Source: a bacterium
GTDB taxonomy: Bacteria; UBA8248
Reading direction: 5' to 3'
DNA length: 64,000 nt
Assembly (NCBI GenBank): GCA_965203325.1
Contig: OZ241875.1
Coordinates: 1,792,001 to 1,856,000 of the forward strand
A program made the translations under genes and the position numbers. The notes beneath the pieces were generated by a model, which saw only the letters and a program-made list of their open reading frames with translations, was not told the DNA's origin and ran no database searches. Below, one piece after another: positions 1 to 64,000 of the stretch (positions within the stretch are counted from its first letter, which is position 1; each line of letters begins with the position of its first letter).

Positions 1-1
1 C

Positions 2-202
2 GACCGGAAGAACTCGCACTTGAAGACGCTCACGGTGAAGAAGTACAAGCAGTATCTGGGCAAGTACTGGCAGGCGCACGAGATGAACATGGTGAACCAC
101 CTCACAGGCAAGAGCACCGTGCTGAGTTGGAAGGACTTCAAGTTCCGCACCAGGCTCAAAGCCAGCGAATTCACGCGAACCGGCCTGAAGCGGGTGCGCT
201 GA
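2..202 (+). CDS. Outer-membrane lipoprotein-sorting (LolA-like) protein, 3' part only
   Basis: Frame open from the window edge: DRKNSHLKTL...YW.AHEMNMVNHLTGKSTVL..KDFKF...L...F....LKRVR, the typical C-terminus of LolA-like proteins found next to MMPL/RND genes; its TGA overlaps the next ATG. Confidence 0.7.
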   Translation, partial: DRKNSHLKTLTVKKYKQYLGKYWQAHEMNMVNHLTGKSTVLSWKDFKFRTRLKASEFTRTGLKRVR

Positions 203-1458
203 TGCCGCCCCGCGCCGCTTTTCCCCGCGCGGTGCTGGCCGCCGTCCCCATCCTGGCCGTTTTCCTTTTCATCGGGACGAGCCTCGGGGCCGAAAGCATC
301 GAGCACGAACTCTCCGGCAGCCTGGACGTCGACGGCCGGTGGTATCCCCAAACAGGCGCCCATCCCGAACAGCGCGCGCACGCGAGCGGCTTCGCAGCGG
401 AGCCGAAGCTCCATCTCGAAGGCGGGGGGAACTGGAGTTTCACGATCTCGCCGTTTTTCCGCTACGACGGCGCGGACTCACGCCGCACCCACGCCGATTT
501 GCGCGAGGCCTATCTTCTCATGTTCGGTGAAGCCGGCGACGGGGAATGGGAGTTGCGCCTGGGTGTGGACCGCGTGTTCTGGGGCGTCACCGAATCGCAG
601 CACCTGGTCGACATCATCAACCAGACCGACCTCGTCGAGCATCCCAACAAGGAAAGCAAGCTGGGCCAGCCCATGGCCCACCTCACCTGGTCGGCGGAGT
701 GGGGCATCCTGGAGTTTTTCGCCCTGACCTATCACCGCGCGCGCACCTATCCGGGCCGCCACGGCCGCCTGCGCTCCTCGATTCCCATAGACGACGAGCA
801 CGTCTCATACGAGAACGCCGCCGGGGAGTGGCGCGTGGACCTCGCCGCCCGCTACAGCCACAGTTTCGGGCCTTTCGATTTAGGCCTCAGCGTATTCGAC
901 GGCACCAGCCGGGATCCCTTTATCACCCCGCACCTGGACGAGCGCGGCGCGCTGACCCTGCGCCAGCACTACGAACCAATCCTTCAGTTCAGCGTGGACG
1001 CCCAGCTCACAATCGAGTCGTGGCTGCTCAAGCTCGAAGCCCTTCACCGCGAAGGCGCGCGGAACCTCCTGGGAATGGAAGAGGACTACGCCGCTTTCGT
1101 CATGGGCGGGGAGTACACCTTCAATTCCATCTGGGGCTCGGCCGCCGACCTCGGCCTCCTCGCCGAATGGAATTACGACGAGCGGCGCGAGCGTTCGAAC
1201 TCCGAGTTCCAGAACGACCTCTTCTACGCCGTGCGCCTGGGACTCAACGACGCCCAGAGCACGGAGATCATCGCCGGCGTTCTCGCGGACGCGGATCATT
1301 CCACGCGCACCATGAGCTTCGAACTGAGGCGCCGCCTCTCGGACCAGTGGTCCATGAAGCTCGAAGCGATTGTGCTGATGGACGTGGATGAGGAAGACAT
1401 CATCTACGACACGAGGCGGGACAGCTTCGTGGCCCTGAACGTGACGTACAATTTCTAG
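202..1458 (+). CDS. Putative outer-membrane beta-barrel protein (MMPL/LolA-like associated)
   Basis: ATG at 202 overlaps the upstream stop; signal-peptide-like N-terminus; DLREAY / FWGV..S..LVDIINQ motifs; C-terminal alternating strand ending in Phe (VALNVTYNF). Confidence 0.7.
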   Translation: MPPRAAFPRAVLAAVPILAVFLFIGTSLGAESIEHELSGSLDVDGRWYPQTGAHPEQRAHASGFAAEPKLHLEGGGNWSFTISPFFRYDGADSRRTHADLREAYLLMFGEAGDGEWELRLGVDRVFWGVTESQHLVDIINQTDLVEHPNKESKLGQPMAHLTWSAEWGILEFFALTYHRARTYPGRHGRLRSSIPIDDEHVSYENAAGEWRVDLAARYSHSFGPFDLGLSVFDGTSRDPFITPHLDERGALTLRQHYEPILQFSVDAQLTIESWLLKLEALHREGARNLLGMEEDYAAFVMGGEYTFNSIWGSAADLGLLAEWNYDERRERSNSEFQNDLFYAVRLGLNDAQSTEIIAGVLADADHSTRTMSFELRRRLSDQWSMKLEAIVLMDVDEEDIIYDTRRDSFVALNVTYNF

Positions 1459-1538
1459 ATCGAATTTTCTTGTCTCTGCGCCCGTTGGAGTGCCCGCGTT
1501 TCGGGATGCGCGGGAGACGCCGCGCCGGCCGTTGCCGG

Positions 1539-3587
1539 TCAGGAAGTGAGGGCGACCGCCCGTTGGTCGCTTTCCGCCCGGTCACCCACCGCCCGATCAG
1601 ATGAGAAGATCGGGCGCTTCGACTTGATTCGGAGCTTGAGGCTCTTGCGAGGGGTGCAGGTCGGGAACGGATTGATTTTGACCGGGTAGCTCGATGGCAG
1701 CACTTCAAGCTCGAAGTAGTAGGCGATCATCAAAAGGTTGAGCGTCATTTGATATTCCGCCACTCTCGGGCCGAGGCAGGTGTGCGTACCGAAACCGAAC
1801 GCCCCGTAAGCCCCGTGTTTCTTGTGCTCCTCGCGCCCGGGAAGATACCGGTCGATGTCGAACTTCTGCGGATCCGGATAGTTCTCCTCCATGTAGTGCA
1901 CGGCGGTGGACGCCAGCACGACGCGAGCATCGAGGGGTAGTTCATAACCCTCCACGATGCAGCTGTTCATGACGGTTCTCAACTGCAACGGCACGCTAGG
2001 GTAGATCCGAAGGGTTTCGAGAATCAGCCGGTGGGCGGTGTCGATGGCCTCAGGCGTGATGTCCTCCGGATCGGGGTCTCCTTCGGCGAACAGCGCCTCG
2101 GCTTCCCTGCGCACGCGCTGAAAGACGTCCGGATGGGAGACCATCAAATAGAGCCCGAACGCGACGGCGGTGCCCATATACATGGCCGCGACGAACGGTA
2201 TGATCATCATGAACCTGGTATCGGTATCCGGAAAGTACTGCGGGTCGCTGGCGTGCAGGCTGAGCAGGTCGTCGATCAGGTCGCGGGGCTGGTTTTCACG
2301 CTGCGCCGGGGTGTGCGAGTTCCGGATCATGGAATAGACGTGGTCGATTCGCCGCCGGATGGCTTGCATTCGCGGCGTTCGCATGAAGAACTTCGGCAAA
2401 ATCTTCTGCGCGTAGGTGATCAACATGCGGTTCTTGTATTTGTGGATGTCGTCCACGTATTCTGAAAAGTCCATGCTGAACAGGAGCCGGGATACCTGGC
2501 CGGACATGAGGGTGCGGCTTGCGTCCTTGGCGACGAGCACGTCGCCCACGTTCCACGAATCAAGCGCAAGCCGTATCTCTTCGAACAGATCTCCGAGACG
2601 GTCGTTCAGGCGGCTCCGGGAGGAGGCCATCTGGAACGCCTTGCGCATACGGAAGTGTTCGGCCCCGTCCATGCCCGGCAGGCTTCTCGACGCGCCGAGC
2701 ACGGTCTCCATCCCCTCCATGGTTTCCTTCGATCGCAGGTGCATCCGACCATTCCGGTTGACCCAGATGTTCGCATCGTTCCCGGCGATGACGAAAACTC
2801 TCTTCTTGGAAAAGGGAGCCTTGATCACGAAGACCGGGCCGTAGTCGCGGTAAAGGTCGGCCAGCAGTCTGGACGTATTCCCTTGCCAAAGTGAATCTTT
2901 GCGGAGCATTTTCAACAGGCTCACGTTGGGAATGGGTTTCGTCGCTATCGCGATGGAGCGACTGACCGATGTCTCCGCGACGGCGGTGGCGACGGATCGA
3001 CTGATGCGGTCCAGCATGCCCAGCAGTTCGATACGCTCGCGTGAAGCCTCGTAGTCGCGCGGTTGCAGAAGAAACCTGAATGCGTCGCAGGCATCGGCAA
3101 GTCCGATGATGATGGCGTCACGGGGATAGGGTATGTCGTCCCCCAAGATCGTCTCGACGATCCGCTGGCGGACTATCGACCGGGACTCGCCATTGGACAT
3201 GCCGTTGTCCGCTTTCGCCGCGTCTCGCGAGAGAGACCAGAAACCGCCGTTCGTATAGTACAGGACCCCGTTTTTCGACAACCGTTCGAGAGAATGATAC
3301 AGGATATCATCCGACGTACCGGCGATTTTCTCGACCCAGTAACTGACGGTGCGTGGCTCCGGATCGGCGGCAATGGTCGCCAGAACGGGGTCGAGGAGAT
3401 CGTCTCCCATAGGTGATGGATCGTCCAACGAAAGCATCTCTTGAGCGGTGTCGATACGGGACTCGAGGTCGAGGTCCGCCAGCGCGGCGCCGGCGAGAAC
3501 GCACGAGAGATTCCAGCCCGCCACCTGTTCGAGATAGCCGCTCTCTTCGTTCAGCAACAGGAGTATGATTTCTTCCGTCAGCCTCAT
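1539..3587 (-). CDS. GPP34/GOLPH3-like domain fused to cytochrome P450
   Basis: N-terminal ~210 aa begins MRLTEEIILLLLNEESG..LAGAALADLDLESRID..GDDLLD (GPP34 pattern); C-terminal P450 with ETLR (ExxR), DPQKFDIDRY and heme motif FGFGTHTCLG. Start placed at ATG 3587 after a GAGAGG RBS-like sequence. Confidence 0.85.
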   Translation of the reverse strand: MRLTEEIILLLLNEESGYLEQVAGWNLSCVLAGAALADLDLESRIDTAQEMLSLDDPSPMGDDLLDPVLATIAADPEPRTVSYWVEKIAGTSDDILYHSLERLSKNGVLYYTNGGFWSLSRDAAKADNGMSNGESRSIVRQRIVETILGDDIPYPRDAIIIGLADACDAFRFLLQPRDYEASRERIELLGMLDRISRSVATAVAETSVSRSIAIATKPIPNVSLLKMLRKDSLWQGNTSRLLADLYRDYGPVFVIKAPFSKKRVFVIAGNDANIWVNRNGRMHLRSKETMEGMETVLGASRSLPGMDGAEHFRMRKAFQMASSRSRLNDRLGDLFEEIRLALDSWNVGDVLVAKDASRTLMSGQVSRLLFSMDFSEYVDDIHKYKNRMLITYAQKILPKFFMRTPRMQAIRRRIDHVYSMIRNSHTPAQRENQPRDLIDDLLSLHASDPQYFPDTDTRFMMIIPFVAAMYMGTAVAFGLYLMVSHPDVFQRVRREAEALFAEGDPDPEDITPEAIDTAHRLILETLRIYPSVPLQLRTVMNSCIVEGYELPLDARVVLASTAVHYMEENYPDPQKFDIDRYLPGREEHKKHGAYGAFGFGTHTCLGPRVAEYQMTLNLLMIAYYFELEVLPSSYPVKINPFPTCTPRKSLKLRIKSKRPIFSSDRAVGDRAESDQRAVALTS

Positions 3588-3687
3588 CCGAAATCGCCTC
3601 TCAAGATTTGGTGAAGGAGTATTCTGCTCCTCGCGGCTTCCAAAGGACAGGACTACGCCGTTCCGGCGCCCACGGCAGGAAGCCGAT

Positions 3688-3723
3688 GGGGCCATTATGG
3701 CCCAGTAAAACGATTGATTTCAA
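3688..3723 (-). promoter_or_regulatory. Putative sigma70 promoter of the GPP34-P450 gene
   Basis: Minus strand TTGAAA-18 nt-CATAAT; GGGCCA-tta-TGGCCC palindrome over the -10; near-identical element at 7345-7380. Confidence 0.55.
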
Positions 3724-3774
3724 GTATTTTGTTCCGTATCCATCGCTCCGACAACCGCATGAAGCCGCGCCTGT

Positions 3775-3958
3775 GAGGTCGTTGAAACAGTCCCGATTTT
3801 CAGGGGGTGGAGGGGCAATCAAATCGACCGGGGAGGCGCCGCCCCGTAGGGACAGGCCTCCGTGCCTGTCCTGATTCGAACCATCCCGCACCTGATTCGA
3901 ACCATCCCGCAAAAGGACAACCACAACACCGACCAACCACGGGTTTTTCAACAGCCCC
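3775..3958. repeat. MITE-like element (copy 1) with GTAG-type REP hairpin and 21-bp tandem duplication
   Basis: Ends GAGGTCGTTGAAACAGTCCC / GGGTTTTTCAACAGCCCC; internal GTAGGGACAGGC..GCCTGTCC hairpin; CCTGATTCGAACCATCCCGCA x2 (3870-3911). Confidence 0.65.
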
Positions 3959-4699
3959 CTATCCGCCGCCCATGGCCGCGAGCCGCTCGACCGCTTTTTG
4001 GTGAATCAGCCGCTCCAAGGCGTCTTCGGGCGGTAATTTTACCGCGCGCTCGAGCAGGCCGCGCGCCCTTGCGCGGTTCTTATCGGCATCCAGGCTCAGA
4101 AGACCGAGCGCGTACTCGAACAGCGCCGATTTGTCCCGAGGCACCAGTTCGAGCGCCCGCCCGAAATGGGCGAGCGCCTCCTCTTCGCTCGCCCCGTAGA
4201 GCAGACCGGCGAAGAATCCCCCTGCGCCGACGGCACCCGCATGCCAAGCGGCCAGGCTGACGTGGGCGGCCGCCATTTTCGGGTCCAGGCGAAGCGCCTC
4301 CTGAATCGCATCGCGCACTTTGGTTGCGTAACCCTCCTTGAGCGCCTTAAGCGCGCCGCCCACCTGCGCCTGGCGGCCCATGGCGTGGGCCAATTGGAGA
4401 TGGGCCTCGGGGTTGGCCGCGTCCAGCCGAACCGCCTCCCGCGCGAGTTTCTCGGCCCGCTTGAACAAGCCTGCTTTTTCACCCTCCGGCGCGATGTAGT
4501 AGCCGTGAATCGCCAGTGAATCGGCGGCCAAGGCATAGCCCTCCGAGGTTGCGATAACCCGGGCGAGATCGGCGGCATCCACGAAGCGGCCCTCGGCATA
4601 CGCGGCGCGCGCCTCTTCGATCGACTGCGCGCAGGCATTCCCCGCAAACAAGAACGTGCAGGCAATTGTCAGGTAGATACGGAATAGGGACTTGTACAT
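3959..4699 (-). CDS. Secreted TPR-like repeat protein
   Basis: Signal peptide (..FAGNACA); helical repeats AREAVRLDAANPEAH, ALRLDPKMAAAH, ALELVP. Confidence 0.75.
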   Translation of the reverse strand: MYKSLFRIYLTIACTFLFAGNACAQSIEEARAAYAEGRFVDAADLARVIATSEGYALAADSLAIHGYYIAPEGEKAGLFKRAEKLAREAVRLDAANPEAHLQLAHAMGRQAQVGGALKALKEGYATKVRDAIQEALRLDPKMAAAHVSLAAWHAGAVGAGGFFAGLLYGASEEEALAHFGRALELVPRDKSALFEYALGLLSLDADKNRARARGLLERAVKLPPEDALERLIHQKAVERLAAMGGG

Positions 4700-4906
4700 T
4701 ATATACTTCCTGCGGACCGGCGGACTCCATGGCCGTTTCGGTTCAGGAGGGTATTATACGAAAATCGCAAGAGGCGTCCGTTTCGCAAAAAAGTCGTCTG
4801 CCCTGCTCCGGCTTGCGGGCGAGTATGAAATACATCGGGATGAAAATGCCGAGGCGGCCGGCTTCGCTGATGACCGCAGCGGCAAGGTTCATTCGGTGAG
4901 CATGGA

Positions 4907-7222
4907 TCATTGCGTCTTTCGGTCGAGGGCTATCAGCAGGGGCGGCAGGAGCAGCAAATCCAGGATCAGCGCGAAGCTGAGCGTGAGCGCCACCAGGAGG
5001 CCGAGCATCCAGGTGATCGCGAATCCCGACGTGGCGAACACCAGGAAGCCCAGCACCAGGATCGAGGTCGTGGAGAACAGCGCAAAACCTACCGAACGGA
5101 AGGTGGTGCGCACCGCCTCGGGTGAGGAAAGGCCCTCGCGGCGCCCCTTCAGATACTTGCTCATGAAGTGAATCGTGTCGTCGACGACGATCCCGAAGGC
5201 GATCGCGGTCACGAGAGAACCGGCGGGCCCCACCTCGCTGTAGAGATAACCCCAGACGCCGAAGGCCATGGCAGCGGGGATGAGGTTGGGCATGAGGCTG
5301 ATGAGGCCGAGGCGCAGGCTCTTGAAAATCCCGATCAGGATCAGCGAAATGAGGACCATGCCGGTAAGCGTGCCCCACAACATGCTCAAGGTGTTCCGAA
5401 TGGCCAGATGGGCGAAGATGAGGCTGTACCCCGACGCCCCTTTCGCGAGGCCGGGCGCGTTGGCGCTGAGCCATTTCTGCCCGCGCGCTTCGAGCGCGCG
5501 CAACTCCTCGGACTTGAGTCTTTTGAGTGTGACGGTCATGCGCGTGGCGGATTTGGCGACGTTGATGCGATTGTTGAGGTCCATGCCGAAGGGAACCGAA
5601 AACTCGTAGAGCAGCAGATACTGCGCGGCAAGCCGGGAGTTTTCCGGCAGCCGGTAGAAGGCGGGATTATCGCCGTTCATGTTCTTGTTGAGGCGCTTCA
5701 TGATGTCCGTAAACACCTGGACATGCGCCACTTCCGGCTGGGCGCGGTACCATCCGGCGAAAGCCTCGACTTTTTTCAGGTACGCAGGATCGGTGATTCC
5801 GGCTTCGCGCCCGGAGTCGAGGGAGTACTCCAGGGTTTCCACGCCGGTCAGGTTCTCGATGACGAAGTCCGTGTCGCGCCGGAACTCGTAACGCTCATCC
5901 AGATGCTGCGTCCAGTTGTCCGTCAGCTCGACGCGGGGCACACCCGCCACGAGCGCGATCGCAACGACGGCCGCAGACCAGAGCAGGAACGTGCGGCGCG
6001 CGACGACGAAGGCGCCGAGCCGATCGAAGAGGCCGGAACCCCCGGCGCCCGCCTGTCGCGCGCGCAATGGCAGGACCGACAGCAGCGCCGGCAGAAGCGT
6101 CATGGAATAGGCGTAGGCGCACAGCATGCCGAACGCCACCAGGTTGCCGAGTATCCGAAAAGGCGGAGAGTCCGAGGCGTTCATGCTGAGGAACCCGATG
6201 ATCGTCGTGGCCGTCGTCAGGAACACGGGCCAGGCATTGTGGCGCAGCGATTCGGCAATCGCCGCGTCCCTGTCCAGACCTCCCCGCATGCCTGAAACGA
6301 TCGAATCGACGACGTGGACCGAGTGCGCGATGGCGAGCGTCATGATGATGAGGGGAACGCTGGAGTTGGCTGCGTTGAGCACCAGGCCGATCCAGCCGAT
6401 GACGCCCATGGCCGAGATGACGGTGAAGATGACGACGGCGATGAGGGACAGCGTGCCGAACAGGGAGCGCAGGAGGATGGCGGCGACGAACACGATGACG
6501 AGGAATGCCGCGGGCGCGAGAATCCCCATATCGTCCTGGGCCGCTTCCGTCAGGACCTGGTTCACGAAGACGTTGCCGGTAACGTGATATTCGATGTCCG
6601 GGTGCTTCGCCCGGGCCTTGGCCAGGAGGCCGCGGATATGGTTGTAAATCCGTATCTCCGCGGCGTCGGAACGCTCGGGCAAGGCGAAAATGACGACCAG
6701 ACCGGCGACGCGCCCGTCTCCCGAGACGAGACGGCCTACGACACTGCTCTCGCTCAGCGCAATCTTCTTGATCCGCGCGAGGTCTTCGTCGCCGAGCGAG
6801 CCCGCGTCGTCCACGAGGCGCTCCACGATCAAGTCGTCCCCTTCCGCCTCGGTGTGGTTATAGTTGACGAGGGAGTCGACCCGCGTGGCCCTAGGCACGC
6901 GCCACAAGTCCTCGGTCAACTCTTCGATGGCGCCGAGCGCCTGCCGCGTGAATACCGACCCGCCCTTGGGCGCGACCGCGACCACCGCCGCATTGGTCGC
7001 CGAATAAGTGGCTTCCATGGCGTCGAATGCGACGAGTTCGGGATTGCCCTCGTCCAGCATGTCGCGCCAGTCGTTGGAGATAACGATGGTGCGGAGGCCG
7101 ACCGCCAGAACCAGCATGACGCCCAGGGCCGCCGCGAGGAAGAGCCATCGGCGCCGCAACAAGAACGCAATGTAGCGGTTTAGAGGTGCGGACATCAGGG
7201 GCCTCGCTATCCGGCGGCTCAT
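4907..7222 (-). CDS. MMPL/RND family transporter (sterol-sensing-like, HpnN/YdfJ type)
   Basis: 771 aa, duplicated TM-plus-periplasmic architecture; motifs TTATTIIGFLS and FGIVVDDTIHF. Start could be 7195. Confidence 0.9.
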   Translation of the reverse strand: MSRRIARPLMSAPLNRYIAFLLRRRWLFLAAALGVMLVLAVGLRTIVISNDWRDMLDEGNPELVAFDAMEATYSATNAAVVAVAPKGGSVFTRQALGAIEELTEDLWRVPRATRVDSLVNYNHTEAEGDDLIVERLVDDAGSLGDEDLARIKKIALSESSVVGRLVSGDGRVAGLVVIFALPERSDAAEIRIYNHIRGLLAKARAKHPDIEYHVTGNVFVNQVLTEAAQDDMGILAPAAFLVIVFVAAILLRSLFGTLSLIAVVIFTVISAMGVIGWIGLVLNAANSSVPLIIMTLAIAHSVHVVDSIVSGMRGGLDRDAAIAESLRHNAWPVFLTTATTIIGFLSMNASDSPPFRILGNLVAFGMLCAYAYSMTLLPALLSVLPLRARQAGAGGSGLFDRLGAFVVARRTFLLWSAAVVAIALVAGVPRVELTDNWTQHLDERYEFRRDTDFVIENLTGVETLEYSLDSGREAGITDPAYLKKVEAFAGWYRAQPEVAHVQVFTDIMKRLNKNMNGDNPAFYRLPENSRLAAQYLLLYEFSVPFGMDLNNRINVAKSATRMTVTLKRLKSEELRALEARGQKWLSANAPGLAKGASGYSLIFAHLAIRNTLSMLWGTLTGMVLISLILIGIFKSLRLGLISLMPNLIPAAMAFGVWGYLYSEVGPAGSLVTAIAFGIVVDDTIHFMSKYLKGRREGLSSPEAVRTTFRSVGFALFSTTSILVLGFLVFATSGFAITWMLGLLVALTLSFALILDLLLLPPLLIALDRKTQ

Positions 7223-7344
7223 GGCCGCGGCAAACCCGCCGGTTCCATGGGCGGTTGCTTACTGGATACGAATCCCGATCATCGCAACGCGGCTTGCGCG
7301 GTGAAAATCCATGACGCTCGGGCCGCTGCAACAGTGAGCCAAGT

Positions 7345-7380
7345 GGGGCCATTATGGCTTAGCGGATCGATGGATTCAAG
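7345..7380 (-). promoter_or_regulatory. Putative sigma70 promoter of the MMPL gene
   Basis: Minus strand TTGAAT-17 nt-CATAAT followed by GGCCCC, same as upstream of the P450 fusion. Confidence 0.55.
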
Positions 7381-7424
7381 CTTTTTGTCCTGCGCCGTAT
7401 TCTCCGGACGGCGCGCGGGAACCA

Positions 7425-7712
7425 GGGGTTGTTGGAAAAGCCCCCTCATCAGGGGATGAAGGCACCCCCCCCTACCCCCCCTTGTCAGGGGTCAAACGCG
7501 AGTGATGAACGAGCGTTTGCATAAGCCATTGACGAGAAACACATCGTCTTGCAAAACCTCCCTCTTCGGTCGGTTTTGACCCCTGACAAGGGGGGGTAGG
7601 GGGGGGTGGTTTTCAGGGCGAGGAGAGCGTGCCGAATCCGCCTTTGGCCGTCATTCCGGCGAAAGCCGAAATGACGGTGAACTCTGTTGCATTGGGCTTT
7701 TTCAACAAGCCC
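7425..7712. repeat. MITE-like element (copy 2) with long internal inverted repeat
   Basis: Ends GGGGTTGTTGGAAAAGCCC / GGGCTTTTTCAACAAGCCC; internal ~33-bp inverted repeat CCCCCTACCCCCCCTTGTCAGGGGTCAAA...TTTGACCCCTGACAAGGGGGGGTAGGGGG and a GTCATTCCGGCGAAAGCCGAAATGAC hairpin. Confidence 0.7.
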
Positions 7713-7898
7713 GATCTACCGCGTCCTTGCCGCCTCAAAAAAAACTTGACAAAGGTGAGGCGTCTTTGAGTATATCTATAATACAGATTCCGTAAGGCTT
7801 TATCGCCCTTATTCCGTTCTGGGGAAGAAACCGGATGATATCGTCCGTCGAGCGATTACCGAGATACGTGCGAGTCGACCTGAAAGCGAGGAGAGGAC

Positions 7899-8831
7899 AT
7901 GAAACTGATTTCAAAACGGGAAAACACTTATAAACAAATGATCGTTGCGGCGGTCGCTTTAGCCGTGTTTCTTCTCCCGGCGTTCGCACCCGATGCGCGC
8001 GCGGCGGATTCGAATGCGCAAGCTGAGGGTTCGAGATGGTACTTCGGCCTGAACGTGCCGGTCATGTTCATCGACGACTCGGACAGCGTCGAGAGCGGAG
8101 CAGCGCAAGCACAAGGAGCCCCCCTGCCAGTCCCATACAGGGCGAACGCCCTCACGGAATACGCTACGGGGTACAGGATCAGCGGCGTGGTGGGCCGTGA
8201 ATTCGGCGCGGGCCTGCGCGCCGACGCCGAGCTCTTCTTCGCGAGGGCCGAGGTCGACAAGCTGATCTACAAGGGACGGACCACAACCGTGCCGCAACTA
8301 GGCACTTTTGATATCGCTGGCGACCATTCCATCCCCGTCTCCGGCTCGGCGAGCCAGTTGGGCGCCATGGTGAACGTCTGGTACGACTTTAACGCGGGCT
8401 CCAAATGGAGGCCTTACATCGGCGGCGGCTTAGGACTCGTCCGGGTCGACTGGGGCGACGTGAAGTATGACCGCAACGAGGTCGCGCAGGGGGCTGCGAA
8501 CCAGCTTGCGCTCATCGGTGCGTGTGCGCAGCTTATGCAACCTCCGGGCTGCACTCTGCCTCCACCGGTCGAACAAGGAGCCCTGGCCCTGGCCACCCTG
8601 CCCCCGGGGACCGTGCCGGACCTTTCCGACACGGATACGGTGCTCGCCTTTCAACTCGGCGCGGGGGTGGGCTACCAGTATTCTGACGCCATTACCATTC
8701 AGTTGGGCTACCGCATGCTGAAAGCCGGCGATTTGGAGTTCAGCGGCAGTAGCGCCATGGGTTCAACGGCCACGGCGACGACGGAAATGCTGGTCCATCT
8801 CTTCGAGATAGGGATACGCTATCGGTTCTAG
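7899..8831 (+). CDS. Outer-membrane 8-stranded beta-barrel (opacity/OmpA-TM/P44-like)
   Basis: Signal peptide; MVNVWYDF..KWRPYIGGGLG, AFQLGAGVGYQ, C-terminal GIRYRF. Confidence 0.85.
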   Translation: MKLISKRENTYKQMIVAAVALAVFLLPAFAPDARAADSNAQAEGSRWYFGLNVPVMFIDDSDSVESGAAQAQGAPLPVPYRANALTEYATGYRISGVVGREFGAGLRADAELFFARAEVDKLIYKGRTTTVPQLGTFDIAGDHSIPVSGSASQLGAMVNVWYDFNAGSKWRPYIGGGLGLVRVDWGDVKYDRNEVAQGAANQLALIGACAQLMQPPGCTLPPPVEQGALALATLPPGTVPDLSDTDTVLAFQLGAGVGYQYSDAITIQLGYRMLKAGDLEFSGSSAMGSTATATTEMLVHLFEIGIRYRF

Positions 8832-8969
8832 GCGTCGCGTGGCTCCTGAGCGTCCCGCCGGGACGAGGAACACGATTACGCGCGCCTCATACGGTTGCCG
8901 GCCGGGCATGACGCCGGCCGAACCCGCAGGCGAAGCCGCAGCCTTGGAACCGGGGGATGGCGGATACCG

Positions 8970-10001
8970 ATGAAAACCGAGCGAATCGAACGCAGAGAAA
9001 CAGCCTCGCTTTACCCATTCCCGGAAGGCTGGTACTTCATCGCCACCCGAAAAACGATAGAGAAGAAGAAGCTGATCCAAAGAACCTGGATGGGCGAGCA
9101 GATCGTCGTCTGGTGCGACGATGAGGGGCGCATCTGCGTGGCCGAGGACCTCTGCCCGCACCTGGGTTCCGAACTCGGGCCCGAAGTCGGCGGCGTGGTG
9201 CGGGACGGCTGCCTCGTTTGTCCTTTTCACGGGTTCGAGTACGACGCCACCGGTCAATGCGTGGCCACGCCCTACGCGCCGGCGCCCAGAACCGCCAGGC
9301 TTAAGGTTTTCGAAACCCGCGAAATCCTGGGTCTCGTCTTCGCCTGGTGGGGGCTGGGCGGACGCCCGCCGCAATGGCGTCTCCCCGAAGAGCCGAGCGG
9401 AGACGACTGGAGCGACCTCGAAACCTGGAGCGTGCGGTTCTCGGGGCATCCCCAGGAAACGACCGAGAACTCCGTCGACGACGGACACCTGCGCTACGTG
9501 CACGGCTTCGGCAGCGTGAACCGGGTCGGAACGATAGAGGTGGAGGGTTCCTACCTCAAGAGCTGCTTCGACTTCACGCGAAGCCAGACCCTCGCCGGGA
9601 TGAACATCTACACATACGACGTTTCCGCCGTCACCCACGTGCACGGGCTGGGCTATTCGTTCGTCGAGGTTCACGAGGACGGCATCGGCATGGATACGCG
9701 CCTGTGGGTGCTCGCGACGCCTATCGACGGCGAGGTCATCGAAATGGTGCTGGTCAGCCAGCTAAAGCGAATACGGAAGCCGAAGCGGCCGATCTTCGGC
9801 ATGCGCTTTCTGCCGTCCGGTCTTCGCACCCGGCTCATGAACAAAATCATCATAGCGGCCCAGAAGCGCGACGTTTTATCGGACGTCGTCATATGGGACC
9901 GGAAACATTACGTGCCGCGCCCCCGCCTGTGCAGTTCCGACGGGGAGATTGGCGTCTTTCGGCGCTATTGCGAGCAGTTCTATCCGGATCGGACGGATTG
10001 A
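8970..10001 (+). CDS. Rieske non-heme iron oxygenase, KshA/Neverland (sterol hydroxylase/7-desaturase)-like
   Basis: Rieske CPHLG...CPFHG; mononuclear Fe ENSVDDGHLRYVH; C-terminal DVVIWDRKHY..DGEIGVFRRYCEQFY. Confidence 0.85.
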   Translation: MKTERIERRETASLYPFPEGWYFIATRKTIEKKKLIQRTWMGEQIVVWCDDEGRICVAEDLCPHLGSELGPEVGGVVRDGCLVCPFHGFEYDATGQCVATPYAPAPRTARLKVFETREILGLVFAWWGLGGRPPQWRLPEEPSGDDWSDLETWSVRFSGHPQETTENSVDDGHLRYVHGFGSVNRVGTIEVEGSYLKSCFDFTRSQTLAGMNIYTYDVSAVTHVHGLGYSFVEVHEDGIGMDTRLWVLATPIDGEVIEMVLVSQLKRIRKPKRPIFGMRFLPSGLRTRLMNKIIIAAQKRDVLSDVVIWDRKHYVPRPRLCSSDGEIGVFRRYCEQFYPDRTD

Positions 10002-10092
10002 GTTCGGAGGGGCGAGGCCGGCGGGAGAGCCGTCCGCGCCATCGCCCGCGCGGGTTTCGCCGGACACGAAGAGAGAAAGGACACGCCACGCC

Positions 10093-11124
10093 ATGGAAAT
10101 AGGCAAACTATCGAAAGAGCTCAAGGATGCCTATCAAGAGGGGAACGTCACCCGCCGCGTGCAAGACTTCGAGGGCTGGATCGACCGGGCGGCGGAGTCC
10201 GACGGCGCGAGCGGGTACGACCACACCGAAACGGTGAAGGCCTACTACGACCTTTGCAGCGGTTTCATGGTGTGGGGTTGGGGCGAATCCCTGCATTTCG
10301 CGCCCCTCTCGCCGAACGAGAGTCTGGAGGACTCGAAAGTCCGGCATCAGCGGCTGATGATCGACAAACTGGAGTTGCAGAGGGGCATGACGGTGATCGA
10401 CGTCGGCTGCGGCATCGGCGGCCCGATGCGCCGCGTCGTCCGTGAGGCCGGCGTCCGGGTCGTCGGGATCAACATCAACAAAATCCAGCTGGAGAGGGCG
10501 AAGAGGTTGAACGCCGAGGCGGGGCTCGACCACATGATCGATTACGAGGCGTGCAGCTTCATGGATATGAGCACCATCGGGGACGAGGCGTTCGACCGGG
10601 GCTACGCCATCGAGTCGACGTGCCACGCGCCGGACAAACAACGCGCCTTCGCGGAGATATTCCGCGTCCTGAAACCCGGCGCCCTGTTCTGGGGCCAGGA
10701 GATGTGCCTGACGGAGAAGTTCGACCCGAACGACGCCCGGCACCGGACCATCAAGCGGGAGCTCATGCGCGGCATTGCGCTCAAGGAGGTCGCGACGTTC
10801 GGGGAAGTGAACCAGGCGCTCGAAGCGGCGGGATTCCAAGTCGTCGAAGGGATGGACCGGGAGGTCCGGGAGGGGCCGTCCACACCGTGGTATCAACCCA
10901 TGGAGAGTCGGCACGGGACGCTGGGCAACGCCTTGCGCAGGCTTCCGCAGGGCCGCAGGGCGGTCCTCGCGGGCTCGAAGCTGGCCGAGGTGGTCCGGCT
11001 GTTTCCGAAGGGTTCCGCGGAAGTCGTCCGGCTCCTGGATCGGACCGCGGACGCCTATGTCGCGGGCGGCAAATCGGGCATCTTCACGCCGCTGTACTGC
11101 TTCCTGGCCCGCAAACCCCTTTAG
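10093..11124 (+). CDS. Sterol C24-methyltransferase-like SAM-dependent methyltransferase (ERG6/SMT family)
   Basis: YYDL..F..WGWGESLHF (region I-like), IDVGCGIGGPMR (SAM binding), YAIESTCHAP (region III), LKPGALF, C-terminal GGKSGIFTPLY..ARKP. Confidence 0.85.
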   Translation: MEIGKLSKELKDAYQEGNVTRRVQDFEGWIDRAAESDGASGYDHTETVKAYYDLCSGFMVWGWGESLHFAPLSPNESLEDSKVRHQRLMIDKLELQRGMTVIDVGCGIGGPMRRVVREAGVRVVGININKIQLERAKRLNAEAGLDHMIDYEACSFMDMSTIGDEAFDRGYAIESTCHAPDKQRAFAEIFRVLKPGALFWGQEMCLTEKFDPNDARHRTIKRELMRGIALKEVATFGEVNQALEAAGFQVVEGMDREVREGPSTPWYQPMESRHGTLGNALRRLPQGRRAVLAGSKLAEVVRLFPKGSAEVVRLLDRTADAYVAGGKSGIFTPLYCFLARKPL

Positions 11125-11205
11125 CCTCGATCCGCGCCGCACGCGGAAAAACGCCCGCCGACGCAGCCGGACAGAACTTGCAAATATCTGGAAATAAGGG
11201 AGTTG

Positions 11206-11445
11206 CTAGAGGGCGCGCTCGCGCTTTTTGATGTCGGCCATCACCTTCGTGATGCCGCGCTTGGCGATGATCTTGAGGCCCTTCGCCGATACGCGCAGCT
11301 TCACCCAGCGCTTCTCCTCGGGCAGGTAGAAGCGCTTCACGTGCAGGTTCGCCTCGAAGCGCCGCCTCGTCTTCTTGTGCGAGTGCGAGACGTTGTTGCC
11401 GTACATCACGCTCTTGCCGGTGACGGCGCATCGCTTGCGCGCCAC
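11206..11445 (-). CDS. rpmB: 50S ribosomal protein L28
   Basis: (V)ARKRCAVTGK..GNNVSHSHKKTRRRFEANLH..VKLRVSAKGLK; GTG at 11445 (ATG at 11466 is an alternative start). Confidence 0.95.
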   Translation of the reverse strand: MARKRCAVTGKSVMYGNNVSHSHKKTRRRFEANLHVKRFYLPEEKRWVKLRVSAKGLKIIAKRGITKVMADIKKRERAL

Positions 11446-11466
11446 GGTGTTCTTATAGGTTTTCAT

Positions 11467-11616
11467 CTATTTCGTCTCCCGAAACGGCTCGTGGCTTCGG
11501 CACAATTTACAGTACTTCCTGAATTCGAGCCGATCCGGCGTGTTGCGCTTGTTCTTGGTGCTCGTGTAGCGGATCTTCTTGCAAGTCGTGCATTCGAGTT
11601 GAATGTTCTCGCGCAT
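11467..11616 (-). CDS. rpmG: 50S ribosomal protein L33 (Zn-ribbon form; below ORF-track cutoff)
   Basis: Manual translation: [49 protein letters not shown]. Confidence 0.95.
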
Positions 11617-11850
11617 CTCGAAACCTCAACGAAAATCAACGTCTTGGGACGCATCGGCGCATCCCCGGTCCACAAAGAAGCGAAACCATAGCCAACCACA
11701 GGAAAAAAGGCAAGTCGCGCGCGAGGTATTTTGTTCGTCTCTTATGCGCTAGAATCACGTGTTCCAATTCATCGAGAAGCGGATAAGGCGCAAGGCGTTT
11801 TTTCGAGGCCCGCGCCATCCCGAAATCCAAACGTCGAAGGAGAGAGCACA

Positions 11851-12732
11851 GTGGCTAAAATCGTCGCATACCTGGGGCTCGGCACCATGGGCGGAGCCAT
11901 GACCAACAATCTTCTCAAAGCGGGATTCGTGGTTCACGGATACGATCCGTCGCCGGAGGCGCGCGCACGGGCGGAGGAGGCGGGAGCGAAAACCTTCGAC
12001 TCCCCGGCCGAGGCGGCTTCTGAAGCCGAGGTCATCTGTTCATCCGTACCCGAAACCAGGGACGTGCACGAAACCTATCTCGGAGAAAAAGGCGCGCTCC
12101 TCACCTCGAAGGATGGCGTCGTCTGTTTTGATTTCTCCACCATCGCTCCCAGCGGCAGCCAAGACATTGCGCAGCAAGCGGCGGAAAAGGGCGCGATTTT
12201 CCTCGATACGCCCGTGAGCGGCAGTGCTCCCAGCGCCATTAGTGCGGAGCTCAACGTGATGGTCGGCGGCGATGAAGCGGCGATGAACGCACACCGCGAC
12301 GTTCTCGAGGCGGTGTCGGAGTCCGTCAACTATTTCGGGCCGAACGGCGCGGGCCTGCACATGAAGCTCGTGGCCAACCAAATCGTCTCGGTGTTTTTCT
12401 CCGTGGTGTCCGAAGGACTCACCTTGGGCGAACGCTCGGGCCTCGACCCCGTCGAGATGATGGAATACCTGAAAAACGCCTCGATTCCGAAGATTCTGGG
12501 CATCAAGGGCTCCGCCCTGGCGAGCCGGGACTACACGCCGTTTTTCAGGATCGACTTGATGTGCAAGGACCTGCGCCTCATCTCCGAGATGGCCGAGGCC
12601 GCGACGACGCCGACGCCCTTCGCAGCACTTGCGAGGCAGGTATACATCGCCACGTCGGCCATGGGCTTCGGCGATGTGGACCAAAACGCCGTGCGCGAGT
12701 TTTTCGATAAAACCGCCGGGCTCAGCGCTTGA
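11851..12732 (+). CDS. NAD(P)-dependent oxidoreductase, 3-hydroxyisobutyrate dehydrogenase family
   Basis: YLGLGTMGGAM Rossmann motif, DTPVSG, KLVAN, KDL; GTG start after GGAGAG. Confidence 0.9.
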   Translation: MAKIVAYLGLGTMGGAMTNNLLKAGFVVHGYDPSPEARARAEEAGAKTFDSPAEAASEAEVICSSVPETRDVHETYLGEKGALLTSKDGVVCFDFSTIAPSGSQDIAQQAAEKGAIFLDTPVSGSAPSAISAELNVMVGGDEAAMNAHRDVLEAVSESVNYFGPNGAGLHMKLVANQIVSVFFSVVSEGLTLGERSGLDPVEMMEYLKNASIPKILGIKGSALASRDYTPFFRIDLMCKDLRLISEMAEAATTPTPFAALARQVYIATSAMGFGDVDQNAVREFFDKTAGLSA

Positions 12733-12747
12733 TATTTCGCGACTGAA

Positions 12748-12866
12748 GGGGCTGTTGAAAAAGTCCGCACAGGATCCTGTAAGTAGAGGGTTTGTAGGGA
12801 CAGGTCGCGACCTGTCCCTACGGCGAACGATCTCGAAAGTCAGGCAAAGGCTTTTTCAACAGCCCC
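12748..12866. mobile_element. MITE (copy 3) with 5-bp target-site duplication
   Basis: TIRs GGGGCTGTTGAAAAAGTCC / GGCTTTTTCAACAGCCCC, flanked on both sides by CTGAA (12743-47, 12867-71); internal GTAGGGACAGGTCGCGACCTGTCCCTAC palindrome. Confidence 0.8.
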
Positions 12867-12873
12867 CTGAAGT

Positions 12874-13863
12874 CTAAGTCGCTCTCTTGAAAAACCCCTC
12901 GACGGGGAGTGGCGCGCCCACGCCCTGCGCCTTGGCGCGCCGGTAGAGTTCCGCGCCCAGGGCCACGTCTTCTATCGCGACGCCCTGGCTCAGGAACAGG
13001 TTGATCTCGTCATCGGACGCGCGTCCCGGCATGACGCCCGCCGCGATCAGCCCGAGCTCCGACACCTGTCCCCACTGGATGGCGTTCGCCCGCACCGCGC
13101 CGACCAAGTCGCCGCTCTCGAATTCGGCGCCCTCCAAATTATCCGTCACGATACGTCCCGCCGCCGCGCGGCGGAAAGTCTCGTCGTCCACCTCGCGGTT
13201 CGTGATGCGGTTCGAGCCCGCCGCGATGACCGTCGCGCCCGGCTCCAGGTCGCCCCCGTCGAAAACCGGTTCGCGCGCCGTGGTGATGGTGCAGACAATC
13301 TGCGAGCCTCTCACCGCCTCGCTCGCAGATTCCACCGGAACGAGTTCCGCGCTCACCCTACCCTGCATCGCGCTAATGAATTTTTCTCTTTTCTCGGAAC
13401 GGCGGCTGTGGACTTTCACGGTTTTGAGGTCGCGCGCGCAGCAAATGGCTTCGAGTTGCGATCTCGCCTGCCACCCCGTGCCGATCAGCCCGGCCACCTC
13501 GGCGTCTTCTCTCGCCATGTATTTCACGGCGACCCCGCTCGCCGCCCCCGTGCGCATCTGGCCCTGCACATTGGCCTCCATGAGCGAGAGCATCTCAGAG
13601 GTGTTCGCATCCCACAGCAGGAAGATGAAGCGCACGCCGATGCCCGGAAACGTGGTATAGGCCTTGAGACCCAGATAGCCCTCGTTCTCATCCACCATGC
13701 CGCCGAACATGACGTGCATCGTTCCCTTGGGGAGAAAAACCCGCCGCCTCGGTTGATTCGGCGCGCGCCCCTCCCCCTGGGCCTTGAAGCATTTCTCCAC
13801 CACGTCCATGACATCGGACATGTTCACCAGACTCTTGACGTCGGACTCACTCAGATAAAGCAA
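12874..13863 (-). CDS. Ornithine cyclodeaminase / mu-crystallin family protein
   Basis: RTGAASGVA, IGTGWQA, SQGVAIEDVA motifs. Confidence 0.9.
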   Translation of the reverse strand: MLYLSESDVKSLVNMSDVMDVVEKCFKAQGEGRAPNQPRRRVFLPKGTMHVMFGGMVDENEGYLGLKAYTTFPGIGVRFIFLLWDANTSEMLSLMEANVQGQMRTGAASGVAVKYMAREDAEVAGLIGTGWQARSQLEAICCARDLKTVKVHSRRSEKREKFISAMQGRVSAELVPVESASEAVRGSQIVCTITTAREPVFDGGDLEPGATVIAAGSNRITNREVDDETFRRAAAGRIVTDNLEGAEFESGDLVGAVRANAIQWGQVSELGLIAAGVMPGRASDDEINLFLSQGVAIEDVALGAELYRRAKAQGVGAPLPVEGFFKRAT

Positions 13864-13910
13864 CGATCCTCTCTCCTCTGTGATTCAAGATTCCCAGAAA
13901 CCAAGACATC

Positions 13911-15152
13911 TCAGGTCAAAGCGACGCTCGAAAAAGTGACCGTCCCGTTCGGGTCCGGCCATTGAGAATAGCGCAGCACCTCTCCCTCGCAGCCATCCAA
14001 AACGCGCAGCATGGTGTAGATGGGCGCCAAGCCGCACACGTTCCTCGCATCCCCATCCTCCGCCACGCTCCAGTAGAACGCCTCCGCATCCCCGCGGCAC
14101 ACCGCCTCCAGGGATTTCCCGTCCGCACCCGCGAGTTCTTCCAATCGCGCCTCGTCCACGGGCCTTTCATCGCCGAACTGGGGGCCGACGTGAGCGAAAT
14201 CCACACTCGCCATCAGGCAGACCTTTCCCCCGTTTCGCCGGTGCGCCGCCATCGTCTCTCTCAGCGCAGTGATGAAAGTCTCCACCTGCGCATCGCCCCG
14301 GGGAGATTCCCCTCGGGCAACAAAGGGGTGGAACGAACCCACCAGAACGGGGACGAACCGGACCGGACGAACGCCCGCAAAGAGATACTGGAGAAAAACC
14401 GCCTGGAACTCGATGGAGTGCTCACCGCGATGCGCGAATTCATCCTGAAAGGAATTCACCTCCAGACTGCCGGATAGTTCCTCCACGAATCCTGCGTCCG
14501 CCTCCAAAACCCCGAACGGCGTCTCGAAAGACTTGGCCGTGAGGTTATAGATGTATTTTGTCGGGGCGTGGACCGTTCCGAGGACGACGAACAGATCGGC
14601 GTCGGCTCGTTCTGCGATGAACTTGTACGCCCATGCGAAAGTGGCGCCGCCGCGATGAAAATCGATATGCGGCGCGACCACGCCCCGAAGCGGTTTGGCC
14701 GGAGCCCGGGAGTTCTTCGCGGGCATCCCGGGGCCGTCAGCCCCGGTGAAAAAACCATCGATGTGGGACCGCAGACGCGCCGGGTCCGCGTCGTAGCTTT
14801 TGCCCGCCAGAAAATTCGGCCGCACCGGAGCGCTCAGGTAGGCATCCTTGAGCGATGCGCTCCAGGAGACGAAACCGTCTCCTTCGAGGAAATGCGCCTC
14901 TTCGAGACTCGATACCATCGCCCGGTAGCTTTCTTCCGTGACATCCATCCCGTGGCGGGACTTACACTGTTGCCGGATGTCTTCAAACGTGTGGCGCCCG
15001 TCGAGCAGGCTCAGCACGGGAACCAGCGCCATGGGCGCAAAAAGGACCGCCTCGCTGAGACGTAGCGGGTCGCTCAGCCTCAGCATCCTTTGGCCCTGAT
15101 GCTCCGCAGGGGCGGCCTCGACGGGCCTCAGCTTCAATCGCTCAGATGCCAT
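13911..15152 (-). CDS. amrB: AmmeMemoRadiSam system protein B (MEMO1 family)
   Basis: APHID, LGTVH, HRGEHSIEFQ, SVDFAHVG, NVCGLAP motifs. Confidence 0.9.
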   Translation of the reverse strand: MASERLKLRPVEAAPAEHQGQRMLRLSDPLRLSEAVLFAPMALVPVLSLLDGRHTFEDIRQQCKSRHGMDVTEESYRAMVSSLEEAHFLEGDGFVSWSASLKDAYLSAPVRPNFLAGKSYDADPARLRSHIDGFFTGADGPGMPAKNSRAPAKPLRGVVAPHIDFHRGGATFAWAYKFIAERADADLFVVLGTVHAPTKYIYNLTAKSFETPFGVLEADAGFVEELSGSLEVNSFQDEFAHRGEHSIEFQAVFLQYLFAGVRPVRFVPVLVGSFHPFVARGESPRGDAQVETFITALRETMAAHRRNGGKVCLMASVDFAHVGPQFGDERPVDEARLEELAGADGKSLEAVCRGDAEAFYWSVAEDGDARNVCGLAPIYTMLRVLDGCEGEVLRYSQWPDPNGTVTFSSVALT

Positions 15153-15164
15153 ATCCAAAATTCT

Positions 15165-16373
15165 TCATCCTCCGCCTTGCTCGGCATGTCGTCCAAAAAA
15201 CGGAGCGCAGGATATCCCGATGAGCGACATGATCGCCAGCGTATAAAAACCCGGGCCGAACGACCCGGCCCAGTCCCTTATCGCGCCGACCATCCAGGGC
15301 CCGACGAAACCGCCCAGATATCCCATCCCGATGATCAAACCACCCGCCCGGCCCACCTGGCTTTTCTCCACGTACTGCGCGGGATACGCCAGACAGAACA
15401 AAAACCAGCAGTTCGTGGTCAAACCCAAAAAGGCTGTCCCCATCGCCGCGACCCAGGCGTTTCCCGCCGGCATCAGCGCGAGCGCAGCGGCCGTGAACAA
15501 CCCGCATAAAACCATCATCACCCGTTCGCCGCCTACGGCCAACGCCATTTTATGCGCTGTCAGGGAAACAAAAATCCCGAGCAAAGGCAAACTCGAAACG
15601 ATAAGCGCGGCGCTCGCCTGCGGCCAGCCTTTCGTCATCAGAACCGTGGCCAGCCAGCCCAGACTCGTATAAAAGACGACGTTGTTGAAGAACAAGGAGG
15701 CGGCGACCCCCCATACGCCGAGGAGCCGGTACACCGCCCCGCTTTTGGCCGAGGCGGATTCGGAGCCTGAGTCTACCGCGATCGAGGCGGAGTTCCTCAG
15801 CCAGACGACGAACGCCGCGACCAGAATGAGCGCCCAGCCCAGATAGCCGCCGCGCCAGACGCTCCCTCCCCATGAGGCGGGCAAAATGGCTGCGGCCGGC
15901 GTCATGTAGTGCGAAGCCGCGACGCCCAGGCCCGCCCCTGCGATGATGGAAGCCGTATAAACGGCGGAGCCGAACGCGTTGCGCTCGGACGGCACTATCG
16001 TGCCCACCACTTTCGGCATGACGGGAAACACCAGGCCCAGGCCCGCGCCCACGAGCGCGATTCCCGTAGCGAGCGACCAGAAATCTCCGCTGCAAAAGCG
16101 GACGGCGCCTCCCAGCAGAGTGAGGAAAACGCCGCAAAGGACCATCTTCTTCACACCCAGCCGATCGACCAGCCGGCCCCCTGCGATCGCGAAAAACGCT
16201 ATCAACGGAAACGGCGCGGAGAGCAGAAAACCGCCCGCGCCGAAGGACAGGTCCAGGTCATCGCGGAGGAAGCCGATGAGCCCGCTCGTCGACACCAACG
16301 AGCCGAAAACGGCGAAGATGATGAAGCAGGCCGCCCCTAATACGGAGCGCCAACCCGGGTTTTCTTCGGTCAT
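15165..16373 (-). CDS. MFS transporter (CynX-like)
   Basis: About 12 hydrophobic segments; GRLVDRLG motif A. Confidence 0.85.
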   Translation of the reverse strand: MTEENPGWRSVLGAACFIIFAVFGSLVSTSGLIGFLRDDLDLSFGAGGFLLSAPFPLIAFFAIAGGRLVDRLGVKKMVLCGVFLTLLGGAVRFCSGDFWSLATGIALVGAGLGLVFPVMPKVVGTIVPSERNAFGSAVYTASIIAGAGLGVAASHYMTPAAAILPASWGGSVWRGGYLGWALILVAAFVVWLRNSASIAVDSGSESASAKSGAVYRLLGVWGVAASLFFNNVVFYTSLGWLATVLMTKGWPQASAALIVSSLPLLGIFVSLTAHKMALAVGGERVMMVLCGLFTAAALALMPAGNAWVAAMGTAFLGLTTNCWFLFCLAYPAQYVEKSQVGRAGGLIIGMGYLGGFVGPWMVGAIRDWAGSFGPGFYTLAIMSLIGISCAPFFGRHAEQGGG

Positions 16374-17323
16374 TCATCCAGCCCCAGCAAGCGCGCCGCG
16401 TTCCCGCCCAGCCACTTTTCCATGACGGCCGGCTTCAGGGGAAGATTCCGCGCTTCTTCGAGGATTTCGCCCAAGGATATCGGCAGAAGCGGCCAATCGG
16501 TCCCGAACAGAATTTTATCCTGTATCGTGGAATTCCCGAAATGAAGGAGCATCTCCCAGCCCGAATGCGGCGTCGTGAAATACTTCCACCGGTGGCCCGA
16601 GGGGTCGATGTAGAGATTCGGGTGCCGCCAGGCGGCGGCGACCATCTCCGGCACCCAGGGCCAGCCGCCGTGGCCCGCGATTACCTTGAGATCGGGCATC
16701 TCGCCGCACAGGCGATCGAGAGCCAGGGGTCTGCCGAGCTCCATGGGGTGAGCGGGCGCCCAGTTCACCGACGTGTGGATCCATGCGGGCACGTCCAGCT
16801 CGACGCACTTTTGATATATGGGGCGGTACTCGGGCGCGTCGGCGGGCAGACGATGAAGAAAAGGAACGAGAAACGCCCCGTGCAGGCCGAGTTCGCGCAC
16901 GCCTTCTTCCAACGCGGCCGCCGCATCGTCCTTATTGGGGTCGACGCCCTGAAAGGCCAGAATCCGCTCAGGACAGGAATCCACCGCATGGGCGAGAACA
17001 TTCGGGTCGAGCGGCGAGACGCCGGTGGTGCTCTCCTGGTCGATGCTGAAGACGACCGCCTTGTCATAGCCTGCCGCATCCAGAAGCGCGATGAATTCTT
17101 CCAGGGGCCGCCCGAGACTCGCCGATACCTCATCGATGAAGCCGTGGATTTCCGCTCGCGTCGTCCCCACCGTCCTGCGGCGAAACTCCGCTTCGGTCAC
17201 GCCGCAAAAAGCGCTCAAGCCCTTCGCGAACATCTTCAGATAGCCGGGGATCGAGGCCCAGCCCGCCAGGCGGGCGCGGTAACACTCCGCGACGGGCAGG
17301 AAGCTGCAGATATCGACGATCAA
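16370..17323 (-). CDS. Amidohydrolase_2 family protein
   Basis: WIHT, IAGHGGWPW, KILFGTDWP, LGGNAARLL. Confidence 0.9.
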   Translation of the reverse strand: MIVDICSFLPVAECYRARLAGWASIPGYLKMFAKGLSAFCGVTEAEFRRRTVGTTRAEIHGFIDEVSASLGRPLEEFIALLDAAGYDKAVVFSIDQESTTGVSPLDPNVLAHAVDSCPERILAFQGVDPNKDDAAAALEEGVRELGLHGAFLVPFLHRLPADAPEYRPIYQKCVELDVPAWIHTSVNWAPAHPMELGRPLALDRLCGEMPDLKVIAGHGGWPWVPEMVAAAWRHPNLYIDPSGHRWKYFTTPHSGWEMLLHFGNSTIQDKILFGTDWPLLPISLGEILEEARNLPLKPAVMEKWLGGNAARLLGLDE

Positions 17324-18318
17324 CGCGATCGCCCCCGGGCCTGCCCGGCAGATGGGTCCGGCCGGAAAATGGAGAAATCATTCTGGTTCAAGGTCAATCG
17401 CGCCGAATTCACGGACACCGCCAGGATGAAAACGAGGAAGATGGCGAAAAAAGTGGTCATTCGGGCGTTCCCGCCCCGTCTGAGCGCGCCGAGAAGCAAC
17501 TCGAACAAGGATACGGCGCAAACGGCGCCGATGATGAGGAGCGTCACGAAAGTCGAGCCGCCCGACGCCAGCATGCCGCCCAGGAAACCAGACCCCCGGA
17601 AGAAGAGCCATGCGCCCGCCAATCCCGTCTGGATCATCAGAAACCACAAGGAGAACTTCGCGCCGAGACGAACCCACCGCGCGCCGTTCGACACCGAAGC
17701 GGAACTCTCCCACCTGAAAGCCTGTCCCCCCAGAAACATGAGGAAGAGGCCGCCGGCCGAAAACGCCGAAAGATAAAAATGCGCGACGGGCCACCAAAAA
17801 GAGGAATACGCCCAAAAGCGCCGATTCCACCCCACTTCCAAATCAAGCAGGTGCGGATTCATGCAAGAAAGCGCGAATACCCAGACCACTCCGGCGCATA
17901 ACCCCATCAAGACGCCTGCTGGAACCATCATCAGGTGCGCGAACCGGTATTTCAGGCGCCGTTCCCAATCCCCCGAATGCGCAGAGGCGAGAACCATGAA
18001 AAGGAGCAACAAAAGCAGCAAGGCGCCCAACGGGCGAATCAACGCTATCACGGAGGTGAAAAAAACGGCCGGCTGGGTCGTGGACGCGAGCAAGGAGAGC
18101 GCCGCCCCGATGAGGAATACGGGAACGAGAGAAGCTAGGCACAGGCCCGAAAGGCGGCGGGCGAATTCCACGTCGGCGGCGTTGTTCTCCCGACGGCCCC
18201 AGAAAACGAGATGCGCGGAAAACCACGGAAGCGAGACGCTCACGCCGGCGCACAGCCATAAGACGGAGCCCAGCGCGACGATAAGCCACTCGCTCGATTC
18301 GGTCACCATCACGTTCAT
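17320..18318 (-). CDS. Multi-pass membrane protein, partner of the upstream cytochrome c membrane protein
   Basis: About 9 hydrophobic segments; 4-nt overlaps with both neighbours; resembles the N-terminal part of 18315-19883. Confidence 0.65.
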   Translation of the reverse strand: MNVMVTESSEWLIVALGSVLWLCAGVSVSLPWFSAHLVFWGRRENNAADVEFARRLSGLCLASLVPVFLIGAALSLLASTTQPAVFFTSVIALIRPLGALLLLLLLFMVLASAHSGDWERRLKYRFAHLMMVPAGVLMGLCAGVVWVFALSCMNPHLLDLEVGWNRRFWAYSSFWWPVAHFYLSAFSAGGLFLMFLGGQAFRWESSASVSNGARWVRLGAKFSLWFLMIQTGLAGAWLFFRGSGFLGGMLASGGSTFVTLLIIGAVCAVSLFELLLGALRRGGNARMTTFFAIFLVFILAVSVNSARLTLNQNDFSIFRPDPSAGQARGRSR

Positions 18319-19883
18319 GGCGAATTCTTCTCTTCTGTTTTTTCCGTGTCTGACGCAGCGGCAGGGGGGGCGGGAGAACCCAGGGGGTGATCCTCCTTCT
18401 CCGGCACATCCGCCTCTCGTGTTCTCCCGGGGGCCTGCGCCGCGCCGGGGGGCGGGAGAACAGGGACGGCGGCGCCCTTCTCCACCGCTTCCGGTTTGCC
18501 CGCCTCCGGGTTTTCAGAGCGTTTTTCCGCATCCCCGGTAGAGGGTTTCGAGACCATCGCCGGAGGAGCCGCCGGTTTCGATCCGACGGGCGGCGGCTCG
18601 GGGCGCGATGCGAGGGTCCGGCCCGATTTCGCGATCAGCGTTTCCAGATACGCCGCCAGGGCGCGGCGTTCTTCGGGCGTACCCGCCAAAAGAGGATACG
18701 GGGGGTGTTTGGCGCGCATTTCCCCGAGAAACAGAAGCGCGTCTCCTTTGAGCCTGAATCGGGGCAGCCGGGCCGGGTCTTGCGGCTTCACCCAATCCGC
18801 ATGGCAGGCCATACACTGCGCGTGGAAGCCGAACGCGCCGAGTTCGGTCTGCGCAGGCGCGGGCTCGCCCAGGTTCACGATGTTCCACAGGCCCGTTCGT
18901 TTGGAATCCTCGGCTTCATCGATGATGATTCCGTTGCCATACATATACCGGTGGATCTGGAAATTCCCCTTCGCTTCCACGTAGGTCCACCCGCATACCG
19001 CCGTTAGAAGAACAACCAGCGCCGAAGCCGCGCCCGCATGCAATCCATACCAACTGTCGGGTTCGCGGACGCCCCACCTGTATGCGATGCCCCCCAGGGC
19101 GGCCGTCGCCGCCACCGCGACCGCCACCAACCAGAACACCAGTTTCTGATTCGCGCTTTCCGGCAGACTGATTCCCCACCATAACCATCCGAGAACGCCG
19201 GCGGCGGCTCCCCCCACCATCCACCTGCCCAGTTCATGCGCCAGAGCGGCGCGCCATGCGCCGTCCTTCCGGGCCGCGGCGTAGAGCAGGCCGAAAGCGC
19301 CGAAGATCGACATCGCAACCGCCGTCCACGTCAAGAGCGCGGGGGGAAAGGCGGGATTCCAGAGAGCGTTCCAGAGGGTGGGCCTCGCCACCCACGCGCC
19401 CGTGTGCATCGTAAAAGCGCAGACCGAAACCAAAACGGCCGCCGCGCACCAAAAGCCGACCGCCGAGATGAGCCCCCACGCCGAATGAAGCCGGCTTTCA
19501 TGGCGGTCTCTCCCCCATGAGGTGATATATTGATGCGAACAACAAAGGCCCACCGCGAAGAGCAACAAACCGAACAGGGCGGGCGCCAGAAAAATCGAAT
19601 GGAGTTGCTCCATCATGCGGGGCCGCTGGGCCATCATGACGACCCAAAGGGCAAGGGCCAGGGGAAATGCCGCCCCCGCCGCAAGAGCCCGCGTCGTCTT
19701 CGCGCAAGATAGAGCCAAGCCGTCCCACCTGGGGTCCATGCTCTCCGAAGCGCGCGACCCGGCGATCAGGGTGAAAACCGAACCGCCGCAGACGCACGCG
19801 CCCGCCAGGGCGAAGAGAAAATAAAGCCCCGCCGCCAGAAAATGGTCGGAGAATGACAGCGCTTCCTGAAATGGAAATGGCAC
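18315..19883 (-). CDS. Membrane protein with C-terminal c-type cytochrome (CydA-like membrane region + CxxCH)
   Basis: Multiple TM helices, FTMHTG.W..WNP motif, YMYGNGI, CMACH heme motif, Pro/Ala-rich tail. Confidence 0.65.
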   Translation of the reverse strand: MPFPFQEALSFSDHFLAAGLYFLFALAGACVCGGSVFTLIAGSRASESMDPRWDGLALSCAKTTRALAAGAAFPLALALWVVMMAQRPRMMEQLHSIFLAPALFGLLLFAVGLCCSHQYITSWGRDRHESRLHSAWGLISAVGFWCAAAVLVSVCAFTMHTGAWVARPTLWNALWNPAFPPALLTWTAVAMSIFGAFGLLYAAARKDGAWRAALAHELGRWMVGGAAAGVLGWLWWGISLPESANQKLVFWLVAVAVAATAALGGIAYRWGVREPDSWYGLHAGAASALVVLLTAVCGWTYVEAKGNFQIHRYMYGNGIIIDEAEDSKRTGLWNIVNLGEPAPAQTELGAFGFHAQCMACHADWVKPQDPARLPRFRLKGDALLFLGEMRAKHPPYPLLAGTPEERRALAAYLETLIAKSGRTLASRPEPPPVGSKPAAPPAMVSKPSTGDAEKRSENPEAGKPEAVEKGAAVPVLPPPGAAQAPGRTREADVPEKEDHPLGSPAPPAAASDTEKTEEKNSP

Positions 19884-19953
19884 CGGAGTTACCTGCTCGA
19901 AATGATGAAAGACGCCCCGGAATCGAAACCGGAGAAACCGATCCCGCGAATAC

Positions 19954-21072
19954 TTACACCCTGACGACTTCGCGCGTCAGATACTTCTCCATCCTGTCCT
20001 CGTCCAGGGCGACGCCCAGCCCGGGGGCGTCGGATATCGTATGCCGCCCCGTGCTCATATCGACCGGAGAATCCACGACGTCGTCCAGCATCTTCTCGGG
20101 GCCGACGGACTCTATCGCCGCCAGGAAAGCGTTCGAAGTCGCCGCCACGTGAATCTCGCCCAGCGTGTAGGGCGACAACCCGAACCCGTGGCCGATGACC
20201 AGCTTCATGCCGGCGGCCTCCGCCGTGCCGACCATATCCCTGACGCGAAGGGGGCCGCCTTGCTTCATGATCTTGACCTTGACGATGTCGGCGGCCTCGG
20301 CCCGGATGATCTCCAGCAGACTCTCCGGCCCGAACACGCACTCATCCGCCATGACGGGTATGTTGATGGAGCGGCGCACGCGGGCGAGCCCCTCGATGTC
20401 GGTTCTGGGAACGGGCTGCTCGAAGTGCTGGATATCCGCCCCTTCCACCTCGCGCGCGAGGGCGATGGCGTCTTCCACGTTCCCGTAGGACTCGTTGGCG
20501 TCGATCCGTATCTCGAAATCATCTCCCGTCGATTCCCGCACGGCCAGCACCCGCGCCGCATCGGACGCCACGTCTCCCCCCGTCTTCACCTTGCAGGCCC
20601 GCCAGCCGCGCTCATAAAAACCCCGCGCTTCGCGCCCCGCCTCATCGGGCGCCTTGATGCCGATCCAGGCGTTGAAGCGCACCTCGCGTTTCACGGCGCC
20701 GCCGAGAAGTTCATAAAGCGGGACGCCCAGGTATTTCGCATGGAGGTCCGCCATGGCGAGCGACAAGGCGCCCTTTCCGCCGTCGAAGCCGTCGCAGGCC
20801 TCATCCATCTTCCGCGTAATCTCGCGCGACGCTCTCGGGTTCGCGCCGATGAGCGCGGGCGCGAGCTTGCGCTCCACCGCGTCCGCGATATCGTCGCGGC
20901 TCAAGCCCGAATACCCCGCCACGGGTTCGACGTCGCCGATGCCTGTGAAACCGTCGTCCGAGGTCACCCGAACGACGACCGAGGGCTGGACGTTGTGGTT
21001 GTGGTTCGCGTTCTTGAAAAAATCCCGCATCGGCATGTCGACGCGGAACACCTCGATGGATTCGACCTTCAC
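19954..21072 (-). CDS. Mandelate racemase / muconate lactonizing enzyme (enolase superfamily)
   Basis: KVK, IDANE, EQP, MADE, KIMKQGG. Confidence 0.9.
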   Translation of the reverse strand: MKVESIEVFRVDMPMRDFFKNANHNHNVQPSVVVRVTSDDGFTGIGDVEPVAGYSGLSRDDIADAVERKLAPALIGANPRASREITRKMDEACDGFDGGKGALSLAMADLHAKYLGVPLYELLGGAVKREVRFNAWIGIKAPDEAGREARGFYERGWRACKVKTGGDVASDAARVLAVRESTGDDFEIRIDANESYGNVEDAIALAREVEGADIQHFEQPVPRTDIEGLARVRRSINIPVMADECVFGPESLLEIIRAEAADIVKVKIMKQGGPLRVRDMVGTAEAAGMKLVIGHGFGLSPYTLGEIHVAATSNAFLAAIESVGPEKMLDDVVDSPVDMSTGRHTISDAPGLGVALDEDRMEKYLTREVVRV

Positions 21073-21121
21073 GGCAATCCCCCTCTATTCATATAGAACA
21101 GATCGAAGCCCGGTGAAGCCC

Positions 21122-24100
21122 CTACCCCGCTCCCGCCACGGCCTCTCTTACGCGCTGTCTTAACACATCATCCACGGGGCGGGAAACATCGACGCCCGGA
21201 CGCAGAAAGGAAAACACGAGTTCGCTCGCTTCGAGACCCGTCGCCGCCTCCAGCCCCAAGACGTAGGCGGCCCCCTGGTTCTCATAAAACGTGGCCTTAT
21301 CCTCCGCTTCGCCCGCCGCGACGTTATCCGTCTTGAAATCCACGACCACGAGCTTGCCCTCTTCTTCGAACACCAGGTCGATGAATCCCCGGATCACCCT
21401 GCCCTCCAGTTCGAAGGTGAAGGGAAGCTCCCGCCGACGCTTCGATGCCGCCGCCGCGCGCGCCAGAATCCTCCCCGTCTCCATCGAGTCTCGAATCAAC
21501 TCCATGGCGTAATCGACATCTTCTTCTTTCAATTCCAGCGCGCTCGCGAACGCGACGCCCTCTTCCCGCAGACTCTCCAGACACTCGGCCGTCAGCGGCT
21601 CCAGCCGCGCGAGGATCGCATGAACCAGGTTCCCGAAATCCGTCCCGCCCGCATGAACCTCTCGCTCCTCCGGCGCATCTTCATCGTCAAGCGTCCGTGA
21701 GGCTACAGGCTCTTCCTCGTCGAATCCTTTCACGAGACCGCTGGGCGCCAGGGGCTTTCTCGTCTCAACCGGCTTCTTCAGCCGCTTCAGTTTCTCATCC
21801 AGGGCGGCGCGCCGGTCGAGGACGCCCGCCGAGCCCCCGTTCACCGGACGGAACACATCGTCTCTGATGCGAAGAATGGGTTCCGGCTCCCCGGGCTCTT
21901 CCGGCGAAACTTCCCGGCGGAAAGCCGACGCCGCCTGAATCACCTCGTCCATCACGTGATCCGTCTTCTGCTCGATTTCTTCTTTCTTTTTCCTGATCTC
22001 CTGCTCCATTGCCTTCTCGTCCAGACCCGCACCTCTCATCTTCTTTCTCATCTCGTCTTTCACCGCATCCTGCATGAACGAGCGAAAACCCGATTCCGGC
22101 CAGAGTAGACAGTCCCGCGCCCGCGTCGCGCCCACATACCAAAGACGTTTTGTTTCGGCCTCCCGGAACTCTTTTTCGCGCCCGAGCGCATCCGCATAGC
22201 CCAGCGTATCGAGCCGCCTGGAGCCTGAACCCAGATGCAGATCGACCGCTTCGCCTCCTTTTTCGTGGTTCCCAATCCACGCCTCCGAATGCTGTCCGCT
22301 TCCCCCCTCCAGATCGGCGAGGGCGACGACGGGGAATTCCAGCCCCTTGGCCTGGTGGACGCTCATGAAGCGAACCGCCTCGGCTCCCCGATCATCCAGA
22401 AACGCCTCCGGTTCATCGGCGTCGCGCCCACGCTCATATTCCGCCAGCAGGTGCGCGGCGAACGCATCCACGCCCCGCCTCCCGTTCCCGGCGAATTCAT
22501 GCGCCAAGTCCAGGAGCTTGTTCAGGTTGGCGACGCGCTGTTCTCCGTTTGATGACGCCAGGAACAACTCGAACGCCCGCGTGCGGCGGTATATCTCCTC
22601 CAGAAGGGCGCGCGCGCTCGAATCTCTCTTCATGCCGTGGAGACAGCGAATCTCGCAAACCGCCTCGCGCAATTCCTCGGGCGGGTCTTCTATTTCCTTT
22701 TCGGATGGGTCTTGCGTTTTCAGGAACCAGCGGGCGATATCCACATCCGAAAACCCGTACAAGGGAGAGCGCAGGGCGGCGGCAAGTGCTAACGGATCGC
22801 CAGGCCGCGCGACGGCGGATAATACCGAGACGACCGCGCCGACCTCGAACTTGTCGTAAAACCCGCGCCCGCCGTCGGTGACGAACGGAACGCCCGCAGC
22901 GCGAAAGGCGTCCTCGAATTGGGCGTAGCCCGTGCGTGCGCGGAACAGGACGGCGACGTCGCCGTAACCGACGGGGCGGCGCGCGTTCTTCTCTTTATCG
23001 TGAACCTCTACTTTCCTCTCCACCAGCTCGCGGATCGCGGCGGCGAGGCAGGCGGCCTCGGCTTTGCGCCTGTCTTCTTCTTTCACTTTGCCGCCGTCCT
23101 CGGGCTCATCCCCGTCTTGTTGCTTCTTGATAAGGAAAACGGCGAGACCTGCGGATTCGCGGTGCGCTTCCAGGGGGACATATTCGGGTTGAACCCCTGT
23201 TTCCGGGCGGATGACGCGCGAGAACGCCTCGTTCACGAAATCGACCACGCCGGGCGTGCTGCGGAAGTTCTCGGTGATATGCAGCACGCGGCCATCCGGG
23301 AGAGCCTCGATCCTCTCACTCACTTCGTGATAGATGGCGATGTCCGCCCGGCGGAAGCGGTAGACGGATTGTTTGGGATCGCCCACGAGAAACAGCCCGG
23401 CGGCCTCCAGCAGCACCTCGCGCCAGTCGGAGGCGTCCCCCTCACCCGCGAGCAGGAATATCAACTCGACTTGTAAGGGATCGGTATCCTGAAACTCATC
23501 GACCAGAAAATGCCGGATGCTCTCGCGGATTCTCCCCCGCACGGAAGCGTTCTCCCGAACGAGCTGCGCCGCCAGGAAGAGCATGTCCTGATAGGACAAC
23601 AGCCCCGCTTCGCGCATTTCCTCCTCGAAGGACTCGACGAAATCCCGGACGAGGGGAACCAGACCGGCGAGTGCGTCGTGGGCGAGCATCGAGGCGCCTT
23701 TCTCAACTTCCGCCCACAACAGATCGTGTGCCTCCCGGAATAAATCGAGATTTGCTTTCCCGGCTTCTTTGCCACCCCAATTCTTTTGTGAACCCACATT
23801 TTTGTTCAGCTTGAAGCCGGGACTCCATAACTCGCGTAGTAGTTCCGTTTGCGACAACCACGAAAGACCCTCCAGCCAGCCTCTCGCTTTTTCGAGTTGC
23901 TGAAACGCCTTGTCCGCTTTATCGCTGCAATAGCGCTCGCCCACCTCCGCCCAAGCCTCGAACGCCTCTGTTATGGATGCGCGGATTTCATCGGGAGACG
24001 CGCCCCCCGAGCGGGGGAAATGTTCCCTGAGTTCCGGCAGGACGAGCAGGGCGTCCCGGATTTTCTCCAGATCGGCGACCGAAAAACCAAGCTCCAGGAA

Positions 24101-24583
24101 ATCGCTCAACCGCTCATCGTCACCATCCAGTTCAATGGCCAGCCAGTCGCGCCAGGCCGCGTCGCGCCGCTCGTCATACTCGATTTCATCCACGTCTCCC
24201 AAGTCGGGCCGAAGCCGCGCTTCCACGGAGAAGCCCCGCAGGATATCGAGGGCGAAGCCGTGGATGGTGGAGATGCGCGCGGATTCGAGATTATCCAGCG
24301 CGTCCTGCAGTCGCGCTTTCGCCTCATCGTCGTCTTCTTCTTTTCCGACCGCCGAGAGAATTTCACTACGAATCCTGTCCTTGAGCTCCGCCGTCGCCTT
24401 TCGCGTGAAGGTGATGGCGGCTATCTCGTCGAGACGCGCGCCCTCGTTCCGAATCAGGTGCAGGATTCGCTCGACGAGCAGGGTCGTCTTGCCCGTGCCC
24501 GCGGCCGCTTCGACCAGAACAGGGCCGCGCGTCCAGGTCGCAGCCTCAACCCTTTGCTCCTGATCGCGGGGATTCGCGTTCAT
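21122..24583 (-). CDS. addA: AddA-like UvrD helicase with C-terminal PD-(D/E)XK nuclease
   Basis: AAAGTGKT, VDEFQDT, VGDPKQSVYRFR, MSVHQAKGLEF, GFIDL..VDFKT; ATG 24583 overlaps the addB-like stop. Confidence 0.85.
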   Translation of the reverse strand: MNANPRDQEQRVEAATWTRGPVLVEAAAGTGKTTLLVERILHLIRNEGARLDEIAAITFTRKATAELKDRIRSEILSAVGKEEDDDEAKARLQDALDNLESARISTIHGFALDILRGFSVEARLRPDLGDVDEIEYDERRDAAWRDWLAIELDGDDERLSDFLELGFSVADLEKIRDALLVLPELREHFPRSGGASPDEIRASITEAFEAWAEVGERYCSDKADKAFQQLEKARGWLEGLSWLSQTELLRELWSPGFKLNKNVGSQKNWGGKEAGKANLDLFREAHDLLWAEVEKGASMLAHDALAGLVPLVRDFVESFEEEMREAGLLSYQDMLFLAAQLVRENASVRGRIRESIRHFLVDEFQDTDPLQVELIFLLAGEGDASDWREVLLEAAGLFLVGDPKQSVYRFRRADIAIYHEVSERIEALPDGRVLHITENFRSTPGVVDFVNEAFSRVIRPETGVQPEYVPLEAHRESAGLAVFLIKKQQDGDEPEDGGKVKEEDRRKAEAACLAAAIRELVERKVEVHDKEKNARRPVGYGDVAVLFRARTGYAQFEDAFRAAGVPFVTDGGRGFYDKFEVGAVVSVLSAVARPGDPLALAAALRSPLYGFSDVDIARWFLKTQDPSEKEIEDPPEELREAVCEIRCLHGMKRDSSARALLEEIYRRTRAFELFLASSNGEQRVANLNKLLDLAHEFAGNGRRGVDAFAAHLLAEYERGRDADEPEAFLDDRGAEAVRFMSVHQAKGLEFPVVALADLEGGSGQHSEAWIGNHEKGGEAVDLHLGSGSRRLDTLGYADALGREKEFREAETKRLWYVGATRARDCLLWPESGFRSFMQDAVKDEMRKKMRGAGLDEKAMEQEIRKKKEEIEQKTDHVMDEVIQAASAFRREVSPEEPGEPEPILRIRDDVFRPVNGGSAGVLDRRAALDEKLKRLKKPVETRKPLAPSGLVKGFDEEEPVASRTLDDEDAPEEREVHAGGTDFGNLVHAILARLEPLTAECLESLREEGVAFASALELKEEDVDYAMELIRDSMETGRILARAAAASKRRRELPFTFELEGRVIRGFIDLVFEEEGKLVVVDFKTDNVAAGEAEDKATFYENQGAAYVLGLEAATGLEASELVFSFLRPGVDVSRPVDDVLRQRVREAVAGAG

Positions 24584-27500
24584 ACAGCCCTCTCCCGCAA
24601 GGCCAGAAGCTCGCTCATCCGCGAATCTCTCTCCTTTCGCGCCGCGCGCTCGGCCCTGTCGGGTCCGCAGAGCGTCTTGTAATCGCAATACCGGCACCCG
24701 GCATCCGAGGGCGTCGGGAAAAACCGTCCCGCTCCGGCCGAGGCGAGGAAATAGTCCAAAAGCGCATCCACGTCCGCCATGCGTTCCTCGACCTCCTCAC
24801 AGGTACGCACCCGTTCGACGACGCCCTCCTCCTCGGTGACGTAGACGTATGCGCCGCTCACCCGGGCGTCCTCCGGCAAGGCGCCGGGCCGCGCGCGCAG
24901 ACCCCTCGCGTAGAGATGAAGCTGCAGGATCGCGCCGCCGTCCAGGATTGTCCCCCTCGAAGGAATCGAACTCCTTCTTCCCACCGTCTTGAAATCGACG
25001 ACACGGTATTCCCCCGCATCGTTCCGCTCGAGCAGGTCCATCCGCCCGCTGAGGGAAAGCTCTCCCGCTTCCAGGGATATCCGCAAAGACTCGGAATCCC
25101 GGCCCCCGAACCTCTCTTCCACGCTCACCGGGAGCCGGCCCGATGCGTCCGCGCGCCTCAGCTCAAAATAGCCCACCAGGCGCCGGTAGAGCGCGTCTTC
25201 GAGTACCGCCCAGGGCAGCGCGGGCAGGGGCGGCGACTCGGCTGTTTCCTCCTCCTCGGCCATCGCCTCTCGGATCGCATCGCGGAGCCCGTCCTGCGCC
25301 GTCGATTCATCAAGCGAATGAAGCGGCCTGTTCGTCTCTTGAAGCCAGAGGTGGAAGAATTGGAGAATCCGGTGCGTCAATTGTCCCCTGAGCAAACCGT
25401 CCAGGGCGAAGGGAGGCGCCGGCTCCTCGCGCTTTTCCATGCGCGGGTGCAGGCGGTCGTTCACGAAGCGGTACGGGCAGCCGAAGAAAACCTCCACCGA
25501 GGTGACGCCGAGGGGCCAGACGGGCGTATGGACCTTCTCCCGGATGATCTTTTGCAAGTCGTGGTCCTGGAACATCCCGTCGTGCTCGGTCAAAACACTC
25601 GGCCGCCACCGCTCGCTCAAGGCGTCCCGCCTTCTGAGAAACCCCGGAAAATCGTTCATCCAGGAGAGGCCGCCCGCCTCGGGCCGGCCGATCTGCTCCG
25701 CCATCAGCGCCAGATCGTACTCGCGAAGGTGAGCGGGATTCCCGGCGATGGCCCCGGCGTCCAGCGTCGCGGCGGCGGTGCGGCTGCGCGAGCCCGCGAA
25801 AAGCCCCCACGCGCCGTCTGTCTCCTCCCCCAGCGCGTCGGCCAGATAATGGCAGAACATGCTCGGGAAAGACGCCGCATTATCCCCCAAACCATCCTCG
25901 GCGCTCGTCGCCGTGAGGATGAGGCGCTTGCGCGCCGATTGGAAAATCGTCCACAACTGAAACCGCGCTTCGCTCTCCCTGGATTTCTTGAGCGGAAGCG
26001 CCACCTCCCTATCCGGGAAGGTCTTCTGCGCGGCGCGGTTCAACGCCTCGCGGGCCGAATCGGGCAGGAGCGGGTCTTCGCTCCCTGCGGGCGGAAACAG
26101 GCCCTCGCCCATACCCGAGAGGGCGACGGCGTCGAAGGAAAGACCGCGCGCACTCTGGATGGAAGAGAGACTCGCCAGGTGACCGTCGTCCGGCTCGTTC
26201 CTGCTCAAAGTGGCCTTCTCGAAAAACCGTTCGCAAAGATCATGGAACCGCTTGCGATTCATCTCGCCGGTCATCTCATCCAATTCCGGCAGGGAGGAGA
26301 CCACTTTTTTCACATCTTCCTGATGAGCCAAACCGCTCGTCGTCTCAGAGAAAGCCGCCAGGGCAGACTCGGCGAAAGCCGAGGGCAGCCCCTCTTCGGG
26401 AATCTTCTCAAGCAGATCGAAAACATCACTCATCGCCATCGCGAAAGAATACGCGGCGGTATATTCCTCATCCCCTGTCCCCAACCTCACCAGGACGTCA
26501 TCGAGTTCTGAGAACCAGGCGTCCGCGCCTCTCAGATAGGGCAGGCTTCTCGAGAAGAACTCCCATTTGGACGCAAGGATGGGGTCATCGGCAATGTCTT
26601 CAAATTCGTATTGCCGCGCCAACTCCCGGAACATCTGCGAAGCCGTGAAGCCTCCCTCATCCAGAAAGCGCATCAACTCCGCGCGCGGGTAGCCGTCGAC
26701 GGCCATGCGAAGCATGAGGAGGAACAAGCGGGCGGCGGGCGCATCGGATAAGGTATTTCTCTCTTCCGCCCGGCCGGGAATCTCCAGGGTATGGAGCGTC
26801 TCCTCGAACAAATCCTGGTAGCCCTCCCGAGCGCTCATCAGGACGCATACTTCCTCATCGCTCTCAAAATCCTCTCGCGCCCGCAGTATTTCGCGGCATG
26901 CTTCCCAGACCTCCCGGCCTCTCGTGGGAGCTGCCACGACGCGCAGGGCGTCTTCCGCCACAGGCTCGGCCTGCGCCTTATCGCGCGAGAAGAGCACTTC
27001 CGCCAGACCGGTGAGCGGCCTCGGCGCAATCGGTCCGGCTTCTTCGCGCTGAAAATCCATCCCCTCGAACCAGTCGATTAAAGGCTGCGCGTGCGCGCAC
27101 GCGGGCGCGTCCGTTTGCGCGGGCACGAGTGCCTGGGAGTGGGCCTCGCGGCAGACGGCCGCCGTCAGCCTGCGCTGGAGCGCGTTCATCTCGGCGAAGC
27201 CGTAGAAGACGGTGGGAACGCGCGGCGGCGCGGCTTCCGCCCTCTCGCACGCCGCCAGAAAAAGCGAGGAACGGTCGTAGAATTCCCGCTCGCGCATCGA
27301 GATATGGAAACGCTCGGCCAGAAGCGCCAGATCGCGGAGGCGCGCCGCGTCGGGACCCGAAATCTTCCCGGAAAGTTCTCTCAGGGCTTCGGGCGAGAGG
27401 TTCGCCTCGGCGAGGTCGGTCAGCGTCGCGCAGAGGCTCTCGCCGTATCCTCTGGAGTCTGGGCGAAAAAAGACGAACTCCCCCCGCGCGCTTTCGAACG

Positions 27501-27795
27501 TCTTTTCCGCCAGGATTTCGGCCAAGGCCGGATGGGGGCGCGTGTATCCCGCCAGGGCGCGCTCGGGTTCCGCAACTTCGCGCGCCAGGTCGATCATGCT
27601 CAGAACCTCTACGCCTGCGAAGCCGCCCGCCCGTGCGAGCACCCCCTGGACGTGATCGCGAAGCCGGTTCGAGATGACGACGACGCGCCTGTGCGCCAGC
27701 GGGTCTCCATCGCCCAGGCTGCGCACGCGCGAAGCGAGGGATGGTTCGAGGTGGTGAAAAGGAGCGGTCACCAGGATTTTTAGGGCCTGCGCCAT
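24580..27795 (-). CDS. addB: AddB-like nuclease subunit (PD-(D/E)XK with Fe-S cysteines)
   Basis: GCPY, GRMDLLE..VDFKT, C-terminal CRYCDYKTLC; directly upstream of the AddA-like gene. Start uncertain (27795/27807). Confidence 0.8.
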   Translation of the reverse strand: MAQALKILVTAPFHHLEPSLASRVRSLGDGDPLAHRRVVVISNRLRDHVQGVLARAGGFAGVEVLSMIDLAREVAEPERALAGYTRPHPALAEILAEKTFESARGEFVFFRPDSRGYGESLCATLTDLAEANLSPEALRELSGKISGPDAARLRDLALLAERFHISMREREFYDRSSLFLAACERAEAAPPRVPTVFYGFAEMNALQRRLTAAVCREAHSQALVPAQTDAPACAHAQPLIDWFEGMDFQREEAGPIAPRPLTGLAEVLFSRDKAQAEPVAEDALRVVAAPTRGREVWEACREILRAREDFESDEEVCVLMSAREGYQDLFEETLHTLEIPGRAEERNTLSDAPAARLFLLMLRMAVDGYPRAELMRFLDEGGFTASQMFRELARQYEFEDIADDPILASKWEFFSRSLPYLRGADAWFSELDDVLVRLGTGDEEYTAAYSFAMAMSDVFDLLEKIPEEGLPSAFAESALAAFSETTSGLAHQEDVKKVVSSLPELDEMTGEMNRKRFHDLCERFFEKATLSRNEPDDGHLASLSSIQSARGLSFDAVALSGMGEGLFPPAGSEDPLLPDSAREALNRAAQKTFPDREVALPLKKSRESEARFQLWTIFQSARKRLILTATSAEDGLGDNAASFPSMFCHYLADALGEETDGAWGLFAGSRSRTAAATLDAGAIAGNPAHLREYDLALMAEQIGRPEAGGLSWMNDFPGFLRRRDALSERWRPSVLTEHDGMFQDHDLQKIIREKVHTPVWPLGVTSVEVFFGCPYRFVNDRLHPRMEKREEPAPPFALDGLLRGQLTHRILQFFHLWLQETNRPLHSLDESTAQDGLRDAIREAMAEEEETAESPPLPALPWAVLEDALYRRLVGYFELRRADASGRLPVSVEERFGGRDSESLRISLEAGELSLSGRMDLLERNDAGEYRVVDFKTVGRRSSIPSRGTILDGGAILQLHLYARGLRARPGALPEDARVSGAYVYVTEEEGVVERVRTCEEVEERMADVDALLDYFLASAGAGRFFPTPSDAGCRYCDYKTLCGPDRAERAARKERDSRMSELLALRERAV

Positions 27796-27857
27796 GGGGA
27801 GTTCCATATCAACGGTGGCGGGCGGTTCCGCCGGATAAAGCAAATCCGAACGCTCGA

Positions 27858-28823
27858 TCAGGTGTCCAGCACGCTCTCGCCGAACAGATCCGCCACATCG
27901 AGGGGGCCGGGCGTGAGGCCCTGCGCGTGGGCGTAGGAGAGGAGTTTTTCGAGCGACGCGCGGTTCGCCTCCACCCCGTAGGACCAGAAATCATCGCCGA
28001 AAATCTCGCGGGTCTCGTCCATTACCGCGGGCAGGAACGGGATCATGGCCGAGAGCGCGCCGTTGTCGCTCAGAAGTTCCATCGTCTTCTCCCGCGCCTC
28101 GCACATGGCCTGATAGATGGAGCCGAGTGCCCAGGGGTTTTGCGCGTGAACATCTTTGCGCAAAACGACGCAGTGCATCATGGGATGTACGCCCGTTCTG
28201 CGGTAATACGCCGTCTCGGCGGCCTTGTAATCGGGGAACAGGCGCTTCACGCGCGGCGAACCCTTGGCGAAGCACTCGGGCACCTGGTGGATCAGCGCGC
28301 CGTCCACCTCGCCCGAATCGAGCATGTTCGAGACCGTCTGGCCGGGCTTCATGTAGCGGATGCGCGCGCCGGGCGGCATCGGAATCGGCACGCGCGGCTC
28401 GATGGCCGCCACCCAGTCCACCGAACTTACGTCGAGGCCGTACTCTTCGGTGAGAATGCCCACGATCCACACCACCGCCGTCATCCCCCATTCGCGGATC
28501 GCGACCCGCTTGCCGTTCAGGCCGGCCACCTCATCGACGCCGGAATCCGTGTTGGCGTAGACCATCGAATGCCGGAAGACGCGGCTCGGAAAGGCGGGCA
28601 TCCCCACGAAGGGGCTGTTCCCCTCACCCAGCAGGAACATGTGCGCGCCCATCGACATTTCCGAGAGGTCGAACTCTTGGTATCGGCACATGCGGAAGAA
28701 TATCTCGGTGGGCGGCAGGGAGAGCACCCGGAGGTTCACCCCCTCCGGGCGAACCGAGCCCATCTTGAGAATGTTGGTGCGATCGTAATCGCCGAACGCC
28801 GCCGTCAACTCCAGATCCGGCAT
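27858..28823 (-). CDS. 4,5-dihydroxyphthalate decarboxylase-like / substrate-binding-fold protein
   Basis: DYDRT, EIFFRM, FPSRVFRHS, HPMMH, FWSYGVEAN. Confidence 0.8.
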   Translation of the reverse strand: MPDLELTAAFGDYDRTNILKMGSVRPEGVNLRVLSLPPTEIFFRMCRYQEFDLSEMSMGAHMFLLGEGNSPFVGMPAFPSRVFRHSMVYANTDSGVDEVAGLNGKRVAIREWGMTAVVWIVGILTEEYGLDVSSVDWVAAIEPRVPIPMPPGARIRYMKPGQTVSNMLDSGEVDGALIHQVPECFAKGSPRVKRLFPDYKAAETAYYRRTGVHPMMHCVVLRKDVHAQNPWALGSIYQAMCEAREKTMELLSDNGALSAMIPFLPAVMDETREIFGDDFWSYGVEANRASLEKLLSYAHAQGLTPGPLDVADLFGESVLDT

Positions 28824-28827
28824 CTTC

Positions 28828-28965
28828 TCCCCTTTCGCGTCATAAGTCTTGAAAGCGCATCATCATGATGAAAATGGAACGAGCAAAAGGTTTCTCATAG
28901 TTTTCCCCGCTCGGCAACGAGGCGAGTCTTTCGGCGCTTGAAAGCCCCCGAGTTGACCACCCGCC
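28828..28965. repeat. Direct repeat, copy 1 (~138 bp)
   Basis: Shares TCCCCTTTCGCGTCAT...GAAAGCGCATC...AACGAGCAAAAGGTTTCTCATAGTTTTCCCCGCTCGGCAACGAGGCGA...GGCGCTTGAAAGCCCCCG with 29852-29990. Confidence 0.9.
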
Positions 28966-29015
28966 TTCCGGTTAAGAAAAGGAAACAAGAGACGAAACGG
29001 GTATAAGTCAACGCG

Positions 29016-29183
29016 CTAGAGACAATAGAGGAGGGCATACGTTTCGCAGATGAAGTCCAGGACAGTTTCGGGAGAGGTCACACAGGCACGGTCGAAGACT
29101 GCGCCCGAAATCCGCACCTGCCCGCTCTCAAGCCAGCGTGCTTCGATAGCGGTCTCGAATGCGGTTGCGCCAGTCTTCTTCAT
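29016..29183 (-). pseudogene. N-terminal remnant of a type I restriction subunit R (HsdR-like)
   Basis: Manual translation MKKTGATAFETAIEARWLESG...FDRAC..PETVLDFICET resembles HsdR N-termini (AFE..IE..L...FDR..I.PETVL.FI.ETQ); ends after 55 aa. Confidence 0.55.
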
Positions 29184-29188
29184 GGTCT

Positions 29189-29422
29189 TCATTCGAACTC
29201 TGAACGGAACAAACCAGACTGACGGATAATCGACCTCAGCGTGCCGGCACGCAACTCTCCGTGATCCGGCACCGGTACGGTGATCGTGCCGTCATCGTCG
29301 GCCTTCTGCATCACTACATGACTGCCGTGTCGCCTCACCTCCACGAAACCATGCGATACGAGAATCCGGCAGACGTCCCGGCCGGAAAGAACGCGCAACC
29401 TAGCCAACGGCGACCTCGACAT
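29189..29422 (-). CDS. hicA: HicA family toxin
   Basis: LSGRDV..L..HGF..VR.HGSH..VPVPDHGEL.AGTLRSIIRQSG. Confidence 0.9.
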   Translation of the reverse strand: MSRSPLARLRVLSGRDVCRILVSHGFVEVRRHGSHVVMQKADDDGTITVPVPDHGELRAGTLRSIIRQSGLFRSEFE

Positions 29423-29621
29423 GGGTCACATAGACTTCGCTGCGTAGGCGTCTGTCGATTTCCCCGGAGGAAGCCGTCTCGAAGAACAAGGTGAGCGCTT
29501 CGGCCAAGTTGTCGCGCGCCTCGGACACGGTGTTTCCCTGGCTGGCGACATCCACTTCCGGGCACAGGGCGACGTATCCATTGCCCTCGCGTTCGACGAT
29601 AGCGGTCAACCGTCTGTTCAT
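29400..29621 (-). CDS. hicB: HicB family antitoxin (short form, no DNA-binding domain)
   Basis: YVALCPEVDVASQGNTVSEARDNLAEAL; upstream of and overlapping hicA. Confidence 0.9.
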   Translation of the reverse strand: MNRRLTAIVEREGNGYVALCPEVDVASQGNTVSEARDNLAEALTLFFETASSGEIDRRLRSEVYVTHVEVAVG

Positions 29622-29851
29622 GTCGTGTCTCCTTGTCTGAATTTCACATGACGATCCTTGTGACGGGAGATGTCAGGTGCATTTCGACGACGGTACTGAA
29701 AACCGTATTGTACCCTCACAATCAATGATGGAGCGCATAAGTCGTTATCAAACAGACGACCTTTAATCCTTGATGCAATCTCCATTCAATGTCTGCAACA
29801 TCGCAGACAACTCCGCCAAGGACCAAGACGAAGAAATATTATCAGCTTATT

Positions 29852-29990
29852 TCCCCTTTCGCGTCATCGGTTCGTGAAAGCGCATCTTTGCGATGATGGT
29901 GAAACGAGCAAAAGGTTTCTCATAGTTTTCCCCGCTCGGCAACGAGGCGAACCTTTCGGCGCTTGAAAGCCCCCGTGTTGACCGCCCGCC
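29852..29990. repeat. Direct repeat, copy 2 (~139 bp)
   Basis: Second copy of 28828-28965, on the other side of hicBA. Confidence 0.9.
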
Positions 29991-30055
29991 GTTCGGCGTG
30001 GCATGAAGGGGCGGGAAATCTTCGGCTCCTCATCAACAACCGAAAAGGACGGCGC

Positions 30056-31093
30056 TTGGACAGAAGAATAAAAGTGATCGTATGCGGATTCGGGCGCGTC
30101 GGGCGTGAATTCGCGAGACTCGTCCACGATAAAGCGGAACGCTTGCGGGCGGCCTACGGCATGGACGCGGTCATCGTCGGCGTGGGCGAGTTGAACGGCA
30201 GCCTGCACCGCCCCGGCGGACTCGACGCGGCGAAGACGGCGGACGCCTTCGAGCGGGACGGCGGCTTCGCGGATCATCCGAACCTGGAGGCGGACTGGCA
30301 AGGCCTCGATCTGGTTCGCTCCGCACAGGCCGACGTCCTCATCGAGACGACGCCCACCGAGGTCCGCACGGGCGAGCCCGCCTTGAGCCACATACGCGAG
30401 GCGCTCGATAGGGGTATTCACGTCGTGAGCGCGAACAAGGGGCCCTTCATCCGCGCCTACCGCGAACTGACCGGGTTGGCGAAGGAGAAAAACGCGTCGC
30501 TTAAAATCTCCGCTGCCGCTGCGGCCGCCCTCCCGACCATCGACGTGGCCGAGACCTGCCTAGCGGGCGCGGAGATTCTCAATATCGAGGGCGTATTGAA
30601 CGGGACGACGAATTTCATACTATCTCAAATGAGGACAAACGACCGGAGCTACGAGGAGGCGCTCGCAGAGGCGCAGGTGCTCGGCATCGCGGAGACGGAC
30701 CCCACGCTCGACGTGGAGGGTTTCGACACGGCGAACAAGCTCGCCCTCATCGCGAACGTCTGCATGGGAGCGGACTTGACGCAAGAAGACGTGGAGCGGA
30801 CGGGCATCGCCGGGATTTCGCTCGCCGAGGTGCAAAGCGCGAGCGCAGCGGGCAAGATCATGCGCCTGGTGGGCGTCGCGAGGCGGGATGAGACCGGGCG
30901 CGTCTCGGCCCGCGTCGCGCCGGAGTTGCTCCCGCTCGATCATCCCCTGGCGGGCGTGGAGGGGGCGGAGAAGGGAATCACCTATACGAGCGACACGATG
31001 GATCGCGTCACCGTCGCGGGCGGCAAGAGCGACCCGCGCGGCGCCGCCGCCGCATTGCTGAAAGACCTCATCAACACTTATCGTCATTCATAA
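30056..31093 (+). CDS. hom: Homoserine dehydrogenase (no ACT domain)
   Basis: GFGRVG, VVSANKGP, GVLNGTTNFIL, AETDPTLDVEGFDTANKL; TTG start after AAAGGA. Confidence 0.85.
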   Translation: MDRRIKVIVCGFGRVGREFARLVHDKAERLRAAYGMDAVIVGVGELNGSLHRPGGLDAAKTADAFERDGGFADHPNLEADWQGLDLVRSAQADVLIETTPTEVRTGEPALSHIREALDRGIHVVSANKGPFIRAYRELTGLAKEKNASLKISAAAAAALPTIDVAETCLAGAEILNIEGVLNGTTNFILSQMRTNDRSYEEALAEAQVLGIAETDPTLDVEGFDTANKLALIANVCMGADLTQEDVERTGIAGISLAEVQSASAAGKIMRLVGVARRDETGRVSARVAPELLPLDHPLAGVEGAEKGITYTSDTMDRVTVAGGKSDPRGAAAALLKDLINTYRHS

Positions 31094-31115
31094 TTCCAAG
31101 CCGGAGACATTCCAC

Positions 31116-32717
31116 ATGAACAACGCGGACCTGATCGTCAAAACCATGAAGGAAGCGGGCGTCACGCACTGCTTCGGCATCCCGAGCGGAAACGTCCTGC
31201 CCATGCTCGAAGCCATGCGCAAGGGGGGGCTCACCTTCGTCCTGACCGCGCACGAGGGCTCGGCGAGCTTCGCCGCCGACGTGATGGGCCGCCTGACGGG
31301 CGCGCCCGGCTTTTGCATCGCCACCCTGGGGCCGGGAGCGACCAACCTCTCGACCGGCGTGGGCAACGCCTACCTGGACCGCTCCCCGCTCATCGCGCTG
31401 ACCTGCAACCTGCACACGCACCAGTTGGGACGCCGCATCCAGATGTACATCGACCATCACACCCTCTACCGGCCCATATCCAAGGCGAGTCTCCCGCTCA
31501 GAAAAGGCCGCGTCGCCTCCATACTCGAAGATGCGATGGGCCTCGCCTTGAGCGAACCGCACGGCCCGGTTCATCTCGATTTGCCCGAAGACGTATCGCT
31601 CGCGCCCGCCACCGAGAATTTGCCGCCGACTCCAAAGGGAAAGCGCCACAGGCCCGCGCCCGAGAGCGCATTCGGCAAACTCGAAACCCTGCTTCAAAAC
31701 GCCAGGCGGCCCATCGCCGTCCTGGGCTCCACCACCATGCGGATGGAAAACGCAAGCCTTCTGCGCGCCTTCATCGACCGCCACCAGCTTCCCTTCGCCA
31801 CGACCACCATGGCCAAGGGGATGATAGACGAGGATCACCCGCTTTCCGTCGGCTGCATCGAGCGCGGCAAGCGGCAGGTGCAGCGCGAGTTCTTAAGAAG
31901 CGCCGACCTGATCCTCGGGGTCGGCTACGATGTCGTCGAGGTGGAATACGAGCAATGGATCAAGGACGTGCCGCTCGTGAGCGTGGACATCGACCCGGTG
32001 GACGCGGACGCTTCGGTCGAGATCGCGCACGAAGTGGTGGGCGACCTGGATGCGTCTTTAAGGCGTATGAACGATTTCGCGCCGGGCAGCTACGAGTGGC
32101 CGTCCGACGCCGCCCTGCGTCACAAGGAGAGATACCAGAAGGCCCTGCGACCTGCGGCTCCGCACTTCGCGGCGCACGAGGCCATCGACGTGGTGCGCGA
32201 AGTGACGCCCAAAGAGGGAATCCTCTCCTTCGACGTGGGCGCGCACACCCACCAGATCGCCAGTCAGTGGACGGTGCACGAACCGCGCACGTTCCTCATC
32301 ACGAACGGGTGGTCCTCGATGGGCTTCGGCCTGCCCGGGGCCATCGCCGCGAAACTGGCGCATCCCGAAAAACCCGTCGTCGCCTTGATCGGCGACGGGT
32401 GCTTCCAGATGACGTGCGGGGAGGTGGCCGTCGCCAAGCGAATGGGGCTCGCCATCCCCATCGTCGTGCTGGACGACCGCTGGCTCTCGCTCATCCAGGT
32501 CAAACAGGACAGGCGGGAATACGGCCGCTACGGCACCGAACTCCAGGCCGAGGAATACCAGGCGCCGCCCGCTCACTATTTCGGGGTACCCGCCGTGGGA
32601 GCGCGAACACCCGAGGAACTCAGGCACGCGCTCACCGAAGCCTTCCAGGCGGAGGGGCCGACCGTCATCGAGGCGGTGGTGGACGCCGCGCACTACGACG
32701 ACACGGTGTTCGACTAG
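31116..32717 (+). CDS. Thiamine diphosphate-dependent enzyme (acetolactate synthase-like)
   Basis: HEGSASF, TLGPGATN, SMGFGLPGAI, GDGCF ThDP motif. Confidence 0.9.
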   Translation: MNNADLIVKTMKEAGVTHCFGIPSGNVLPMLEAMRKGGLTFVLTAHEGSASFAADVMGRLTGAPGFCIATLGPGATNLSTGVGNAYLDRSPLIALTCNLHTHQLGRRIQMYIDHHTLYRPISKASLPLRKGRVASILEDAMGLALSEPHGPVHLDLPEDVSLAPATENLPPTPKGKRHRPAPESAFGKLETLLQNARRPIAVLGSTTMRMENASLLRAFIDRHQLPFATTTMAKGMIDEDHPLSVGCIERGKRQVQREFLRSADLILGVGYDVVEVEYEQWIKDVPLVSVDIDPVDADASVEIAHEVVGDLDASLRRMNDFAPGSYEWPSDAALRHKERYQKALRPAAPHFAAHEAIDVVREVTPKEGILSFDVGAHTHQIASQWTVHEPRTFLITNGWSSMGFGLPGAIAAKLAHPEKPVVALIGDGCFQMTCGEVAVAKRMGLAIPIVVLDDRWLSLIQVKQDRREYGRYGTELQAEEYQAPPAHYFGVPAVGARTPEELRHALTEAFQAEGPTVIEAVVDAAHYDDTVFD

Positions 32718-32756
32718 AAATCTCCCCAAACCGAGCACTATTGGGCAAATTCCGTC

Positions 32757-32803
32757 ATTATCCTTGTAAATTGAAAGTCAGACTTTTAATTTACAAGGAT
32801 AAT
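32757..32803. repeat. AT-rich 47-bp near-perfect palindrome
   Basis: ATTATCCTTGTAAATTGAAAGTC-A-GACTTTTAATTTACAAGGATAAT: 23-bp arms, one mismatch. Confidence 0.85.
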
Positions 32804-32844
32804 TTGGTATTTTCATCCCCAGTTGAGCCGATTACCCCTTATTC

Positions 32845-33007
32845 GGAGCCGTTGAAAAAGCCCCGTACGCGTCCCTTGGAAACCGCCAACGCCTTTTTCC
32901 TCACCCTGAGTAGCCGCCGAAAGGCGGCGTATCGAAGGGCGAGGAGCTCGCGGCCGGGGCGAGAGGGCATCCTTCGATACGCGGCTTCGCCGCTACTCAG
33001 GATGAGG
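32845..33007. repeat. Truncated MITE-like element (copy 4) with paired REP-like hairpins
   Basis: Left end GGAGCCGTTGAAAAAGCCC; CCTCACCCTGAGTAGC..GCGTATCGAAGG paired with CCTTCGATACGC..GCTACTCAGGATGAGG; no right TIR seen. Confidence 0.6.
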
Positions 33008-33559
33008 CAGTGCGGTTTTGTTCGTCTTAGAGACAAGAGCAGTTTCGGGCATTTTCGATTATCCTATAAGGTACTGTAATAAGATTAGTTAACAGGTTGC
33101 CATGAATCTTCCCTGTCAGGCCCGTAATCAAGCCGAAAGCGGATTCGTTCAAACTCCAGCGCATCATGGCGGGCGATCGTCCGTGAGCGCTCGGGCCAAT
33201 CATTCAGCCAGGCCGTAACAGCAGTTCCCGAACAGCGGCAGTTCGAGATAGCGTTCACCGCCAATCGCCGGTCATGCCGGAGCGCCATGCGCAGGGACGA
33301 CTCGCGAAACAGCCCACTGCGGCGTGAACGAAAGAGGCTTTCGAGCTCTCGCCCGGGGGGCGGCGTCCTTCCTTTTTTTCCGTAGCGCCTCGCCGCACGT
33401 TCTCCGGCGACCCTCGTTTTCCGGAAAACCCCCTTGATTTGAGGCTGAACCGATGAGCGATCCGCGCACGGACGCGGTCGCGGACTCTTCACGGGTGTAC
33501 CTTCCGCGCTAGAAACAACGATTGAACGGGCGCTCGTCCTTTCCTTATGTTCGCGCGCC

Positions 33560-34279
33560 ATGACCGCGTTCGACGACGATACCGGCGCCCCGCTGGACGA
33601 GCGGCTGCGCCGGAGCATTGCGCTCTGGCGCGCGCGCCGCGGGATGAGTGCGAGGCGCTTCGGGGTGGGCGCGCTGGGCATCCCCGGCTTCGTGGGACTG
33701 CACGCCCGGGGGCGGCCCCTGCGGGTCGACACGGCGGACCGGGTGCTGGCGTTCATGGGATATCCGCCCCTGGGACCGCTCCTGCGGGCCGAGGTGGAGG
33801 CGTTCCTCGCGGTGAGCGGGACCAAGGTCTCGATCCTGGGCGAGGAGACCGTGGGGAATCCCTCCTTCGTGGGGAGGCTGCGCCGGGGCGCCTCGCCGTA
33901 TCTCAAGACCTTCGACCGGGTGCGCGCCTGGATGGCGGCCAACGCGACGCGAGAGGAGATCCGCGCCATACGCGAGAGGCTCGCGGACTTGCCCGACCCG
34001 TTCGACGGGACGTGGGACGCCGCCGGGGAACCCGGCGCCGCAGAAGACGTCGATGAACGCGCGGAGGAGAACCGCCTGAACACGCGGGAGGCGGCCGCCT
34101 GGCTCGGCCTCTCGCCCAAGACGCTGGAGCGCTACCGCGTGAGCGGAGAGGGGCCGGATTTTCTTCGCACCGGATACCGGGTGCGCTACCGGCTCGAAGA
34201 CCTCGAGAAGTGGGCCTCCGCCCGGAGGTGGACTTCCACGTCCGAGGAGAGAGCCGCCCGGAGAAAGAAGAGGCGGTAG
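33560..34279 (+). CDS. DNA-binding protein: two Cro-like repeats plus C-terminal excisionase-type HTH_17
   Basis: Repeated GMSARRFG..ALG.PGFV..L.VDTADRVLAFM / G.KVSILG..TVGNPSFV.RL..G.SP.LKTFDRVRAWM; C-terminal LNTREAAAWLGLSPKTLERYR..GP.F..VRYR.EDL. Confidence 0.8.
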   Translation: MTAFDDDTGAPLDERLRRSIALWRARRGMSARRFGVGALGIPGFVGLHARGRPLRVDTADRVLAFMGYPPLGPLLRAEVEAFLAVSGTKVSILGEETVGNPSFVGRLRRGASPYLKTFDRVRAWMAANATREEIRAIRERLADLPDPFDGTWDAAGEPGAAEDVDERAEENRLNTREAAAWLGLSPKTLERYRVSGEGPDFLRTGYRVRYRLEDLEKWASARRWTSTSEERAARRKKRR

Positions 34280-34307
34280 AGAGATATTCGGGAGAAGACG
34301 GGCGGCC

Positions 34308-35249
34308 TCACCGCCCGTAGCGCAGCCTCGCCATCGCGCCCTGTTTCGCGAGCTGGCCCTGCGCGTAGCGCCCCGGCATGACCGGCGACTGCCAGCGCCC
34401 GGCAATCTGCATCTCGACCAGCGACGCCCCCGCCGTGGCCAGGCTCTGGGCGCCCCCCACGCGCAGGCTGTGTCCGCTGATGCGACCCTCCACGCCCGCG
34501 GCCTTCCCCCACCGCGCGATGATGCTCCGGATGCTCCTCTCCGTCAGGCGCCCGGGCCGAAGCCGTCCCCCCTTGTACACGCCCCGGAAGAGCGGCCCCT
34601 CCGTCAGGCCTGCCTCCAGAAGCCAGGCCCGGACGCGCGCCACCGTCGGCTCGCCCAGAAACTGCACGACGCCCTCGCCCTCCTGGTCCGTCTTCGAGCG
34701 GCGGATCAGCACCGTCTGCTCGCCCAGGTCCACGTCCTCGATGTCGAGCGCCTCGATCTCCGACACCCGGAGCAGGGCGTCGCTCGCCACCGCCACGATC
34801 GCCGCGTCGCGCAGCCCGCCCAGGGTCCCCGTCCCCTCGGCCAGCGCCGCCGCCCGGTCCGCCTGCTCCCAGCGCACCCCCACCACCTGGCCCCGGCCCC
34901 GCTCTGCGGCCAGGCGCCGGAAGCCGGCCAGCACCCGCTCCGAGGCCGCCCCCACCGGGGAGGGCCGGCCGTTCAGCTTCGCCCGGAAGCGAAGCGCCGC
35001 GACCGCCATCGCGGCCACGGCCGCCGCGTGCCCCCCCTCGTAGAGATCCCCCAGGTACGCCGCTATCCCGTCGTCGGTCTCGGGGTTTCCCGAGCGCTCG
35101 AACCTCCGCAGGGCCGTCTCGTACACTCGCCGCGTGTTCTTAGACATCGACGCCTTCGCCAGGTCGGCGGCCGCATGGGCCGGTCGGGCCGGCCTCCTCG
35201 TCAAAGCGATGTCCTGCGTCGGGTCGGATGGTGTTGCCCCCGTCGTCAT
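34308..35249 (-). CDS. Cre-like tyrosine recombinase
   Basis: Catalytic set intact: LRVSE (R), RSKTDQ (K), HSLR (H..R), GRWQS (W as in Cre), RY (Y); N-terminal SKNTRRVY helix domain. Start placed at ATG 35249 (uncertain). Confidence 0.9.
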   Translation of the reverse strand: MTTGATPSDPTQDIALTRRPARPAHAAADLAKASMSKNTRRVYETALRRFERSGNPETDDGIAAYLGDLYEGGHAAAVAAMAVAALRFRAKLNGRPSPVGAASERVLAGFRRLAAERGRGQVVGVRWEQADRAAALAEGTGTLGGLRDAAIVAVASDALLRVSEIEALDIEDVDLGEQTVLIRRSKTDQEGEGVVQFLGEPTVARVRAWLLEAGLTEGPLFRGVYKGGRLRPGRLTERSIRSIIARWGKAAGVEGRISGHSLRVGGAQSLATAGASLVEMQIAGRWQSPVMPGRYAQGQLAKQGAMARLRYGR

Positions 35250-35397
35250 GCCGAGAAGCCAACCTTCCAGGTCAGCGGCCGTTTCTATCCTCTGAGGCCG
35301 CTCCAGGGCCTCGTCGATTGCCGAGTATAGACGACGGCGGGGAATTTCCAATAAAAAAAGCCGTTTCGCAGGGGAATACCGGCGAAACGGCGGGTTT

Positions 35398-35431
35398 CTG
35401 GAGTCCGATAATTGCTGTTATCAGAAAGTAC
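35398..35431 (+). other. Putative lox-like recombination site A
   Basis: CTGGAGTCCGATAA-TTGCTG-TTATCAGAAAGTAC: inverted inner arms (TCCGATAA/TTATCAGA) around an asymmetric 6-bp core. Confidence 0.7.
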
Positions 35432-35454
35432 AACACCTCTCAAGGCCATGTCAA
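35425..35454 (-). promoter_or_regulatory. Putative sigma70 promoter between the two lox-like cores, currently facing the recombinase
   Basis: Minus strand TTGACA (35454-49), 18-nt spacer, TACTTT (35430-25). Confidence 0.65.
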
Positions 35455-35576
35455 GCGCAATTCCGGGGTTCCCGGAGGGGTTTCGGGCGCCGTTTTGCGC
35501 CTTTTTTCGCTCATGTTTCGCTCATTTGCGGCCCGAATGCCCCCCGAAACGGGTTTTTCGGCGGAAAACGGGGCTT

Positions 35577-35610
35577 CTGGGGACCGATAACAGCAATTAA
35601 CGGCGCCCAG
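35577..35610 (-). other. Putative lox-like recombination site B, inverted relative to A
   Basis: CTGGGGACCGATAA-CAGCAA-TTAACGGCGCCCAG: 14-bp arms matching at 11/14; core CAGCAA is the exact reverse complement of site A core TTGCTG. Confidence 0.7.
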
Positions 35611-35689
35611 GCCGGGAAAGGTGGGCTTATACCGCAAGAATTGCTGTATCGCGGGAAGACTCACCACCGGCCCGGACCATGAAAGGGTT

Positions 35690-35838
35690 CAAGCCCGCCG
35701 TATTTCAGGCGGCCGAAAATGCGAATCACCAGTTTGTGAAGGCCCGAAAAAAAAGCTGACGAAAGGAGGTTAATCGGAGAAAGCCGGAAATTCACGGAAA
35801 ATCCCTTTTTCTACTGTGTATTCAGGAGGACTCACTAA
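35690..35838 (+). repeat. Conserved 5' leader of lipoprotein cassette 1
   Basis: Homologous to 38788-38926 (CCGTATTTC..GTTTGTGAAGGCCCG..AGGAGGT.AATCGGAGAAAGCCGGAAATTCAC..ATCCCTTTTTCT.CTGTGTATTCAGGAGG). Confidence 0.85.
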
Positions 35839-38130
35839 ATGATGTTCAAAGACAAGTATATTCACAAGTTTTACGCTTTCGCGCTGGCGGCCGTGTTCGC
35901 CATCGCGCTGGCCGGTTGCGGCGGTGGCGGCGGCGGCAGTGCTGCTGCGCCGGATCCGGAGCCGACACCGATGCCGACGGCTTATGAGGTGGCGGTTGAG
36001 GCAATCGCGGCGGCCGAGACGGAGGCAGCGGCACAGGAGGCGCTCGCCACGGCAGAGGCTGCCGGCATCACCGTCGCCCAGCTGCGGAGCCTGGAAATGG
36101 CGGTCGCCGACCGGGTGGCGATGCTCGCTGCGGCAGCTGCTGCGGAAGCGCGGGCGGCGCTCGTCTCAGCGGCCGCGTGCGACGCCGCGACGGCCGAGTG
36201 CATTGCCTCGCATAACGCACTGATCGCGGCGTTGCAGGGCGACGTCGACAGGTTGGCCGATGACGAGACCGCCACCAACGCGCAGCAGAACGCCGCGCAG
36301 ATGGCGCTCGACGAGGCGACCGAAGCGCGCGACGCGCTCCGCACGGCGATGGCCGAAATGGATCGCAGCACGGCGACCGGAATGGCCGTCGCGACGGCCA
36401 TGGAGTTGGCGGCCGGGCTCGAAGACGACCGGAGTCCTGGCGCCATCCAGGCAGCCAAGAATGCCATCGAGGCAGCCAGGGAAGCGGTGGGTGACTCCGA
36501 AGCCTATAACGAGCGGATCGCCACGGCGCAAATGGGTGTCGCTCGGGCCGAGGAGCGGAACGCTGTCGATGCCGAGGTCACGGCCGCCACCAATGCGGCC
36601 AACGGTCTGACCGAGGACTCGGACGCCGCAGCCGTTACGTCCGCGCAGGCAGCCATCAACGCCGCGAAGATGGCGGTCGAGGACGCCGAACACCTCACCG
36701 ACGAGGAAAAGGCCGCCCACAACGCCACCATCGCGTCGGACGAGCGGTTGGTCACGCTGGCCAAGAACCGCAATGACGCCGCCGCCGAGGAACAGCGTCT
36801 GGCCGCAGAGAAGGCCGCGGAGGAAAAGGCCAAGGAAGAGGCAGCGGCCATGAAGAAACTCGGCGAGAACCTGTACGCGTCGCTGAGAGGGCCAGATGCT
36901 ACCCCCGATGACGTGCGGCAGAACGGCCTTTTCTCGATGTCGGTGTCGGGCGATCTCACTATTAGCGCCCCTACCGGCGGGCCGGGGAGGTTCGAGGGAG
37001 ACGAAGTCCCCGCGAGTTTTCCTGCCCTCAAGGCCGGCGAGTCCGCCGGATCGCTGGGCGGCTGGGCAGGCGCCAAGTATGCCCACACGGACGCCACTAC
37101 GAAGGTGGTCAACGAGGCCCGGGTCTACAACAACAAGGGGCCGGGGAAGCGGCAGGCGTTCGCCGATGCCCTTCCCGATGGCGTCACCATCGCAGATGCT
37201 AACGCTGGCGGCGCCGTTCCCGCCCAGGTCAGTGACCTTACCACCGCCATAAAGGGGTATATCCCCGTGGCCAGCGGTGGCTCCGTCACAACGGGCCTCG
37301 ACATCAACAAGGTGATGGCCGACGCCTTCACGCACTCGGGAATCCAGAATCACGCGATACCCACCACGGGCAATTCTCTCTCTGTCCGTGGCTATTATGA
37401 CGATGCGCCGGGCGAGTACCGTTGCGTTGTGGGGTGCTCCTCGACCAACGACGGCAAGGGTGCCCCGAGCGCGTTGGGCGGAACTTGGTTCTTCAAGCCC
37501 GATGCTGGCGCGATGGTGCACCAGCCCGATACCAGTTACCTGCTCTACGGCTGGTGGGTGAACAAGAACAAGGACGGCGAGCCGATGTTCGCCACCGCGT
37601 TCGCTGGTGTGGCGCCTTCCGCTGTCGGTCTTCCTGGCGCTGGCGCTCCCGCCAACGGCGGCGACCTCACCACACTGACCGGTTCGGCGACCTATGTCGG
37701 CGGTGCCGCCGGCCAGTTCGCCATGAACAACCCGCTCGACGGCACCGGCAGCGGCGGCCACTTCACGGCGAATGCCGAACTGAAAGCCACGTTCGGGGCC
37801 GGCACGACCGCCGGCGTGACCGGCACGATCGACAACTTCAGGCTGAACGGCGGGTCCGAGGATCCGGGCTGGAGCGTCGCGCTGGCCCGCGGTGCCGTAG
37901 CTGCTGCTGGAGCTATCACGGCTCCCACCGATGATCCCACGGTCTGGTCGATCAACGGCAACAAGGCGCCGGCGTCCGGGTCCTGGTCCGGGACGATGTA
38001 CGACGAAAAGCCCGGCGACCCACCGAATGGAGACGGCAGCAACATCCCGACCACGGTGACCGGCACGTTCTACTCCGAGTTCAGCAACATCGGCCGGATG
38101 GTCGGCGCGTTCGGCGCGGACAAGCAGTAG
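35839..38130 (+). CDS. Surface lipoprotein 1: Ala-rich helical stalk + TbpB-like C-terminal barrel
   Basis: Lipobox LAGC then poly-Gly; long Ala/Glu-rich coiled region; C-terminal GSATYVGGAAG..GHFTANAEL.ATF..GTIDNF..WSV.L..GAFGA. Confidence 0.8.
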   Translation: MMFKDKYIHKFYAFALAAVFAIALAGCGGGGGGSAAAPDPEPTPMPTAYEVAVEAIAAAETEAAAQEALATAEAAGITVAQLRSLEMAVADRVAMLAAAAAAEARAALVSAAACDAATAECIASHNALIAALQGDVDRLADDETATNAQQNAAQMALDEATEARDALRTAMAEMDRSTATGMAVATAMELAAGLEDDRSPGAIQAAKNAIEAAREAVGDSEAYNERIATAQMGVARAEERNAVDAEVTAATNAANGLTEDSDAAAVTSAQAAINAAKMAVEDAEHLTDEEKAAHNATIASDERLVTLAKNRNDAAAEEQRLAAEKAAEEKAKEEAAAMKKLGENLYASLRGPDATPDDVRQNGLFSMSVSGDLTISAPTGGPGRFEGDEVPASFPALKAGESAGSLGGWAGAKYAHTDATTKVVNEARVYNNKGPGKRQAFADALPDGVTIADANAGGAVPAQVSDLTTAIKGYIPVASGGSVTTGLDINKVMADAFTHSGIQNHAIPTTGNSLSVRGYYDDAPGEYRCVVGCSSTNDGKGAPSALGGTWFFKPDAGAMVHQPDTSYLLYGWWVNKNKDGEPMFATAFAGVAPSAVGLPGAGAPANGGDLTTLTGSATYVGGAAGQFAMNNPLDGTGSGGHFTANAELKATFGAGTTAGVTGTIDNFRLNGGSEDPGWSVALARGAVAAAGAITAPTDDPTVWSINGNKAPASGSWSGTMYDEKPGDPPNGDGSNIPTTVTGTFYSEFSNIGRMVGAFGADKQ

Positions 38131-38139
38131 CAGCGAAGA

Positions 38140-38310
38140 GCACGACGCCTTTCGCCTCGGGGCTTCACGGCCCCGGGGCCGGGGCGATATGAAGAGAGCG
38201 AAAAAGGGGGTTGCCCGTTGGTTGCTTCCCTCGTGAGAGCAAACTGTACCGCTCCCAGTTGTGAGTTTGAGTCCTCGAGCCGGGAGTGGGAACAACGGGC
38301 GGCCCCTGTT
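38140..38310 (+). ncRNA. Conserved structured 3' trailer, copy 1 (candidate RNA element)
   Basis: GC hairpin followed by a ~105-nt long stem (GGGGTTGCCCGTTG...CAACGGGCGGCCCC, inner CTTCCC/GGGAG and CAAAC/GTTTG); repeated at 40681-40852. Confidence 0.5.
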
Positions 38311-38454
38311 TTCGCTTCATGAAAGCAGCCGACACCCCGACTCGGCCTGCACCTCGGGGATCGTGTCGCAGCAATTCCCATCTTAAGGGGTTTTTCAACC
38401 CCTTAAAGCAGCCCTTTGAGGGGTGTCGGCCCTTTCTCCTTGAGGGGATGCGTT

Positions 38455-38614
38455 CGCTTCCCTCCGACGGGTCCCGGTGGCCACGGTTCCCCGCCTTCAG
38501 CGTTACTATCAGGGCGCTACGACTTCCTGCCCCTGCATGTCCTTCGGCTTGTTGTTTTCGCCGGCCGGCTCCGCGGGCGCCTGCCGGGTTCGTGTCCGCC
38601 ATGAGGCGCTCCCG
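38455..38614 (-). mobile_element. Group II intron fragment (about domains I-end/II/III), no RT ORF
   Basis: Minus strand GGAAGTCGTAGCGCCCTGATAGTAACGCTGAAGGCGGGGAAC..GACCCGTCGGAGGGAAG resembles the AGTCG..ATAGTA..TGAAG..GG.AA..GGAGGGAAG D2/D3 pattern of bacterial group II introns. Confidence 0.6.
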
Positions 38615-38787
38615 CCGAAAGGCGGCGCTCCCTCAGGGTCACAGGCTTCGAGAGACGACGGATGGAAGCCCTCGGAAGGGAACCGAACCAGGGCTACGAG
38701 GAAGAAAGCGAACTCAATCGCAAGCCCTCTGCCGATATGCGAACCCAAAAAATTTCCGTCATTGATCGGACTGGACCCGCGAGTCCG

Positions 38788-38926
38788 CAAGTCTACCGTA
38801 TTTCGGGCTGCCCGGGATACGAACGATCGGTTTGTGAAGGCCCGTATATATAGGAGGTAAATCGGAGAAAGCCGGAAATTCACTGAAGATCCCTTTTTCT
38901 GCTGTGTATTCAGGAGGGCTCACTAC
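38788..38926 (+). repeat. Conserved 5' leader of lipoprotein cassette 2
   Basis: Homologous to 35690-35838. Confidence 0.85.
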
Positions 38927-40672
38927 ATGAAGTTCAGAGAGAAACCGACAAACAGGCTTTACGCTTTCGTGCTGGCGGCGGTGTTCGCCGTTGCGCTGGC
39001 GGGCTGCGGCGGGGGCGGATCGGCAGGTAACGGCGATGGTGACGCCATGACGACGCCGGAACCGACGGAAGCCCAGAAGCTCGCCGCCGCGAAGACCGCG
39101 GCGATGAGGGCGTACGAAGCCGCGAAAACGGCGCTGGCCGCCGTCATGGACGACGCGAGCCATGACATGGATTCCTACGGCAAGGCCGAAGAAGCCCTGG
39201 GCGAAGCGAAGGCGGCGAACGCCGTGGCCCAGGCGGCCACCACCTCCGCTGCGGCCGAAGACGCCCAGGCGATCGTCGAGGCGGCGAGAGACAACGTCGT
39301 GACGTACGCCGGGATGGTGACGGCGGCGGCGACGAAGGCCGCTCAGCGGGTGGGGCAAGAGGCGAAGAACAAGGAGGCCGGGACGAAAGAGACGGCCATT
39401 GCGGCCGAAGCCGATCAGGCGACCGACGCCGGTCTCGGCGGTGATGCCGGTCTTGGCGCCGACGGAGTTCCTGGCGGTGGCGATGATACGTATAGCCTGA
39501 GCATCAGCCGCGACCGCACGGGCACGAAGGTAACGGTTACCGTGGAGGGCGCCACCGACGCCGACGACGAGAAGTTCATGCAGGCCATGGACCTGGGCGG
39601 CGGACTCACCATGCACACGCGCGTGATGGAAGCGGATGACGACGGCGACGTGATGGAAGAAGTCGTGATGGTCAGGACCGACATCGAAGCGCCCACGGCG
39701 ACGGCGTTCGCTATGGTGGAGGGGCAGGCGCTGAATGCGCGTGACCTCGATGACGACGTGGACGCCGATGGGGACGGCAACCCGGGCAACGACTTTACCG
39801 CTCTCGCCATCGCGGCAGGGAACCTGCCGAAGATCATGTCGCCGGCGTTTGCCGCTGCAACCGGTGATACTGTCACGCACACCTTCGATTCCGACGACCC
39901 CGCGACTGACGAAGACGAGGCGGACGAAAGGGCCGGCACCTACAACGGCGCCATGGGCACCTACAGGTGTGATGGCGGCGTTGATTGTACCGTGACGCTC
40001 GATGGGGACGGTGAAGTAACCGCCATCGGCGCCGGCTGGGTTTTCACCCCCGATGAGGGCGCCACCTCCGACGTGCCGGACGCCGACCACCTGCACTACG
40101 GCTTCTGGCTGAAGAAAACGACGGACGAGGACGGCGTGCTCACCTACAACGAGGTCGAGACCTTCGCGGGTTCAAGCGTTGCCGCGAGCGGCGATGTGAG
40201 TGATGTTTCAGGAAGCGCGACGTATGAAGGCGGCGCCGTGGGCGTGTATGTGAAAAACGTGTACAAGCCCGACCGCACGCTCGACGTGGCCACCTCCGGC
40301 CACTTCACGGCGGACGTGAGCCTGACGGCGACCTTCGGTCAGCTAAACAATGCCGCCGGTATAGGAACCATCGCGCCCAACCTGCTCAACACCGTCAGTG
40401 GAACCATCGGCAACTTCACGCTGTCCGGCGGCGAGGAGAACGAGTGGAGCGTGGCTTTGCAGGGAGCTATTACTCCAGGTGATGGAACCGCGTCCGGCAC
40501 GGCCAAGGGCGGAGAAGGCGACGGCTCGTTCAGCGCCACCTTCCATGGGAGCGTGACGGCCGCGGCTGATGGAACGGTTCCCCGGCCCGGTTCCGTGGTC
40601 GGCGAGTTCAACGCCGGCTTCACGGACGGCTCCGTGGCCGGCGCGTTCGGCGCGCGGAAGACGGATGACTAG
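38927..40672 (+). CDS. Surface lipoprotein 2: short Ala-rich stalk + acidic TbpB-like barrel
   Basis: Signal nearly the same as lipoprotein 1 (YAF.LAAVFA.ALAGCGGGG); GSATYEGGAVG..GHFTADVSL.ATF..GTIGNF..WSVAL..GAFGA. Confidence 0.8.
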   Translation: MKFREKPTNRLYAFVLAAVFAVALAGCGGGGSAGNGDGDAMTTPEPTEAQKLAAAKTAAMRAYEAAKTALAAVMDDASHDMDSYGKAEEALGEAKAANAVAQAATTSAAAEDAQAIVEAARDNVVTYAGMVTAAATKAAQRVGQEAKNKEAGTKETAIAAEADQATDAGLGGDAGLGADGVPGGGDDTYSLSISRDRTGTKVTVTVEGATDADDEKFMQAMDLGGGLTMHTRVMEADDDGDVMEEVVMVRTDIEAPTATAFAMVEGQALNARDLDDDVDADGDGNPGNDFTALAIAAGNLPKIMSPAFAAATGDTVTHTFDSDDPATDEDEADERAGTYNGAMGTYRCDGGVDCTVTLDGDGEVTAIGAGWVFTPDEGATSDVPDADHLHYGFWLKKTTDEDGVLTYNEVETFAGSSVAASGDVSDVSGSATYEGGAVGVYVKNVYKPDRTLDVATSGHFTADVSLTATFGQLNNAAGIGTIAPNLLNTVSGTIGNFTLSGGEENEWSVALQGAITPGDGTASGTAKGGEGDGSFSATFHGSVTAAADGTVPRPGSVVGEFNAGFTDGSVAGAFGARKTDD

Positions 40673-40680
40673 AAGCTGAA

Positions 40681-40852
40681 GCAGGACGCCTTCGGCCTCG
40701 GGGCTTCGCGGCCCCGGGGCCGGGGCGATTGAAGGAGAACGAAAAGGGGGTTGCCCGTTGGTTGCTTCCCTCGTGATGGAGCAAACCGTACTGCTCCTTG
40801 CTATGAGTTTGAGTCCTCGGGCCGGGAGGGGGAACAACGGGCGGCCCCTGTT
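40681..40852 (+). ncRNA. Conserved structured 3' trailer, copy 2
   Basis: Second copy of 38140-38310; differences mostly in loops. Confidence 0.5.
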
Positions 40853-41684
40853 CGCTCATATGCCCGGTATCTCCGGTGCGCTTTCCTCGTCCGGGGAACC
40901 GGACTTGCCCCGCTTCGTGTTGCCGCGCATGGTCCGGGCCGGAGACGTCCTTTCGGGGCCTGATGCAGTCCGCGTCGCCGTCCGGCTCCTCCCGGGCGGG
41001 AAGACCCCGAGCCTCTTCCGCCGAGCGCCCGGCCCGCGCGTATTCGCCGCCGCCCCGTGTCGAAAGGCAGGCGCCTGACTTTCAGGGAGCGTCGCCGGAA
41101 CCCGGCAGGAGGGGGTACACATCCCGCTCTTCCGCGTGGTTAGAGACGGTGGGGGGTTCCGACGGCTATAAAATTTCCTGATCCCGTTGATATCATCGAG
41201 AAGCATTCATTTCCCCAGGGTCTCGTCCAGAATCCACCATTCGCAGCAAGTAATCAAAACGCAAACGAGGAGAATCAAGCCTCTGCGCATCCCGGGGCGT
41301 GCCTGCCGGATCATTGCGCCATCCCCCTCTTCCGGCCGGCCCGGGCAGCCTGATCGCGGCAATACTGCGGCGCTCCGCCTAGTGCGTGATCGAACCACTT
41401 CCGGCGTTCTTGTCCATGCGCGTCTCCCCTTTCGTCCCGTTCGCTCATCCCGGGTGCATACGGTAGTCCGCACCGCACGGAAACAAACTGAAAAACCGCC
41501 CGTTTGCAAGGGTTTTCGATATCCGCATTCCAGCGCCCGAGGGCCGGGGCGTTCATCGCGCGCCTCCCCCAGGCCCCGCGCCGGCGAGAGGCCGAGCTGG
41601 GCCGTGAGGGGGCGCGGGAGCCGGGGCCGGAGAGGCCGGGCGGCGTCCGCGTTCCCCTTTCTCACAATCCCGGAGGCGCGACCC

Positions 41685-42026
41685 ATGAGTAACCTCAAAC
41701 CGTCCCGCCGCGCGAGGCTCCTCGTACTCGCGGGACTTGGCCTGGCGCTCCTCGCCACAATCCTCTCTCTCGCGGCAGGCACCGGCCTCCGCCCCCTGGG
41801 GGCCGTCTGGGCCTGTTCGGCCCTCTGGTGCCTCCTCACTGCCCTCTCCTGCGCCCTGTGGCGGGGATTCCGCCACGGGGACTGGACGGCCTTTCATCGC
41901 TACGAACTGCCCGACGGGAAAGAAGAGGACTTCGAGTGGTCCGCCCGGACGGGACGCTACGCCTGGCGCCGCGAGCTGGAGGAGCAGGAGCTGTTCGGCC
42001 AGGACCCGGACATCCCCTTCCCGTAG
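41685..42026 (+). CDS. Small two-TM membrane protein
   Basis: GGAGG RBS before ATG 41685; two hydrophobic segments then an acidic tail. Confidence 0.55.
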   Translation: MSNLKPSRRARLLVLAGLGLALLATILSLAAGTGLRPLGAVWACSALWCLLTALSCALWRGFRHGDWTAFHRYELPDGKEEDFEWSARTGRYAWRRELEEQELFGQDPDIPFP

Positions 42027-42197
42027 AAAACCCTTAAGCCGAACGAAGACCACCCTGAACGAACGGACCGCCGTCTTTCCCGCCGAAGGTGCTCTGCGCC
42101 ACCGGGAGGCCGAGTCCGGCCGGGAGGGGGCGTCGGCGGGGCGTCCGGGAGAGGACGTTCTTCGCCGCCATCATCCACCCACCCAAGGAGGCGCGCG

Positions 42198-42494
42198 ATG
42201 CGTAAACCCGGACCCGAAGCGAGTACTTTCCTCACCCACCTGTTCGGCCGAGGCCTCGAGGACGAGCGCTACGAAGTGAAACGCTACAAGTCCGCCGATG
42301 GCGACATCAGGCCCGTGCCCGACAGGGAGACCGGGAGGCGCAAGAAGAAGAGAGCTACGGCCTCGCGGAAAGCCGTACGCGAGATGCGGCCCGCGCGCGA
42401 CGAGCTCATCGTCTGCACGGGGCTCCGGGTCCCCGGCAGCGGGCTGCAGCTGTGGGGCGAGCACCTCGTGTGGGCCCGGATGCTGTGCCGGTAA
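42198..42494 (+). CDS. Hypothetical protein
   Basis: AAGGAGG RBS upstream; 98 aa, co-oriented with neighbours. Confidence 0.45.
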   Translation: MRKPGPEASTFLTHLFGRGLEDERYEVKRYKSADGDIRPVPDRETGRRKKKRATASRKAVREMRPARDELIVCTGLRVPGSGLQLWGEHLVWARMLCR

Positions 42495-42587
42495 GGAACT
42501 CCCCCCGGGAGGACTTCCGCCCGCAAGACGTCTGGCCGGCGCGGTGCCGGCCGCACGGATTCCATCCACCCCAGGGAGGGAGGCGGG

Positions 42588-43397
42588 ATGCCCTACAAGG
42601 ACTTGGAAAAAGCCCGAGCTTACGAGCGCGAGCGCCACCGCAAACGCACCGCCGACCGACTCGCGCGGGGCATGTGTCCCCGGTGCGGAAAGATTCCTCC
42701 TGCGCCCGGGCGCAGTCTGTGCGAGCCCTGCCTCGAGAGGGACCGGGAGACCCGACGCGCCCGATACGCCGAAGCCCGAGCGGGGGGAGCCCCATATGGT
42801 GGACGCGACCCCGAGAGCCGCCGCCGCATGGCGCGCGAGAGGGCGAGGAAGCGCAGGCGCGAGCGGGTGGAGGCCGGCTTGTGCCCGCGCTGCGGACGCG
42901 AGCCCGTCGAGGGGGGCGCCGTCTGCGAACCCTGCCGGGAGACGAGGCGCGCTGAAGAACGAAAGCTCTACGCCGCCAGGAGAGCGAAAGGGCTTTGCGG
43001 ACGGTGCGGTGCGGAAGTCGTCGATGAGGCTTCGACGTGCGCTTCGTGCGCCTCAAAAGAAGAAAAACGCCGGCCGCGCAAGAACACCGCGAGCCGGGCG
43101 CGCTATCGCGACAGGCGGGCACGGTCGGTTTGTGTGGACTGCGGCGCCCATGCGGACGCAGGGGTGAGATGTACTCCCTGCGCGCGCCGATCGTATCACT
43201 CCTCGGGCGAGCACAAGGGCCTGCCCGTCTATCCGCCGCGCTTCATCGTGGTCGAACTAGCCACGGGCATCGAGCACGGACCTCTCGACTCCTGGGAGGA
43301 GGTTGCCATGTGCCTCGCCTTCGAGAAGCTCTCCCGGGATCAGGTCGAGATCGTGGTGGATGAGCCCCTCATCTCAACGCTAACTGCGTGGGAGTGA
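42588..43397 (+). CDS. Basic protein with four tandem C4 zinc-ribbon repeats
   Basis: CPRC..CEPC, CPRC..CEPC, CGRC..CASC, CVDC..CTPC separated by Arg-rich helices; GGAGG RBS. Confidence 0.75.
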   Translation: MPYKDLEKARAYERERHRKRTADRLARGMCPRCGKIPPAPGRSLCEPCLERDRETRRARYAEARAGGAPYGGRDPESRRRMARERARKRRRERVEAGLCPRCGREPVEGGAVCEPCRETRRAEERKLYAARRAKGLCGRCGAEVVDEASTCASCASKEEKRRPRKNTASRARYRDRRARSVCVDCGAHADAGVRCTPCARRSYHSSGEHKGLPVYPPRFIVVELATGIEHGPLDSWEEVAMCLAFEKLSRDQVEIVVDEPLISTLTAWE

Positions 43398-44082
43398 GCG
43401 CCGGCGGCCGCGCCTGCACGTGCCGCCGTCCGCTCGCCGGCGGGGGGCAGACCCGGCCGGGGGGAGGGTTTGCGCCGCCCGGCTGCGCAGCCGTCCGGAA
43501 GCCGTCCGGGTTCCTTCCCGCCGGGGGCGAAGAGATTACCACCCCGCCGCGCAGCCAACCGGACCCGGCGCGCCGCGCAGGACGGCGGGCGGGGGCTTGG
43601 CCGCAAGCCCGGATACGACCACACGCAACCTGGCAGAGCAGTCCTGCCGCCGGTGACGAAGGCGCCGAGCACAATCCCGACCCCCCAGGCGGCGCGGAGC
43701 TAACCCGGCAGCCGGCTCCGGCAGCATCAACGCCGACACCCCGGTCTGCGGCGCGGGACCACCGACGATAAACCTCACCGGCGGTGACAGGAACGCCGCC
43801 GCCCCGAATCCCACCCCACTCGATGCGTCTCCGTTCGCCCATCCCTCATCTCATCCGAACCCCGTACCAGGGGCGCGCTCGCCTGGTTCCCGGTTCCGTC
43901 CGCCTCCGGGGCTACCCGGTCGGGACGGAGGCCGCTCCCGCTCCGTGGGCGGTCATCACCGGACGTGAACCTTCCCGGGGGAGAGGTGGAGGGAAGCGGG
44001 GAGCCGGGCAAAGGCCCGGCAGGGGAGAGGGAGACGGTCTCCAGCTCCCGCCGCCGGGGAGAACCCGATAGGAGGCTTGGCC

Positions 44083-44214
44083 ATGTACGAGAACGACTTC
44101 GACGTCGATGTTCCCACCACGGACGAACTGCTCGCAGAACTCGGACTCGACGCGTACACGATCCGCAAGATCCGCGACGAGGCGGGGGGCGAGGAGGAGT
44201 TCAGGAGGGAATAG
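44083..44214 (+). CDS. Small acidic protein (43 aa; below ORF-track cutoff)
   Basis: AGGAGG RBS then MYENDFDVDVPTTDELLAELGLDAYTIRKIRDEAGGEEEFRRE*. Confidence 0.5.
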   Translation: MYENDFDVDVPTTDELLAELGLDAYTIRKIRDEAGGEEEFRRE

Positions 44215-44295
44215 GGCAGATCGGGGGATCGGGGAGAGAGGCTCCCCGGCCCCTACCACTTCATCATCCACACCACACTGTGAAGGAGTATTACA

Positions 44296-44730
44296 ATGGC
44301 ATTCGGACTCAACAGAGCAGAACTGATCGGGCGTCTCGGCGCCGACGTCACCGTCAACCATCTCACGAGCGGGGGGCGCGTCGCGAACCTGTCCATCGCC
44401 ACTGATGAGGGCTACGTCGACAAGCAGTCCGGCGAGCGGGTGGACAAGACCGAGTGGCACCGGGTCGTGACCTTCCAGCCCGGGCTGGTGGACATGTTCG
44501 AAAAGCACGCGAAGAAGGGCCGCCTGATCTACGTCGCGGGCAAGCTCCAGACCAGGCGCTGGAAGAAGGACGGGGAGGACTCGGATCGCTTCTCGACCGA
44601 GATCCTCATCGCCCCGGGCGGACGCGTGCAGTTCCTCGACAAGGTGAACGGGAACGGCAACGGCAACGGCGCGCACGCCGAGACGACGGCGGTGGCGGCC
44701 GGCGTAGTCGGGGACGAGATCCCGTTCTAG
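44296..44730 (+). CDS. ssb: Single-stranded DNA-binding protein (mobile-element type)
   Basis: LNRAELIGRLGAD, TEWHRV, GKLQTR.W, C-terminal DEIPF. Confidence 0.95.
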   Translation: MAFGLNRAELIGRLGADVTVNHLTSGGRVANLSIATDEGYVDKQSGERVDKTEWHRVVTFQPGLVDMFEKHAKKGRLIYVAGKLQTRRWKKDGEDSDRFSTEILIAPGGRVQFLDKVNGNGNGNGAHAETTAVAAGVVGDEIPF

Positions 44731-45128
44731 GCTCACAAGGGGCTGGCGCTTCGGCGTCAGCCCTTTTTCTCTGCTCCTTATCCAGAGGAAGTCCGCCATG
44801 CCCCGAACATCCTCTCCCGCGGCAGCCGCCCGCGCCTTTCCCGCCTTGCCGGCCCTCTGATCTACCGGGAACACCTGGTAAATCTCCGGTTCCGTGAACG
44901 ATGAACCGTGTTCCCGGAAGATCGGCATGCACCCTGCACTCATTCCATGTTCAGGATAGTGGCTCAGTCCACCCCCCGCTGCGGGAATTTCGGGCCGGAA
45001 AAGACGGCCCGAAATGACCCTTTCCGCAGCATGAGAGATTGTTTCCCGATGAGCTTCGCCTTCATCGTGAAACACCAAAGGCTCTTGTGTCCCGGTGGCG
45101 GTACTACCCTCTCTCTCTTAGCGTCCTC

Positions 45129-45294
45129 ATTTTAGCACGCACGGCGCGGGGTCAAGGGTGCTTTTGCAAAAAACGCAAAAGCATCTTTTTTCAGAAAAAA
45201 TCGGTGAAGCGTGGATTTTTTCCGCTGCGCGCCCTCCGGGTGAAAAAAGACTGAAAACCGCCCCTGACGCCCACGCCTAGCACGTGCTGAAAAT
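45129..45294 (+). promoter_or_regulatory. Long imperfect hairpin upstream of DUF4326/DUF2493 (Frpo/ssi-like candidate)
   Basis: TTTAGCACG..GGCGCGGGGTCAAGGG pairs with CCCCTGACGCCCACGCC..CGTGCTGAAA; inner TGCTTTTGC/GCAAAAGCA hairpin. Confidence 0.45.
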
Positions 45295-45341
45295 GGGGCG
45301 CTAAGAAGCGCATCCGTTAACTCTCTGGAAAGGAGAAAGGC

Positions 45342-45716
45342 ATGGAAACCACCGTGGTGAATCTGAACGACTACGTTGCTCCCCAGTTCGGCGGCGGCTT
45401 GCTGGTCAGGATCGACCGCAGGACGAAGTGGGGAAACCCCTTCCGCATCGGCCAGGACGGCGAGCGCGACGAGGTGATCGAAAAATACCGGCGATGGCTC
45501 TGGGAAAGAATCCAGCGTCAGGAGCAGGACCTCTACGAACTCGCCGACCTCCAAGGCTGCGAGCTCGGCTGCCACTGCCATCCCCTCCCGTGCCACGGCG
45601 ACGTACTCGCACGCGCCGCCGAGTGGGCCGCCAGGTATCTCGACGAGATGCCGAAAGAAGTGGGGCGCAACGAGCGTGGCTACGCTCTTCCCGAATTCAA
45701 CCATCCCCTCGCTTGA
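45342..45716 (+). CDS. DUF4326 family protein
   Basis: IDR.TKWGNPF.IG.DG.R.EVI.KY, LGCHCHPLPCHGDVL. Confidence 0.85.
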   Translation: METTVVNLNDYVAPQFGGGLLVRIDRRTKWGNPFRIGQDGERDEVIEKYRRWLWERIQRQEQDLYELADLQGCELGCHCHPLPCHGDVLARAAEWAARYLDEMPKEVGRNERGYALPEFNHPLA

Positions 45717-45737
45717 GGACAACCAAAGGAGTGAACG

Positions 45738-46673
45738 ATGACTGCCACCGCAATTCACGACCACACGGAACACGAAGCGCAGAATGAAACCTTCACCGCC
45801 ATGGTCTGCGAACAGGCCGCCCTCTTCGGCGCGACCCCCGGACCGGACGAGTTCGACAACCGGCCCGTGTGGGGCGAGGCGGAATCCACCGCCGCCGTCC
45901 TCAAGGCATTCCACCTGCTCGCCGAGGCAGCGCCCGACGGAACGCAACTCGCGGACGAGCGAAGAAACCTCCTGTGGGGCTTCGTCAACACCCTCGACGC
46001 CCAGACACAGCGGCTCGACCGCGCCGCCGACAAGCTCATCCCCGGCATCCGTGAAATGCAGCGCGAGCAGGACGGCTCCGAGATCAGGTCCCGCGAACTC
46101 GAACTCGCGACCGACCGGGCCGAGAACCTCACCGCCCGCCGCGACGCCTTCGAGGTGCTGCGCGACACGGCCGCCGAGGCCTACCGCGTCGAGACCGGCG
46201 AGGTGTGGCGGCCCCGGCGAGGATCTCACGTCAGCCAGACCGGCAAGCTCACATCGGCGGTGATCGAGGCGCGTGACTTCCAGCGCGCGAAAAAGGACCG
46301 CGAGAACACGGCCCACCTCCCCCAGGGAACCCTCGTCGCCGTCGCGGGCGGCAAGGAAGCCACCGACGCGGGTAAAATCATCGGCCAGCTCGACAAGCTG
46401 AAAGCCAAGTACGCCGACGTCGTCCTCGTCCACGGCGGCGGCCCCGGCGCGGAGAAGGTTGCAGCCGGCTGGGCCGAGCGGAACGGCGTCCACCAGATCG
46501 TCTGCAAGCCCGACTGGGACGCCCACGGCAGGGCCGCTCCCTTCAGGCGGAACGACGAGCTGCTCTCCCTCCTGCCGAAGGGCGTGATCGCGTTCCCGGG
46601 TTCGGGCATCACCGACAACCTCGTCGACAAGGCCCGAAGCCTGGGCATCCCCGTGCAACGCGTGGCCGCCTGA
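45738..46673 (+). CDS. DUF2493 (YspA/SLOG-like) protein, plasmid type
   Basis: GEVWRPRRGS, VLVHGG..GAE..A..WA, AAPFRRND, AFPGSGITDNL. Confidence 0.85.
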   Translation: MTATAIHDHTEHEAQNETFTAMVCEQAALFGATPGPDEFDNRPVWGEAESTAAVLKAFHLLAEAAPDGTQLADERRNLLWGFVNTLDAQTQRLDRAADKLIPGIREMQREQDGSEIRSRELELATDRAENLTARRDAFEVLRDTAAEAYRVETGEVWRPRRGSHVSQTGKLTSAVIEARDFQRAKKDRENTAHLPQGTLVAVAGGKEATDAGKIIGQLDKLKAKYADVVLVHGGGPGAEKVAAGWAERNGVHQIVCKPDWDAHGRAAPFRRNDELLSLLPKGVIAFPGSGITDNLVDKARSLGIPVQRVAA

Positions 46674-47061
46674 TGTGAACACTCCTCGGGTCGCGTCGTC
46701 GTCGCCCGGCGACGGCGCGGCCCGTTGCTTCCCGTGTCGTTCGTCTGCTTGTGATTAAAAGCGCGAGCTGCAGCGCCCTGTTCGCCTGCCGCTTGTGAAT
46801 CCAGGCGCAAGGTTCATCACTCTCACCCCTCTTGCCCCTCGCTCTGTCCGCTCAAGCGCCGCGGCGGCTCCCGCTCGCCATTCTCTCCGGCGTCGGTTCC
46901 CCCATCTCTCGTTCTCACGAATTCGGCAATCTGACGCCCTTCGGCGCTTCGGGTTTCACACCGGACGCATCGCTGATGCAGGTGTCGCGTTGGTGCGGCT
47001 GCCCGCGATGTGCTGTGAAAATTCGCATCCCCGGGTATTCCTGTCGCGCCGAGAAAAATAA

Positions 47062-47204
47062 TACCAATCTGGTAGCACACGAACCTTTTGAAATCATTTC
47101 ACTTAGAGAATCGCGTATGCTCATGTAATACGGGGAGTTCCTGCAAGATACCAAATTGGTAGTACACGGAGGCGCGCTGCGCTATGATGGCTACCATTTT
47201 GGTA
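47062..47204. promoter_or_regulatory. Three palindromic boxes TACCA-N3-TGGTA
   Basis: 47062 TACCAATCTGGTA, 47149 TACCAAATTGGTA, 47192 TACCATTTTGGTA, each followed by G; upstream of the RHH-like gene. Confidence 0.75.
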
Positions 47205-47335
47205 GTTCATGAAACGGCGTCAAGGGCATCGTTTTGGGGCCCGATGCGGGTGTGTTTGGTGCAGGAAATGAGAATTTTGCGGTGGTTTTGCGACCGGAAC
47301 GGATGAAAATCTTCACGACAGGAGCGGCGAAGCGG

Positions 47336-47650
47336 ATGGTTCAGACGATACAGAAGAACATCAGAGTCACGCCCGAACAGTGGAAACGAATTGAAAATGA
47401 GGCCGAAAAACGCAACATATCGCCCAATCGGCTCGTTGTCGAACTTGTAATAGAGGCATTAGATCGTAGCGAATGGCCCCGAACCGAAGCGGAAATCCAT
47501 CTGTTGCGGTCATCCATGTTCACTGCTCAGGCCATCATCCGCGACATAGAGAGGGACGGGCGAGAGGAAGAAATCGAACAAATCAGCAGAAATATCTCCG
47601 AAGTCGCGCCGGAATTGCCGGTGAATCTTTCGAAATCAGACACCCCATAG
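47336..47650 (+). CDS. Ribbon-helix-helix-like DNA-binding protein (mobilisation accessory-like)
   Basis: IQKNIRVTPEQWKRIENEAEKRNISPNRLVVEL beta-strand/helix/helix pattern; AGGAG upstream. Confidence 0.6.
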   Translation: MVQTIQKNIRVTPEQWKRIENEAEKRNISPNRLVVELVIEALDRSEWPRTEAEIHLLRSSMFTAQAIIRDIERDGREEEIEQISRNISEVAPELPVNLSKSDTP

Positions 47651-47840
47651 CTTGATTCTTTGGACTGCTAGGTGTGAACATAGAGTGGAATGTCCGTGGT
47701 GTTGGTCGCGTCAAAACCCAACCTTTCTGTAATCTGGAACTAATAGGAGGCTACGCGCTAACTCAATCCCGCACTTGACTATTTTTACATCTTCCTTCGT
47801 GGCAAACAGAACATGGCAAAACAATTGAAAGGCAACCGAT

Positions 47841-50800
47841 TTGCACGACTCAATCCGTGAACTTCAATCAATTTTTCTTGAAGCAGACTCCGCTTGTCTT
47901 GAACGTTTGGCCGCCCATGCTCTCGGCTCTTTGCTCGGTGTACCCGTTCGGGTTGCCCGCTCCGGCGATCAGAGGGGTGGAGATGGTGGCACTTCAGGCA
48001 TCGATGGCCGTGAACTCGTCTTCGAAGCGCGTCGCTACAGTGACAAAACAAGGATTGACGAGCGCGGCATTCTCGGGGAGATCGAACAAGCAATAGACAG
48101 AAAGCCAGATCTTGAAGCCTGGATTCTGGTGACTACAAGGGAGGTTCGCGAACAAACCGAACAGGCTATGACACGAGCGGGACTGAAAAACGGGGTGGCT
48201 ACGGTCATTATTGATTGGCTACAACAACCGTTGCCGAAACTTGCTGCACTCGCTGCCAGTTGTCCGGAGTGTTTCAGGGCCGAGATTGGTGAAGGGTATG
48301 ATCATCTTCTGACAGAAATCGCTGCGATGCAGGGATACAAAAGGACGCTAAATGCCATCGAATCTGGACTCAATGGCTGGTTATTAGGTTACCAGGCAGT
48401 TCGTGACGCAAGTCATGCTCAAGTACGGGAGATTTGGGAATCACGTCAAAAAGCCAACGCAAGATTCGGTCAAAACGTAGCCGGTGGCACGAAAGAAGCG
48501 CACCACGTTCGCCGATCCGGACTGATAGATCGTCTGGATGCTTGGTCCAAAGCCGCCACTGGCGGCGAAGTGGGTGCACTGGTCGGTCTTGACGGCATGG
48601 GCAAGACCTGGGTTGCTATCGATTGGCTTCAGTCGAGACTTAATCAGCTACCGATAATTGTACTCGTTCCCTCATCCGCGATCGGAAATGGGATTGCCAG
48701 TCGCACCGATTTAATCAGGTTTATCGCACGCTATCTGCACGATATATCAGGAGTGCGCAACGAACCGTTCTGGGAGCAACGTGTTCGTCGGCTTTTGGCG
48801 CGTCCCCCGGAAGAGGGGCCCGCTTTCTTCCTGTTCTTCGACGGCCTTAACCAGCTTTCATCTTTTGACTGGCTTGGAATTTTCCGCCAACTCGAAGATG
48901 ATCCTTTTTACAAACGAACTCTTACTTTAATTTCCTCGCGCACTAGTTTCTACGAAGAACGTTTGAACGAATTACGCGCTCTGGTTGCAAATCCGGTTCG
49001 TATCGATATTGGCAAATACGATCTGGCACCCGGCGGCACTTTTGACCAGAAACTGGAACTAGCTGGCCTGTCCCGCGAGGAACTGTCCGATGAACTGATC
49101 GAACATGCGGCAGTGCCCCGACTATTCGACTTGGTGATTCAACTGAAAGACTCCCTTGGCAATGTTTCCGCAGTGACTGTGAATCGTCTTCTCTGGGCTT
49201 ATGGTGCATCGACCATTTCCACATCGACCGAAGGCGCATTCAGTGAGGATGGCTGGCGGCGGTTTATCATAGAACTTGCCGAAGAGCATCAGGACGCCAA
49301 TCGGAACTCCACGGTTCAACGCATCACGAATTTGAGCGAAGATGCGACCCTGACGCCGGATCGAATTTATCAACGTGTCTCTGGCGTAATCGACAGCATC
49401 TTCGCCAAACTCAGCGGAGATGGTGAACTCGTTTTTGACTCTGATTTCGTACATCATGTTTTGGGCCTTGCTTTGGTGAAACGAATGGAGCAGGCCGGGT
49501 CTGAAGTAGATGCTGCAATTGTTCTTGAAGAATTTATGGATCCCATCGCGGGCTATGACAGTCGAGCCGAAACCCTGTGCGCAGCTGTAAACATCTCGCT
49601 GTTGCGAGAAAATTCTCAACAACCGGAATGGCTGGGTACGTTATGCACTTTCTGGATCCAGACACAGAACCTGCCTGATGAACATATAAAGGAGTTGGGA
49701 GTCCTCGCTCCGGAACTTCTCACGCCACTGCTGGATGTGATCGAGGCGTCGGATGGTCATGCGCTCACCACGCCGAGGCATATCGCAATCAATGCGCTCG
49801 CCAGAGTCGACAAGAGCGACGGGAGCGTTGCACGGGAGATCGCCGAGCGTGGGGAACAGTGGCACAGGTTCATTTCCCTTGAAAATCACGGGTCCCTTGA
49901 AAATCACGGGAGCGACACCGATCAGGGCGAAAACTCTCCATATGGCCACCGCTGTAAACGGCTCAAGGAGCGTATAACCACCGCCGAGGCCGGAGAAGTG
50001 ACCGTTGCAGGACGTGTTTTCGAGATCGTGAAATACAGAGGTGATGATCTCGTTATCGCTGCCGCGCAGCTTCTCCAGGGTCGCCCTCTGGCTGACGCCA
50101 CCGAATTCTTTGTAACTGGCGCAATTCATCAAGCGATTGTTGGCGGTGGAACGGAACACGAATCCCAATCCTGGCTGAACGTTCTCAATACGGTCGATCC
50201 TGAGAAGGCGGCAGAAAGATTAAGGAGTGCATCGGAAATGGTGCGTGATCGCACACCCGAACTCGGGGTTCATGCCGACCTCAACAAGCGGACTGCGTCG
50301 CTTTTGCTTTGGCGAACCGGCTATGCGGAAGATGCCGAAAAGGCATGGGAGACTGACCCGAAGATCGACCACTGGTTCAGCTACGAGACGGACTACCTGG
50401 AAAACCCTGCGCGTTCTTTTTACTTTCGGCTTGAACGGCGACACGCCGCACAGGCGCTCCGGGACACAGGCCTCCCCATCATTCGCAGGACCGAGCGGGC
50501 GAAGGACGCCTTGCTGGATCCGAGTTTCGAAGTTCCGCCGGAATTCATTGATGAATTGATCTCGACCGGAGATGGGTTTGATTTTTCCCAGACAGCCACC
50601 GGACGAAATCGTACCAGTCACGATCTCGAATGGGAGCGACTCTCTCTCGCACTGGCGCGTTGCGCACCTAGCAAACTTGCGGAACTCGAACGCAAACGCC
50701 TGCTTGATATTTCTGACCGCGCCGCGGATCAGCGCTTTGGCGCGTCTCTCGTCGTGCCTGGCGCCATGCTTCTCGTGCGAAAAAACGAGAGCGCAGCGCT

Positions 50801-52520
50801 GCAGACATTACGGAATCGCGGGAATAGCGAACTGGACAGCGCCGAGTATACAACGCAGACCAACTTGCTGATCTCGGAAATTCAATGCAAATCTCCGGTG
50901 GCGCAAGTGCGAAGGATAATGGAATCGAGACTCGAAAAAATCGATTTGTATTTGGCCAGCGCCTGTGATCCACCTACCGAGCGTGAGATAGACCTCCTTC
51001 TTGACGAGTACGGCGACAATGAAGAGAAATTGAGACGGCTTGCCGGTATCCTCGGGGCTCATGATCTGACCTTGAGCGACCGGGCTTTAAATACCTTCTT
51101 CAACTTATTGAAACCCGGGGATGCCGATGCCGCATCGGGAGCGGTTTGGGTGCTTCTGGCGTCCAACGAACCAGTGCGTCTGGGCACCATGCTCGATGAT
51201 GCCGACTGGGCTTGGTCGCTCGAAAGGCACATCATGGAAAACCTTATGGGCTCGGTTGCGATTGCTGCATCGAACTTGGGCACCCCGTTCACGGAATATG
51301 CGCACAGGATCGCTCCAGCCAAGTTGCTTGAAACATTGTCACAGGAAGAACGGTCGCGCGAAGATGTGGAACTTGCGATCGCATTGTTGAATGGAGTTAT
51401 CTTCGGCGATTCCATAGAGCCGCCGGAACCCGGCGTCGCAATTTTCCACGAACAGGATAAGGTCGAAATAAAAGGCTACCAATGCACCATTGGGGACGTC
51501 TTGGGGGAAAACGAAAATCAGGACAACGTCGTGTATTTAGTGGAAAGACTCAATTCGCCCGAGAAATATAAGAAAAGAAGGCGCGAGATCGTCGATACCT
51601 ATAATCGTGAGGCCAAGGAAGCGAGGCGATCTGGTGCTCAACTCTATCGCGTGCATTTTACGGCGGAGAATTTCGAACCCGTTTTGAAACATTGCCCTCA
51701 TGCCGTAGAAACGTGGCTGAAAGGTCTCGAATCATCGTCGCCGGAATTCATAAGACGCGTTCGATTGGCTGAAGGCTTTTTTGTTGCCCTGTGCGAGACG
51801 CTTTTGAAGAACGACCCATCACGCGGCATACCTCTGTGGCGTTTCCTGAGGGAGAACCTGATTACCGGATTCATCGGTCGCGCCAGCATCGACAGGTTGG
51901 TGTATGCCCTGTTTACAGCACAACCCTGTGTAGAGGTGAACACCGTGCTGGAAGAAATTTACTGCATCGACGAAGCTCGAAACGATGGTGATCTAATGGA
52001 TTTGGTCATCGCGGCTCGTTTGTCGGGTAGAGTGGACTGGCTGCGACAAATGTTGAGCCGTGACACGGAGTCTTCCTGCCCGATGCATCGGCAACGCGCA
52101 GCTTTCCTGGAGCCGCTGTTGCTTTGCCCCGCTATTTCCGGAGACGAAGATTGGCCAGAGGGTCAGGCCGCCAGCGATTTCGACAACATTTGCGATCAGT
52201 CCTGGATGCTGGCTCAGCGCGAAGCCTTCGCCGTCCATTGGCTACGGAAATTTGCTGAAGCGGACACGGTTGAAAGCGCTCATGCATGCTGGCGTCTGTT
52301 CAAGGCTTGCGCTGACCGGCGCGCATGGCTTTGGATGAGGAACATATGTGAGTCTCATGCAACGCAGAATGAGCTTTTGGAAGCGATCAAGAAAAAGTTC
52401 ATCGAACAAGAAGAACACAATCTGAAGAATGCGATAGAAGAGAGCGAAAAATCCTGGTCCAACAATTTCGCGTGGCGCAGATATCCCAACTCACTTATGC
52501 CATGGCGTTCAACACCTTAA
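47841..52520 (+). CDS. Large STAND NTPase with N-terminal PD-(D/E)XK-like domain (Avs-like defence candidate)
   Basis: N-terminal SGDQRGGDGG..VFEARRY; Walker A GLDGMGKT; Walker B FFDGLNQ; long helical C-terminal region. TTG start uncertain. Confidence 0.7.
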   Translation: MHDSIRELQSIFLEADSACLERLAAHALGSLLGVPVRVARSGDQRGGDGGTSGIDGRELVFEARRYSDKTRIDERGILGEIEQAIDRKPDLEAWILVTTREVREQTEQAMTRAGLKNGVATVIIDWLQQPLPKLAALAASCPECFRAEIGEGYDHLLTEIAAMQGYKRTLNAIESGLNGWLLGYQAVRDASHAQVREIWESRQKANARFGQNVAGGTKEAHHVRRSGLIDRLDAWSKAATGGEVGALVGLDGMGKTWVAIDWLQSRLNQLPIIVLVPSSAIGNGIASRTDLIRFIARYLHDISGVRNEPFWEQRVRRLLARPPEEGPAFFLFFDGLNQLSSFDWLGIFRQLEDDPFYKRTLTLISSRTSFYEERLNELRALVANPVRIDIGKYDLAPGGTFDQKLELAGLSREELSDELIEHAAVPRLFDLVIQLKDSLGNVSAVTVNRLLWAYGASTISTSTEGAFSEDGWRRFIIELAEEHQDANRNSTVQRITNLSEDATLTPDRIYQRVSGVIDSIFAKLSGDGELVFDSDFVHHVLGLALVKRMEQAGSEVDAAIVLEEFMDPIAGYDSRAETLCAAVNISLLRENSQQPEWLGTLCTFWIQTQNLPDEHIKELGVLAPELLTPLLDVIEASDGHALTTPRHIAINALARVDKSDGSVAREIAERGEQWHRFISLENHGSLENHGSDTDQGENSPYGHRCKRLKERITTAEAGEVTVAGRVFEIVKYRGDDLVIAAAQLLQGRPLADATEFFVTGAIHQAIVGGGTEHESQSWLNVLNTVDPEKAAERLRSASEMVRDRTPELGVHADLNKRTASLLLWRTGYAEDAEKAWETDPKIDHWFSYETDYLENPARSFYFRLERRHAAQALRDTGLPIIRRTERAKDALLDPSFEVPPEFIDELISTGDGFDFSQTATGRNRTSHDLEWERLSLALARCAPSKLAELERKRLLDISDRAADQRFGASLVVPGAMLLVRKNESAALQTLRNRGNSELDSAEYTTQTNLLISEIQCKSPVAQVRRIMESRLEKIDLYLASACDPPTEREIDLLLDEYGDNEEKLRRLAGILGAHDLTLSDRALNTFFNLLKPGDADAASGAVWVLLASNEPVRLGTMLDDADWAWSLERHIMENLMGSVAIAASNLGTPFTEYAHRIAPAKLLETLSQEERSREDVELAIALLNGVIFGDSIEPPEPGVAIFHEQDKVEIKGYQCTIGDVLGENENQDNVVYLVERLNSPEKYKKRRREIVDTYNREAKEARRSGAQLYRVHFTAENFEPVLKHCPHAVETWLKGLESSSPEFIRRVRLAEGFFVALCETLLKNDPSRGIPLWRFLRENLITGFIGRASIDRLVYALFTAQPCVEVNTVLEEIYCIDEARNDGDLMDLVIAARLSGRVDWLRQMLSRDTESSCPMHRQRAAFLEPLLLCPAISGDEDWPEGQAASDFDNICDQSWMLAQREAFAVHWLRKFAEADTVESAHACWRLFKACADRRAWLWMRNICESHATQNELLEAIKKKFIEQEEHNLKNAIEESEKSWSNNFAWRRYPNSLMPWRSTP

Positions 52521-52796
52521 GTCTGGCGATGTCGCGCGTTCTCGAATGAACGATTTCAATCCAAATATCAATATCTTGAAATCTTGTTAATCATTAGGTT
52601 ATAAGCTTTTGAGGCGATAGTTTCAGGGTTGGAGTATCATTGCCGGATATAAATTGATAGTTCGGTTCACTCGGCAGCCTTGGGCATGCCAGGGTAGCAG
52701 GGAGATATCGAGGCTCTGCTCGTAAATAAGCGTGAGCAGATACGGTTTCAAGGATATAGAAACCGTCAATCTGCTATTGAGTAAAAATACTCATGA

Positions 52797-54089
52797 ATGT
52801 ATCATGTGAGTATGAGTATCTATGAGCGTGAACAGAAATCGACGCTTCTCCAACGCCTAGACGAGGAACCCCGACGGCTGATCGTCGTCACCGGACCACG
52901 CCAGACGGGCAAGACCACGCTCGTCCGGCAGGTTCTGGATCGGATCGACCGGCAGTTTCGTTATCTGCCGGTCGACGAACCTGAACGGGTTACGCTCCCT
53001 CCCGTTCCAGGCACTGGAGGCGACACGACTGCGTTCCCGGAACAAGCTGCAGTCCCCTTTGCCGACGAAAGAGACACGCGGTGGCTGGTGCGTCATTGGG
53101 AACGTGCCCGGATGGATGCCGGCCGCTCGGAACGAGGCTTTGTTCTGGCGATCGACGAGGTCCAGAAAATCCCCAACTGGTCGGAAACGGTCAAGGGGCT
53201 GTGGGACGCGGACAGGCGTCATGGCCGTCCTCTCCATGTGATTCTCCTTGGTTCTGCACCTTTGCTCATGCAGAGGGGAATGAGCGAGAGCCTGGCCGGC
53301 CGGTATGAAACGATTCACCTCACTCATTGGTCATTCGCTGAAATGTCGGCGGCATTCGATTTTGACCTTTCGCATTATATCTATTTCGGGGGCTATCCGG
53401 GCGCCGCATCTCTCGTTCGCGAACAGGAGCGCTGGCGCGCATACATCGTTGGCTCTCTTATCGAACCGAACATCGAGCGCGACATTCTCGCCATGCAGCG
53501 AGTGGACAAGCCAGCGCTGCTGAAACGGCTGTTCGAACTCGGCGCCGAATATTCCGGGCAGATTCTGTCCTATAACAAGATGCTCGGCCAGCTCCAGGAC
53601 GCCGGCAACACGACGACCCTGGCGCGCTATCTGGACCTGCTGTCGGACGCCGGTCTCATCACGGGCCTCTCCGGGTACGCGCGCGGCGCTCACCGGCGCA
53701 GGGCTTCGAGTCCAAAGCTCAACGTGCTCAACACCGGGCTCATGTCGTCTCAGTCCGGCTACACGTTCGAGGAAGCGCGAGCCGATCGGAGTTTCTGGGG
53801 TCGTCTGGTCGAAAGCGCGGTCGGCGCGCACCTGTTCAACACGAAAACCCCCGAAGTCCGCCTTCATTTCTGGCGGGACAGAAACCGCGAGGTGGACTTC
53901 GTTCTGGAGCGCGGACGGAGGCTCGTCGCTTTCGAGGTGAAGAGCGGCCTGCGTCGATCGAGCATGAGCGGGCTCGGGGAATTCGGAGAGCGGTTCGACG
54001 TTATAGCCTCGATTGTCGTCGGCGAGGGTGGTGTCCCGCTTTCTGAGTTTCTGTCGATCCCCGCTGGAGAATGGTTCGAAAGCTCATGA
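52797..54089 (+). CDS. AAA_14 ATPase with DUF4143 C-terminal domain
   Basis: GPRQTGKTT, IDEVQK, LGSA, ESLAGR, GGYP, EVDFV..FEVKSG. Confidence 0.9.
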   Translation: MYHVSMSIYEREQKSTLLQRLDEEPRRLIVVTGPRQTGKTTLVRQVLDRIDRQFRYLPVDEPERVTLPPVPGTGGDTTAFPEQAAVPFADERDTRWLVRHWERARMDAGRSERGFVLAIDEVQKIPNWSETVKGLWDADRRHGRPLHVILLGSAPLLMQRGMSESLAGRYETIHLTHWSFAEMSAAFDFDLSHYIYFGGYPGAASLVREQERWRAYIVGSLIEPNIERDILAMQRVDKPALLKRLFELGAEYSGQILSYNKMLGQLQDAGNTTTLARYLDLLSDAGLITGLSGYARGAHRRRASSPKLNVLNTGLMSSQSGYTFEEARADRSFWGRLVESAVGAHLFNTKTPEVRLHFWRDRNREVDFVLERGRRLVAFEVKSGLRRSSMSGLGEFGERFDVIASIVVGEGGVPLSEFLSIPAGEWFESS

Positions 54090-57000
54090 AACATTTCGTC
54101 GCGCGCACATGCGCTGAGATTCCAGAAGGCGATTCTCGGGACGAATCGAAAAATCCCTCTCTGCCTCTTAAGGGTTTTCGGGAAACCAATGCTTTCGTCC
54201 TGCTTGGCGCTCCCGGCGCTGGTAAGTCAACGGTGTTCAGGCGGGAAGCCGAGCGTACGGGCGGGTGCTACGTTACCGCGCGCGACTTCACGACGTTCGA
54301 CGACAAACCGGAATGGCGCGACACCGTAATATATATCGACGGGCTCGACGAAACCCGCGCGGGGTTGGCCGATGGGCGCACACCGCTCGACAGCATCCGC
54401 GCCAAGCTCGATCGCCTCGGACATCCCAGGTTTCGCCTATCCTGCAGAGAAGCGGACTGGTTCGGAGCCAACGACAGGGATAGTCTGAAGGCCGTATCGT
54501 GCGACGGCAAGGTCACGGTGTTGCGCCTCGACCAGCTATCCGATGAAGCTATCCGCGAGATTCTCCCCTTCTTCGGGGTCGAAGATGTGGATGGGTTCAT
54601 CGTATCGGCTCGCGAGAAGGGAATAGATGGTCTGCTCCCAAACCCCCAAAGCCTGAAGATGTTGGCGAAGGCGGTCGCAGATCACGGTGTTTGGCCCGAA
54701 ACGCGGATGCAAACGTTCGATATGGCCTGCCAGACTTTGCTCAAAGAGCACAATCGAGATCACCAAATAGCAGAACCGAACCTCGTCGATATTCCCCGAT
54801 TGATGGACGCCGCGGGACGGCTTTTCGCGGTACAACTTCTGACTGGTGTCGCGGGGTACACACTGCCCGGCTGCGAGAACGCTCCCGATTTCCTCGAGCT
54901 GGAACGGATACCCGACGAGGCTCCGCAAATTCTTCTTGGCGCATTGCGCACCAAGCTGTTCGAGGCACCGTCCGAGGGACGTGTAACCCTAGTTCATAGG
55001 CAGACCGCCGAGTTCCTCGCAGCAAAATACCTCTCGAAGCTCATTGAAAACGGACTACCGACCAAGCGGGTTCTCGCCCTGGTGACGGGGTACGACGGCG
55101 GCGTCGTGTCGGAGTTGCGCGGCCTTTCCGCCTGGCTCGCGGCGCACAGCAAGACCAGCCGGAAAGAGATCGTGCAACGCGACCCGCTGGGAACAGTCCT
55201 CTACGGCGACGTGCGGGAGTTCTCCGTCGATGAGAAGCGCCGGGTCCTGGACTGTCTGGCTCGGGAGGCGAAGAGGAATCCCTGGTTTGTCAGGGCAATC
55301 CAGATGGATTCACGACTCAGGGATCTCGTCTCTCCCGAGATGGAAGCTGTATTCAAAGAGATATTGACCGATCCGGCGCGAGACGACGCGCGGCAATCCT
55401 TTGCTCTCATCTTGATTGAATCGCTCAGGCATGGACAACCCCTTCCGGGACTTTCCGGGTCGATAATGAGGCTGCTCAGGGACGACACTTGGTGGCCCAG
55501 AATCAGGTTCAGCGCCGTGAAAGCATTTGTCCGGCACAGGCAAGACAGCGGGAAGGTTTTCGCCGAACTCGAACTGCTGGCCTCGGACATTTATGCCGGA
55601 CGAGTACCGGATCCCGATGACGATCTGCTGGGCTGCCTGTTGAACGAACTCTATCCTGCAAAATTGTCCGTACCCGAAATACTGCAATATCTACGGGCAC
55701 CTCGAAACCCTTCATATCCCGGTATATACGAATTGTTCTGGACCAGCCGGGTTCCGAAGAACTCGACAAGCGCTCAACTCGCCGAGTTTCTCGATTTGAG
55801 CGTCGAGCAATTCGAGCAATTGCGCCCGGTGTTCGCAGGTTCTCGGGGCCAGATCAATTTTCTGGGTAAGGCGCCGGGTGTGTGGTTGAAGCGCTTTCTC
55901 GAAACATCGCCAGAGCACGTTTCTCCGGATCGCCTCTTCGATTGGCTCGGGGTTGTATCGGAGCCCGATTTGCGGGTTTTGGGGGAGAACGTTAAATTTT
56001 TTCACCGGTGGTTGAGCAGCAATCCCGGCGTGCTGAAGGAACTGTTCCTAATGGGTTTGAAACATTGCACTGACTCGGAGAATTTTCACGTTCGCATGAA
56101 CATGGTGGAGCGTCGGTTCTTTGGAGCCGTACTACCGTCGGATTTCGGGTCCTGGTGCCTTGAGCAGGCCATTGCCTCCAAAAACCACGACAAGGCAGCC
56201 TGGTTCATGCGAAAGGCTGCGCATTCCGTGCGCTATCCCAGCGAAGATGAAAATTTTTCACAGAAAATTGTCGAGAGCCACCTTGCCGGGAATGCTGCTC
56301 TTAAGGACATTTGGCTGGCTGCTCTTCAACAGGTCAATGAGATCGATGTACGGGAAAGAAATATTCAAGAGGAGCATAAAAGCGAAAAGAGGCAACGCCG
56401 GAGACAATGGCGAGAGCGTGTGAAGGCGCACGAAGCGGCCTTGCGAGAAAATCGTGCTCTGCCGGCGCTGTTGCATGAATTGGCGCAGGTCTATTTCGGC
56501 CGCTTCATTGACGTTGAGGGTGATACCCCACAGGACCGACTTCGAGATTTCTTGGGCGACGACAAACGCTTGATCGGAACCGTCCTGGAAGGCTTGCGCG
56601 TATCGGTAGGGCGGAGCGACGTTCCGGATGTTGCCGAGATCATACGTCTTGAGGCCGCTAACCAGCGCCACTACCTAGCCCTTCCATTCCTGGCCGGATT
56701 GGAAGAGATCGCCAGGATTACGCCAGCAGGTGATCTCCCGCTCAACGAAAAGCAAATGCGTCAAGCCTTCGCCTTCCTGTACGCCGAACCTCAGGAACTG
56801 ACATCAGGCTGGTACGAGCGGGCGTCGATATTCCACCCGGAGGCGGCGGCCGATGTTCTTGTTCGAGCAGTCCGGGCGGAAATGCGGCGCGGTAATAGCT
56901 CTTTCTCCGGCGCATATCGTCTTGATGAAAGCAAGGAGGTCGCCCGTCTGGCGGTCCTTCCCTTACTGGAATTATTCCCCGTACGTTGCACGACGCTGCA

Positions 57001-58102
57001 ACTCGAAGTACTTGCTTACTTGTTAAAAACCGCGCTTCTCCATTGTGAAAAAACACCACTCTTGGAACTGATCTACGGGAAACTTGCTCATCGAAGCATG
57101 AACGTGGCCCAGCGAATCTACTGGCTGGCTATCGGGTTCCTTATTTCGCCCGGCTCGTATCGCGAGAAGCTGGAATCATGTGTCGCTGGAGGAGATGAGC
57201 GTAGGGTTCGGCATTTGGCGAATATCATCTGCCGGAATGATCTCCCTACAGCGCTAATCAACCGCCTTGTGGTTCAGGAACTCGATCTTTTGATCCGACT
57301 GCTCGGACCCTCCTATAATCATTCTCTTTCACCCTTGGGAGCGAAGGCGAACCAGATACAAGGATTCATAAATCAACTGGCCTCCGTCCCTTCCCAAGCC
57401 GCCACGGAAGCGCTCAAAGCGCTATCGTCCGAGGAAAATCTGCGCTCTTGGCGTTCCTATCTCATTGACGCGGCATACAGACAGAATGCGGTCCGGCGCG
57501 AAGCCTCTTTTCGCCATTGCGATTTCGGCCAGGTGCTTGAGACGCTCGAAAGCGAGAGACCGGCGAACGCCGCCGATCTGGCTGCGCTGACACTTGAATA
57601 TTTGCGCGAGATCGCTCAAACGATTCGCCACGGCAACACGTCCGATTGGCGTCAGTATTGGAGCGGAACCCCGGACAATCACCCAAGACCGGAAAACTTT
57701 TGCCGCGATGCGCTACTATCGGATTTGCGCCAGAAGTTGTCACGGTTGGGTATCGATGCCCAGCAGGAAGGCTATTATGCCGATGACAAGCGGTCGGACA
57801 TTCGCGTTTCCTATGGTGATTTCAATGTTCCAATAGAGATCAAAAGAAGTTGTCATCGCGAGCTATGGAGCGCGATCAAGACGCAGTTAATCGCCAAGTA
57901 TGCCCGGGACCCGGATACGGATGGCTATGGAATTTATGTTGTATTCTGGTTCGGAGACACGGCACATTGCCGACCAACGCCGGGAGAGGGAGCTTCACCG
58001 AAGAGTACCGAAGAAATCGAAAAGCGTCTGCGCAGCACACTATCTACCGACGAGAGACTCAAGATTTCGATTTGCATAATCGATGTCTCTGAGTCTGGCT
58101 AA
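54086..58102 (+). CDS. NACHT/STAND-like NTPase with C-terminal PD-(D/E)XK nuclease
   Basis: ATG 54086 overlaps upstream TGA; LGAPGAGKST, YIDGLDE, LSCREADW, NPQSL; C-terminal ENFCRD..EG.YADDKRSDI..PIEIKR. Confidence 0.8.
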   Translation: MKHFVARTCAEIPEGDSRDESKNPSLPLKGFRETNAFVLLGAPGAGKSTVFRREAERTGGCYVTARDFTTFDDKPEWRDTVIYIDGLDETRAGLADGRTPLDSIRAKLDRLGHPRFRLSCREADWFGANDRDSLKAVSCDGKVTVLRLDQLSDEAIREILPFFGVEDVDGFIVSAREKGIDGLLPNPQSLKMLAKAVADHGVWPETRMQTFDMACQTLLKEHNRDHQIAEPNLVDIPRLMDAAGRLFAVQLLTGVAGYTLPGCENAPDFLELERIPDEAPQILLGALRTKLFEAPSEGRVTLVHRQTAEFLAAKYLSKLIENGLPTKRVLALVTGYDGGVVSELRGLSAWLAAHSKTSRKEIVQRDPLGTVLYGDVREFSVDEKRRVLDCLAREAKRNPWFVRAIQMDSRLRDLVSPEMEAVFKEILTDPARDDARQSFALILIESLRHGQPLPGLSGSIMRLLRDDTWWPRIRFSAVKAFVRHRQDSGKVFAELELLASDIYAGRVPDPDDDLLGCLLNELYPAKLSVPEILQYLRAPRNPSYPGIYELFWTSRVPKNSTSAQLAEFLDLSVEQFEQLRPVFAGSRGQINFLGKAPGVWLKRFLETSPEHVSPDRLFDWLGVVSEPDLRVLGENVKFFHRWLSSNPGVLKELFLMGLKHCTDSENFHVRMNMVERRFFGAVLPSDFGSWCLEQAIASKNHDKAAWFMRKAAHSVRYPSEDENFSQKIVESHLAGNAALKDIWLAALQQVNEIDVRERNIQEEHKSEKRQRRRQWRERVKAHEAALRENRALPALLHELAQVYFGRFIDVEGDTPQDRLRDFLGDDKRLIGTVLEGLRVSVGRSDVPDVAEIIRLEAANQRHYLALPFLAGLEEIARITPAGDLPLNEKQMRQAFAFLYAEPQELTSGWYERASIFHPEAAADVLVRAVRAEMRRGNSSFSGAYRLDESKEVARLAVLPLLELFPVRCTTLQLEVLAYLLKTALLHCEKTPLLELIYGKLAHRSMNVAQRIYWLAIGFLISPGSYREKLESCVAGGDERRVRHLANIICRNDLPTALINRLVVQELDLLIRLLGPSYNHSLSPLGAKANQIQGFINQLASVPSQAATEALKALSSEENLRSWRSYLIDAAYRQNAVRREASFRHCDFGQVLETLESERPANAADLAALTLEYLREIAQTIRHGNTSDWRQYWSGTPDNHPRPENFCRDALLSDLRQKLSRLGIDAQQEGYYADDKRSDIRVSYGDFNVPIEIKRSCHRELWSAIKTQLIAKYARDPDTDGYGIYVVFWFGDTAHCRPTPGEGASPKSTEEIEKRLRSTLSTDERLKISICIIDVSESG

Positions 58103-58189
58103 TCTGCCCCGACTCATTTGCGGCTCTCCCTGTGCCTGTAGTTTTCCATATTGGGTCAGTGTCATGTAGGCGTATGAGGTCTCGCGCTC

Positions 58190-59010
58190 ACGCCCGGTAT
58201 GTCGGTGGAGGTGAACATCTCAACCGGCCCGGCACAGACTTGCCTAGATGCGCAAGAGTTATAAGTCATCCGCTTCCGTTTCGATTACATGCCGCAGAAA
58301 GCGGATCACGAACGGGAGCAGGAACAATGCATATTTCCCAATGATATCAACGGATAGCGGAATCTCCCCACCGCTGGTACCCACCCACTGCCTGAAAACG
58401 GGCGAAACCCGTGCCGCTTCGTGCAAAAGTATAAGGGGAAGATACGGGAGAAGTTCCTTACCGACGATGAGTTCCACCGGCTGGGCCAGGTAATGAACGA
58501 AATCGAGGCTGACGGCTCGGAAACGCTGTCAGCTCTGACCAGCCATCCGCCTGCTTATGCTGACTGGCTGTCGGCCTAACGAGTTCCAGACGCTACGCTG
58601 GGAGAACGTGAACCTGGAAGTGCCGAGTTGCGCCTTCCGAATACTAAGATTGGAGCGCGGTTGGTTCCTCTCTGCTGCGCGGCCGTCAGCGTACTCACCG
58701 CTTTCCCACGTCCAGACGGCAATCCTGGATCATCATCGGCAAGAAGCCTAGTGCCCATCTAGCCAATCTTCTAGCATCCCTAGCGTAGCAACCGCGCCGT
58801 ACTGGCCTCCACGATGTGTCGATTCATGATCTACGACATAGTTTCGCTTAGTGGGCTTTTGCATTCGGCCAGATCCTTCATATGATGCCTGCTCCACGGT
58901 CACACTCAGGGACTGACCAACGTACACTACGCGCACTTGACGAACGAGCCGGTAAAGGCGTCTGATTCCCGCGTCGGCGACAGCATCGGTAACCATATCC
59001 TTGCCGCAGG
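58190..59010 (+). pseudogene. Frameshifted tyrosine integrase
   Basis: Pieces in different frames: NPCRFVQKYK..EKFLTDDEFHRLG; AIRLLMLTGCRPNEFQTLRWE; GLHDVSIHDLRHSFA followed by a stop. Ends approximate. Confidence 0.8.
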
Positions 59011-59252
59011 TTTTATTTCCTGGGTGGCGCGGCGTTACCGCGCGCAAATAAACCTGTACTCGAATTCATTCGTTGTACCGGAGTGCTGATATTCCCGATC
59101 CGCAAACCCATGACCATTCATTTGTTTTACATATAGCGCTTGGCGAGCACTTGTGATAGGGAAGCTCGCGAGTCGCACACAGGTACAGACCAGGGTTTGG
59201 TAATCCCATGCAGCAAACGCCTCTGCCGCGCGTATAGACAAGGAGCCTTGCT

Positions 59253-61013
59253 TTGATTATCGATTATCTCGATCAGTTTCCGCTGCTGGCGGCGCTGCTT
59301 CCGGCGCGATTGCATAGTCTACTCGAACCGGTTGACGACGATCCCCAGCTTCGGGTCGAGGTCGCTTTGCGATACGGTTTCGACCTGTACGGTCCGAATC
59401 GTGAGTATGTACATATGGTTATGGCTTTGGTGCCAAAGGCCGAGTTCAGCCGACTAGGTGTACCAGGAGAGTCCAGAAACGGCGTGGTCTCCTTTTCCAC
59501 ACCCGATGTGAAGGAGCGAGGCGGTCTAGTGGACTTTACTCCTTCGGTGTCTGGGTTTGACTACATCGTAGCGTCTTGGGGTAACGGCTCCTTCTACAGC
59601 TACAATCTTGCGGAAAAAGTCTGGATGGCCTTGGGACTTTCACCGCGCTGCCTTGGCGGGGATATGCAGCGAGTGATCTTTGATGACCTATCGCTTCCAG
59701 AGTTTGGGGTCGCGGAAGGGGAAATCTCGACCGAGTACCATTACTCCCCCAAGCGGGACGTCCGTTGGACGATGTCCAATGAATACCTGCGACGCTACCT
59801 CTGGATGCGGGGCACCTACGGCGTCCGGATTTTCTTCTACGAAGCCCTGTTGCCGGACTGCCCCGACCTCCGGGCAGTGATGGCGGGCGAGACTCACGTA
59901 CAACTAAAACCTTCCGGCAGTTGGTATGAGTTCGACATCCGAGAGCACGAGGGCGGGCTTTTAATGCAAGTCTGGGCCAGTGTGGTCGCGGTAGTTCCGG
60001 AACTTAGCTCCGAACCGAGCGCGTGCGGTCTGGTTTGGCCAGGATTCGCTCAGCCAATGACCCACAACAGAGCCAATGCTTTAATCAAGAGCATGCCCGT
60101 ATACCTCGATGACCGATTTCTGGAGCGATATGAGCAAAGTAGTTTTTTCGACACAACGCCAGTAAACGTTCACGGAAAGTGGCATTGTTGTCCGTCCTAC
60201 GGCGGGCAATGGAGCTTCACAGACTGTGTTCGCGTTGGCCGCAATCTTCTTCAGGTACCGATGCGGGAACTCTACAAACCAAAACCAGATCGAGAGATCA
60301 AGCATGCTCATGACTACGTGCTCGAACCTGCTCAAGTCGCTGAGTTCGATCAAGATGAAGAGCATATCGTTTCCAAGACGCAACGCTTTGTGGAGCAACT
60401 TCTGAACCTTGGAGATCAACTCGCGGCTCTAAGCGAAACCATAGGAACGGTGGCGCCTACCGCAACTAAAATCGTTGGCTTCTCCCGCGCGGAACTGCGC
60501 AACAATGGCTGGTTGAACTATCCTGAGCTGTCACACCTCGCTCAGGTGGCTCCACTTTCCATGACAGAGCAGGCTTTTCTCTCGCGGTGCAAGAGCATTC
60601 ATGAACTCTGGCAACGCATTCCAAATGGCTTCCTGCGAAATATTGTAGCAAGCGCTGGCCACGCCCACTCAGATATCAAAAACCTAGGCAGCCTCAAGCT
60701 CCTGCAAGCCTTGCTAAACATCGTGGAGCGGCTGAATGCAGAGGGCGAGCGTGCCGACGCATTCGGCGCCGACGCGAACGCCGAAGACTTGACGTCTCAA
60801 AACAGCGCCTTGGCATCGTTGTTCGTCAACAACGATCTTCGCATAGCGGATGCACATGACGCAGGCGGTGTGCTCAGGAATCTTGAAGCACTCGGCTTCG
60901 ACGCAGCGGCTTTGAACCAAGGCTATGGTAGCGCCCTCGACCACGTCTTCGATGGAGTGATCAACGCCTTTGCTCACTTGAACACGGAGTTGGCCAAACT
61001 GCTGAACCGCTAA
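59253..61013 (+). CDS. Hypothetical protein with putative C-terminal HEPN motif
   Basis: 586-aa ORF with AAGGAG RBS; helical C-terminus containing GSLKLL...NDLRIADAH (Rx4H). Confidence 0.65.
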   Translation: MIIDYLDQFPLLAALLPARLHSLLEPVDDDPQLRVEVALRYGFDLYGPNREYVHMVMALVPKAEFSRLGVPGESRNGVVSFSTPDVKERGGLVDFTPSVSGFDYIVASWGNGSFYSYNLAEKVWMALGLSPRCLGGDMQRVIFDDLSLPEFGVAEGEISTEYHYSPKRDVRWTMSNEYLRRYLWMRGTYGVRIFFYEALLPDCPDLRAVMAGETHVQLKPSGSWYEFDIREHEGGLLMQVWASVVAVVPELSSEPSACGLVWPGFAQPMTHNRANALIKSMPVYLDDRFLERYEQSSFFDTTPVNVHGKWHCCPSYGGQWSFTDCVRVGRNLLQVPMRELYKPKPDREIKHAHDYVLEPAQVAEFDQDEEHIVSKTQRFVEQLLNLGDQLAALSETIGTVAPTATKIVGFSRAELRNNGWLNYPELSHLAQVAPLSMTEQAFLSRCKSIHELWQRIPNGFLRNIVASAGHAHSDIKNLGSLKLLQALLNIVERLNAEGERADAFGADANAEDLTSQNSALASLFVNNDLRIADAHDAGGVLRNLEALGFDAAALNQGYGSALDHVFDGVINAFAHLNTELAKLLNR

Positions 61014-62121
61014 TTGAGGGTTGCCTTCCATGTCATGAAATTTTGCGCGCTCTTGCGTCAGCCCGGCATGGTTCAGCCTTATCGTCCAACTAACGTTCGT
61101 TGCACTATGGGTGCAATAGTGTGAGCAAATGAGTACTCTTCATGCCGAATTTCCGGAGAAACACACGCTTCCGCGTCAAGTGAAACAGCTTACTTGGCTT
61201 CCCTGCGAACCTAACAACTGATGCGCTCCTTTCTGACGTCGACAAAGCCGCACATTCAGAAATGTACAAGGTTCTGAATTCATTAATGGCACGGTACGAG
61301 GAGAAGACCGATTAGGCTCGAAAAGTTGTGTATACGGTTGAAGGCAAAACCTGCAGACCGACCTCCAAGCGCGAGAGATGTCGTTCGATGATGTCCTTAA
61401 GTCGGCGGACTATGCTGTAATCGATGATGTCCGAGATGCGCCCCGCCATATCGTGAACGTGTTCGTCAGCGAGATGAATATAGCGTTTCATGTTGCCTTG
61501 CCGTCAGCGCCGTCATCCGTGCTGTTGTTGGATCTCTCATCAAAGCAGCGATGTATCAGGGTTTTGGGATGCTCCAGCACTACACAAGAGTAAAGAACAA
61601 GAAGAGGAAACTGAACGCAGGTGTGAATCAGGCACTGATGCATATCAGCAAGCAAGCTGTTACGGGCCGGACTTTGGAAGATGCCCCGACATAGCCCCGC
61701 AGGTCTACGCTGGAGTTTGAATTCCTCCACTTCCGCTTTGATTACATATCACGGAAGAGAAATTTTAGGGAAGATTGGAAATATCGCCTAATGCATATGA
61801 TTTTAGCAGATTACAAACATTCCACCCCCGCCTGAAATCCCCCACCGTCTCTAACCACGCGAGGCGCGGGCGGGACTGCCCGGGATGTTAAAGCCGGGCG
61901 CTTTCAGTGCGATGAAGGCGATCCTAGTTGTCCTGCTGCAATAGCAGCGGAAATCAAACAGGTAAGTTGACGGGCAATTACCGACACGGCTACCGCCAAG
62001 ATGGCAAATACGGCAGTAACAGAAATTGAGCTATCGCAAACTGTCCCAGTCCCACCCGCTTTTGCGAATGCAGAAAGAAAAAGATGATTGGAGTGAAGTT
62101 TTCGGGACTCAGGAGAAAGTA

Positions 62122-62247
62122 ATGGCACAATTTATTACGTCAATACGGATAAAAAACTTCCGCTCTATTGTCGAGCAGACTTTTTCTCTTAGCGACGAAA
62201 CTCTTTCGATATTCGTAGGTCGTAATGACGTTAGAAAAACGAGCTAA
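62122..62247 (+). pseudogene. N-terminal fragment of an ABC/OLD-type ATPase
   Basis: MAQFITSIRIKNFRSI..IFVGRNDVRKTS*: IKNFRS motif and broken Walker A; AGGAG RBS. Confidence 0.65.
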
Positions 62248-62341
62248 GCGCTTAACTTGGAGAGGTAGAGTCACAAGAGACTTTCGCCCTTGATCCGAAT
62301 AAAAATACAAAGTGCAATTTACCAAAAATCAAAACTCATAT

Positions 62342-64000
62342 TCAGTCACCTGCCGTACGATTCTTTTCAACTCTGCGTAAGCTATCAATGAAGATTTCAT
62401 TTTTCGTATTGCTTTCCAGTAGCCCCTTCAACGTAGCCCAATATTCGGTTGATACCGAGCAAGCAATCTTCGAACAAATTTCAAATGCCATCGTCTCTTC
62501 CAATTTCTGCCATTTCTCACTCATAATTATCTGAGTTCTGGAAGAATTCAGATCCAAGTCCATGCTTCCACAAACATCTATCACTATCAACATTGGGAAT
62601 GGCCAATTCAGTTTTACCTGATTTTTTTGCATTCTCCACGATTCTGGAAATAGCGTTGTAGGGACTTCAATTCCGTGCAACGAAAGCCAAGATTTCGATT
62701 TCCAATGACTACTATATAAATTCGACTGCTCTATTATTCCTTCTTCATCTATAGTGATTGATGTCGTAGACTCCTTTATTTCATTACTGACCATCCGCAA
62801 ACTCTTGTCTAAAGAATAATCTTCACCTTCAATCACAATAGACTTGGACGTCATTTCAATACTAGTGGTCGGCGAGCCATGAGACTCTAATATCGCTACA
62901 ATGACGGAGCCAACAAATCCTTTTTCTTGATTATCAAAATCTATGTTAAATACTCTAATATTATCATGCTCATCCCATGTATGTTCTCTTAGTTGTTCAG
63001 CCTTTATTTCCTTGAACGATTTTTCATCTCTTATTTTTTCTTGAGATTCTGTTTCTATTACTATCTTGAATGGCGGGTTTGGCAATACGTTTTCAACGGA
63101 CTTAATGAACTCGTCTTCGCTCAAATTATCCCACGGATTTACGTTTTTTCTGAGGAATAGTTTGGTTGATGTTCCGGGTATTGTTCGTTGCCCCGGCTTT
63201 ATCCAAAATATGCTTTCTTGGCCTTCAATAGTAATATTTATCGCGTCACTCGAATTGTGAGGTCCATAAACTCTTCGGGTATCTACTACCAATGTATCAG
63301 CCACCATAAAGCAAGACAAAATCCCTATGCCAAATCGAGATATTGGCATAAACTTCGCCTTTGCTATTGACTTTAGTTCATAAAAATCAGGAGACATATA
63401 AAATGACGACCCGACTTTGGAATAGTACGCGTCAATAATATACTGATCCATTCCAGTCCCGTTATCAATTATCTCCAGTACGTCTCCATCGGTTTCAGTT
63501 GAATATTTTATGTGTATCTCTGGTTCGTATAAATTGTCCCAACTCTTTTCCATAGCGCTTCGCAGCAAACAAGCGTCGATCGAATTTTGCAATAACTCTC
63601 TAAGAGGAACTTCTGTGTCACCATATAATTTTGTGCCCATTAATAAATCTATAACTTGATTTTTACTCAAGTTGAACTGTGCTTTTTTATAGAGATAAAG
63701 TGGCTGACCATTAATACCTTTCTTTGTTTCAATTTTTGATCTATCCACCTTAAAGGGGATACTAATTGTATGTTGTTTTCCTTGGTCGCTATCGAAATTG
63801 TTGATTGATGAAATAATATTATTGCAGGCACTTAACTCCCGATCGATAATGTCGCAAAAATCGTGAATTGATGCTTCTATAGCAGGATGTATGCACTTGG
63901 CATGAAATTGAATAGACTCCTCACTGATAGACCATGCTTCAATAGCTCTGTGTTTATTCCATTCTTTGACCGATATCGGATTCCTTACAAACAGATGCGA
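62342..64000 (-). CDS. HD-CE + HSP90-like (GHKL) ATPase protein, 5' end outside the window
   Basis: Frame is open to the window edge (SHLFVRNPISVKEWNKH..C.HPAIE..FCDIIDREL); LYG..PLRELLQNSIDA, DNGTGM, KVGSSFY, SRFGIGILSCFM; AT-rich. Confidence 0.8.
   Translation of the reverse strand, partial: SHLFVRNPISVKEWNKHRAIEAWSISEESIQFHAKCIHPAIEASIHDFCDIIDRELSACNNIISSINNFDSDQGKQHTISIPFKVDRSKIETKKGINGQPLYLYKKAQFNLSKNQVIDLLMGTKLYGDTEVPLRELLQNSIDACLLRSAMEKSWDNLYEPEIHIKYSTETDGDVLEIIDNGTGMDQYIIDAYYSKVGSSFYMSPDFYELKSIAKAKFMPISRFGIGILSCFMVADTLVVDTRRVYGPHNSSDAINITIEGQESIFWIKPGQRTIPGTSTKLFLRKNVNPWDNLSEDEFIKSVENVLPNPPFKIVIETESQEKIRDEKSFKEIKAEQLREHTWDEHDNIRVFNIDFDNQEKGFVGSVIVAILESHGSPTTSIEMTSKSIVIEGEDYSLDKSLRMVSNEIKESTTSITIDEEGIIEQSNLYSSHWKSKSWLSLHGIEVPTTLFPESWRMQKNQVKLNWPFPMLIVIDVCGSMDLDLNSSRTQIIMSEKWQKLEETMAFEICSKIACSVSTEYWATLKGLLESNTKNEIFIDSLRRVEKNRTAGD

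Follow-up and report, generated by a model that had tools for sequence, protein, structure and literature searches.

The fusion gene and the genes around it

The window, a 64,000-nucleotide stretch of a bacterial contig, carries on its minus strand at 1539-3587 a GPP34-cytochrome P450 fusion gene of the GPP34_L type, a single ORF encoding 682 amino acids followed by TGA and containing no internal stops. Pfam matched GPP34 (PF05719) to residues 3-205 of the protein (E 3.3e-27, 96 bits against a cut-off of 29) and p450 (PF00067) to residues 219-644 (E 9.9e-42). The GPP34/GOLPH3-fold domain (residues 1-205) is encoded at 2973-3587 and the P450 domain (residues 215-660) at 1608-2945, both on the minus strand. 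An alternative in-frame ATG at 3695, upstream of 3587, would give a protein of 718 amino acids; this longer start was rejected since a Shine-Dalgarno-like element, GAGAGG, lies approximately 8 nt upstream of the ATG at 3587, which also agrees with the starts of the homologues.

The domain junction (approximately 2930-2975) is bridged by single contigs in four of four sequencing runs from four studies, or in three of three when one study that may be the source of the assembly is set aside. A search for homologues of the fusion scored 8000 candidates and yielded 822 proteins, and both Pfam domains were present in 117 of the best 120 of these; the taxon names among them included Gammaproteobacteria, Acidimicrobiia, Dehalococcoidia, Actinomycetia and Chloroflexota. 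From the homologue domains and the bridging contigs, an artefact or a frameshift was rejected as the origin of the fusion, and GPP34 and P450 are joined in one real polypeptide. The initial annotation had described a GPP34 domain joined to a full P450 in one ORF, and this description is borne out by the Pfam matches, by profile and fold matches to GOLPH3/Vps74, by the bridged junction and by structure prediction, the AlphaFold2 model of the whole chain being confident (pLDDT 85, pTM 0.82). A complex prediction for the GPP34 domain with the P450 domain gave a median of 0.53, with one control at 0.44, and speaks neither for nor against their contact. The listed sequencing runs with matching DNA included no RNA dataset. 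Two studies (X3 and X6) had near-identical DNA in runs that carry a sponge metagenome label. The closest genome loci were in Nitrospinota MAGs, at 90-92% identity, and the gene thus probably belongs to a sponge symbiont of the Nitrospinota.

The fusion gene lies within a set of genes that we refer to as the cassette. A LolA-like (PF17131/DUF1329) periplasmic protein gene ends at 1-202 on the plus strand, with an FAD oxidoreductase gene (PF01593) just upstream of it and outside the window (contig positions 1789813-1791168). This is followed at 202-1458 (plus) by a gene for a secreted 418-amino-acid protein that is conserved in the cassette, has no Pfam match and, to judge from its sequence, is probably an outer-membrane barrel. 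Upstream of the fusion and on the same, minus strand are a TPR protein gene with an N-terminal hydrophobic leader (3959-4699), the C-terminal remnant of a second sterol methyltransferase (SMT) gene (4743-4901; 65% identical over 32 amino acids to the intact gene that relatives have at this position) and an MMPL/RND transporter gene with sterol-sensing and Patched-type matches (4907-7222). Three genes on the plus strand complete the set, encoding an outer-membrane beta-barrel protein (PF13505; 7899-8831), a Rieske oxygenase with a KshA_C domain of the KshA/Neverland group (8973-10001), which is the sole PF19298 gene found in the genome, and a sterol C-24 methyltransferase homologue (Sterol_MT_C; 10093-11124). 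The whole cassette spans 13.3 kb of a 4.39-Mb genome in which each gene except MMPL is the single close copy.

The Rieske protein carries the iron motif E/D-x3-D-x2-H-x4-H that is common to KshA and Neverland (PMC7609953), and its best PDB matches are KshA. In the Atlas it matched Rieske/KshA_C clusters as well as one cluster, at rank 29, that had been automatically named 'cholesterol 7-desaturase'. It may be either a C7-desaturase or a 9-alpha-hydroxylase, the matches listed in its homologue search being unnamed close relatives. Sponge-symbiont SMTs homologous to the cassette SMT methylate sterols in vitro (PMC10070321). The SMT in the window deviates at one position of its Region I motif, Leu replacing the first Phe; all functional SMTs keep this Phe, and deviations are found in inactive SMTs (preprint 10.64898/2025.12.19.695621). 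No cyclase family match and no CYP51 were found in the window's genome (95.5% complete), which has only two P450 genes and a single, distant ERG4/ERG24 reductase. Since no cyclase was found, the fusion P450 probably tailors imported sterol. A ferredoxin or reductase gene was not a conserved member of the cassette in the neighbourhoods compared.

The GPP34 domain and PI4P binding

The N-terminal domain matched human GOLPH3 and yeast Vps74 in a profile search (E 1.5e-12). When its model was compared with 48,161 chains, GOLPH3 and Vps74 were the only matches (VIA-align Z 18.4 and 18.2, rmsd 2.3-2.4 Å, 191 and 188 residues aligned); the next Z was 4.3, and the MarR/winged-helix folds that appeared at or below this value were taken as background. 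The domain therefore shares the fold of GOLPH3/Vps74 (PDB 3KN1 and 2ZIH; PMC2806290), but it differs in being only 20-24% identical, in lacking approximately ten residues before the R171 helix, in being acidic and in being fused to a P450.

The PI4P pocket of GOLPH3 consists of W81, R90, R171 and R174 (Wood et al., PMC2806290). A profile alignment with 3KN1 puts the three arginines at positions 32, 93 and 96 of the fusion, where R90 corresponds in all 117 sequences to Ala or some other residue that is small or hydrophobic, R171 in 113 of them to Asp or Glu, and R174 in all 117 to Leu, Val, Ile or Met. The counterpart of W81 is W25 in one alignment and V22 in another. The net charge of the domain is -18 in the window's protein, which is also the family median (range -25 to -10), and two cysteines are conserved, C29 in 117 of 117 and C167 in 114 of 117 sequences. 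The fusion sequences were also searched for a leader-like N-terminus and none was seen; the strongest hydrophobic stretch in the fusion is the I-helix of the P450. Because the arginines are replaced, the domain is acidic and the N-terminus is not leader-like, both PI4P binding and secretion of the fusion protein appear unlikely from its residues.

These observations bear on the function proposed in print. Ferreira et al. (2025, Microbiome 13:4; PMC11706023) described GPP34_L as 656 proteins combining GPP34 and P450, found only in sponge symbionts, and proposed that they are secreted effectors that bind host PI4P and block phagosome maturation. The GOLPH3 fold, the restriction to sponge symbionts together with expression in 45 of 107 genomes (PMC11706023), the sponge-metagenome labels of two of the runs containing the junction, and the possible match of W25 to W81 in one of two alignments are all consistent with that proposal. 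The loss of R90, R171 and R174, the acidic charge, the absence of a leader-like N-terminus, a gene context that is metabolic and the bacterial rather than host origin that the same paper gives for symbiont GPP34s all argue against it, and we consider it highly improbable. The role put forward in print for this abundant family of 656 proteins, host PI4P manipulation, thus conflicts with the residues and neighbours found here; modification of sterols, rather than manipulation of host cells, is the probable role of the fusion. The initial annotation had suggested a membrane-targeted lipid desaturase or oxidase. Membrane targeting of the PI4P type falls away, no arginine having a basic counterpart in any of the 117 sequences and the domain being acidic, while the lipid desaturase or oxidase is retained and, by gene context, narrowed to sterols.

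GPP34 domains also occur in other settings. The window's genome encodes a separate, short GPP34 gene, and short GPP34 genes were seen after STAS genes in two phyla. In one relative (L100) a GPP34 domain is fused to a Rieske ferredoxin.

The P450 domain, its I-helix and its origin

The P450 domain has the fold, the heme Cys motif and the ExxR motif of the cytochrome P450 superfamily; the full-chain AlphaFold2 model matched P450s in a structure search, with a TM-score of approximately 0.8 by target length. The heme ligand Cys604, E524 and R527 of the ExxR motif (residues 524-527), H311, R315, R537 and H602 are invariant or nearly so across 121 aligned sequences. This degree of conservation implies that heme binding has been kept, and H311, R315, R537 and H602 are likely to be the propionate partners. 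The best PDB matches of the domain were CYP184A1 and CYP102-type structures, at approximately 20% identity, and CYP184A1, CYP183 and CYP170 are its more distant named relatives. A plasmid search for relatives returned one distant P450 only. The domain is no nearer to CYP51 than to fatty-acid P450s, and it shows neither the His-Thr pair nor CYP51-level similarity. The CYP51-like genes of four related loci (L006, L035, L040 and L102) retain His-Thr, and the two CYP51-like proteins used in our tree lie on a long separate branch.

The I-helix sequence PFVAAMYMGTAV occupies residues 464-475, and the rebuilt centre of the helix (residues 464-477) is encoded at 2157-2198 on the minus strand. It lacks the acid-alcohol pair of the canonical O2-activating monooxygenases, as the initial annotation had noted, and is one residue shorter than in canonical relatives. 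Registered from the end of the helix, Tyr470 takes the place of the Thr and Met469 that of the acid. Of 121 aligned sequences, 120 have Tyr at position 470, and in none of 117 alignment rows is position 469 Asp or Glu. A HMMER alignment to CYP184A1 likewise paired Tyr470 with the catalytic Thr and left a one-residue gap at the acid, and two close canonical relatives (the fusion L038 and the stand-alone P450 L039) showed the same register. A hidden acid-Thr pair in another register was rejected on the basis of these comparisons and of the representative set described below. Paralogues of the fusion that are linked to a cyclase keep the Tyr but have one extra residue upstream. The loss of both the acid and the Thr, together with the shorter helix, argues against ordinary O2 activation.

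A P450-only homologue search returned fusions and no outgroup; an outgroup was obtained from a profile search of representatives at 50% identity, which gave 150 proteins (151 with the query), of which 129 that covered at least 360 profile positions were kept. Among these, the GPP34 fusions comprised 27 with the acid and Thr/Ser, six with Tyr and 10 others, and the proteins with no GPP34 match comprised 72 with the acid and Thr/Ser, five with Tyr (three fragments and two cNMP fusions) and nine others. An IQ-TREE quick tree of 56 rows, made from the P450 domain only with I-helix columns included, from rows picked with a profile of the Tyr-type clade, and with SH-aLRT rather than bootstrap support, placed the short-helix group (18 rows, 16 with Tyr) on one branch with a support of 100. 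This branch was nested in a 41-row branch (SH-aLRT 95) that contained all 21 canonical fusions and that in turn lay within stand-alone P450s. From this nesting, the fusion appears to predate the I-helix change: GPP34 and P450 were probably joined first and the helix rebuilt later, on a branch that then spread among symbionts.

The nearest outgroup was made up of stand-alone bacterial P450s of the Herpetosiphon/Chloroflexota type (e.g. WP_012190608.1), whose named members included Herpetosiphon and Ktedonobacterales. Unlike the fusion, these proteins lack a GPP34 domain and have retained the acid-Thr pair. Stand-alone relatives of the P450 domain were seen, on a reading of the sequence, among catabolic genes of acyl-CoA and isoprenoid type. 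Within a sample of 401 genomes from the class to which the alphaproteobacterial match belongs, eight matches at E 1e-70 or better were found, of which two were Tyr-type fusions, each beside MMPL, and six were stand-alone P450s; the helix was canonical in all three of the six that were displayed, and acyl-CoA-type genes, by the same kind of reading, surrounded four of the six.

Two proteins without GPP34 (P0304 and P0289), from an unrelated P450 branch fused to two cNMP-binding domains, have independently acquired Tyr at the same site. Together with the bulky residue at the O2 site, the frequent RND neighbour and the short GPP34 genes that follow STAS genes in two phyla, this result could suggest a non-catalytic sterol carrier or sensor, in which Tyr470 would block the distal site and the GPP34 domain would pass sterol to the RND transporter or a regulator. 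The heme ligand, propionate partners and ExxR motif are conserved as in enzymes, though, and the gene clusters with catalytic tailoring genes, so we regard such a role as quite unlikely. With Tyr fixed where the Thr would be, and canonical sister fusions serving as natural controls, this P450 is a good model for alternative modes of oxygen or peroxide activation.

Sterol genes near the fusion and comparison with known systems

Close relatives have retained the cassette genes but with shuffled order. Of 28 metagenomic loci, 24 full-length Tyr-type loci were counted after two fragments (L036 and L041), the canonical fusion and the stand-alone P450 (L038 and L039) were dropped, and the identities of the neighbours were confirmed by Pfam. 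Rieske-KshA genes were present at 14 of the 24 loci, SMT at seven, epoxidase-cyclase at two and the FAD enzyme at four. Some cassette marker was found at 21 loci and none at three (L014, L020 and L022). At least one sterol-specific gene (for a Rieske-KshA oxygenase, an SMT or an oxidosqualene cyclase) occurred at 18 of the 24 loci, six having none. Among 51 unrelated P450 loci the number was zero, or three without a score floor, although this control is lenient, as the queries were derived from the fusion family's own neighbours and just 23 of the 51 control loci reach 8 kb. After clustering, the linkage held for 10 of 14 clusters at 70% identity and five of eight at 60%. Among 51 genomes of the window's own phylum, where the co-occurrences are not independent because every match lies within one genus, the GPP34-P450 fusion was present in 14 (one of them a fragment), including all 13 genomes with the Rieske gene, 10 of the 11 with SMT and all five with a squalene epoxidase-cyclase fusion (E=0). 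In three of the genomes (G014, G018 and G027), a paralogue of the GPP34-P450 fusion lies approximately 210 bp downstream of the cyclase on the same strand. Two metagenomic loci (L006 and L035) have the fusion beside cyclase, CYP51-like, ERG24, SdmA and SdmB genes, and a third (L040) has it beside cyclase, CYP51-like and SMT genes; these three represent three subclades in the tree, L006 being 92% identical to P0001.

The same loci bear on the possibility that the fusion acts on a lipid other than a sterol, such as a fatty acid, an isoprenoid or another membrane lipid, that passes through the same export module. Fatty-acid P450s are among the best structural and sequence matches, the canonical stand-alone relatives lie among acyl-CoA genes, the FAD neighbour in the window's genome resembles LkcE and an 'aminooxidase' structure rather than a sterol enzyme, and the single commonest neighbour, at 16 of the 24 loci, is an RND transporter of the MMPL or AcrB type. 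Such a substrate is nonetheless rather unlikely, since in three subclades the fusion is repeatedly found in direct linkage with cyclase, CYP51-like, ERG24, SdmAB and SMT genes.

A second possibility concerns the chemistry rather than the substrate. CYP74, CYP8A1 and CYP5A1 are P450s that work independently of a reductase, and the fusion might likewise be a peroxygenase or peroxide isomerase acting on sterol hydroperoxides or endoperoxides that arise once the Rieske enzyme has made its product (a delta-5,7 diene, for instance), with Tyr470 aiding O-O cleavage. The loss of acid and Thr and the shortening of the helix on one strongly supported branch, the near-invariance of the Tyr, the cassette's want of a redox partner and the tight link to the Rieske gene, the tightest of all in the phylum, would fit this idea. 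However, the missing reductase is not diagnostic since the Rieske enzyme also has none in the cassette, the Cys pocket of the P450 domain is of ordinary length, and the GPP34-Rieske ferredoxin fusion of L100 hints at an electron supply. We judge a peroxide-type enzyme to be unlikely, while granting it some weight.

The reading that we favour, and to which we would give an even chance, is that the fusion is a cytoplasmic, O2-dependent, heme-thiolate sterol oxidase of a sterol-tailoring cassette common to sponge-symbiont bacteria, its substrate being inferred from gene context. The MMPL, LolA-like and barrel proteins would let sterol supplied by the host or by other symbionts through the envelope; it would be alkylated at C-24 by the methyltransferase, and the Rieske enzyme would oxidise or desaturate the ring at C7(8) or C9. 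The fusion P450 would then oxidise the sterol once more, using O2 and drawing its electrons from ferredoxins whose genes lie elsewhere, and Tyr470 may replace the lost Thr as a hydrogen-bond or proton relay and help to position the substrate. The GPP34 domain may be a module that docks to, or acts as an adaptor for, membranes or partner proteins rather than a PI4P reader, and the tailored sterol would be exported or inserted in the membrane. In Capsaspora, imported cholesterol is converted to ergosterol by a Rieske C7-desaturase, a P450 C22-desaturase and an SMT (PMC4967820). By analogy with this set, and not by descent, side-chain desaturation of the C22 type is our best single, if tentative, guess at the reaction; it would complete a similar set of three enzymes.

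A more specific proposal, which we put forward only as possible, is that a P450 clade of sponge symbionts has evolved a new type of active site, in which Tyr stands for the acid-Thr pair and the I-helix bulge has been removed, and forms, with a Neverland-like Rieske enzyme and an SMT, a mobile bacterial module that would convert imported cholesterol-type sterols to delta-5,7,22, C-24-alkylated (ergosterol-like) sterols or to peroxide-rearranged products, which would then be exported. If this were true, bacterial sterol tailoring would be convergent with that of eukaryotes, the module would be a candidate for the source of unusual sterols in sponges, and a bacterial GPP34 domain would have its first biochemical role. 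A sterol-tailoring role would make the family directly testable by standard P450 assays. It also bears on the origin of the modified sterols found in demosponges, a matter of importance for sterane biomarkers.

With respect to known systems, the GPP34 plus P450 architecture is already in print, and the fusion is a further GPP34_L protein that shares its architecture and habitat with the published family (PMC11706023); the GPP34-Rieske fusion of that paper has its counterpart in L100. The words 'sterol' and 'steroid' do not occur in the main text of the paper, nor 'sterol' in its spreadsheet supplement; its flanking-gene figure S11, in the PDF supplement outside this search, could bear on the sterol context. 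Neither the I-helix nor the PI4P residues are taken up in the sections covered, whereas two grades of fusion, canonical and Tyr-type, are distinguished here. Literature searches on GPP34 with P450, and on GPP34 with sterol and symbiont, turned up no relevant paper besides that one, and no account of the family in terms of sterols or the I-helix. In the literature searched, we thus did not find the active site of the Tyr type, its origin among canonical fusions, the sterol cassette or the loss of the PI4P arginines, and the suggestion in the initial annotation that no enzyme of this architecture has been characterised stands, although the architecture itself is published.

Clusters of steroid genes (CSG) have been described in Ircinia symbionts (PMC9531527), and L006 and L035 with L093-L095, and L040, in which the fusion adjoins de novo sterol genes, correspond to such clusters. 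GPP34 does not occur in PMC9531527; the main text of PMC10070321 mentions neither P450 nor Rieske, and its readable supplements mention neither GPP34 nor P450. The CSG clusters and the symbiont SMT clusters of PMC10070321 come from the same hosts, but the window's genome has only the tailoring part of such a pathway.

Like the fusion, the eukaryotic sterol C22-desaturases CYP61 and CYP710 have a non-canonical I-helix; they keep the acid and are anchored in the ER. Neither was among the 60 listed PDB matches, the nearest relatives being bacterial canonical P450s. No sign of kinship with them was seen in the sequence, the fusion P450 having arisen within a clade of bacterial P450s whose acid-Thr pair is normal, and membership in CYP61/CYP710 is unlikely. 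Judged from its residues and neighbours, the fusion is probably not a PI4P effector and is neither a CYP51 nor a canonical monooxygenase; it would work like a sterol-tailoring P450. Its likeness to CYP61/CYP710 would then be functional only, consisting in the use of a P450, a Rieske sterol desaturase and an SMT together on imported sterol.

Other sequence features of the window

Near the fusion gene (window 1539-3587, minus strand), what is left of a second sterol methyltransferase gene, its C-terminal part, lies at window 4743-4901 (minus strand); relatives have either one intact copy or two in the same place. A short repeated element (window ~3840-3960) separates the fusion from the TPR gene; contig depth is high there and indels differ among strains. 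Along window positions 48000-64000 the GC content falls from ~0.63 to 0.52-0.58, and then to 0.38 over the final 2 kb, and this low-GC stretch is possibly a foreign island.

Variant cassettes and a distant sterol reductase homologue

At three loci in relatives (L093-L095), a squalene epoxidase-cyclase fusion gene is followed directly by a GPP34-P450 of the Tyr type, with Tyr at the I-helix Thr site, and then by a converging MMPL gene. CYP51, ERG24 and SdmAB were all absent from the 20 kb examined at these loci. Two variant cassettes (L097 and L101) contain MpaB/Lcp-type oxygenase genes (PF09995) as well as additional MMPL genes, and their GPP34-P450 copies appear to be truncated. In the genome containing the window, a lone ERG4/ERG24-family sterol reductase homologue (L120:925-2556) is distant from the cassette.

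Other P450 genes

The second P450 of the genome containing the window is encoded in a RiPP-like cluster at ~3.707-3.714 Mb of contig C1 (L013:817-8418), together with a C39 peptidase ABC exporter, a nitrile-hydratase-leader peptide and a methyltransferase. Among homologous proteins from the profile search, three P450s (P0304, P0289 and P0301) are each fused to two cNMP-binding domains; two of the three have lost the acid and independently carry Tyr at the Thr site, while the remaining one is canonical.

Other GPP34 genes and architectures

A short GPP34 gene lies directly behind a STAS-domain gene both in the genome containing the window (L012:7880-8928) and in an alphaproteobacterium (L111:5621-6620), and at one metagenomic locus a STAS gene comes after the GPP34-P450 fusion (L014:5488-5823). 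GPP34 and STAS genes possibly form a regulatory pair. In protein P0217, two GPP34 domains precede a canonical P450. A Rieske-type ferredoxin domain is fused to GPP34 in a relative (L100:6063-7007), and this protein could supply electrons to GPP34-P450s. The GPP34-Rieske architecture is mentioned in the paper describing GPP34+P450 proteins of sponge symbionts (PMC11706023).
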